Made by a program: the position numbers and the translations under genes. Below are positions 1-64,000 of a stretch of DNA of 64,000 nucleotides, in pieces; position 1 is the stretch's first letter, and each line of letters begins with the position of its first letter. Source of the DNA: Selaginella moellendorffii (Eukaryota > Plantae > Lycopodiophyta); assembly GCF_000143415.4 (NCBI RefSeq), contig NW_003314308.1, positions 819,769 to 883,768 on the forward strand, written 5' to 3'. The notes under the pieces are model-generated. The model searched no databases, was not told the origin of the DNA, and saw nothing but the letters and a program-made list of their open reading frames with translations.

Positions 1-234
1 GCTTTTGTCTCGAGGAAAACATAACATTCTCTAAATTCCTCTCCTTGATCTTTCTCAGGTATATATGAATCCACTTCCTCGGAAAAGCTACCATCCGAGA
101 TTGTATCAAGCACACCTCCAATGTGATCATAGCCAACGATTCTTTTCCATAGTTTCTTGTTAGCCACGTGGCATCTTGGTGGCAGCCACGTGGACGCCAA
201 GTGGCATCCCCCTTGTTCTTTTTGAGAGAATGGA

Positions 235-2136
235 ATGGCGATGGTGGAATTGGAGTGGAGAAGTGGGATCTCTCAACGCAAACACAGCGATCGAGAATGG
301 GATCTTCGCGAGCAATGCGTGGAGCTCATGGGGAGCTGCCAATCGGCATCACAGGCATCAGAGATCCACGGCCGAATCCAGCGCCTCTACGGCAGCCGCG
401 ACGTTTTCATGCAAAACAAGCTCATCGAGATGTATGGCAAATGCGGCAGCCTGGAGAGCGCGCGCCAGATCTTCGACGCCATGCCCATGCACGATTCCTT
501 CTCCTGGACGCTCATGCTCTGCGCGTACTCCCACAACGGCAAGCTCCACGACGCCCAGATCGTGTTCGACGCCACGCCCAGCGATCTCCGCACGCTCGTC
601 GCCTGGACTGCCATGATCGATGCGCTTGCCAAGAAGGGGCATCTGGCTCCCAGCAAGGAGCTTTTCGATCGCATGCCGCAGAGGAATCTCGTGTCCTGGA
701 ACTCGATGCTGGATGGATACACGCACAGCGGCCTCGCCACCCAAGCCAAGCAGCTGTTTGATCAAATGCCCGAGAGAGATCTGCTCTCGTGGACTTCTCT
801 CCTTGTTGCATATGCCCAAAGCGGGCATATGGACTCGGCAAAACGGACTTTTGATTCCATGCCAGGCCGGGATATCGTCGCTTGGAACACGATGCTGGTC
901 TCGTTTTCACGCAAAAATCAGCTCCAGAAAGCGGTGTGGATCTTTGAGAAAATGCCGCAGTTTAATGTTGTGTCTTGGAACGCAATGGTTGCAGCATATG
1001 CCCGAAACGGGCATTTGGATCAAGCAAAACAAGTCATGGAAAAGATGCCTCAGCCCAACCTTGTGTCATGCAACACACTTCTTGCAGCGTTTTCGTCCAG
1101 CGGAAGGGTGACGGAGGCGAAAGAAGTGTTTAACAGCGTTCCGGAGCGAGACATGGCGTCTTGGTCCTCGATGCTTACGGCATATACGCACAATGGGCGC
1201 CTTGAGGAGGCAAAGTGTCTCTTTGATGAGATGCCGAGCCGGAGCTTGGTATCGTGGACGAGCATGATGCTCGTCTACGGTCAGAATGGCCACCTGGACT
1301 ACGCCAAATCAGTCTTTGACTCCATGCCCGAGCGCGATCTCGTCGCCTGGACGTCGATGCTTGCAGCGCTCGTTCACAATTCCCGATTCGATGACGCGCG
1401 GCTGCTCTTTGATTCCATGCCGCAGAAGGATCTCATCGCGTGGACGACGATGCTGCTGGGATACATCCAGGGTGGATTGATCTCCGAAGGAAAAGCGCTC
1501 TTTGACAGCATGCCAGAGAGAAATGCCACTGCTTGGAACTGTATGCTCGGAGTTTACGCTCAGAAGGGCCATCTCGCCAACGCCACCAAAATCTTCCAGG
1601 GAATCCCTGCTCAAGATCAAGGATTGATCTCCTGGAGTGCCATGCTCGCTGCTTACTGTCACCACGGCCATTTCGAGCAGGGCTTTGAAGCATTCCAGGC
1701 GATGAAAATGGTGGTGGAATCCCCAGACGAGGTGTGCTTTACTTTGCTCCTCGTCGCGTGTAGCTGCCAGGGAGAGGTTTACACGGGAAGGTGTGTTTTC
1801 ACGTCAATGAGCGTGGATTATGGAGTGGTGGCCGGGAAGCAGCACTATGCTTGCATGGTGGACTTGCTGGGACGTTCCGGGCATCTGAGAAGCGCCCGAG
1901 AGCTCATTGGCAGCATGCCGTTCGTGGAGGATGTTGTCGACTGGGTTTCCTTGCTGGGATGCTGCAAGAGATACAACGATTTGGAGCTGGGAAGTGTTGC
2001 TGCAAGGAGAATTCTCGAGCTCGACACTAAGTACGGTGCTACCTATGTGCTTCTAGCTAGCATCTTCGTGACAAACATGACTATGGGATTCAAAAGCAAT
2101 GAAAATATCAAAGATTGTATGATAAACATGGTGTGA
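235..2136 (+). CDS. Pentatricopeptide repeat protein, PLS class/E subgroup, no DYW domain (putative organellar RNA editing factor)
   Basis: Intronless 633-aa ORF of tandem ~31-aa repeats (e.g. RDLVAWTSMLAA...A..LFDSMP), then KQHYACMVDLLGRSGHL and an E-domain (W.SLLG.C...DLELG..AA..ILELD...YVLLASI). Start codon uncertain. Confidence 0.95.
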   Translation: MAMVELEWRSGISQRKHSDREWDLREQCVELMGSCQSASQASEIHGRIQRLYGSRDVFMQNKLIEMYGKCGSLESARQIFDAMPMHDSFSWTLMLCAYSHNGKLHDAQIVFDATPSDLRTLVAWTAMIDALAKKGHLAPSKELFDRMPQRNLVSWNSMLDGYTHSGLATQAKQLFDQMPERDLLSWTSLLVAYAQSGHMDSAKRTFDSMPGRDIVAWNTMLVSFSRKNQLQKAVWIFEKMPQFNVVSWNAMVAAYARNGHLDQAKQVMEKMPQPNLVSCNTLLAAFSSSGRVTEAKEVFNSVPERDMASWSSMLTAYTHNGRLEEAKCLFDEMPSRSLVSWTSMMLVYGQNGHLDYAKSVFDSMPERDLVAWTSMLAALVHNSRFDDARLLFDSMPQKDLIAWTTMLLGYIQGGLISEGKALFDSMPERNATAWNCMLGVYAQKGHLANATKIFQGIPAQDQGLISWSAMLAAYCHHGHFEQGFEAFQAMKMVVESPDEVCFTLLLVACSCQGEVYTGRCVFTSMSVDYGVVAGKQHYACMVDLLGRSGHLRSARELIGSMPFVEDVVDWVSLLGCCKRYNDLELGSVAARRILELDTKYGATYVLLASIFVTNMTMGFKSNENIKDCMINMV

Positions 2137-2919
2137 TTGGCAGAATCACAAGAAATCACTGTCTACTAGTTTGCATCCATGTCAAAGGCCGCACGCTTTT
2201 GAAATTGGCGTTTGCCACCACCAGCTGTATGGCAATCCAAATGGGCTCGCAAACAGGCTTGTTGGAGAGCTAGTGCTTGAACTTGATGCTCCTGGTAGTC
2301 CGCCGACGTGAGGCTTGACTCCCATTGCCCAGTCGTGCATCTCATATGTATCTACAAGAAAACACTTTGTACCTCTCAGTGTTTGGATCCACGGCAATTT
2401 TTCCATTTGGGAACCTGGGAAGACTTGGAAGGAAAATCCAGATCCTTTATATAATTGCAGCAGCATGGGCATCTATAATGTACCCAAGAACAAGTCCACA
2501 ATGCGAGGATCCCAACTCGGTTCTCTTCAGTCAGGCTGATAGGAATGCCTTGAGCGTCCGAGCGGAGTGACCAGCTGAACTTGTATCCATAGCCCGCCAA
2601 CTTCTTTGGAGTGGGAGTTGAACTACATGCATAAACGTGTTGGACGGAGTCTTGGGTCAGAAAACACAGCCAACGCTCCCTGTTGTACCGCTTCTCTCCA
2701 CAGACTGCGGAAAACATCGTGGGCGTGTTCCATTGTTTGCATACATCTCTTCCTCGAATCAAAGTTTGGACAAGATCGTGCAAAGCACTTGTCTCCCGGG
2801 GGGGAGGCGGCTGCCGTGAGTTCAAAAAGTATAGCACAGGCAATTTTCCGGAGGAAGAGATACACAATAGTGAATTCAACATTGTTGACTTTTATTTGAT
2901 TTTATTTGATTGAAGGATT

Positions 2920-3738
2920 CTACTTGGGTTCCCGCCATACTTCAGTTTGATAGTCAGTCTCCCAGATGACAATGTAGCCACCATCTGACAATGGCCAGCA
3001 GTAACCACACAATTTGGCTGATTTGGGCAGTACTTGTTCCAAGCAAACAGAACCCACTTTCCAGTGGAATCAACCATCAGTAGATTTCCATCCCTTGCCC
3101 ACACCACCTTGTTCACGTCTCAACGCAAATCATAGGGAACGAAGTTGCAATCTTGTTGCATAATTGCCCCGTACCTTCCATTAGGAGATACGAGCGTGCC
3201 ATGCCTGCCAATGTATGAGCCCAAGGCAGAGTCGGCTCCTCCGATCATGTTGGATTGAGAAGGCCAGCAGTTTTTCCAGCTGGGAGTTTTTCCAGCAGTG
3301 GTAATGTCGAAGAGAGTGCGGTTAAAGTCAAGAGAATGATCAAACACTGGCTCGTCTGGAAGGTCTTCTGTCAATTCAAGAGACGAAGAAGCCATGGTCC
3401 CTGACCTTCCATACCCAGATAAATAGTCAATGGCAAACATCTTCCAGACGCAGAGAATTCGGCCATAGCCTTTGCTCTCAATCTCCCGGGAGGCCACACT
3501 ATAGAGACCCAAGAATGCATTCACTAGTGCCTGGGAACTTATGAACTGGGAAGAATCTGGTGTGACATAGCACATTCCATCGTTCCCGTGCACGCTAAAC
3601 AGCCACAGCCTAACACTCACCTTGAAGTTGAAATTTGATGTAGCCATGAATGTTGATGAGTAAGCTTCTTCCATAAGTGTAATAGCTCTCCCTTGAAATT
3701 GACCGGATGAGCTTTAGAATGGCCTTCGGAGAATCACC
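2920..3738 (-). pseudogene. Pseudogene copy of the secreted unknown-domain/bulb-type lectin gene
   Basis: Colinear with 6397-7425 but 5'-truncated near 3738, with a +1 frameshift near 3660, an in-frame TGA at 3120-3122, a ~45-bp deletion (SDTFEKAKGCYVNLQM lost) and a 4-bp deletion near 2990. Ends VIWETDYQTEVWREPK*. Confidence 0.9.
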
Positions 3739-5438
3739 ATATCCGTAATTTTTTATTTTTTTAACTTAAGCATTTTTATAAAACCAATGCCATACTCTTG
3801 TGTTATTGGTGGTAATTTGTAACTCTTTACTTCATGCCAACAATTATGCCACAATCTACCCACATCTGCCTTAACTGGCACTTGTTGGTGATTACATGTA
3901 GGTGCATCTTTTTTTTACACATCTGCATACAATTATATTTAAATTGCTTAAAAAACAATCTAAATGCCATGACATCTAGAATGCCATGCCAACATGTAAG
4001 TCTAATGCCATATCATCTTAGACAATATGATGTCACTGCAATATAGTAAAGTTTTTTTTGTCATTCTTGTCTTTTTCCACTTTGATTTGTGATCTCTTGA
4101 CTGTGAATTTTCTCTTTGTGCTTGTTAAGCCATGCCTCATTTCTCATGCAAAAGCACTCTTAGTCTTCTGCAAGAGTACTCACATTTCTCGTGCAATAGT
4201 GTTTGCACTTCCCACACAAGTGCACTCCCCCTTAGCAGCTTGGAGGTTTGGAGCATGGCACTATAGTCACGCCCTAATATAGGCTGAACAATGCTTCAAG
4301 CATTGCATATAGTGGGGTGAGAGTGAAAAATTGGAATATGTGACAATTGTGGCAAAGGCATTAGGCAATGGTGCAAAGCCTTTTTTGAAGTTGGCTTCAT
4401 ATTGGTTTTGTTGTGAGTAAGTGGATCATATGGAAGCTGCTTTAAAGCATTATCTTGGCATTGTATAATTTGTTACACTTGTATATCCATATAGTTGTTT
4501 TAGCAAATGTTGTCTAGACATTCTCTTTAGCTTTTAGCAATTATAAAGCTGGGTTTTGTAGTTTTCGTATCAAATCAAGATATTAATTTGATAAAATAAA
4601 AGATAAATTTAAAACAATTAAATATATTTTTCAATATGTTTAATACAGTTGTTAAAAGTAAGACTATTTTGGTTTGCTTTAAATTGATAATAAAAAACTT
4701 AAAGTTCTAAAATAATTAGAAACATGGAATATTAACATCCTTAAGCTTGTAAACATAACCCTAAATTCTTAAGCGAGGCTTAGCATCACCTTACAACTTA
4801 TTAATGAATATAAAAAGAATAACATCCATTGAACATTGGCATGATTGACAGAAACCTTTGGTTTTTTCTACAAAGAGGAAAACAGAAAGCTGAGTGTGTT
4901 TCTCAGAAGCTGGAATGAAAATGACTAGAGGTGTTTGGTTATCGTTTTTATTGGCTCTAGTTTTCTTACTATGAGTTCCCTATAGAAAATCATCAAAAAG
5001 AATTAAGAAAACTAAAGAAGGAACATCTCTATCTGTTAGAATATTGTGATGCGCATCGTAATAGTCTTGCTCACATCTCTCATCTCTTCTAGAATGAAAA
5101 TGGATTACACTATGCATGGACTGAGAAATGTCCTGCAAGAAGAAAGCAAATTAGTGTCAAACCATCACCTTAAAATCCACGCTTCACTGAGTCTCTAGAA
5201 GGACTAGTTCCTAGCATCAAAACAAAAGTCCTCATTACACACAGACAAGATGACTTTGACGGCTTCATCATACTAAAAGAAAACGTCGGAGACGACTTCA
5301 CAGGAAGCAAATCACGCGGACAGCAAGAGTAAAATATGAAATAGAAAGGAAAAGAACACCGTGTATAACCTGACTGGGAAAAATTGTGCACGATTCACGA
5401 TGAGGTCATCCAAAGGACCCCGCCTCCCCTTCTCCGGC

Positions 5439-5445
5439 TATAAAA
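5439..5445 (+). promoter_or_regulatory. TATA box of the germin-like gene
   Basis: TATAAAA about 57 bp upstream of the ATG at 5496, followed by a pyrimidine-rich leader. Confidence 0.6.
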
Positions 5446-5495
5446 TACCTGCCCCTCTCTTCAGAGCTCCATCAGTTTCTTTCCAAGCTCGCAAT

Positions 5496-6161
5496 ATGGC
5501 TCATCTTCGTTTTGTTCTACCTTTCCTTCTAGCAATCAGCTCCATCCTGTTTGTGCATGCAGCCGATGAGGATATGCTGCAGGACTTTTGCGTTGCAGAT
5601 AATGGCTCCAAGGTCAAGGTGAACGGCGTTGTCTGCAAGGCGGCCGACGATGTGAAACCCGAGGACTTCAAGTCGAGCCTCCTGGCAACTCCCGGGAACA
5701 CCTACAACAAGCTCGGCTCCAACGTCACCCTGGCGAGTGTCAACAATTTCCCCGGTCTCAACACCTTTGGTGTTGCTTTTGCCCGCATCGACTACGCTCC
5801 CGGCGGCACCAATCCCCCCCACGTCCATCCCCGAGGAACCGAGCTGCTCTTCCTCCTGCGCGGGACCCTCTACGTCGGATTCGTCACCACCTTGCCAGAA
5901 AACAAGCTCTTCGCCCAAAAGCTCAATCCAGGGGATCTTTTCGTCTTCCCCCGGGGACTCATCCACTTCCAGCTCAATGTGGGACAGGAGCCTGCGGTTG
6001 CGCTCGCTGGCTTCAACAGCCAGAACCCTGGGGCGTCTCAGGTGGCCAGGGCGGTGTTTGATTCTAATCCTCCCATCAACGACGACGTGATCGCCAAGGC
6101 GTTCCAGATTGATGACCGTGCTCTCATCCAGAAGCTGAGAGAGCTCATCGGCATGACTTGA
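5496..6161 (+). CDS. GLP: Germin-like protein (cupin)
   Basis: Signal peptide MAHLRFVLPFLLAISSILFVHA, box A QDFCVAD, box B NPPHVHPRGTE, box C FVFPRGLIHFQ with intact metal ligands. Intronless. Confidence 0.96.
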   Translation: MAHLRFVLPFLLAISSILFVHAADEDMLQDFCVADNGSKVKVNGVVCKAADDVKPEDFKSSLLATPGNTYNKLGSNVTLASVNNFPGLNTFGVAFARIDYAPGGTNPPHVHPRGTELLFLLRGTLYVGFVTTLPENKLFAQKLNPGDLFVFPRGLIHFQLNVGQEPAVALAGFNSQNPGASQVARAVFDSNPPINDDVIAKAFQIDDRALIQKLRELIGMT

Positions 6162-6396
6162 AAGTTTCTTTGCAAAGCGATAGTGGAATCTTTCGTAAGC
6201 ATAATATAAAAAACGCAATCTTTGGATTGTGAATTTCAGCACGGCACTTGTAAATTTTATTTGTTTGACCAAAGATCCTCCGTCCTCTTTGACTTTCATT
6301 AACATACAAGTTTTGCCACAATTTTCCTCACTAAACCACTTCTTTGAAGTTCTATCTATGAATTTATATCCGCCTCCTTTTATTTCTGCTAGGAAT

Positions 6397-7425
6397 TTAC
6401 TTGGGTTCCCGCCATAGCTCAGTCTGATAGTCAGACTCCCAAATGACAATGTAGCCACCATCTGTGACAGAGAGGCTGGCAGTAATCACACAATCTGGCT
6501 GATTTGGGCAATACCTATCAGAAGCAAACAGAACTCTCGTACCAGTAGAATCAACTAGTACTAGATTTCCATCCATTTGGAGATTGACGTAACAACCTTT
6601 GGCCTTCTCAAACGTGTCGCTTGCCCACACTACCTTATTCACGTCCCGATACGAATCATAGAGAACAAAGTTACAGTCTTGTTGCATGATCGCCTTGTAT
6701 CTTCCACTGGGAGATACAAGCGTGGCATAGTTGCCAATGTATGATCCTATTGCAGCATCGGCTCCTCCAATCATGTTGGATCGAAAAGGCCAGCAGTTCT
6801 CCCAGTCGGGATCCGTGGTAATTTCAAAGAGAGTGCGGTTAAAATCATGGGAATGGTCAAACACTACCTGATCTTTTTCATGGTCTTGCTCTGTGAATCT
6901 GAGAGACGAAGAAGCCAAACTCTCTGGCCTTCCATACCAAGATACATAGTCAATGGCAAAAATCTTCCACACGCAGAGAATTCGGCCATAGCCTCTGCTC
7001 TCAATCTCTCGTGAAGCCGTGCTATAGAAACCCAAGAACGCATTCACTAGGGCCTGGGAATCTATGACCTGTGAAGAATCTGGTGTGACATAGCACATTC
7101 CATCGTTCCCGCGTATGCTAAACAGCCACAGCCTTACACTCACCTTGAGATTTTCTGTAGCCATGAATGTGGACGTGAAACTTCTTCCATAGGTGTAATA
7201 CCTCTCCCTTGAGATTGATCGGATGGTCTTTAGAATCGCCCTCGAGATCACGCGAGCATCTCCAGAGTTTAACCTCCATGGGTGCTGTCTCGCTTGAAAC
7301 ACTGGATCTGCTTCAATAGGATTGTAGAAATCAATGTTGGCAAACAAGAAAACAATGAGGATAAGCCTAGCAATCATGTCCATGTTGGGAGACAAGAAAA
7401 CAATGAGGAAGAGCCTAGCGATCAT
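6397..7425 (-). CDS. Secreted protein: ~200-aa unrecognised N-terminal domain plus C-terminal bulb-type (GNA/curculin-like) lectin domain
   Basis: Hydrophobic signal peptide. C-terminal LVSPSGRYKAIMQQDCNFVLY...VVWASDT...LQMDGNLVL...VTDGGYIVIW contains QxDxNxVxY-type motifs. Alternative ATGs at 7383/7377. Confidence 0.88.
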   Translation of the reverse strand: MIARLFLIVFLSPNMDMIARLILIVFLFANIDFYNPIEADPVFQARQHPWRLNSGDARVISRAILKTIRSISRERYYTYGRSFTSTFMATENLKVSVRLWLFSIRGNDGMCYVTPDSSQVIDSQALVNAFLGFYSTASREIESRGYGRILCVWKIFAIDYVSWYGRPESLASSSLRFTEQDHEKDQVVFDHSHDFNRTLFEITTDPDWENCWPFRSNMIGGADAAIGSYIGNYATLVSPSGRYKAIMQQDCNFVLYDSYRDVNKVVWASDTFEKAKGCYVNLQMDGNLVLVDSTGTRVLFASDRYCPNQPDCVITASLSVTDGGYIVIWESDYQTELWREPK

Positions 7426-7429
7426 GTCC
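7334..7429. repeat. 48-bp tandem duplication of the start codon/signal-peptide region
   Basis: atgttggcaaacaagaaaacaatgaggataagcctagcaatcatgtcc followed by atgttgggagacaagaaaacaatgaggaagagcctagcgatcatgtcc. Confidence 0.9.
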
Positions 7430-7554
7430 AAGAAGGTGGACAAGGCTAGAAAGCTTTGTAGCGAATGAGTCTCTTATTGCCTAGCAAGTCAGTCTTTTGA
7501 CTGTCCAATCGAGCATTGATATATACAACAGCGATACATCATACACAGATGTGG

Positions 7555-9753
7555 CTATCCCCGACAGCCAATAGCTACGTTTGTCGCCTTGTCGGATGCC
7601 GCCGCCATCGCCTTGTCCAGGGCAAGCTTCCTTTCTCCAGCGTCTCCGCCCTCCACAACACCAAACGTAGACACCTCCACGAAGTCACCACCATCGTCTT
7701 CCACCGTAGCGTGAGCTTCAGCTCGAGCACCAATCTTTCCATTTGATCCCGAGATCACGGCAGCGATGAATTCTCCCTGGCGGTGTCCATGACTCTGGCC
7801 GCGCTGCTCGTCCTGGCGGTGCTTCGCGAAAGAAATCTCTACGTGACTGCGTTGGTACTCGTCGTACTCGGCCGGGGTTGGGATCACCACGTAGTCATTG
7901 ATGGGGTTGTAGAACGGGTCCGGTTCTCCGGCCTTCAGCCAATGCTTGACAACACGGAAGAGCCTCTCCTCGAGAAGAATCCCTCGGTGATCGCCTGGGA
8001 TTCCCACTCTTGCGACCGCGTCAAGTAAGTCCGCCTACGTTCGTCAAGGATTGTGAGCTGGCAAGCTAAGATGATTTGTTCCTATCACGAACCTTTGCGG
8101 ACTCCACAGGCACCGTTCCATCGCCATCCACACACGTGAAAGTTGCCTACGTCAAGCAAGCACGAAGTGAGACCAAGTCCACAATTTACTAGCACACACA
8201 CCTCAGTTTTCAAGATGTGGCTTAAATTTTCGATAGGACAGTCGGAGCTGCCATAGCTGCAACGAAAAATGAGAAAAACGTGAAAAAAGGGTGAAGAAAG
8301 TGTCAGGCTTAGTACGCAGTCCGGAAGTAGCTTACCAGACATCGAATGGTGTGTCTTGTGAAGTGCCATATATGTTGTAGAAAAGAACTCCCTTTGGAAG
8401 ACTTGCATTCTTCAGGAGCTCCCTGGTTTTGTTGGACCATTCGAGGATGTCGTAGTTGAAGGGGCAAGGTAGGACTTCACCGTTGAAATGGAGCGTATTG
8501 TCTTTCAAGGCGTCTGCCATCACTTCCACACAGCTATACGGCCTGTTAAATACCGCTTTCTCGACGGAACAAGAGCCATTCGAAGTCTCGCATTTACGCC
8601 AGACATGAAGTTCAGGCGGTCGCTTCCACTTGAAATCGGGAGGCGACATCAGCTCGTAAAGCGAGGGACACTCAATCAACTGCAGTCATTGTAATGAAAA
8701 AATCAGTCCTTGAAAGAAAAGAGCAGTAGAATGACATATACCAGCTGATGAGTGCTCCATTTAGCAACAAATAGTTCCTTCTGCCACCCCTTTAGAAACT
8801 CGACTCCGGTTAACAGACAGTCTGTGACAAAACCAGGTGCACCTACGGAGACGAAGCTAAGAATGCCAAGACAATAGTTTTTACCTTGCCAGGGAGCAGT
8901 GATCGCAATCCACGTATCGACATGTTTTTCGAAGAACTAGCAATACAAACTTGAGAGGACGAATTTAAAACAAAGCAATAAACACAAACCTCGTGATTGA
9001 GAGCAAGGAAGCACTTAACGAGCAGGCCACCCATGGAATGCGACACAATCTTCACCTTTTTACCTCCAGCGTGCTTGTACATCTTTTCAATCTTCTTTCT
9101 GAAAGCATCCATAATTTCCGGAAGCCTGCCAGAGCAAAAGTCACAAAGGGAAAGCGATTCAAAAGCTGATTTTGAGACCTGTTGCTTTGCCGAAAGTCAT
9201 AACCAAATCCAAACACTTGCTCGTAGCCCCAGCTCAACATCTTCTCAATCAAATCGTGGAAATAGTAGACGACATTCATTCTGATAATCTGGAGGAACAA
9301 AAAATGTCAAGACAAGAAAATGTCAAGAGATAGCATCCTACCACATCAGGATCCAAGATGTCGCAACTATAAATCCCGTGCTCATCTTGAGGCACTTCGA
9401 TACGAATTTTCTCATTCAGGGACACGGTCCTTCCTGTAAGTAGTGAAAAAATCAAACAGCTAGAAAGAGCTAGAAAGGGGCAAAGAGAAAAAACAAACAC
9501 ACCACAGTGCACACTCACCAGTCTTAGGGTCGAATTTGGAGTAGAGCTTCTCCCGGAATTCGGCATCGGCAGCGAAGAGCCGGACCCAAACACGCTCGGT
9601 GGTGCCATCCTCGTACACGGCATTGAGAATGGAGCCCCCAATTCCAGGCACCAGCAGCACCGGATTCAAATCCTTATCCACATACCGGCGCTGCCGCTCC
9701 CTGAGGATCCATCCCTCGACCTTGTGGATCAAATCCGCGATATTGACGAACAT
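7555..9753 (-). CDS. LCAT4: Lecithin:cholesterol acyltransferase-like 4 / phospholipase A (multi-exon)
   Basis: Exons encode VDKDLNPVLLVPGIGGSIL, FGFGYDFRQSNR, nucleophile elbow VSHSMGG, IECPSLYEL, FYNIYGTSQDTPFDV and GDHRGIL. Short GT-AG introns. Confidence 0.9.
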
Positions 9754-10412
9754 CCTCGCAGCTAGAGGGAAGCGCCGATCATCGCCAATCAATCCCCTCC
9801 CCTTCCCTTAAGTTTACGTTAGGGCTTTTGACAAAAAGATCCCAGGAATATCCGTTATGCTGATTTCGGTGATTTTGCCCTAAAAACAGGTTTTTAGGGT
9901 TCTTGAGGGAGATCAGGTAAATGCTTTCGGGTAGCGGCAGTGGCATAGGATTTTGTGCGCGGAAAAAGCAGTGAAAAGGAGTGATTGAACAAGCGCTATT
10001 TCTACACACGTTACGATTGTCAGAGTTGCCTTTGGAGGAGAAAAGGCGCGTCGAAATCAAGGCTGGCCGATGTAACACTCTATCTTGCGACAGTGTAGCA
10101 CGGAAGAAAAAAGCAAGGAAGCGGCAAAAGAGACGCAAGGGTGGAACATGGGAAGTGGGACTGGTTTGCGAGAAACTTACAAGGTTTTGGTGTAGCATCC
10201 CAATCTGTGCAATGGAGGTGGTGTCAGGTATGCTCGAAGGGATGTCAGGGAAATATGGTGGCTGTGGTCCCTGGTCGCTGGGATGGATTTTTGCGAGGAT
10301 AGGATTCGTAGAAGAATGTGGCAACGGAATTCGGTGGCATTTAAACTCGAGGCTTCTCAAGAACTCTGTCCGAGAACTCTCGAGCAGAGCATCAAAGCTT
10401 TGGAAGTTTGCC

Positions 10413-22763: not shown

Positions 22764-24136
22764 CTACTGGGACGATCGCTTCTTCTTTGAAGCAGCATCG
22801 CCGTCGCCACCGCCACCGCCACCGCCACCGCCATCGTCCGGCTTACTCCTCTTTCTCGAAGCGTTGCTCTCGCCCTCGGACGAACAGGCTCTCAAGGTGT
22901 CGAGAAGTAGTACCTGGCTTGAGGACGACACTGGACAGATTGGATCCACAAGCACGTCCTCCACAACCCCGCAGCACTTGTCAAAGCTAGCCTGTGATCA
23001 TCGATAGCAACCAAGATCAAATACCAAAGCGCCACCACCAACGTTTACCTCTTCCACGAGTAGCATCCCCAGAAGAAGTTGCTTCAAAGCTTGAGCCTGC
23101 AATGGGACAGTCTCTTGAAGAGCACAGACCGTGGCCGCCACCGCCACGACCGACGCAGAGAAATCGAGGAAAACAATCTCTGCCACCCACAAACCAAGCG
23201 GTATTTCACAAACGAACAAAACAAGTGGAAGCTTGCCTGCTAGAGTCCCCAGGAGAAGCTCGTTGATTCTATTCCACGCCAGTAGCTTCAAGTGTTGCTG
23301 GAGCTCTATGCTGCGCAACAATCCCCCCACGAAGGAGAAGGCCGTGATCGAGTTCAGTCTCCACTCCAGCAACTTCATCACCGACACCTCCATTCTCTGG
23401 ATCGTCACGCTCTCGAAAAGGTGCTCCAGGCCCTCAATCTGACCAAGAGCAATCAACGGATCGTCCCGGATCGAAGCAACCAATCGCTGCCAACTTACCT
23501 GTAAATCCTGGAGCAGCGGCACGAAAGTCTCCTCCATTTTCGCCGCTAGAGATAAGCATGCAATGGATAGCAACTCGATCATCCAAGCTTTCCAAACCTG
23601 TAAGAAAAGCTTACAAACGGACCCCCAAAAACAAAACAAAAAAACTCGCTCGATCGATCGAGAGAACCTTGTGTCGGAGCTCCTTGGCAAGATATCTGTC
23701 CAAGTAGCTCACCGAGAGCGCCACCGTCGCGGGGCTAAACCCATACACGCCACGAACCTAGACGAAAGAAGAAAAAGATCAAGAAAACGGGGCATCGGCT
23801 AAGAAATCTCGATCGATCGCAAGAAAGAATCCATACCTTGATCATCCAATCCACGGCATTGGATCTGGCCGCGGAGACGAGCGGCTGGGACTCGAGACTG
23901 GAGCGATATTGGGGGCCGGGAGAATGCGCGACCTCCCGGCTCGCAAGATTCCTGAGAGCTTGCTCCTCGCCGTGGCGATCCATGTCGATCGCGCGGCACA
24001 GGAGATGGGGAGCCGCCGGGGGCCAGGCGCGGCCGCTGCTGCTGCAAGGGCTGGAGCTGCCGCTGGCGCAGCTGCCGATGTCCTCATTGCACTCGAGGAG
24101 GAGGAGATCGTCATCGCCGTCGGCAGCGATGGCCAT
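22764..24136 (-). CDS. CYCD: D-type cyclin (copy 2, multi-exon)
   Basis: LxCxE (LECNE), ARSNAVDWMIKV, ACLSLAAKMEE, IQRME. Intron positions correspond to copy 1. Poly-Gly tail from a GCCACC repeat. Confidence 0.93.
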
Positions 24137-24209
24137 TCTTCTTGATCGGCGCTGCTCACATCCTGGATTTGCCCTGGCTCTCCTTCTTCTTCTTCGTCAA
24201 GCCCAAGCA

Positions 24210-24241
<32 letters not shown>

Positions 24242-24797
24242 AGCGAGCGAGTAAAATCAATGAGCGCGATTGAGCCCCAAATTTCACGTCCAAATCGAAA
24301 TAAAACTCGCTCATAATTCCCGGAAATACGAGGCCAGCTACTGTATCGCTCCCTGTACTTGGTATTTTTCTTCCCCTCCATGATGATTGGTTTGATTTTC
24401 ATCCGCCAAGGTGTCCACCTTTATTTGAATCCATGGGATCAAACAATCATAACTTCAATATGCCTCCAATCTTTTCCAATCACACACTAAACCTTTGCGT
24501 GATCGGACCTTCCATCGATCGATCAACTCAATCGATTAGAAAATGAAAGTTTTTCCTTGACCAGAAACTTCGATCAAAGGTCAAGGTGAAATTGTTTGCC
24601 ACTGTTTTTTCACTTTGGCCTTTGGTTCTTGGCGAATCCAACAAGTTGGCTGGATTTGGAGAAGGGTGACAATACACACACACACACACACACAGAGCAA
24701 AAACACTGACTGGGGCCTTTTGTCCAAATTGGCTGGGCTGGGTTTTTGGCAGGCCAGGCCGGGGAGATGCCAAACAATGGCAAGCTTCCAAACTCGC

Positions 24798-24851
24798 CCA
24801 CGTCAGCTCGCCACGTCCGCGCCAGCGCAGCCCTAGCCTCCCACGTCAGCT
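24798..24851. promoter_or_regulatory. Cluster of three CCACGTC (bZIP/hexamer-type ACGT) motifs upstream of cyclin D copy 2
   Basis: ccacgtcagct 24798-24808, ccacgtcc 24811-24818, ccacgtcagct 24841-24851. Confidence 0.45.
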
Positions 24852-25065
24852 GCCCCAACAAAGATTGACACAAGGGATTGTTTATCCCTCTAAATATGCC
24901 AGATCGAAACGCCATCTTGACAAACAAGGGAAACAGCCAACACCAGCCGTGGATCTGGGCTCCTCAAAATCTGGCTGCCAACTTTCTCCAAAAGTAAATC
25001 GAAAGTTTCGAGGTTAAAGGTAAAGATTGAGCAAAATATGAAGAGAAAAAGGTAAATAAAGATTT

Positions 25066-25939
25066 ATGAAATGCATTTTTTTCTAGTTCTTGTTCTTGCT
25101 GTTCCCTTGAGATGGATCGAGTTTGTCCGGCCTTGAATCTGTAGCCATGCTGTCTCGCGAGGCGCACCGGATCCACGCCATGCACACGTGAAATCTCAAA
25201 ATTAGGCTTACAATCTCATCCGAACACTGCCCCAGAAGGAATCATCCTACACCTCGGGAAGGAGCTTCACATCCTCGTTCATGGTCCGGCTATGGTTCTT
25301 TACCTTCCTCTCAGCCGATGATGGGCTGTGCTCTTCTCCACAGACATCGAGCAAGGCGGCTATGGCAGGATCGCGTACGTGTGGAAGAACTTCGGCATCG
25401 ATTATGTGTCATGGGCTCGGCGGCCAGGGCTGGACACTTCCAATCGAGTACGAGTTCCCGGTAGCATCAAGCTCGCCTGGCCTCAGCGGCCAGCGCTGGA
25501 CACTGCCAGCAATCCAGTACGCCTGCTCGGTGATCCTGATCCCGACTGGGGGAACTGCTGGCCCTTTCGATCCAGCATCATCGGGGGAGCTGATGAGGCA
25601 GTTGGCTCCATCATCGGCCGCAGCGCCACGCTCGTCTCGCCCAGCGGCCGCTACAAGGCGAGGATGCAGCGCGACTGCAACTTTGTGCTCTACGACACTT
25701 ACCGCGACACGAACAAGGTGGTGTGGGCGAGCGACACCTTCGGCAAGGGCACTGAATGCTCCCTCATCCTGCAAATCGACGCAAATCTGGTGCTCCTCGA
25801 CGCTAAGGGGACGATCTTGTTCGTGTCGGGCGCATTCTGCGACAGTTGCGCCCTCACCGCCGCGCTCTCCGTCACGGACGGGGGCTACATCGTCATCTGG
25901 GAGACCGACTACCAAACCGAGCTCTGGCGCAAGCCATAG
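25066..25939 (+). pseudogene. Third, divergent copy of the unknown-domain/bulb-lectin gene, disabled by a nonsense codon, a micro-inversion and deletions
   Basis: 3' part GYGRIAYVWK...NCWPFRS...QRDCNFVLY...WETDYQTELWRKP. 25108-25203 is inverted. ATENLKVS and the YVTPDSS...YST segments are missing. Confidence 0.85.
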
Positions 25940-26239
25940 CCCTAACCCTAATTTCCATACCAGGAATATTCGCAAGCTACCAAGAATATTCGTTGGGCGT
26001 TTTGGTGCATTTGGCCCTGAGCTTCTCCCAACCGCCTCGTCGTGCTCCCTGGCTACCTCGTTTGCGAGGCATGGTTCTTGCCTAAAAGCCCCTTCTTGGC
26101 GCCCTCGATTTCGTCCTTGAGCATTGCCTTGGCGTCATCCAGGACGCTCCGCCCCTCGCCCTCATCGTCACCTGCGCTGCCAGATTTTGCTTTCTCTGCC
26201 TGCTCGTATTTCTCGTTGAGGCCTGCTGCATGGCGTCCA

Positions 26240-27059
26240 GGGGCATTCCAACCTCAAACAGCTCGAAGAAATGACAGTGGATTTGGTGCATCAGTCTGCG
26301 GTCTCGGAAGAGCTGGTGATAGCCATTGACGTTGTCAACAAAGTTCTAGAAGAAACGACACTTGACGTGCCCGCGAAGCCTGTTCCTGTGACTTTGGAAG
26401 GGCCCGGGCCCAGCGTCATCCTCCAGAGCCTCCAATTCGACCGATGCAGATAGAACGAGAGAAATGCGTGGAAGAACCAGCTATACCCGTGACGAAGGCA
26501 GAAGACAAGTTTGTAGCTCCTGGTGCGAGTGTCGCAAAGCAGCACTGCGAGAGCCCGGCCAAGATCGCCAAGGAGCAGCTGGTTTCGGTCATGAAGGAGC
26601 TAAAGTCATGGCTATTGCTGGTGCTTACGGTTGATGGCTATGACATATCATAGGAATTCAAGACCGCAAGGGGTTTGACTCTCGACCACCAGGCTCTCGG
26701 CTTTGCGAAGTTGTTGGATCTCATGAAGAAGGTCTGGATGTGGTCCAGATATCATATCCCAGGCCTGGTCTCTGCAGGATATATCCTTCTGGGACGACTG
26801 CAAGTCAAGACTAAGGAGAAGGAGAAAGACAAAGACAAGGCCAGGGACAAGTGATATCATGCATCGGTTGAGAGGCTGGCCGTTGTCGTTCATCAGCAGG
26901 AGGGGTGTCTGTGATCTAGCATCCATTTACAAGGAATTCAAAGCCGAGTGTAAGTTGAAGCTAGAGGCTAATGAGCAAGGCTTCTCTAGTATGAGTAAGT
27001 TAGAGCAGTTTTCCAATATTGTCTACAGTATGCCTGTAAATATGGTTTTTTGTTTATAA
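26240..27059 (+). pseudogene. Degenerate gene fragment with two OST-HTH/LOTUS-like domains
   Basis: LKSWLLLVLTVDGYDIS*EFKTARGLTLDHQALGFAKLLDLMKKV and LASIYKEFKAECKLKLEANEQGFSSMSKLEQFSNIV both fit the LOTUS pattern. Stops and frameshifts present. Confidence 0.55.
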
Positions 27060-28303
27060 TTAGTTACAAAACTATGTGGTTGTGTCTGCAAAAAATAATC
27101 TATATGTCACTTTTGTGTTTTAGGAATGGTTTTGGACCATGACAGAAGTGGTTTTGCACATAGTTTGTTTACTAGTTTCTAGTATGATATATGTCTTATT
27201 TGGTGATCACTCTAAGAGTGGTTTCTAGTGTGGTTTCTTGGAGCAATTTAGATTTTTTATATCATTCACCAACATAAATATAGTTTTAAAATTATATGTG
27301 TGACTAATGGAGAGAGTAGGATTTGGAAGAATTTTTTGGGCTCTATATGCACCTAATTTTTAGCACAATTTATTTTTATATTTGAATACAAATTTGTTAA
27401 CAATATATTTTGTAAAATATAGTAATGGTTTTAAATACATTTTCCTAGTAACTAATATTCTACCATTATAGGTATTTGTGGAACAAACCTTTTTTAATTG
27501 ACTAATTTTCTAAACTTCACAAACCATTCAATAATATATGTTAATACTAACTTGATTTTAGTTTTATGGGCATTTGATGTAGAAATATTCTATGGTTATA
27601 TAGTACTAGTTTACATTAGCAAGAGAAGGCTCTAATTAGAGTGGTAATTGCATTATTTATAGTAGTTACACTATCAAGAAGAGGCACTGGTGATTTGTAA
27701 GTGGTGCAATTTGTTCTTAATCCCTTTGTATGAAGTGATTAAAATATTGTACATATGTAATTTCTAGAGGATGAGCTTGTTAAACGTTATGGTGAACTTT
27801 ATAAACTTGTGATCTAACTTGCCTCAACACTTGATACAATCCTTTCCTAAATGAACTATATATAGTAAGATTGGGAAAATGAACTAACACCAAATCATTT
27901 ATTTTGTATTCCATTGCTATATGATGATGAGAGTTGTAGCACTAATATTATCTCATTTGTATGCAGCCCAAATATTTAATAGACTTTACTTAAATGAGTG
28001 AAAGAATGCTCGTCAAATATTGATCCTAGAAATTAACATTAGTAACTTGTGGTAATCATGAAGGTAAACCCAACTTTTTTTTCACAATATTGGATTATGA
28101 TTATATAAAAGTTTATATAGTGAAGCAACAATGGAACTTTATACCTTAGTGACATATGCATATAAAAAAGATGGCAAATAACCATCCCAATCTAAATATT
28201 AAAAATTTATATACTTTACATTCCGCAAACTTGTGGCAACAGGCCGAGCAATAGAAGTTAAACTCGAGCATGTATCAACAAACATAGATAAACCATTCAT
28301 CTA

Positions 28304-28461
28304 TGTAGTGCATATGATCATGGGATGATTGGATATATTGTCACCGTGGATTTTTGAAACCTTAGGGGATAAATGGGGATAAAATAGCTGTTAAGAGCTC
28401 TCTCATAAAGCAATTGTCTTTTTTTAGTTGGCTTAAGGGGAGAGAAATAGGGTGCATTACA
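28304..28461 (+). mobile_element. Solo short LTR of the TRIM family
   Basis: TGTA...TACA, degenerate reverse complement of the 162-bp LTRs at 50327-50488 and 50838-50999. No clear TSD. Confidence 0.75.
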
Positions 28462-28541
28462 TGTACCATAGAATAATCACAAAGTAGAATATAGACCTTC
28501 TATGTGTTATATGTCACATGCCATGTATTCAAAGATAGTGG

Positions 28542-30141
28542 TGTAGAACTCGAGTTTCAAGACCTTGGGCCACTAAATGAAACAACGGAGCCAAACTCTT
28601 AAGCATGGAGCCAAGGAACAAAGATACTAGAGCATAGAGTAACTCCTGAGCGTACAACCCAAGAAACAAAAAGATAGGACTACAGAGCGACTTAGAACAA
28701 TTCTAGAGGATCTAACATCCCAATGCCAAGACTAGCACACAAAACGGAGCCAAACAGAGTTTAGCGATATTTTAACATACTGGTGGCATAATGCGAAAAT
28801 ATAAGTATTTCACCAATTAGCATGATATGGAATTTGGGCTTAGACCCAAGCTGGACGCAAAACAAGGATAAGCATATAAGCGAGAGCTAGACTATGCCTT
28901 AGGTTGGTCGGCTATGCCCGACTTACTCACTATCCTTATTATACATTTGGAACCCTCCATAACTCATCCCATGATCACATATGCTACACTCACCCCCCCT
29001 TAAAAAATGTCAATGTCCTCATTAACTATTAACTAACAACTTTTATTAAGCCAAAGGGAACTAACACCTCCATTTCCAGACTAAATCTACCAATTCTTCC
29101 ATTATGTAAACTAGCTATTATATGTGAGGCAACTAGTCATCCACCTATGCCCAATACATACGATTTCAAATTTAGAGGTAGAAATATTATATTTTTAAGT
29201 AGCCACTAATCAATAGGAATCGAACCTGTGCCATTTGCTCTGATACCAAATGTAGCACACCTGAATTTGGAGCCGAACTCCAAGGTTGTTGTGCTACAAA
29301 GCGAGGGTACAATCCTATGAGCACCAGTTCCCCGTATCTAGCACTTGCACGCAAAATGGTATTAGATGGTGTTTGGCACAATTTTGGTATACCAATGGCC
29401 TTACGCAAGAAGGAGGGTACCCCACTGACTAGAGCAGCGTGGAGCTTGGGTTTAAACCCAAATCGGACTTAGAACAAGGAGCGACACAGCCTAGCAGGAG
29501 CTAAACTAATATTTTAGGTGGTTGGATATGCATTCCAACCATTATCCCTACTATACATTTGGAACACCCTCCCCCTTTTAGGAACACACGCTTTGGGCTT
29601 TCACCCCAAGCTTCTCTTAGTATTAAGAGTTAGTCCTTGGAATTAATTCAAAACTTATTAAATATGGAATGGCATTAGATTGCGAATTTGGATATGGGAT
29701 AAACACCATTATGTTTAGGCCAATCTCTACATTCCATAAATATGCCAAATTAGCAAATCTAGACACTTTCCATAATTAGCCAATGGAACGAAATAAGACC
29801 AATACAAAGGGCATAATAGCGAAGGTGTTTGGTAGACACGGTAAGCTATCATGTAACAATATTGAGAAACTAAACTCAATATCAAAGGGGTTCCCAACAC
29901 TAGCAAGTGCAAGTCAATGAATGAGTTTTTTTAACTAGGTCAAATATGCTTGACAAATAGTATTTAAGAATTCCGTCCTTATGCTCATCTGGTCAAGTGC
30001 ACATGCAATGACTAGTTTCTCAACTAGCTTGGGTGGAGACCATAAAAGAAACCAGTAGTATGACCTCCTGCTATCGTGGCAGTAAGGAAAGAGTATCCAT
30101 AAAGATTGGCCGACAAGTATCTTTTAATACCTGAAGTTAGA
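28542..30141 (-). mobile_element. Chimeric mini LTR element: long LTR (29251-~30141), PBS (29237-29248), TRIM-type internal region, PPT (28989-29000), recombinant LTR (28542-28988)
   Basis: PBS tggtatcagagc and PPT agggggggtgag. Internal region matches 50489-50837. Long LTR matches 46236-47125. Confidence 0.75.
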
Positions 30142-31533
30142 GCTTGGGTAGGTTTTGAGCTTATGAGTTCACTAGTTGAGCTCATGAGCTGAGCTCACGG
30201 CTTCTCAAACACAAGAAAAACATTGGTTTGTCCTGAACCAACATCTTTTCATTTTTCAAATTTTGATTTAATCTATATTTCCAAGTAAATTCGACCAATA
30301 AAATACAAATATAAATATAGATCTGAAAACTAAAATCAATCTAAAAATACTTCTCAAGCTCCGCAACTGTAAGGCTTGCCTGGTGGATGTGATGGTTGAT
30401 CTTAGGATCTTGGTTTACTTCCTGCATAAAAATGTAATAGATGTGCTTGCAGGCTAAATATACCTTTCCCCTGTTCTCCCTCTGTGTAAAATCTGGATAG
30501 GTATAGGATGGATTTTCACAGATTTTGGCAGTGTAGCTTGTACCCTTTGACAACTTAGTCACAACAACAAACTCTTTAACCACAGTTGGACCTTGAATTC
30601 AACTATAGCTATAGTCAAGTTGCATTGCAACCTATAGAAGAAATGGGTATAATGTAAACTGGCATGGAATCCTTAAAAAATGAAAAGCCACTTACTTGTG
30701 ATCATAGACATGGGCTCACATAGTTGACCAGCCTGAAACTCGTTCCATGTGGTCAAAATGGATCCAGGAATTAGCCAAGTCCCCATCTCCATCCATATCC
30801 ATTTGTTGTACAAAGTCCACACCAGAAGCAAGACCAAGGGTAAACATCTTAAAGATGAAAGGGTGTTGATTGTTCAAAGTCACTTGGCCAACAAACAAAC
30901 TCTCATGAATAAACTCATAGGGACATTGCCTCTTTAGCTCCAAAATCCAGATTGAAGCTTTCCATCTCACCTTTCTCACATCTAGTTCTTTATTCTACCA
31001 AAAAAAAGAGTGTTATTAGTGATAAAGTAGATTTAAGTATTAATTTTATACCTATTTAAATTTGTCACGGGTTTTATATTTCAAAGTAGGTCCTTCAAGC
31101 TATCTCCGTGAACTCATTTTTGGTATCAGATTGTAGCAATGTGTCCACCACATAGTCCTTTAGTATAGACTGTTAAACATACTTTGGAGTTGTAACACTT
31201 TTCTTCCCAGCCTCTATAGTAACAGTAGCCTTCAAATTGCAAAAAGAATCACGGCAGATTCCTTCCTCTATTGCATGTTGGTGGTATCCAACATGTTGTG
31301 AGACACAAGATCCCTAGACCCCAAAGTGGAGCCGGAAAGGGTGCCATGTGGTAGTGGCCGAAGCGAAAGCCAAATGAGCGTAACACGTTTGGACTAAAAG
31401 CTTCGACTTGGAAGGTCGAGAGCGGGAGTGGAACTCCCAACAAAGTGCTTGAGGAGTGAGCATGAGGCGACCAATAAGCAAGGCTCCAAAAAGGGACCTA
31501 AAAAGGACTAACACATGACACATGGAAGTGTCC

Positions 31534-31810
31534 GAGATGGATCCAAGATGGACCCGAGATGGAGTCCGAGATGGACCCGAGTTGGAGTCCGAGATGGACC
31601 CGAAGTGGAGTCCGAGATGGACCCGAGATGGAGTCCGAGATGGAGTCCGAGATGGACCCGAAGTGGAGTCCGAGATGGACCCGAGATGGAGTCCCAGATG
31701 GACCCAAGATGGAGTCCGAGATGGAGTCCGAGATGGAGTCCAAGATGGAGTCCGAGATGGACCTGAAATGGAGTCTGAGATGAAACCGAGACCAAGATCG
31801 AGACCGAGTC
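31534..31810 (+). repeat. 11/12-bp minisatellite (GAGATGGACCC / GAGATGGAGTCC) in the 5' LTR
   Basis: Directly visible tandem units. Source of spurious repetitive ORFs. Confidence 0.95.
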
Positions 31811-34800
31811 CAGTTTGGCCCAGGAAGGCCATACCCAGTGTTAGGTGATGAACTGACCATTGGGAAGTCCAAGACTAGAGTGAATACGGACCGACAAGCG
31901 GGGTAGCTTAGTGAAGTGTTCAAGAGCCGGCTTTAGTTCCCCCGGGAGATCGACTGGCCGATGCTCCTAGTCCAAGTGTGGGTGGCACTACCTACTTGGA
32001 TACCAGGCGTGGCTCAACGGAACTTCGCTCTAAGCCCATGCCTAAAGCACCCAAAGGCGGAAGGTGGGGAGAGTACCCAGGAGGCCCGCATAGGGCCACG
32101 GTGTTCCGAAATGCTGTCCCAAAGTCCTAGGCTATGGAAAGGAAGAGCAGTGATCCTCTGGTGTGGTGACCAATGACACAATCATGTGGTGAGGAAGTCC
32201 CAGAGGACAGTGGGACTTGGTGGTCGGGCCTGTGGGCCTTGATTTAGTGGCAGTGTTGGTGAACACGGCCATGGACAGAAAAGGATCTTGGTGGGGACTG
32301 TTAAAGGGATATTGGGGAAGGCTGTTCCCCATGTCTGTGGGCATCTTAAGGATGCTAAGGAGTGGACCTACGATGGTCACTCATGAACAGATGGCCCAAT
32401 TTTTGAGAGATGGGACTGCGTTGCAGGTGGTGTTGGACCACCGATGTGACCAAGGTGAATGGGCATGGCCTTAGCGTAACAGGCTAGTATGTCGGTGGTA
32501 CCTTGGGGTGTCGGTCATGGGATCGGACACGTGGAGCACTTGGACCAAGTGCAAAGGTTGAGTGGCGAGGATGCCATTCATGGGGCTAGCAAGCCCAAGT
32601 CCGAAATAGGACTTATGGAGGTTGTGAGTGAGACTCCTCCAAGTGGTCGGAGGTGTGGTTAAATGACTAAAGTAGAATGGAAAAATTAGTTGCTTACAAC
32701 TTGGTATCAGAGCGGTTCCTTAGTCCGACTTTTATTGGTGGCCAAACATATCACCACTTGTATTGGAATTGGAAGGTCCTAGATATGGACCTATCCTTGA
32801 GGAGTAGCATGTCGAGAGGACATGGCTCTCCACTCAAGTTCATGCGTGAACTTGTGCACGATGTGGTGGATGGAAGAGGGCCAGTAAGGGAATGACTTTG
32901 GGATCTTGGGAACAGTATAAGGTTTCCTCAGAGAGCTGAGGATGTGATTTAGATGAGCGTTTGATGCAGCAAACGGGCTAACGTAGTTGTGGTAAACAAC
33001 TATAATTGGGATCATAGGAAAGATGTAGACTCCAAAACAATAAAGGAGTCACAAGATTACCCTCATATAGTTGAGGCTGGTGCTCATAACTTTGAGACTG
33101 GAATTGATGACCATGGGAGGTCAAATACAGAAGAGGACACAAGTCCTTGAAGGTGGCTAGGGCTACCTTTAATAAATGCTGGAACAACTCAAGGAGTTGG
33201 AGGTGTATTTAAAGATGAGTTGCTATTCTTATCACATGGACAAGTATTCTTAAGGGGCAAAGGTTAGCCCCAAGAAAATCATCAAGTGTCGGAGTAACAC
33301 TTGCAAAGATGGTCCTTGTGAGTAGGACATGAATACAAGAAGTTGTATTCCAGCGAGTTGACACCTCGAAGACTAAAACCTCGCAGATTGTTGGATTAGC
33401 AAAGTCCAAAATGCTGGATGACTCAAGTGGAGTCAAAGAATAGTCTTAAGGGGATTGGTTGAAGCATTTGGACTGAGGTGTATGGTGCCTCATGAGGTAT
33501 GGAGAGGATCATAAGATCCAAGTATGAGAACAATAGGTATCTCATTGATGGCAAAATGTGCCATACTAAAGTTGTGGGAAAGATGTTCCCAGAAGAAAAC
33601 AACTTTGGTCCAGAGTTGGGTGCAAATACTATGGTGCGATGCTAACGGATAGTTAGCATGAGGAATAACTATATTAGTCCTGGCAAAGACCTAGACACTA
33701 ATAAGTAATGTCATAAGGATAGGCTCGTGGGGCCAATGGTGTGGAGACATTAAATGTGCCAAGGTGTGATACCTTGAAGTGATGTTGGTGGGTTCATAAG
33801 AACCCCTTGCCAAGGGAATCCCAATGGAAATGGGAATGGCATAGCCTAAGCTGGAAGGCATGTGATAGAGTGTCGTGACCAAAACAATGATGGAGGTGTG
33901 GAAGCACTAGCAATGAGTTGTAGGACTTGATAACTATAAGGCAACTAAGCAAAAGGTGCAAGATAATTAGTTAAACTGGTAGAAGGTAGCTACCCAAGAC
34001 TTCTTAATGGCATAAGGAAGTTAGATATACCCTTATGGGGGATAAATTGCTTATGTTGCGATATAGTAAGTCAATGTTGTAAAAGGGAATGCTTATTGTC
34101 AAAAAGGCCATCATTTGGGACATCCAAACACTCTAGAACACCAGGAGGTGGTTTTTAATGTTGCGAGGGCAATAAATAAGGCTCAAGGGACTAAGTCCTT
34201 AGCGAATGATGGATAGAAGGTGCTATCCAAATGTCCAAGGTTGCGAAGACGGGAGAAAACAGTCTACCCGAATTGGACAAAGCCAAAAATGGAATTTTGG
34301 CAAGGCTAGTGATGGGTATGTAAGGGCCCATAAGCAACAACGTTAATCCCGGTGTGTGGGATTATAAGGTGAGCATACCTGGATTGAGGAACCACTCCCT
34401 AGGCTATCGGGTTGGTTCATCTCTAAGAATACTTGCTAAGGCATGATAGAAAGTGCAAAGCTATCCTCTTAGTCTGGAGGAGAATGACTGAAGGAAAGGT
34501 GGGAGGCCAAAAGCAAGTAGTAAGGGGATAGAACTAAACCATAGGAATTGAAGGGCAGAACCAAGGGTGGTTGTGCCAATTGGGAGTGGAGAATCAAGTA
34601 GGGGCTCGAAGGTGTTGTTGCTAGCAACTATGAGGCTATGGAGAGTCTAAAATATGGAATTGTCCATATTAGACTATATGGCAACTAGAAAGCTTGCGAA
34701 AAAGGAGGCTTTAGCAAGCTAAGGAATAAAGTTCCTTTGAGGTTCCCAAAGACAATTCTAGGTAACTTAGTACTTAGAAAGGCTAAGTGTAAATGGTTCA

Positions 34801-36984
34801 TAGAACGCGCGAAACCAGAGTGGCACAGCAGAAGCGTGGTCTTGAAGCTTGCCATGAGGCAAGGCTATTAAGGTTGGGGAAGTAGTTCCCAAGTGTTCAA
34901 AGAGAGGGCTTTGAACCAAAGTCGATGGTCAAGGACTTTCACGCTTATGCAGGAACCATGTTACGGTGGTCGGAAGACTTGCCAAGCGAGATTGGCAAGT
35001 CGGGGGAACAAATACCCTAGTTGAAGGTGATAACTTAAAAAAGGGTGGGCCATGGGGCCAAGTATGGAGGAGTCCATGCATGATCACAGACGTGTCAAGT
35101 GAGAGGACTTGGCAGTGTGGAGGAACTAGGTTCCTAAGCTATGATCTATAGCGCGCTTTGAGTAAAAGTTGGTGCACCGGCGTGGAAAGTCACGCCAGGC
35201 ATCCTGGGTGATGCCATCCGTAGATGCATATACGGAGGTTGGGTTCGAGTCCCGACCCTCTAGTGCTTGGGTTCGAGTCCCAAATCACTAGGGCGTGGTG
35301 ATGGTTTGGAATATGAGGACACTCATTTTTCGGTGGTCATGGGCTCTCAATGAGGAGATTGGGTTGGGCACACCACCAAGCGAGGGATGCCTCGGAGTCG
35401 TGATGCACGGTTAGATTGCTTAGAGTGAAAGCTCGGCATATCTAACTTGAACACTTTGGTGCAAAGGGCACCAAGGACGTGGTGAATGAGATGGGGACAC
35501 CCAATCTTAGTTGCTATGGATCCTTGGCCGGAAGGGCTAGCTTGGGCGCACCGCTAAGTGTGGGGGATGCCCCCGGGGTCATGGTCAACAACTTGAAGGT
35601 CTAGAAGACCAAGTACCTCTTGGCAACTCTATTAAGGTGCCAAGGTGAGATCACTAAGTGATCTTGTGGCTAAATAAGGACAAGGTCCTTGGTTGGCTAA
35701 GGAATGAAGTTCTTGGTTCAAAGTGTTGATTTAAACTATTGATAATGGTGTGGCTTGGTCAAGGTGACTAAGTGGGAAGGACACCTAAGGGAAATGAACT
35801 ACGACAATACAATGGTATTATGAGTTCAAAGTGGTCTCTAGGAAAGACCTATGGGAAGGTCACAAAGTTGGGCCAAGGAAGGGGCCCATAGCAAAAAATG
35901 CTAAAGAGACCTACTAAGGGTGAACACCCTCTGGACTTGGCAAAGTGGAGCTTTGCCATGGAACCAAAAGAATACCTCAAGGAGGGAGGTAGTGATCCTG
36001 TGTTGCTTGATGTAACAATCAATGGATAGGAGCAAAAGACTAGTGGCCAAGTTTGGGCCATGGAATTGAATGGGAGGAATCCAAATGGCAAAGTTAGCTA
36101 AGGAACACTAATGTGTTTGATGTTAACAGATTGCGGGAAAGGAAGTGGACTTCCAAAAATAGATTCCCAAGTGCTCCAATTTGGCGAAGTAAAAACTCCA
36201 AGTGAGGAGCGGCAAAGTAACCAAAGGATAGGGCCATAGACAGCCCTGGCACAAATGAGGATAATTGGAATGTAGTGCCAAGGGTGGCACAAAATAGAAA
36301 AAAGGATGATGGTGCCCTCAAGTAGAGAACTTCCTAGGATAGGGAAGTGGACTTGCACAATATGTGCAATGCAAGGTGTTGGAGACACCTAGGAAATTGA
36401 CTTCAAACAGTCAAAAGTAAATGTTCCAAAGTGCAAAGGTTATGTCGATGGAAACTGAGACTACCCAAGAAGTAGCGGGATTGAGATATAGACGGTGTCT
36501 CTAATAGGTTTAGCGAAAACTAAACCAATAAAAGGAGAGAACCACTACAAATGGTCTAATCAGTCTCTAAGTTGGAGAGAGTATCCTCTTTAGAGGATGG
36601 GCAAGGCATGGCAAGCTTTCAGTATCAAACCATTGACGAATATTGGCGAGGGGCCAAAGATGGAAATGGTAATACAAATTGGTATTACTTTATAAAATAG
36701 TTTATCGTTCAATGAGGACATCGAATTTCGTCGATGGGTGGTGGAGTTGTGAGACACAAGATCCCTAGACCCCAAAGTGGAGCCGGAAAGGGTGCTACGT
36801 GGTACTGGCCGAAGCGAAAGCCAAACGAGCGTAACACGTTTGGACTAAAAGCTCTGACTTGGAAGGTCGAGAGCAGGAGTGGAACTCCCAACAAAGTGCT
36901 CGAGGAGTGAGCACGAGGTGACCAATAAGCAAGGCTCCAAAAAGAGACCCAAAAAGGACCAACACATGACATGTGGAAGTGTCT

Positions 36985-37468
36985 GAGATGGATCCAAGAT
37001 GGACCCGAGATGGAGTCCGAGATGGACCCGAAGTGGAGTCTGAGATGGACCCGAAGTGGAGTCCGAGATGGAGTCCAAGATGGACCCGAGATGGAGTTCA
37101 AGATGGACCTGAGTTGGAGTCCGAGATGGACCCGAAGTGGAGTCCGAGATGGACCCGAGATGGAGTCCGAGATGGACCCGAGATGGAGTCCGAGATGGAC
37201 CTGAAGTGGAGTCCGAGATGGAGTCTGAGATGGACCCGAGATGGAGTCCGAGATGGACCCGAGATGGAGTCCTAGATGGACCCGAGATGGAGTCCTAGAT
37301 GGACCCGAGATGGAGTCCAAGATGGACCTGAGATGGAGTCCGGGATGGAGTCTGAGATGGACCCGAGATGGAGTCCGAGATGGAACCGAGACCGAGACGG
37401 AGTCCGAGTCCGAAACCGGGACTAAGACCGAGTTCGAGTCCGAGTTCAAGTCCAAGTCCGAGTCCGAT
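36985..37468 (+). repeat. Longer version of the same minisatellite in the 3' LTR
   Basis: Directly visible tandem units, grading into CCGAGT hexamers. Confidence 0.95.
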
Positions 37469-39986
37469 TACTAATACAGGTAGTTGGGTGAAAGCCAAAA
37501 GCGATCGTCCCCCAGGGGGGGGGGGCTGCAGGGGGTTCCAAAAGTATAGTAGGGAGAGTGTGGGGGTTAGAGCCCAGTGGAACCAGTTTGGCCAGGAAAG
37601 GCCAGTTTGGCCCAGGAAAGGCAAGTTTGGCCCAGGAAGGCCATACCTAATGTTGGGTGATGAACGGACCACTAGGAAGTCCAAAACTAGAGTGAATACG
37701 GACTGACAAGCAGGGTAGCTTGGTGAAGTGTTCAAGAGCCAGCTCTAGTTCCCCCAAGAGATCGACTGGCTGATGCTTCCAGTCCAAGTGTGGGTGGCAC
37801 TATCTACTTGGATACCAGGCATGGCTCAACGGAACTTCGCTCTAAGCCCATGGCTAAAGCACCCAAAGGCGGAAGGCGGGGAGAGTACCCAGGAGGCCCG
37901 CGTAGGGCCACGGTGTTCCGAAATGTTGTCCTAAAGTCCTAGGCTATGGAAAGGAAGAGCAGTGATCCTTTGGTGTGGTGACCAATGACACAGTCATGTG
38001 GTGAGGAAGTCCCAGAGGACAGTGGGACTTGGTGGTCGGGCCTATGGGCCTTGATTCAGTGGCAATGTTGGTGAACACGGCCATGGACAGAAAAGGATCT
38101 TGGTGGGGACTGTTAAAGGGATATTGGGGAAGGTTATTCCCCATGTCTGCGGGCATCTTAAGGATGCTAAGGAGTGGACCTAGGATGGTCACTCATGGAC
38201 AGATGGCCCAGTCTTTGAGAGACGGGACTGCGTTGCAGGTGGTGTTGGACCACCGATGTGACCAAGGTGAATGGGCATGGCCTTAGTGTAACGGGCCAGT
38301 ATGTCAGTGGTACCTTGGGGTGTTGGTCATGGGATCGGACACGTGGAGCACTTGGACCAAGTGCAAAGGTTGAGTGGCGGGGATGCCATTCATGGGGCTA
38401 GCAAGCCCAAGTCCGAAATAGGACTTATGGAGGTTGTGAGTGAGACTCCTCCAAGTGGTCAGAGGTGTGGTTAAGTGACTAAAGTAGAATGGAAAAATTA
38501 GTCGCTTACACATGCATTGCTGCTCTGCCTAAATATCCATCCCGTGGAAGAAAATAATACATTTTCGCATCGCAATATGCTTGACACACAGGTGTTGCCC
38601 CACATTTATGACATCTAAACCTTGTAGCAACCTTATCACGCCTAGGGGGATTGATTGCTTAGCCTTCAAAAAAACACATATTTTTACTATGATTAGAAAT
38701 GCATTTCTCAGCGATACACTGAAGTTGTCCACCACAATGGACTATGGATACAGATCCATCGAAATAAGAGAAGTGGGTTGTCTTTACTCTGCACCAATTA
38801 TGTGGATCAAGATGTGTCTCCATACCCCTTTTCCTACTTGCTGAATTGGCCAGTGGAAACTCAAAGAATATATTCCCATTATAGGAAGAAGGAAGCTCCT
38901 CACTTCTTATGTACTTGAACTCCTCAATTCTAGCCATAATGATCGAGATTGCCGAAATGCATTATCCACTGTTTCAAAAATTGGTCCAAAAGGAATGCTC
39001 CTACTTGTCTGGGAAGCTATGTCAGGAAGCTCATCTTCTTCATTTTCGTCACTGGAGAGAATAACAACTTCATCCTTTACTCCTTGCACAGTTGGTTGTG
39101 AAGCTGATGCGCTCTCCTCTCCTCCCTTCAGAGATCTTGTAACTAAAATTTCCTGACCTGTACATCTATCAAGATCCCATTGAATCCCATTCTCTCCTAC
39201 ACCATTGTCGAGAAGAATGGATTTTTCTATTTGATTACCCTTATCCCGACATATATTCTCCAAACTAACTGATCTTGGCTTCAACTTGAATTTTTTGCAG
39301 AGGAAGTTCTCTCCTATAACACTCTTAGAGAAAACAATTGGAAGCTCTTAATCGAACTTCAAGTAGAATTCTCTCATATCTTTTCCTTGCTCAAGCACTT
39401 AGAAAAAATCTGGGGAGAAATTGACAAGAAAGAACAAAGATATTCTTCTGTATTGTGAGCATTAACTAGCTGTGTCCTTGCAAGGACAAGTTAATTATTT
39501 TAACAAAATATACAACCGTTTAGAATCTAGAGAGATATGAGAATCTTAAAGATCCACCCATATTTATTGTATAATTGATTGTGAGAGGAATAATATTGTT
39601 GAAATGAATGTGGTTATGAGTGAGAAGCGCCAGTCAATCACAAAAGTTGTAACATTGATTGCTTGTTCTCCCTCTCATCTCCATACTCTCTTCCCTTCAA
39701 AAGAGTTTTATTCTTTTGTGACAAGTGAGAGAAAGTCAAGCTCGGAAAGGTTGGTTTGTGCATGGTTTTTTCTTGATTGAAGCATTGAAGCATTGAAGCA
39801 CATTGAAGTGTTAAATGATTGTGTCCATTGATTGCCATCAAAGAGAATGAAAATCATGACCATTGATTGTTGCGTCTATTGATTTTTAGGGTTTTACATC
39901 TAGGGTTTGAGTAGCAAAGGGCGAAAGAAAGCGTTTCAACTTAGCAATGTGCTTCAAGATGCTCCTCAAACAAGGTATGCTTCATT

Positions 39987-40509
39987 GAGAAGGTCGGTTC
40001 CCATGCAAACCAACATCTTCTCACTTTCTTTCTTCCATGAGAAATTTTCTGTTTTCTCAACTTTTGTTTCTTCTTGAGGGATAGAGATGTCGATTCTTGT
40101 GCAAACCGACATCTCCTAGCATTCTATTTCATTTTCTGTTTAGTTTTTTGCTCATCTCTACTTCGTTTTTTTTATTTTTTTTCCTTGTTGAAAGGGTGGG
40201 AAAGATCGGTTCATGCGTGAACCGACATCTCCCCACCTTCAGTTTTTCTAGAAGTGAGTTTTCTTGGTTTTTTTCATATTTCTAGTGGTGAGATCTCTAT
40301 ATTTTAGAAAACATAGAGAGATAGAAATATCGGTTCTTATGTGAACCAACATCTTCAAGGGTTTATTTTTTAATTCATTGACTTGATGTGGCATTTCATG
40401 TGAAAATAAGAAGATGTCGGTTCTTGAACTGACCTCTTTTGTATTCTTGTTGTGTTTTTCCTTTTTCTTGAGAGGTAGGGTGAGGTTAGTTCGCATGCAA
40501 ACCAACCTC
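39987..40509. repeat. Array of six spaced palindromes (consensus GAGATGTCGGTT-N4..9-AACCGACATCTC)
   Basis: Units at about 39987, 40084, 40195, 40323, 40411 and 40482, separated by AT-rich unique spacers. Confidence 0.8.
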
Positions 40510-40719
40510 TCCCAATGACTTGTGTTTTTTTCCTTTTTATTTCTTATAGTTTACAATCTATTTTTCACATCTTTTACTTACAAACTTTTCTTGTGAGAGC
40601 AGATATAAATCAAGCTTGATTGCTTGGAACTTCCAACAAAGGACTTGAACTTAAAATGCCACAAGTTTTTTTTACATTACAAGTTAGATGTTATAATATT
40701 TTTGTTTTTTATTTTAGAG

Positions 40720-43500
40720 GAAGCGCCGAGGCCAGCCTCAATGGTCTTGGTCTCCAGGAAAAGGCAGCTGCCTTGATCACTGTGGGCTTGGCTAATTGAG
40801 TGGAGATTCATCTCAAGTATCCAATGAAGTTTTTGTTAGTCATATTGGAGGCAATGATGAGCATAACAACAACGTGGATGTTGAGATGGACACTCAAATC
40901 GATGTTGGTGTTATTGAGATTATTGGTACTAGTGCTCTTGAGGCTGCAGCTACTGGTGGTAGGGTACTTGTGTCTGATGTTGGTGGTGGTGGCGTACTTG
41001 TGTCTGATGTTGGTGGTGGTGGGGGTGTTGTACCTTTGGTTGTTGAGGCTGCTCGTGACGAGGTAGATGAACCAGTTGAGGAGGTTATTGGTAGCGTTGT
41101 AGGTGGATCTACTGTAGAGGCTACTAGGGGCATGGTAGCTGCTCCTATTGCTCCTCAAGCTGGTGGTATAGGGGGAGCTAGTGGTGGTGAGGGATTATGC
41201 ATGCATGATTCTGACACCATCTTGAATGATCTTGTTCTAGGCATGATTATCCAAGCTCAAGAATGGACAGTTAATAAAGTATTATCGGAAATGGCATGGA
41301 ATGGCCTTCATTGATTTTTAGTTCCTTTGTGCCAGTTGGTTCAAAGCCATTGGGTGCACTTAGTTTACGACCTCAACATGGCTATCTACAACTCCTTTGC
41401 CGAGGTCAGGTTTGGTACCTTCATCGTTTCACCAACTTTCCCTAGAACCTGCCAGATAGAGTTAGTGACTATTGAACTTGAGGAAAATGGGATCCTATAT
41501 GGCTGCAAAAGTCTTGTGAGTTTGATGGATTTTTAGGACAACATGTGGAGACAGCAGGGTTCATCAGAAAAGTCTTTTGGGTGATCAATAGAAACCATAG
41601 GTGGCTGGCATTTTGGAAGTGCATTCAAGAGAAGTTCCGAGATGACGAAGAATGACACATTAGTGTTCTTGTCACACTTGTTGAACCAATGATTCGAGAG
41701 CACACTGTGAAGCTCAACATGGCATGCCATAAGATCAACATGTAAGAATTTATTTTTTGTAAACTTAGCCAATATCGTGTTTGTGCAGGCTAAACCAATT
41801 TGCGTTTCAAGCTCATATATTAGTACATGACATTGAGCACCTTTGGTTTATCGGCATACTCTCGCTAAAGGAGGTCCAAATGTTGTACAATCGTGAGGTA
41901 TTTGAAGCAATTCAAGTGAAGCTAATAACTAGGAAAGGCCAAGAATTGCAAATTTAGTACTAGCTACCACTTGATTTTTTAGTTGCTATCTGGGTGAAGG
42001 TAAATTAGTATTGAAGTATGTATCAACTTACATAATGTTTCTTGCAGCCCATAATCAAAGGAGAAAGATCCTCATTCTTTAAAAATGCTTGAGGGAACTG
42101 TAAGCTCCTGAGTTTGGACTTCCCGGAAGGTCACTCAGCCCAGTACTATTCAAACCCAAGGACGTTTAACCCCAAATATCCCAAGACCCTTAACCGATTA
42201 GAAAAGGGGGTGCACTTTTGTTCATGGGCCCTTTCCCTCTATATTTGAACCCCTATGGATCGTCTCTCGAGTTGTTCCCTTTGGTTGCTTACAATCCACC
42301 ATGCTTCCCTGCAAGTTCACACCCTCGTGAATGGAAGCTGAGAGCCGCAACTCTCCTGAGAGCCCTGCTCTTTTGACACCCTACCCCTCGGGTCGAGCCC
42401 AGTGGGAGCAAATTGGACCAGCCAGATGTCAATCAACCTGTGGTGTGATTCCTTAGCCAACCAACAGAGTCGGACTCAAGACCTCTATGATACCAAATGT
42501 AAGCTCCTGAGTTTGGACTTCCCGGGAAGTCCAAATTCAGGAGCTTACAAGAACAAGCAGCAAAGGAGATGGAGTGGCATGCGATTGAGCAGTGAATTTT
42601 GAATACGAAGAGAACAAAGGTGAAAAAGTTGCTCTTGATTGCAGATATACGACGGGCTTTCACGTGGTGGGACAAGTTCAGCTGAGTTAAGGAACCAACC
42701 AGGACACCCATTTCTTGCGAGGTGTATGGTTTACAGATATTTTCTCAATTCTCATTTATATATTGGTATTTATATTTTTGTTTTACTTTGTAGATATTTA
42801 AAATATTGCCCCGGCGCACCAGTATACACAACTAGTGTTTTGCAGAAGCTCTTAACTAGAGGTAAGAAGCTTGGGATGTATGAGCTAGAGTTTTACTATC
42901 CTTGTACACATGAAAGGGAGCTATACCCATGGTACCTTGAACTCGTGGAGCAGATGCCAACATCGGACTTCGAGCTAGATCTCTACCTTGAATGTCATCT
43001 AAGTTCACTTGAAAATTAGCATTTAGTTAGGGAATATTAACCTTGAGTTATATTCTTATTTTCTAAAGGCTCTTTTTGATTGTGATAACGACGTTGTTGA
43101 AGTTCAACAACTAAACCCAAGAGTCCACACTCAGGAAACCATTTAGGAGATGCCAAATCCAAATACCGTTGAACTAGAGGAAACTGTATAGAAAGTTCCA
43201 GCACAAGAGATTCTAGTACCTGCTCCTCGCAACCCCCGAGGGGGCCATCGTGAAGCCTTTCATGAGAGTAAGGACTTTGATTTGGAACATTCTTTTATTC
43301 ATTTTTGACTTCACTTTTTTTTTTATAGATGTTGCAGAGAGCAGCCATCAGTCTTCTCGGCGGACTAAGACATTCTTCCCATCCCTCCCTATGGCTATAG
43401 ATGACAACCTGGAAGAGCTCTCCTCTGCAGCTATGCATAAATAGGTTCGTAAGCATGAATTTTATCTCCAACTTTTAGTTCTAATAATTGATTTTCAGGT
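40720..43500 (+). pseudogene. Ulp1-like (C48 SUMO protease) gene remnant, divergent from the MULE-like transposase
   Basis: ILNDLVLGMII...*FLVPLCQLVQSHWVHLVYDLNMAIYNSF fits the Ulp1 LND / P...HW...YDS motifs. Short introns, stops. Boundaries approximate. Confidence 0.55.
42099..42549. mobile_element. 451-bp LTR-derived mini-insertion with 26-bp terminal inverted repeats and a terminal 52-bp palindrome
   Basis: Ends tgtaagctcctgagtttggacttccc...gggaagtccaaattcaggagcttaca. TSD GGAAC/AGAAC. PBS-like tggtatcatag on the minus strand before 42498. Confidence 0.85.
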
Positions 43501-43509
43501 TCACCTTCT

Positions 43510-44706
43510 TGTAAGCCACAAATTTTTCCTTTCCAATTTGCTAGTTTACCTCATCTATCCGACCAACACTGCCTTGGCTTATGCTAAGTTCCCTCGCCAA
43601 GGTTCCCACCTATTGTACCAGCTCCTACTTGGTCCTACTTGGTTTTAGCTACTCACTACACGAGCAACGGAGCGTTAGCCATCCATCCACGAATTCCCAA
43701 ATCTCTCCCAATCCCCCTCCCCGGGTTAGACTGGATTTAAGGTTCGGCTACACTCCCCACAGGCACAAGCAGCCAAGCATACCAAGCCTCCAGGTTCCTA
43801 ACACCCCTTGGTACAACAAGACTTGATCATGGGACCCTCTAAATCCCAAGCTTTGGGTGCAACACTTGCTTCGGGACATTGGGGCGAAACACCGGGGCCT
43901 AATAGCCCGGTATGGGTACCTCTACCCCCCCACTTCCATCCCGAAGGGAAGGCCCAAGCCCCTAGGAAGGGCGAGGACCGATGAGCCACAAGGTACTCAA
44001 GCGGGGCACCACTCCACATGAGCCGGGAGCACCACAATCGGTTTCCCTTTCGGGAGTGGGAGCTGCTCTTGAGCACTTCCCTGGGTGGCCCCTCTAGCAC
44101 CACCCAAGCCCATGCTCACTCCCACCCAAGGCCCCTCGACCCCAGTCTCAACCTCAAGTCAGTTTGGAAGCACCACTGGAGAGTTCCTTCAAGACTGGTT
44201 CCTAGACCTCACTATCCCTACTATACTTTTGGAACCCCCTGCAGCCCCCTCCCCCCTCCCCTGGGAGATGCATGCTTTGGGCTTTCACCCCTTGACCCGT
44301 ATTAGTATTCGGACTCGGTCTCAGACTCGATCTCGGACTCGATCTTGGACCTGACTTCAGACCCGATTTCAGACTAGGTTTCGGACTCAATCTCAGACTC
44401 GATCTCGGACCCGATCTCAGACTTGACTTCGGACTCGACCTCGGACTTGGTCTCGGACCCGATTTGGATCTTGGACTCTGTCTTGAACTCAGTCTCGAAC
44501 TTGGTCTCGAACTCGGTCTCCGATTCAACCTCGGACTCGATCTCAGACCCGATCTCGGACTTGACTTCGGACTCGACCTCGGACTTGGTCTCGGACCTGA
44601 TTTGGATCTTGGACTCTGTCTTGAACTCAGTCTCGAACTTGGTCTCGAACTCAGTCTCCGATTCGACCTCGGACTCGATCCCGGACTCTATCTCGAACTT
44701 GGTCTT
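43510..44706 (-). mobile_element. Partial LTR related to the LARD LTR family, with CCGAGT-type tandem repeats (44308-44706)
   Basis: Terminus ...gtggcttaca on the minus strand. Shares the gggggctgcagggggttccaaaagtatag core with ~37520-37550. Confidence 0.75.
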
Positions 44707-45215
44707 AGAATCCTACGACTTGTTGACGATGTCTCCGGGGGCATCCCCCCACTTAGCGATGTGCCTAAATTAGCCTCCCTGGCCAAGAGCCCATGACAAT
44801 AGAATATAGGTGTCCTTATACCCCTCACCTCACCATGCCCTAGTATGGGGTCGGGACTTGAACCCAGCCTTGCTTTATTAGGGGGTTGGGACTCAAACCC
44901 AACCTCCATAGAATACGTCTACGAATTCGACATCCCCGCGGGGAGTTGGGCGTAATGCCCTATGCCTAGTCGACCTAGCTAACCCATGCTAATTAGCTTA
45001 CCTTCGGCGCGCCTTCAGGTCCCAACATATGCCACTACTCAACTTCACAAATTGATACTTTAATTGAACTTTGCATAAGTACATAGAGTTTTGCTTTGCA
45101 GAAAGTCCTCCACTAGATCTCGCGCGTTCGCTAGGTTCTCCTCCGGTTCCCATGTTGCTTCGTAGTGTGGAAATCTTTTCCACTTCACATGGAACTCTCT
45201 CACCTCGCGTCCTTG

Positions 45216-46235
45216 TCACTTGCTCTTGAGCGCATTGAGGATGGCCTCGACTTCGTATTCCTCTTCCCCTTGGATAACTTTAGGTAAAGGTCTTACTTGG
45301 TCCTTGCGAAGCGGATCCTCAAAGTACAGCTTGAGTAAGTTCACGTGGAACATTGGGTGCATCTTCCCCATCTCTCGAGGAAGTCGGAGACGGTAAGCCA
45401 CTTTACCGATCCGTGCCTCAATCTTGTAAGGCCCCGCGAACCTGCTTAAAGAACTCAAGATTAATTCATTTACAGGAATATATGCATTTTTACCTTTGGG
45501 TCAACTTTCGGCTGATCCCACTTGGTAGCCTGAGGTTCTTGGTGTTCAACCACACCTTCTCCCCAGCTTGGAACTCTATATCCCGGCACTTCTGGTTTGT
45601 GTACTTGGTTTGTCTTTGTTGAGTCCGTTCCAAGGAATCCCTCACTAGATTCCAAATGTTGAGTCTTTCCGCTGTGAATGCCTCCACTGCAGGTAACTCT
45701 CCATGATACTCGGCCATGCCGAGTTCCATAGGACCTTCAATAGCTCGCCCATTGATGACTTCCCATGGACTCACCCCGATACTCGAATGTAGTGAGTTGT
45801 TATAACACATTTCCGCAAGTCCCAAATGACTTACCCAATCGGTCTAGTCTCATGAGACATAGCATCGCAAATAATCCTCCAGCTGCCTATTCACCCTTTT
45901 CGTTTGTCCGTTTGTCAAGAAGTGTTAGTGCCATCAAACTTGACTTAATACCCCATACCTGTCTGTGGGTGATAGGCTGTGCTGAATTTCAACTTGGTGC
46001 GATACTGTTCTAGGAGAGTTCTCCAGAACCTACTAGTGAAGATCTTATCTCGATCTGAGATGATCTCTTCTGGCCTTCCCCGCACTCGAACCACTTGTTC
46101 AAAGAACAGCTTCGCCACACTTTCCGCATCCACTTCTGTTGTGGTGGGTATGAAGTGTGCCATCTTCGAAAATCGGTCTACCACCACGAATATCGTATCG
46201 AACCCCTCGCTTGGGGGGAGTCCCGTGATGAAGTC
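45216..46235 (-). mobile_element. Ty3/Gypsy chromovirus integrase fragment (degenerate)
   Basis: DFITGLP, VVDRFSKMAHF, IISDRD, STAYHPQT, GPY motif, start of a chromodomain EEYEVEAIL. Confidence 0.9.
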
Positions 46236-49200
46236 GTTGCGCTACGAAAGGAGGGTCCGGTACAATCCCACAAGCACCAGCTCCCCGTATCCAGCACCTA
46301 CATGCAAAATGGTGTTAGATGGAGTTTGGCACAATTTTGGCATACCGGTGGCTTAACGCGAGGAGGAGGGTACCCCACCGACTAGAGCAGCGTGGAGCTT
46401 GGGCTTAGACCCAAGCCGGACGCAGAACAAGGAGCATCACAGCCCAGTGGAAGCCAAACTAATGTCTCAAGTGGTCGGACATACATTCCAACCACTATCC
46501 CTACTATACATTTGGAACCCCCCATAGCCCCCCCCCCCCCCTTGAGGGACACACGCTTTGGGCTTTCACCCCAAGCCTCCCTTAGTACCAGGAGTTAATC
46601 TTTGGGACAAGTTTAAAACTTACTAAATATAGAATGGTGCTAGATTGCGAATTTGGGCATAGGACGAACACCATTGTGTTCAAGCCAATGTCTACATTCC
46701 GTAGATATGCCGAATAAGCGAATCTAGACACTTTCCATAAACAGCATTTGGGCCGAAATGAGACTAACACAAAGGGCATGATAGCGAGGGTGTTTGGCAG
46801 ACATGGTAAGCTATCATCTAGCGATATTGAGGGACTAGTCTCAATACGCGGGGGTTGCGGGGGTTCTTAATACTAGCAAGTGCAAGCCAAAGATAGGAGT
46901 TTCTCAAACCAGGCCGAGTATGCTCAGCAAGAAACACATAGGGTTCCTACCTTATGTTTATCCGATTTAAGTACATAGTCATTGACCAGTTTCTCAACTA
47001 GCTCAAGTGGAAACAATAAAGGGAACCAACTGTACCGACCTTCTGCTGTCATGGCAGTAAGGAAAGAGTGTCCGTAAGGACTAGCCGACAAGTATCTTTC
47101 GATACCTGACGTCACATTCGCGACACTCTCCCCCCCTTCGGGAAGATCGACGTCCTCGTCGATGCATACCCGAGTCTAGCAAACTGTCAAGGAAACAACT
47201 TCAAAAGTTAACAGAAAGCATACTATATGGGAAACACACTGACTTGAATGAGTTATGGAACGACCTCTCCTTTATGTCTAAAGACGTTAATACTCAGACA
47301 CCCTCCGGCCGTTGCCGACAAGGAAATGACGAACGGAGTTAGTCACCCTTGCTGCTCCAAATACCACTCGGCTTACAAAGGAATGATACATCCCTGCTCA
47401 CAGGAACATAGGGAGAAGGCCAAAGGCCCAACTGCCCCTGAGCAAGAAATCAACTCCGTTGGGAAGATTTAGACAATTATTATAAACTGGCAGAGTAAGT
47501 TGTTTACACGACCACGCCCCTTTTCAAAAATGAGTCATCGAGAGAGAGGCGGGGACTTATGATCAGTCTATAATAGTTATCCCCATGGTTATGGATTGGA
47601 CCCATGCACCGAAGTGCCGAAGTCAACCTACCAAAACTGACCCAAGTACGAATGAATGAGAGAAATGACACTTTGATTGATAGAAATATATTACTTTATT
47701 GATTTGCAAGATTTATTACAAGGTTTTTACAAAAACTAGTCTTTATTACTATTCTCATACTCTGTGACAAGCTCACGAGCATGGGTAAGATTCCTAAGAG
47801 GTTCCCAAGTTGATTCACAAGTTGGGTAACCTTTCCACTTAACAAGATATTCCTTGGAACGACCACCACGAGCTTTGCGAGACAAGAGAATCGCTTTGAC
47901 CTCATACTCCATGTCACCATTCACAACTTCCGGAGGGGGACGAATGTCCATAGAGCGATCCGCAGCAACATGATATGGTGCCAGTAAACTGACATGAAAC
48001 ACATCATGTACATTGGACAACTCATCCAGAAGATCCAACTTATAGGATACATCACCAACTCGCTTCACCACCCGATAGGGTCCAATATATCTCGGCAATA
48101 ACTTCCAAGATAAACATCCCTTAATGTTCAAGTTCCGTGAAGATAGCCACGCATGATCTCCCACTTGATAGGATATATCCCGACGATGCTGATCCTTATC
48201 ACGTCGATACCTATCCTGAACTTTGCCCATCGCCTCGGTAGCTTTATGCCAACCTTGGTGTAGCTGCTCCGCATAAGTTTCAATGGCTGGAACCAACACT
48301 TTGGTCATTGGTTTCGGTACAACAATCTGTTGAGGAACCCCACGAGCATTCCCTTGCAGCATCTCCCATGGAGAATAACCTATAGTGCTGTGAAATGTGT
48401 TGTTATAACAGATTTCTACTGTGTCCAAATGTTCAACCCAGTCACGTTGGTCCACCGCGACATAGTACCGCAGATAATCCTCAATGTGAGCATTCACGCG
48501 TTTGGTCTGCCCATCAGTTTGAGGATGATAAGCCGTACTAAACTTTAACTTGGTACCAAACAACTAGAATAGCATGCCCCAAAACTTCCCCATAAACCTC
48601 GAATCCCTATCTGAGATCATCTCTTCAGGAAGACCACGAACCCGCACTACTTCATGGAAAAAGAGCTTTGTTGCTTGTTTCACATTTATTGTTCCCACAG
48701 TTGGAATGAAGTGTGCAATCTTAGACAACCGATCCACAACCACCATCAAAGTATCATAACCCTTAGACTTCGGCAAGCAAGTGACGAAATCAAGTGTCAC
48801 ACTTTGAAATGGCCATGCCAGTGCTGGAATGCACTGCAACTTTCCAGCTTGCTTCTTAGTTCTGCGCTTACATTGCTGGCATATAGGGCAGGAACGGACA
48901 TAATCTGCTACATCACCTTCCATACCAGACCAGAAAAATCCCTTTTTCAATGAAGCCAGAGTCTTTCGCTATCCACCATGTCCCACTACTGGAACGTCAT
49001 GATGTTCTTGTAGAAACAATTGTTGCAGATCCTTAGAGGGAAGATACAATCTTTCTTGCTTGTAGAATATAAGCCCATCTCGAATTGAGAAGTGAAGCTT
49101 CGCGTTGGTTCGACTAGCAACTTTTGCTGCTTCGCTACTAGGTTTCTGCTTCGACAACTCCGCACGGCATAAGATTGCCTTTGCCATTGAATCACTTCCA

Positions 49201-50312
49201 TATGAAGCCTGGACGTCCTCCAACCAGTCCGAACTGATTGCCGATACTGCCCGGAACTAAGCCTATCGACTCATTGCATCTAGAACAATATTGTCTTTAC
49301 CAGGTTTATATATGATTTCGATATCATATCTAGCAAGCTTCTCTTGCCAACGAGCCTGCTTCGGCATAAGCTTAGGCTGCGTAGCAAAGTAGCTCAGTGT
49401 GTTACTATCTGTATAAACCTTGGTGTGTCCACCCAAGTAGTGTCTCTAGTGTTCCAGGGCCGACACTATAGCAAACATCTCTTTCTCATGCGTTGGCCAT
49501 CTTCGTTGGGTTTCATCCAATTTCTTGGAATAGAATGCAACGGGACAACCATGTTGCCTTAGCGTAACACCAACCGCTTTGTCACAATTTTGCTGCAACA
49601 CGGAACCAATAGCATAGCCAGATGCAGCACAATGCACTTCAAAGGGTTTATCAAGATCTAGGATCCTGAGAACAGGAACCGTAGTCAAGATCTCCTTCAA
49701 TCGTACAAAAGCACGCTGACAAGCTGGTGTCCAATGAAACGGAATATTACTCTTTGTCAACTCAGTCAACGGAAGAGCAATTCTTGCAAAATTGCGGACA
49801 AACTTGCGATAGTATCCCGCCAAACCGAGAAAAGAACGAACATCTGACACAGTGGTCGGGACTTCCCAAGACTTCACCGCTTCCACCTTCTTTGGATCGA
49901 CTTCAATCACGCCACCACCAACTATATGTCAGAGAAAGTTTACGTGCAATTGTCCAAAAACGCATTTACTTTCCTTAGCATATAGTTTATGTTCGCACAA
50001 CTTCTGAAACACCAACTCTAAGTGTTTCAAATGATCCTCCAACGTTTCACTAAAGACTAGAACATCGTCGATATATAGGACAACAAATGCATCCAAATAA
50101 TCTCCAAATATTCTATCCATCATAGTGCTGAACGTTGCTGGAGCATTGCATAACCCAAACGGCATGATAAAGAACTCATAAGATCCGTACTGAGTCTTAA
50201 AGGCCGTCTTCTCCACATCTTGATCTGCCACCCGTATCTGATGATACCCGGACCGCAAATCAAGTCGCGTAAAATACTTAGCCTTTAAGAGTTGGTCAAA
50301 TAAGTCATCAAT
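46236..50312 (-). mobile_element. 3' half of a Ty3/Gypsy chromovirus: RT, RNase H, integrase, chromodomain, PPT (47126-47139), 3' LTR (46236-47125)
   Basis: LDLRSGYHQ, MPFGLCNAP, YIDD, EKEMFAIV, HHD...GH...CPIC, SDRD, GPY, EYLVKWKGY...TWEP. Several stops. Confidence 0.93.
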
Positions 50313-50326
50313 GCTCTGATACCAAT

Positions 50327-50999
50327 TGTAGTGCACCTTATCTCTCTCCCCTTAAGCCAACTGAAAAAGGGGCAATTGCTTGATAAGAGAGCCCTTAGTG
50401 GCTATTTTATCCCCATTTATTCCCCAAGGTTCCAAGGATCCACGGTGACAGTATATCCAAATCTCATCCCATGATCACATATGCTACACTCACCCCCCCT
50501 TCAGAGATGTCAATGTCCTCATTGACTATTGATTAACAACCCCTACTAAGCCAAGGGGAACCAACACCTCCATTTCCACACTGAATCTACCAATCCTTCC
50601 ATTGTGTAGACTAGCTATTCCATGTGCAGCAACTAGTCATTCACCCATACCGCAGTCCCACAATGGAAACCTTCGTCCGTGGATATTCCACACAAGAGGA
50701 AGGACGTATGCATGGATCCCCAATATGTACGATTTCAAATTTAGGGGTGGAATATACCTTGCTTAAGGGTATATTATATTTTTAAGTAGCCACTAATCAA
50801 TGAGAATCGAACCCGTGCCATTTGCTCCGATACTAATTGTAGCGCACCTTATCTCTCTCCCCTTAAGCCAATTGGAAAAGGGGCAATTGCTTGATGAGAG
50901 AGCCCTTAGTGGCTATTTTATCCCCATTTATCCCCCAAGGTTCCAAGGATCCACGGTGACAATATATCCAAATCTCATCCCATGATCACATATGCTACA
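50327..50999 (-). mobile_element. TRIM (673 bp): two 162-bp LTRs, PBS, ~350-bp internal region, PPT
   Basis: LTRs 50327-50488 and 50838-50999 differ at about 6 positions. PPT 50489-50500. Extra PBS outside the 3' LTR at 50313-50324. Confidence 0.9.
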
Positions 51000-52220
51000 A
51001 TATCTGGCCAGTGATACTTCCTCTTGAGTAAGCCCATCGTCTTGGGCACTCCGTCGTGTCTTGCAAGAGGTCCGTCATGACACTCTTTTAAAGCTACCTT
51101 CCTTAGTTCCCCTTTTGGAACATACACCCTCATTTGCTTGTAATAGATGAGTCCGTTGCGTTCCGCATAGCCCGTTTTCTCTTCCGTTGGCAGCTCACCT
51201 CCCTGGTGAGCTTCCCGTGCCTCTAGATTCCTCAGCAACACTTCTTGTGCTAAACCATCGTTCTCATATGCTGTCCGCACATCGTCCCAATAGGTTGCTG
51301 TCGCGTTGGATATCGCCAACCTCAAGCTCGCTTTTCGACTTAGCGCATTTGCCACGATGTTGCTCTTCCCAGGCTTGTACAGAATCTTGTAATCAAACTC
51401 GGCCAAGGCATTGGCCCACCGACCCTATTTTCCTCTCAGGTTGGGCTGTGACAAGAAGTGTTTCATTGCCACATTGTCCGTATAAACCTTGAAGTGTCTC
51501 CCAAGGTAATGTCACCACTCCTTGAGTGCCTTGACCACCGCAAACAATTCCTTCTCGTGGGCAAACCACTTCCTTTGAGCCTTGTCCAACTTCTTCAAGA
51601 AGAACGCTACTGGATGGTTGTCTTGTTTCAAAACTTCGCCCAACGCAAAGTCCAAAGCATCCATTTTTATCTCAAAGTCCTTACCAAAGTCTGGTAATGC
51701 CAACACGGGAGCCTTCCTCAACTTCCCTTTGAGGTGGACGAATGCCACCTCGCATTCCGCTGTCTATACCATCTTCCTTTTTCCTGTTTGGTCTGTTAAG
51801 CACAAGGCTACTCTCGAATAGTGTTTAATAAACTTTCGGTAGTAGTTGCATAGCCCCAAAAACGCCCTCAACTCATATACATTCGATGGTCGCTCCCATT
51901 CCTGAATCGCTTGGACCTTCTCTGGGTCCACCTTGAGCCCGTCCTGGCCCACCACATGCCCTAGAAACTTTACCTCTTGTTGAGCAAAGTCACATTTGCT
52001 CTCTTTAGCATACAGTTTGTGTTCCCTTAGTTTCTCAAACACCTTCGGCAAGTGTTCGGCATGCTCCTCTAGTGTCTTGCTATAGATTAGGATGTTGTCG
52101 ATATAGACGACCACAAAGTGATCCAGATAGGGTACAAAGATATGGTTCATCAACGCTGAAAACGTTGCTGGCACATTGCACAGCCCAAAGGGCATCACCA
52201 GAAACTCAAATCTCCCATAT
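51000..52220 (-). mobile_element. Gypsy element B, downstream part (RT C-terminus, RNase H, integrase Zn-finger)
   Basis: [31 protein letters not shown]...H...YHWP. Continues the frame broken at 62224. Confidence 0.92.
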
Positions 52221-52662
52221 AAGCTCTATTTCGTTAAAGTGGGAATTGTCATTATCCCACTTGTAAAATAAGGTTTCCAAACCTTTATATAGTATATAAA
52301 TATAACAAAATTCAACTGCATTGAGGCACATGCCATTTTATTTTAAACAAGGAAATGTCTACTCAATCACTTCTCCTCCCCCTGCCACTGCTTCACCTCT
52401 CTCTTCTCCTTGTTATCGTCGTCCAATTTCTTTCCATCCTTTTAATATTGGCTCAGTTGCTCCGAGTTTAGGTGGAGCCCAAGCCCCCATTCAATCTTTA
52501 CTTTCCCCTTATTAATAAAACAACTGCGTAGACTTCCAATAACATGCTGTAACACTTCTAGTATAATGCAAATCCTCTCAAAGAATTGTCTTTTAATATT
52601 AATACAATGGCATGGAACCCCATGCCATAATAAGTTACATTTTTAAATAAATACATGCCATC

Positions 52663-53547
52663 TCAGACTGTTATTTTTTGCCTCCAACGCCTATACAATA
52701 ATCTTGGAATTTCATCACTCTCCACACTATCAGGATTTAAACCCAATAGTAATGTCATCTCTTCTCTAATACGTCCACGCTCATGTTCAGTGGTCGAAGA
52801 ACCCATCCGGTTGAGTAGATTATGGAGATGCGGATAGTGTTTGGCTAGGCAATATACATGCCATAAATGATGACTGGTGTCTGTCCGATCAAATGGCTTT
52901 TGATATACCGTTCCATCTACCATTTGGTTGATTTCTGCAGCCACCTCCTGGACTGGCCAGTTCTCTATCACCATCGCTCCAAGCCATTTTGCAAGGTCCC
53001 CCAGAACATACGGTTTCTTCTCCCTAGTTTCCATACTACAAGAGATGGGGTGCACTGCATATGTGTGCGTGTTCGCTGCAGTTTTAATCGGCGAGTCATC
53101 GATGATGAGGATTTCACTTGACCTAGCAGTCCGGTTCATCACTACAGCCTCTGGCTTGACGAAGATGGGCTTGCTACCCCTCACATGGACCATAGTCAAG
53201 CAATCCTCCTGCGTTAGGAGAAAGTCAAATGGTAATATTACTCGCGTCTGATCGTGCATCATCTGTAGCAACGTTAATGCATTGTGGCGCATCATGGATG
53301 TCCAAACTCCCAATTGCAAATTGAACCCGGCCCTCTGTTTTAAGTGTCGCATGGTCATTATTAGATCCCGTAGTTTCTCCCGTGTGATTAATGTGAATCT
53401 GTCTCTTTTGACCAACTTGCGACCGTAGGCTTTGAAGGGTGCAGTGACATTCGAGGACGAGCCACGCTCATGGGAGAAAAGGACACCGTTCAGATCAAAA
53501 ACGATACAGTACCTTCGCCGTGACTCTGAAATGAAATGCATCAGCAT
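52663..53547 (-). CDS. FCP1/NIF-like HAD phosphatase domain (transposon cargo, probably a terminal exon)
   Basis: CIVFDLNGVL (motif I variant), LGVWTSM (motif II), K, ILIIDDSPIK (motif IV). Confidence 0.75.
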   Translation of the reverse strand: MLMHFISESRRRYCIVFDLNGVLFSHERGSSSNVTAPFKAYGRKLVKRDRFTLITREKLRDLIMTMRHLKQRAGFNLQLGVWTSMMRHNALTLLQMMHDQTRVILPFDFLLTQEDCLTMVHVRGSKPIFVKPEAVVMNRTARSSEILIIDDSPIKTAANTHTYAVHPISCSMETREKKPYVLGDLAKWLGAMVIENWPVQEVAAEINQMVDGTVYQKPFDRTDTSHHLWHVYCLAKHYPHLHNLLNRMGSSTTEHERGRIREEMTLLLGLNPDSVESDEIPRLLYRRWRQKITV

Positions 53548-55417
53548 AAAAAATGGTACAAGTCAATTTTACCATCTACAATATTAGCGAATGGTGCACC
53601 TGATGGTCGTTGAGAGGGTTTTGGTCGAGGAAATGTGAAGGGCGGAAATACTCTCCTCTGCAATGTGGGGTCAATCGCATCCGATGGCGTGTGGGCACAT
53701 GCCATTTCAGCTGTAGACTCTGGTACAACTGGCTCAACAGTGGCATGGGGTGGTTCCGATGGCGTGTGATCACACGCCATTTCAGCTGGTGCCTCCGTTG
53801 GCAAAGTGGACATGACCGAACAGGCAGCAGGGGTGGTGTAGGGAGGTTCCAACGGCGCGTAGTCAGATGATTGGGCACACGTTGAGTCCGTTGGAAATGA
53901 GGATACGACCGGCTTGGTGGCTGGGGTGGCCTCATGTGGGTCCAATAGCGCCTGGTCACCGTCAGTTGGATACGTGGACAAGATTGACTCAGTGGTATGG
54001 GCAGCATCAAGTGGAGCGTGGTCAGCTTACTTGGCGTTGATATGGATAGTAGCCTCCACCAGCTCTGATGACCCTTGCAGGCAAGTAGAGTCCACTGGTG
54101 GATCCATATGCATGTCCAAATATCTCCCTTCGATTGAGATGGTATCCTCCCTACTGGCTACTAAAAACAAACTCATTAGCACATTGAATCGACTATACTG
54201 TATTTACCATCAACTGCTATTGAGGAACTAGGACCAATATCACTTGGGCGCACTGCTGATTCTGAAGGATTGGACATACGTTTTGACCCTTGCTTGGCAC
54301 TATCCTTCCTCGACACTAAAGGCTAGAGTTTGTATCTTAATTCAACTGAATAATCTCTACTTACCATTTGCTCTGCGACCTACATGAACAATGTTAGAAA
54401 TGGTAAAAGGTTAGGAATGGATGTACTATTATTTACCTGATGGTTTGTCTTGTATGACCTTCCTCCGCTGCTCTTTGGCCACCTCAGGCTGACCATCGTC
54501 GTCGTCGTTATTGTGATCGTCACCATTGTGAGGACCATCCAAGTCTTCTTCATCCTCCTCTTCTTTGTCCTCCTCTTCGTCCTTCTGCTCTTCCTGCTCA
54601 TTATCTTTCTCTGGCTCCTCATCCCCCTCCTGCATTTCTTCCATAGGCTGCTCAGGCTGGATGGCTTGTTCTTCCAGGACCATCTTGGGAAAATCATCTG
54701 GCCGAGTCTCCATCTCAAAATACAAGACATCCATAGCCTGTTTTAGTGCGTGACCTAGGACCGTATCCTCACCCGACTGTCTTAACATGGTTTCTGCACG
54801 TTCTTGCACCCTTCGAAGACGACGAGATGAGAAAAACGTGGCCCTGACTTGAAAAGCATCCCTCATCCATTGTACCTCTCCATTGAGATTGGGGAAGGGG
54901 AGTCCGCCATAGGAATCTGAGTCAGGAGGTGGTGACTGGCTGCTTTCGCACACACGCTATAACCGCGAGGCATTACCTATCATCTTTTCGTTGCCCTTCT
55001 TCCTTTTCAAATCAAACGCCTCTGATCCCGACGACTGTCCAACGTGCTTTCGCTTTTTATGACCACTGTCAGTTTAAGCTTGGCTGGTGCTTGCCTGTTT
55101 TGCCTTTGAAGAAGTGTCTCCTGCAAGGAATGACATGAGACCACACGCCATTGCAAATATAATTTGTACCTCCTTTTTTCCTATTGCTTGTCTGTTTGTC
55201 CTTCTTCGACGCGCCACCAGTGCGCTTTTCAGTCCTCGTGTCTGAATATTCACAACGATCTATAATCAAAATGGTGTGAGGCCTCACGTGACCTTACCTT
55301 GTGCAGATTGTGAGCTCGGCCCAACATGGGTATCTTCAACAGTAGCTGTTAACGCCGTTTCAGCATCTGGGGGTGGCCACGCTCCTGCATACAGAGCTTG
55401 TGAGATAATATTTAAAC

Positions 55418-58012
55418 TTAAAGTGCGTACTCACCAGGTTCACAGAGAAGATACTGTTTTTCTTTAGCAACTGTAATTATATGCTCCATTGAAGTCACCT
55501 CTTCAATGGAGTTTGTCACCGCAACACATAGGACACCCTTGAGTAGTGCGGCTCGAAAGAATAGTCTGCCGCAGTTGTACTCGACAATGCATTTGCCCTT
55601 GGAGTCGGAAGCAGGTGACCCACCCGCTATTTCGTTGAAGACCCAGCTGAGCATTTCCCATGCTGCACCTGGAGCTTTCTCTAGATTCGAAAGCTCTATA
55701 GCCGTCTTCAGTTCCTCAGGCACGGGTAAATTGACCTCCCTCAGATCAATTCGATCAGCCTTGTCGAACGAAGCTGGGAAGTCACTCCAGTCCCACTCTG
55801 CTGCAGGACCAATAACAAGGGCGAGTGTGAAGATGCGGACATTCGTCGGTATCTTCTTCTTAGCCATTATCCCATGGATCTCCTGCATCTCCTTGCCTTT
55901 CAACCGAGCCTTCACCTCGTTCAAGGCCTTCTAGAACTTGTGATAGGATTCGGAGTCGTAGATCATATAGTGGACTGAAGATTCCACCTCCGCAAGTCCC
56001 ACCATTAAGTCAATGATGGAGCTGACTTCATCTGCATGAGTGATCTCCTTGTTTGTGAAGTCCATCACACAAAAGATGTTCTTGACTTGCTCATCTCCGC
56101 GGGAAACGATGCTCCTCCACCTTTGATCCTCATCCGAATTCACGTATACCCGGTAAGGTTCTCGATAGGCCTCTGCTGCGGGGTCGAGCTGTTTCTGAAG
56201 CCGGCGGTCGACATCCCTCTTAATGAAATTTGGATACTGATCCAACTTCTCAACTTTACTTTTCGTGGCATCCCGCAGCAGATCGATGAACTTGGGGGCC
56301 CCCTTCACGTACTCGTCGATGTCTTCATTTGACAACTCCAGCTCTTCCATCATCTCTTGCGTGGTGTCGATGCTCACCCTCTCCACGGCCACTTGCTCGA
56401 AGATCCAATCCTTCAATAGCACACGAGCTCTCAGAGTCGTGCACAAGTCCTCGTATGTCATAATATGGTCGGGAGTCATTTTGGTCTTGTTGAAGACTAC
56501 CTCACCACGTAGAAGAGCATTAGCCACTGTCAGAAGGTCGTTGTTGTCTAGAGACCGTGAGAAACGCAAGGCGTTGAGCTTCAAATCATTGGGCTTCCAG
56601 CCGTCCTCCACACCCATTGAGTTTAGCAACTCCCCGTCATGGTACCTCCTCAGCACATCTACCCATTTGTCAAAAACAACTTTTGTCGCGAGTAGAATGT
56701 TATGGATGCTGAGTGTGTCATTGACCCCCAGTGTTTTCGAGAGAAGACTCGAGAATTCTTGCAATGGAAATGGCGTGAGGCCACATGCTATGCCACATGC
56801 AACGAGGCTTACCTACCAGGCGTTAGTTGCTAGTGCACGTCCTTGTCCTGGTTTTTGTGGCTTCTTCAGTTGAACCCAGGGCTTCCGTGTTCATGCCAAT
56901 GTCTCGTGCAGACCCGATTTGTAGCACGTTTCTTGCTTGACATTCTGCGTGTGGGAGATGGATATGATAGATCGGAGGGGCGAGTTGCCTTTTATCAGGC
57001 GGACAACTCTTGTCTTGAAAACTTTCTTCACCTCCTCACCCACCATAATATCCACAACTATCTCTTGCATCGCCAAGCTAGAATGCTGCCCGGAGACGGC
57101 ATAGAACCGGATGTTCTGATCGTCCAACACCTTCCTATTGATCAAGTCTGGAAACCTCGTCTCGCCCTTCATTGTTCGGTAGTAGGGGATCACGTCTGCG
57201 ATGTCGGGTGTTACTGGACTTGCCAGCATCTTCTGCTTCAGTTTCTCCACCCACTCATCAGATACTAGCCTGTGGTTGTATTTGCTTTGGATGTCGATAT
57301 GACTCACGTCGATTGTATATACTTTGTTGGAATAGTAACAAGTACTATTATCTGCGACGATTTTTGCTGCCTCTTCTTGCTCTTTCTGCTTTTTGCGGCT
57401 CTTCTTTTTGGTGGGTGTAGTGTTCGAACCCGAGGCAATGGCATCACCGAGTAGCTTCTTTTTTGGACCAGGAGAGTCGGACGTCGGCTTGAGCTTGACC
57501 ACCCTTTTCTGCTTCGGGGTAGTTTCCAGATCGACCCCCTTCCCCTTCGCTTCGCGAACTGGAGGCACTCTCAACGGCTCAATGTTGGAATATAGTTTTT
57601 GAACATCGCTGTAGGTGAGGTCCGTGGATTCCATGTGATCTTCATAGACCCGCAGCGTCTTTGAAATTGTAGGCCTCTTAGACAACCTCTCCCTAGCTCC
57701 CTCTAGGAATTCCTCATAGCCGCTGCCCCCCTCCGGGAAGCCGCTAGGATGTGCAAGGTGGATCTTGAAGGCGGATGCTGTCTCTACCACAAGTGCCAGT
57801 CCATATTCTTGCATGGAACTGCATGGAGTGTCTATCAGTTGGATTAGGATCCCCATGCATTCTTTTCTCCCACCATCTGTGTTGTACAGCCTCAGATCCT
57901 CGCCTTCCATCCCGAAAGTCCAACTGGTGAGCTCCTCCCCCTTCTCTGCATCCACATTGACAGTGGCTGGAAGAAGAACGCAATTCCTCGTTTGTTCAGA
58001 AATGCACAACAA
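55418..58012 (-). pseudogene. ParB/Srx-like domain plus degenerate DNA amino-methyltransferase-like fold (transposon cargo)
   Basis: NHRLVSDEWVEKLKQKM...FYAVSGQHSSLA (ParB-N-like). C-terminal FCVMDFT...EKAPG...LSWVF...KCIVEYNCGRLFFRAALLKGVLCVAV resembles beta-class MTase motif order. In-frame stops at 56891 and 55931, small intron near 56760-56813. Confidence 0.55.
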
Positions 58013-58430
58013 TTAGAGCTGACTGATGAAAAGCTAGCAGCTAGAAATAACGTGATGCCACACGCCATTCACCACTGCATCAGATGTCTTGAGGCTGCAT
58101 CCTAAGATGGCGTGAGGCTACACGCCATCTGTAACCGGACTGCACTCGAGAGCCCAATCGGTGCATGCCAATGTTGCTACTGAATGGCATGTGGCCTCAT
58201 GCCATTTTCTACTTGGCCTAAAAGACTTACCATTTGAAGTCGAATGGAGGCGTGACAATCGAGGCCGGACTCGCTGGCGAATGTGCATTGTGTGTGCAGC
58301 GGATCGTAGCAGCAAGGCTACTCTGCCACTTACAGTTGGAGAGTGGCGCTGAAATCTCCCGGGACGCCAAGTGGGCTGCGTGTGGGTGGCGGAGTGGGCG
58401 GCGGAGTTGGCGGCGAAGTTACAAACTGGG

Positions 58431-58650
58431 TGTGTCTTGAAGTGGACGCCGATGCACACGAGCGCGATGCGAGCGCGAGTGTGATGCAAGTGCGAGTGGA
58501 CGCCGATGCACACGAGAAACCTGTAGAGAAGGTAGATGAGCGCGAATGTGAGCGTGATCGCGAGTGGGAGCGCGATGCGAGCGCGAGTGCGAGTGTGATG
58601 CGAGTGTGCGAGCGCGAGTACGAAGCAAAATGCAAAACCTAGCCTCACAC
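58431..58650. repeat. Low-complexity GCGAGT/GCGC-rich repeat between the divergent cargo and transposase genes
   Basis: gcgagcgcgagtgtgatgc-type units. A short direct repeat follows at 58684-58817. Confidence 0.7.
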
Positions 58651-60106
58651 GCGCAAAATGTCACGACGGTTGGTAATCCCGCCACGTCATCATTCCTCGG
58701 ACTTGGGCGCCACCATTAATTTCTGGATCGCCGTGCGCATGCATGCACGTGAAATCCAAAAGAAATCCGCAACGTCATCATTCCTCGGACTGCATGCACG
58801 CGAAATCCAAAAGAAAGATCATGATTAGGATATCATTTAATACTCTCGTTATATTTATACCATGCATGATTGGATATTCCAAAGCATCTTGTATTTCCAA
58901 AAATGGTAGATGTTCAGCTAAATAAAGAAATTCTATCTGTTTCTATTTTTCTCTCAAATCAATATTATAGCGTGTGGGCTCATGCAATTTTGAACCAAAG
59001 AAACCCAAAAAACGTTGGACCCAAAATATTTTGAAAAAACCCAAAAAACCTTAAACATTTTAAACCCAAAAATCCAGGCATCCTGTGGCGTTATTCCTTG
59101 AATGGCGTGTGGGCGCATGCCATTTTCAGGGCCAAATGCTGAATGGAGAAAAATTCCCTTTCAGTGCAAATGCTGCAAGAGGCAGATGCCGAGCACAAAG
59201 GACTGTAACTACCTCACATGACACAGATAAACTTTTCTCTATTTGGCAAAGATAAACTTTATAGCGTGTGGGCTCATGCAATTTTGAACCCAAAAAATGC
59301 ACCAAAAAATTCTCGGCGTCATCTAGCGTTATCTCTTGAATGGCATGGGGCTGCATGCCATTTTCAGGGGCACATAAGAGTATATTCCTAGGATATTCTG
59401 ACATGCGCGAGATTTTTTTGAGTTTTCTGGAGATCCAACCGTTAGATCGCAACTAGATTTTACAGAATGGTATACAATGCCCTTCTTGATGACCCTGCAG
59501 AGAAGCATCTCGATCGGACACCACATGAGACCACACGAGCCTTACAATGTTTCAGGGGCATTTGCCATAGATCCAACCGTTATTTTGCTCAAAGATTCTA
59601 CAGTTTGGTGTGCATTGACCTTTCCATTGACACTGCAAAGGGACACCACAATCAGATGCGGGATCACAAAAAACCAACTTCACTAACTCTGGTTTCACCA
59701 AGATCTACGTAAGGAGTTATGAAATGAAAGGACCCTCTCTATTGAAATGTGTTTATGGTCCTAGGGGCATTGTGACATATCAAAGGATTTTGCATCAAGT
59801 TCTGTATTTGCATGTTTATCAAGCTACTGAATTGCTAAACCCTAAACCCTAAACATGTGGCAAATGCTGCATGAAGAAAGATGCCCTTTCTGGGCAAATG
59901 CTGTAAGAGGCAGATGCCGAGCAGATGTATCTCAGGCTAGCGAAGGGGACAAACGAAAGCTAGCTATAAACATGACGGGATGCAAATAGATTACTAGGCT
60001 GGTCCTGCGAAAATCAAAAACCATAATTGAAAACATTGAAAATGCAAAAAGAAAGGTTTATAATATTTTTGAATTTTAAGCAACCAAAGGAATGTAAGTA
60101 GGGCAT

Positions 60107-61123
60107 GTGTTTGTAAGTTTAAAAATGCCTCAACCACTTAAATTCCCAAGTAAATACTTGGCGATGCTTGTTGCCAAAGGCATATTTGAAACGGTTACAC
60201 TTGGCTTTCTCATGGTTGGGCACACTCATGAAGACGTCGATGCCATGTTCAATCACCTGGCAGAGTCCCTCCGGCGATCCAATGTCCTCACCCTCCCACA
60301 ACTCTACGATGAATTCCAAAATTGCATCAAAGGCACTGTTGAAGCTGCACTTCTGACAGAGGTTCTAGACTTTAAGGGGTTTGTAAGAGGCTACATCAGG
60401 GACGGATCCGAAACGCTGATTGGCCACTCCAAGCCTCTTCAATTTCATTTCAGCATGCATGACGGTGCTCCAGTGATGAGGTACAAGATGAGAGAATGGG
60501 ACACAATGTGGCTGCCAGTGGACGGCATTGAACTCTTCAAGAGAGATCCCATAACTGGGGAACCTATGATTCCTCAGGGTTCCCCACGGCCGATGCACCC
60601 GGATGGACTCAAAGACCAGCAAAGTATAGTGGCCGGGATTAGACAGCATATTGCCTTCTGGAAGAGGGGGTTGGTGTTTGGTGGAGAATCCTATTTTCAG
60701 AGGTGCAAGCCTTTGCTCGAATACTCGAAGAAGATTATATCTGCTATCCAAAATGGGCCGGTTGTATATGAAGAATTGAAAGAGTCCTTTTGGCCAGAAC
60801 CCAGAGCACCAGATAGTAGCGGAACAATGTCCTCTGGAAATGCAGTGACAGATAACGATGTTGAGGATCACTATTGTGGGCTGAGGAACAAGAAGCCGGA
60901 TTCAGCATTCAATCCAGTACAGGTCTGCAAAGGAATGGTCGTGCTTGTCAGACCCAGTAATAAAAAACAAATGATATGGGTGGGACGCTGCATCACTGAT
61001 GCAGAGGAGGACGCGGAAACTAACTCCTTCAATGTAACTGTGGAGTGGTTCAAGCCAAGTTCCGGATATATGAAGGATTGCCTAGAAAAGAGATGGGTGT
61101 TGAATCCAACAAAGATGATGTGA
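60107..61123 (+). CDS. C-terminal part of a DDD/E transposase (Sola1-like), 5' portion deleted
   Basis: TLGFLMVGHTHEDVDAMF motif and a C-terminal beta-rich segment (GMVVLVRP...IWVGR...VEWF). The upstream catalytic motifs are absent. Confidence 0.7.
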   Translation: MFVSLKMPQPLKFPSKYLAMLVAKGIFETVTLGFLMVGHTHEDVDAMFNHLAESLRRSNVLTLPQLYDEFQNCIKGTVEAALLTEVLDFKGFVRGYIRDGSETLIGHSKPLQFHFSMHDGAPVMRYKMREWDTMWLPVDGIELFKRDPITGEPMIPQGSPRPMHPDGLKDQQSIVAGIRQHIAFWKRGLVFGGESYFQRCKPLLEYSKKIISAIQNGPVVYEELKESFWPEPRAPDSSGTMSSGNAVTDNDVEDHYCGLRNKKPDSAFNPVQVCKGMVVLVRPSNKKQMIWVGRCITDAEEDAETNSFNVTVEWFKPSSGYMKDCLEKRWVLNPTKMM

Positions 61124-62223
61124 CATATGCATTTACCAATCACACGTGCATAAATCTAATAATATGGCGTGTGGCCCATATTAATGGCACATAAACCCAT
61201 ATTGTGGGCTTATGTGCTTTATGTACCATCATTCCCTTGTAGCGTGTGTGTTGGTTTCCTTTTATAACACAACGAACTCCATATTTTAGGGTGAAGAGCG
61301 TTCTCATGGCAAGCACAAAATCTGTAAGTGAGGCAGAAAAGGAGACGGAGAAGGAGATAGGTGAAGATGTAGAATATATAAGTCTTCCAAACTCCCCGTA
61401 CTATACTCCAGGTGATCATTTTTCTGAACAAACGGCAACATTAACAACTATCGAGAACGCCCCAATAACGTCAGTGACAACAATCCAAAGTAAAACAACT
61501 GACCCGGAGAAGGATGATAGTACCGCTGAGAGTACCAAAAAGGAGGTGTCCACTAGCGCTTAGGCTTATAATGGCGTGTGCCCTCATGCCATTTACTTGA
61601 TCACCAAATACCTTTTTCCCTTTGCACTAGTATATCTTAATACCGGTCTGAGAAATAGAATGGCATGTGCCCTCAGGCCTTTTACTAAATCACCTTTGAA
61701 AGAAATGCAAACCTCTATGTCGTAAAGAAAAGGTACTAGAGAAATTCCTTAATAATATGAATGTTATTTAGTTTCATGAAAATACACTAAGGGTCAAATG
61801 AGTTAAATGACTTCTCCAGACTAGCAATGCCTCTTGCTACACCTTCACAATTAGATTCGTTAGAAAAAGATAACATTGAATAATATCTAAATGTTCTCAC
61901 CATTAAGTTATATGTCTGGCTAATAGGAATGACATTCATCTTGGAAAGCTCACCACACGCTCAATGAACAAACAAATAATGTGTGCGCGCATGCCATCAC
62001 TCTTCTTTAGCTTCAGATTCGGCTTGTTCACCTTGACAATGAGATTTATTATACAACCAGATGGACTCAGTCTGGACACAAAGTCACCGCGCTAGTCACC
62101 ATGCCCCAGATATGTCTAGCCCCTGGACAAAAAACATATAATTTCACGTCATTTTCAAATACTTGAAAATTTGTACCTAGTCCCATTTTACTGAATAAAT
62201 CCCACTTTAAAGAAATAAAGCTT

Positions 62224-64000
62224 ATATCTAGTTCGACAGATTGTCTTCTTGACATCTTCCTCTGCTACCCTGATCTGGTAGTATCCTGACCTCAGGTCAA
62301 TCCTCGAGAAGTATTTTGCCTTTCCCAACCTATCGAATAGGTCCTCAATCCTTGGCAAAGGGTACTTATTCTTCTTTGTATACTTGTTGAGCAACCGGTA
62401 GTCTATGCACATGCACATAGATCCATCTTTCTTTTTCACAAATAACACTGGTGCCCCATACGGTGACTTGCTCAACCTAACATACCTTTTGTCCACCAAC
62501 TCGTCTAGTTGGCGCTTGAGCTCTTCGAGTTCTTTTTCGTTCAAACAATAGGGAGGACGAACCACCGCCTCAGCACCTTCGACCAGCTCAATCTTATGTT
62601 CTATCGGTCGTGCGGGGGGCAACCCTGCCGGTAACTCCTCCGGCATGGTATCCTGGAATTGGTCCAACACCCGTTGGATCACTAAAGGTACTTCTTCCGG
62701 TACTGTCTTTTTGTTACTCTTCACCGAGAGTAAGCACAAAAATGCTGCCTTAGTTCCTTTAATGAGTGGTCCTCTTGTGGACACCAGGTTTAAGCAGGAA
62801 TCTTTGGCCTTGCTTTGCCCTACCTTTAGATCCTGGGCCTCCACCCTAAATCTTCTTCCTTGGGCATTCGCCAGTACCACAAGGTTCCTACCTTGTCCAT
62901 GTAGGGCTACCACGAACCGATTGAACCAATCCATTCCGAAGATCATGTCAAATCCCACCATGTCCAACACGGTGAAATCCATGTCTACTTTCCATGTCCC
63001 TACTTGGACTCTCGCTTGTCGAAGTACCTCATCGGTGCTTTGGCTACCTTGAACACACTCTATAGTCCTTGGTTTGCCTAGCCACTGCACCGTTAGTCCG
63101 GCTTGCCGGACTATATCTGCAACCACAAAATTATCCGAAGCACCCGTGTCAATAAGGATCTTAACAATGCTACCTCCGAGCTTCCCTCGGAGGGCTAGTA
63201 GATGTCGCGAACGACTCTCTACCAAAGTTGCCCGTGTAATGAGTAACTTTGAGTTAGGGACTGAATCACATACCTCAGTTTGGACTTCATCCGACTTGAT
63301 AGCCATATTGGCTCTGGCCTTCTTCGGGTAGGGACATTCCCTCAAAAAGTGTCCCGCTTTGCCGCAGTTGTAGCATACGTTGTTTTCCACGCTGCTATAT
63401 GACTTGACCTTCTTATCCGTGGGTTTGTCTCTTTTTGCTTGACTCCCCCACGTACTCACTCGCTGGCCACCGGATTTGCCTTTCCGAAACCCCGAGGACT
63501 CATTCTTAGAGAAACTCTTCTTGAATTTCCCTTTGCTATACGTTCCCCTTGGTTTGGCCCCTTTGCTAAACGTGGACCCCAACCCCATCCCTATCGTGTT
63601 CCCCTTTAGCAGGTTATTGTTGAAATGCACTTTGATGGCCGCATCCAACACTTCCTTGTAGTTGGTTAGGTTCTAACGCATCACCTCACCGCAAGCCCAG
63701 GTTTGCAAACCTGATATGAAGGCATGGAACGCATCCATATCCCCCATGTCTGTAACAAGTATCCTTTTTGCCATAAACCCATTCACATACTTCTGAATGG
63801 TTCCAGTCTGCTTCAGCCTACTCAGCTTGTCCCTTAGATGTAGAGTACCATTCGGAGGAACGTAAGTCGCACAGAACCTCGCCTTCATCATTTCCTAAGT
63901 GGCCACCAGTCCTTCGTTGGCCTCTATCATTCTCCACCAAGACTTGGCATTATCTGCCAAGTATGGTTTTGCACATGGGACCTTCTCTGAGCTCGGTAAC
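62224..64000 (-). mobile_element. Gypsy element B, upstream part (gag, zinc knuckle, protease, RT N-terminus)
   Basis: [60 protein letters not shown]. Runs off the window. Confidence 0.95.

Follow-up and report, generated by a model that had tools for sequence, protein, structure and literature searches.

ParB-type accessory genes are known from the giant transposons of algae. In Ectocarpus, Sola1-1_Ec32 is a 21.5-kb Sola1 transposon with a 4-bp target-site duplication (TSD), termini beginning AA and 282-bp terminal inverted repeats (TIRs), and on the strand opposite the transposase it carries an accessory gene for a 1104-aa protein with ParB-like and N4C/N6A DNA methyltransferase (MTase) parts (PMC12477816). 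In red algae (Bostrychia), Plavaka PAG3 combines a ParB-like domain with a 2OG oxygenase, tandem inverted-repeat arrays adjoin the gene, and the authors propose that the element's own DNA is bound and modified (bioRxiv 10.1101/2025.02.11.637652). Binding and modification of the own element is proposed for ParB-type accessory genes in both reports (PMC12477816; bioRxiv 10.1101/2025.02.11.637652), and palindromes are not mentioned for the Sola1 family in PMC12477816. The idea of a self-binding accessory gene and this kind of element are thus already published for algae; what the locus described here adds is a phosphatase domain.

The element studied here lies in a 64-kb stretch of DNA, the whole of which we call the window. 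It resembles Sola1-1_Ec32 in the MVGHTH block of the transposase, the 4-bp TSD, the termini starting with AA, and an opposite-strand gene with a ParB-like followed by an MTase-type domain, the accessory proteins being compared by description. It differs in being truncated and 10 kb long rather than 21.5 kb, in having TIRs of 24 rather than 282 bp, in an MTase-like domain that is without catalytic motifs, and in the addition of an acidic and Pro/Thr-rich tail and a NIF/FCP1-type domain. With Plavaka PAG3 it shares a ParB-like accessory protein of a DNA transposon (a giant one in Plavaka) and element-specific inverted repeats, whereas the transposase of PAG3 belongs to the CMC/Plavaka superfamily and an oxygenase stands as effector in place of the MTase-like domain and the phosphatase.

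Boundaries, transposase remnant and decay

The element is a TIR transposon with clean ends at positions 52221–62223 (10,003 bp), and it landed in the reverse transcriptase (RT) gene of a Ty3/gypsy element. ATAT stands on both sides (52217–52220 and 62224–62227). The left TIR (52221–52244, plus strand), which begins AAGCT, and the right TIR (62200–62223, minus strand) agree at 22 of 24 bases: the left end from 52221 reads AAGCTCTATTTCGTTAAAGTGGGA, and the reverse complement of the right end, up to 62223, reads AAGCTTTATTTCTTTAAAGTGGGA. Removal of the element and one ATAT in silico yields an unbroken minus-strand Ty3/gypsy RT frame, which confirms the boundaries given in the original prediction. 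The second parse named there, a TA TSD with TAAGCT ends and an element extended by 2 bp at either end, is equally valid; it yields the identical empty site, so the window copy is compatible with either TSD.

The plus-strand ORF at 60107–61123 matches Pfam DUF7869 (E = 1e-27) over profile positions 79–190 of 192 only, contains the predicted VGHTHEDVD motif at 60215–60241, and represents the C-terminal third of a Sola1-type transposase. In a by-eye comparison around TVTL.F.MVGHTH, 16 of 33 residues are identical to the Sola1-1_Ec32 transposase, which together with the DUF7869 match bears out the assignment to Sola-like transposons. The transposase of L014, a relative of full length, is 38% identical to the remnant, and its first 695 aa match nothing anywhere in the 64-kb window. 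This, like the partial coverage of DUF7869, indicates that the transposase is truncated as had been proposed, with its N-terminal two thirds lost.

Two runs from the same organism, X3 and X20, contain the whole cargo stretch at ~98% identity. In 72 of the 83 differences from X3, the window copy has T/A against C/G, and 24 of 33 listed difference sites are CG or CHG, where 40% would be expected; C-to-T type changes at such sites are a sign of methylation. RNA reads from the element are nearly absent. Because of the C-to-T bias and the scarcity of RNA reads, the window copy looks silenced and decayed, and the predicted decay is also seen in three in-frame stops in the second gene, alongside the truncated transposase. 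In view of these stops, the altered phosphatase motif I described below, the changes at CG/CHG sites and the near absence of RNA, nothing functional is left in the window copy: it is a non-autonomous, mutation-decayed Sola1-superfamily DNA transposon of a multi-copy family.

Domains of the second gene

The second gene lies on the minus strand and is transcribed away from the transposase; its parts are, in order, a ParB/Srx-like domain, a conserved middle, an MTase-like domain, an acidic tract, a Pro/Thr-rich tract and a NIF/FCP1-type HAD phosphatase domain. ORF A (56894–58012, 373 aa) begins with a basic part followed by the ParB/Srx-like domain (~56894–57361). No HMM matched this domain, and its homologues have F[FY]A[IV]SGQHS in common (SGQHS at 57080–57094 here). 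The low-confidence AlphaFold model (pLDDT 60) finds structural matches almost only among ParB/Noc/KorB/PadC/Srx, to which every Foldseek match against the PDB at a probability of at least 0.9 belongs. In the VIA structure comparison, 30 chains reach Z of at least 5, and the 22 entries with Z of 5–6.9 are nearly all of the ParB/Srx superfamily. The AFDB clusters matched include ParB/Sulfiredoxin and DGQHR, and a 1005-aa protein annotated as "DNA methylase N-4/N-6 domain-containing" is matched over its residues 311–446. The predicted ParB/Srx fold is therefore moderately supported by the model.

In the modelled structure, the best matches are the proteins of the ParB–parS, Noc–NBS and KorB–OB systems (PDB 7bm8, 7ol9, 8qa8/8qa9). 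These proteins read a short palindromic site that occurs several times on the replicon to which they belong. One of them, KorB, acts as a repressor and has about a dozen sites distributed over plasmid RK2. The likeness shown is that of the domain fold, not of an HTH domain or of CTP binding: unlike in bacterial ParB, the arginine of the GxxR nucleotide motif is replaced by serine (SGQHS), as in all homologues, the host is eukaryotic, and no partition ATPase is present.

ORF B (55931–56764, minus strand), which ends in an in-frame TAG (55931–55933), comprises the conserved middle and the N-terminal half of the MTase-like domain; ORF C (55418–55924, minus strand) comprises the C-terminal half. 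In phages and plasmids, ParB domains are frequently joined in one protein with beta-class N6/N4 DNA methyltransferases (PF01555, e.g., E. coli YhdJ). Among the 100 Atlas clusters nearest to the MTase-like domain as language-model neighbours, 82 carry PF01555, and hhalign against seven PF01555 enzymes gives a weak collinear alignment over 207 columns in the permuted order, with the motif IV region before the motif I region (score 20.3; column shuffles 13.6 ± 2.2, 0 of 100 reaching 20.3). No match was found in Pfam, NCBIfam, PHROGs or the PDB sequence profile. The domain looks derived from this enzyme class, and the profile and language-model results lend the predicted MTase-like fold weak support. 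Its catalytic motifs are absent: at the motif IV position DPPY is replaced by DFTN (VMDFTN at 56051–56068) and by EFSA in the relative L001, and the FxGxG motif is absent from the window copy, where the motif I position reads YNCGRLF (55559–55579). The relative L005 stays closer to PF01555 enzymes, with VLDFFSGGMG at motif I. Methyl transfer thus appears unlikely, because DPPY is replaced, the window copy no longer has motif I and HMM matches are lacking.

The acidic stretch, ORF D (54429–54953, minus strand), is longer in other copies, which have 12 and 15 additional bases and 32 more at 54947/54948. ORF E (53541–53981, minus strand) is Pro/Thr-rich and contains two 75-bp repeat units with one palindrome each; whether it is coding is uncertain, given its overlap with another long ORF in a different frame. 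ORF F (52663–53547, minus strand) matches PF03031 (E = 3.7e-6; 27.1 bits, above the gathering score, 21.8), in keeping with the FCP1-type HAD domain of the original prediction. The nucleophile Asp, the motif II Thr/Ser (in the motif II-like GVWTS, 53296–53310) and the motif IV DD (in the motif IV-like IIDDSP, 53089–53106) are present as in FCP1/SCP, but motif I is D-L-N-G-V (FDLNGV, 53482–53499) instead of DxDx(T/V), and neither a BRCT nor any other known partner domain accompanies it.

The NIF domain would be linked to the rest of the second gene solely by a putative 47-nt GT-AG intron (53526–53572, minus strand), read by eye, whose removal would bring ORFs E and F into one frame. The gap between ORFs A and B (56765–56893, minus strand) contains one palindrome (56770–56791), a TAG at 56813–56815 with GTAAGC directly after it, and a TGA stop at 56891–56893, where other copies differ (56893 A>G); a short intron together with decay is the probable explanation. 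Of the intron-containing structure that had been suggested, the strong donor-like sites at the ends of the ORF pieces are in place, but no spliced read was seen across the second-gene pieces, and contigs of run X20 (possibly labelled RNA) run unspliced through the two putative introns, including 53526–53572.

Palindromes and the proposed role of the second protein

The palindrome ATGGCRTG-N6-CAYGCCAT has 14 matches with at most two mismatches, against 0.07 expected and with 0 of 100 shuffles reaching 14. All of these 22-bp copies lie within 52607–61681, that is, in the element only, starting at 52607, 53684, 53759, 55130, 56770, 58047, 58107, 58184, 58967, 59102, 59261, 59340, 61571 and 61660. 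Two weaker, subterminal copies at 52314 and 61975 bring the total to 14–16, and the element-wide palindrome of the original prediction is thereby upheld. The best copy, at 53759, is perfect over 22 bp and has a CpG in both arms. The copies occupy the intergenic region, the gaps that separate ORF pieces, and the 3' flanks, 14 of the 16 being outside long ORFs, and the central non-coding region between the divergent genes (58047–59361) contains seven of them together with internal duplications of ~240–290 bp.

In the metagenome relatives, every ParB-bearing lineage with arrays has a distinct palindrome, placed next to or within the gene, at a regular 26-bp spacing: GGTCRCAACGCSGCGTTGYGACC in the scanned arrays of L001/L004 and likewise in L005/L006, which are of the same family by translation, and TCACRCGAGGCTCGYGTGA in L002. 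One ParB-like gene, L003, has no palindromes within 1.9 kb. On balance, we favour the explanation that the window copy is a decayed Sola1 element keeping its family's second gene, whose protein would read the element's palindromes.

Instead, the palindromes may be transposase binding sites or a general recognition tag of the transposase lineage that the ParB-like accessory protein does not read, a less likely but serious alternative. Subterminal and internal repeats serve as transposase sites in other TIR transposons, and the two weak copies stand 94 bp and 226 bp from the element ends; most palindromes, however, are remote from both ends, and seven form a cluster in the intergenic region. The relative L016, whose transposase is 45% identical, is dense with arrays of a palindrome of its own, CCCACGGGTGAACACCCGTGGG, on both the upstream and the downstream side; its 3-kb stretch has no ParB gene, but the contig begins within an array, so a ParB gene may lie beyond it. 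Against transposase sites, L014 and L015, both full-length transposase relatives, have no palindrome array within 4.3 and 2.5 kb, respectively, the arrays of L005 and L006 adjoin the ParB gene with no transposase ORF within 2–2.9 kb upstream, and Plavaka, with an unrelated transposase, likewise places inverted-repeat arrays beside its ParB gene.

It is very unlikely that the minus-strand ORFs are Pack-type captured host gene fragments without function for the element, with the palindromes a simple repeat spread inside it, even though RNA support for one spliced transcript is missing, the contigs of the relatives yielded no NIF domain and stops abound in the window copy. In unrelated metagenome loci, at 23–31% protein identity, the order of the ParB-like, middle and MTase-like plus acidic parts is retained, which implies long-term selection. 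This order and the ~98% versions in X3 and X20 support the view that the cargo is not a one-off capture. The same pairing of ParB and MTase is published for the Ectocarpus element, the AFDB protein unites a ParB-like region with a DNA methylase domain, and the palindrome varies between lineages yet stays beside the gene.

Least probable of all is a purely structural role of the palindromes, as intron/UTR hairpins feeding small RNAs or as recombination-promoting cruciforms: they are perfect or near-perfect inverted repeats in presumably transcribed non-coding parts of both genes, but their arms are short (9–11 bp), the arm sequence rather than mere pairing is conserved, and the 26-bp spacing in the relatives fits protein on one helix face better than hairpins.

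For a palindrome-reading protein with the putative anti-silencing effect of the original prediction, an analogy is offered by VANC of Arabidopsis VANDAL21, a transposon-encoded protein that binds short motifs characteristic of its family and alters the epigenetic state of that family. The VANC motifs are not palindromes, and the two proteins have no sequence or fold relation. We consider it an open possibility, somewhat short of an even chance, that the second protein recognises the element's palindromes as ParB, KorB and Noc do their sites, which would mark the element's own DNA and bring the other domains there. The MTase-like domain would then be a DNA or SAM binder rather than an enzyme, and the substrate of the phosphatase domain may be a phosphoprotein, for instance the Pol II CTD. 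Such recruitment would serve to control the transcription or chromatin of the element.

Element ends, insertion site and transposase remnant

The transposon occupies positions 52221–62223, and its terminal inverted repeats are identical at 22 of 24 positions when the left end (AAGCTCTATTTCGTTAAAGTGGGA) is compared with the reverse complement of the right end (AAGCTTTATTTCTTTAAAGTGGGA). ATAT is present on both flanks. With the flanks rejoined in silico across one ATAT, the minus strand reads as an open frame containing Ty3/gypsy reverse transcriptase motifs, including YIDNILIYS; this indicates a clean insertion into a retrotransposon. The host retrotransposon lies on the minus strand (50975–52198 and 62188–63651); its gag–protease–RT frame is open on either side of the insertion and continuous after removal of the element, so that this copy was young or intact when it was hit. 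A TA duplication with TAAGCT ends, 2 bp longer on each side, leaves the identical empty site, and the single copy in the window therefore does not fix the length of the duplication. The original prediction held the TA parse to be equally valid; it does fit the window copy equally well, but Sola1 relatives have 4-bp duplications, and we set it aside for this reason. The 4-bp ATAT parse is more likely and agrees with Sola1-1_Ec32, an Ectocarpus family with a 4-bp duplication, AACCG-CGGTT termini and Sola1-1_PPa as its best Repbase match (PMC12477816). Elsewhere in the window, 6 kb at positions 32001–38000 have a strong positive GC skew (0.24–0.27) and a positive AT skew, unlike the remaining sequence.

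The sole long plus-strand ORF (60107–61123) matches Pfam DUF7869 with E = 1e-27, only over profile positions 79–190 of 192; a literature search returned no papers for this family. A by-eye alignment around TVTL.F.MVGHTH gives 16 identical residues of 33 between the window block AKGIFETVTLGFLMVGHTHEDVDAMF and the block GRGIMRTVTLCFMMVGHTHIQIDQIF of the Sola1-1_Ec32 transposase, the sequence of which is printed in the supplement of the Ectocarpus transposon paper (PMC12477816). Scanning JGI metagenome contigs yielded three transposase relatives (L014, L015 and L016). The full-length transposase of L014 comprises two ORFs, the first of 695 aa and the second of 373 aa, and only the second matches the window ORF, with 38% identity. 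Taken together, the profile match, the aligned block and the L014 match justify the earlier description of the element as Sola-like and point to homology with Sola1 transposases, the comparison with Sola1-1_Ec32 being by eye only.

The 695-aa N-terminal part of L014 has no match anywhere in the 64-kb window, which means that about two thirds of the transposase has been lost and that the window copy cannot mobilise itself. It is a dead, non-autonomous deletion derivative, a practical point for genome annotation. A 63-bp direct repeat (89% identical; 59133–59195 and 59861–59923, 728 bp apart) stands just upstream of the transposase remnant and is possibly related to the loss of the N-terminus. 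L014 itself has three copies of a repeat of about 95 aa (motif VGV.I.EVFDGD.PL) at 24–335, 431–721 and the start of 718–2805; the first two precede the transposase, and the third forms the N-terminus of the 695-aa ORF.

Contigs from sequencing runs of the same organism (X3–X19, and X20, a run of uncertain type) are about 98% identical to the window over the entire cargo stretch at high word depth, and they contain 12, 15 and 32 extra bases absent from the window copy. Between the window and X3, 72 of 83 differences have T or A in the window and C or G in X3. Of 33 such sites listed, CG accounts for 16 and CHG for 8 (23% and 17% expected); this C-to-T type bias is what cytosine methylation and deamination leave behind in a silenced copy. 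The window copy is inert. X3–X19 are 17 small runs of one sample with about 3 million letters of contigs each, in which the element has a word depth of about 69. Assembly at this depth suggests that coverage was low and that only repeats with many copies could be assembled; the element family is therefore probably abundant in the genome.

Layout and domains of the second gene

On the minus strand, the frame of the second gene is nearly open from 58012 to 55421, interrupted by in-frame stops at 56891–56893 (TGA), 56813–56815 (TAG) and 55931–55933 (TAG), the TGA falling on one of the T/A-versus-C/G difference sites. Three minus-strand ORFs in frames other than the main one are an acidic ORF (54953–54429), a Pro/Thr-rich ORF (53981–53541) and an ORF with the NIF domain of Pfam PF03031 (53547–52663). 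Good donor-like sites are found at or near the ends of the minus-strand pieces (TAG/GTAAGC at 56812, CTG/GTGAGT at 55434, CAG/GTAAAT at 54436 and ATG/GTAAAA at 53572, all on the minus strand), and a putative 47-nt GT-AG interval, 53572–53526, would, if spliced out, bring the Pro/Thr and NIF ORFs into one continuous frame. This layout favours a single multi-exon gene with predicted splicing. No spliced reads were seen in raw RNA-seq, a weak test with 3 reads in one run and 0 in another, and the X20 contigs are unspliced over two of the putative intron intervals.

Neither the 373-aa first ORF (ORF A) nor any other piece or relative has a ParB match in Pfam, NCBIfam or PHROGs; a word-based homologue search with ORF A found nothing, and a PDB sequence-profile search with the ParB-like alignment found nothing useful. 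Exhaustive phmmer against 1.8 billion representatives returned four weak relatives with E of about 4e-4, which share F[FY]A[IV]SGQHS plus other positions, and a profile search added one more. The fold was modelled with AlphaFold from a six-sequence alignment (pLDDT 60, pTM 0.57). All Foldseek matches in the PDB with a probability of at least 0.9 are PadC, Noc, ParB, KorB or sulfiredoxin (E from 8e-3), and the list overall is dominated by the ParB/Srx superfamily, with a few low-probability matches to OmpA and Hsp90. VIA-align gave Z of 5–6.9 for 22 entries, nearly all from the same superfamily (30 chains with Z of at least 5). Matches among AlphaFold-DB clusters (E from 6e-5) include 'ParB/Sulfiredoxin domain' and 'DGQHR domain' entries and a 1005-aa 'DNA methylase N-4/N-6 domain-containing protein' (A0A388MEC1, matched residues 311–446). 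The agreement of the three structure searches supports, with moderate confidence, the ParB/Srx fold proposed for ORF A.

Nucleotide-binding motifs of the GxxR type read GERRxR in ParB, GCHR in Srx and DGQHR in DndB-like proteins. This motif is absent from the window and from all four homologues that cover it (P0002, P0004, P0005 and L005), which have SGQHS; relative to DGQHR, Gly-Gln-His is retained and Arg is replaced by Ser in all members. A relation to fungal DUF3723, an Atlas lead, was confirmed by no other test and was dropped; no papers were found for DUF3723 together with ParB.

The third domain is more difficult to place. Beta-class amino-methyltransferases have VLDPFxGSGTT at motif I; at this position the L005 ORF has VLDFFSGGMGLKAALLE and the window IVEYNCGRLFFRAALLK. 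No match to PF01555 was found for the window ORFs and relatives in Pfam, NCBIfam, PHROGs or the PDB sequence profile, and the AlphaFold model of the L005 piece has a pLDDT of 34. In a protein-language-model search with the same piece, 82 of the 100 nearest Atlas clusters carry PF01555. We also aligned the two-lineage family alignment with E. coli YhdJ and six phage PF01555 enzymes in hhalign. The result is collinear over 207 columns in the permuted order, motif IV ahead of motif I, with a score of 20.3 against 13.6 ± 2.2 in 100 column shuffles, none of which reached it, the program's own P-value being only 0.06; motif I is paired with VLDFFSGG and the motif IV region with NLAVVEFSA / NIFCVMDFTN. 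The catalytic (D/S)PP(Y/F) is absent in both lineages, with VMDFTN (window) and VVEFSA (L001) at the motif IV position, and the SAM-binding FxGxG is missing in the window copy (YNCGRLF at motif I), L005 having VLDFFSGGMG. An active methyltransferase is thus rejected, as the catalytic motifs are absent. The predicted methyltransferase-like fold is weakly supported by the collinear alignment and the PF01555 neighbours, and the lack of a profile match, of DPPY and of the glycine motif in the window speaks against it; a beta-class methyltransferase is probably the ancestor of the domain, which should not itself be called one.

The predicted FCP1-type HAD domain is supported by Pfam: the NIF ORF matches PF03031 with 27.1 bits, above the gathering score of 21.8 (E = 3.7e-6, profile positions 1–126 of 160). 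Motif II (GVWTS) retains its Thr/Ser and motif IV (IIDDSP) its acidic pair, and the nucleophile Asp is also present. The window copy departs from DxDx(T/V), its motif I being FDLNGV with Asn for the second Asp. The short contigs L001, L003, L004 and L005 have no NIF match, and the phosphatase so far appears specific to the Selaginella moellendorffii family of the element.

The relatives' contigs come from public metagenome assemblies. In L001, L003, L004 and L005, a homologue of window ORF B (19–31% identity) comes after the ParB-like ORF, and in L005 an additional ORF aligns with window ORF C and then enters an acidic tract, as in the window. The order of ParB-like domain, middle region, third domain and acidic tail is thus kept between lineages sharing about a quarter of their residues. 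Conservation of order at such divergence excludes a one-off capture, and we reject both this and a nested unrelated element, a case the original prediction had raised against itself, as contradicted by the architecture in other lineages.

Palindromes beside the ParB-like genes

With up to two mismatches, ATGGCRTG-N6-CAYGCCAT has 14 matches in the window, all within 52607–61681, where 0.07 are expected; one of them, at 53759, forms a perfect 22-bp palindrome, and two weaker copies are found at 94 bp and 226 bp from the element ends. The R/Y positions alternate between CpG and CpA/TpG, which means that both arms of the ancestral palindrome held a CpG. Most of the palindromes (14 of 16) are outside the long ORFs, the other two being in the doubtful Pro/Thr ORF; seven are clustered between the two divergent genes, and one is in the gap that follows the ParB-like ORF. 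A G+C-rich imperfect tandem repeat (58118–58650; units such as GAGCGCGATGCGAGCGCGAGTG) adjoins this cluster in the central non-coding region.

Other lineages have palindromes of their own. L001 and L004 carry GGTCRCAACGCSGCGTTGYGACC in 26-bp arrays, as scanned; L005 and L006, of the same family, carry it too, their repeat units being seen in translation. These arrays precede the ParB-like ORF and also occur between it and the ORF that follows. L002 has TCACRCGAGGCTCGYGTGA in 26-bp arrays downstream, and L003 has no palindromes in 1.9 kb. The 26-bp period is regular at 1095–1373 in L002 and at 10–190 and 1365–1484 in L004; it corresponds to about two and a half helical turns. In contrast to these tandem arrays, the window palindromes are dispersed, with spacings of 60–160 bp or larger.

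The most likely reading, at somewhat less than an even chance, is that the palindromes are recognised by the second protein, which would then act on the chromatin or transcription of its own element; the link between protein and palindromes is co-occurrence, namely lineage-specific arrays beside the gene. The main rival is that the palindromes serve the transposase. Dense CCCACGGGTGAACACCCGTGGG arrays around a truncated transposase in L016 and the two subterminal copies in the window element speak for it. However, arrays adjoin ParB genes with no transposase nearby, and the transposase relatives L014 and L015 have no palindrome array in the contigs scanned. Moreover, Bostrychia Plavaka PAG3, which combines ParB with a 2OG oxygenase, has tandem inverted-repeat arrays beside the gene although the transposase is unrelated (bioRxiv 10.1101/2025.02.11.637652). 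We hold this rival to be less likely than reading by the second protein, but still live.

Known systems and possible mode of action

That such proteins bind and modify their own element has already been proposed for algae. Sola1-1_Ec32 is a 21.5 kb family whose opposite-strand gene encodes a 1104-aa protein with ParB-like and N4C/N6A methyltransferase domains (PMC12477816), and binding and modification of the protein's own element was proposed for Bostrychia Plavaka PAG3 too (bioRxiv 10.1101/2025.02.11.637652). Hence neither the type of system nor the hypothesis is new to the literature. By published description, the window element resembles the giant algal elements with ParB and methyltransferase accessory genes in having, inside a TIR transposon, an opposite-strand second gene with a ParB-like and then a methyltransferase-type domain. 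It differs from the Ectocarpus and Bostrychia elements in its host, in the loss of the methyltransferase motifs, in an acidic and Pro/Thr tail with a NIF phosphatase domain, and in palindromes that are dispersed, not purely tandem, and have CpG arms. The comparison of palindromes across lineages is also new here.

A fuller mechanism, which we regard as a long shot, would make the second protein a methylation-sensitive reader of the element's CpG-containing palindromes. Its dead methyltransferase domain would act as a DNA or SAM sensor, and the tethered FCP1-type phosphatase would dephosphorylate the Pol II CTD (or the plant-specific Pol IV/V machinery) in cis, so that the element would regulate its transcription itself or evade RNA-directed DNA methylation. 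If true, this would give eukaryotes a chromatin-level counterpart to the KorB/ParB systems of plasmids.

The finding that each ParB-bearing lineage has a palindrome of its own beside the gene makes the published guess of self-reading proteins more precise and, since each arm in the window element holds a CpG, opens it to direct testing in binding assays on methylated and unmethylated CpG sites. ParB-type accessory genes of giant DNA transposons have so far come from brown, red and green algae and were described only in passing. The Selaginella moellendorffii family would extend this type to a new host, and its added phosphatase domain points to transcription or chromatin as the target.
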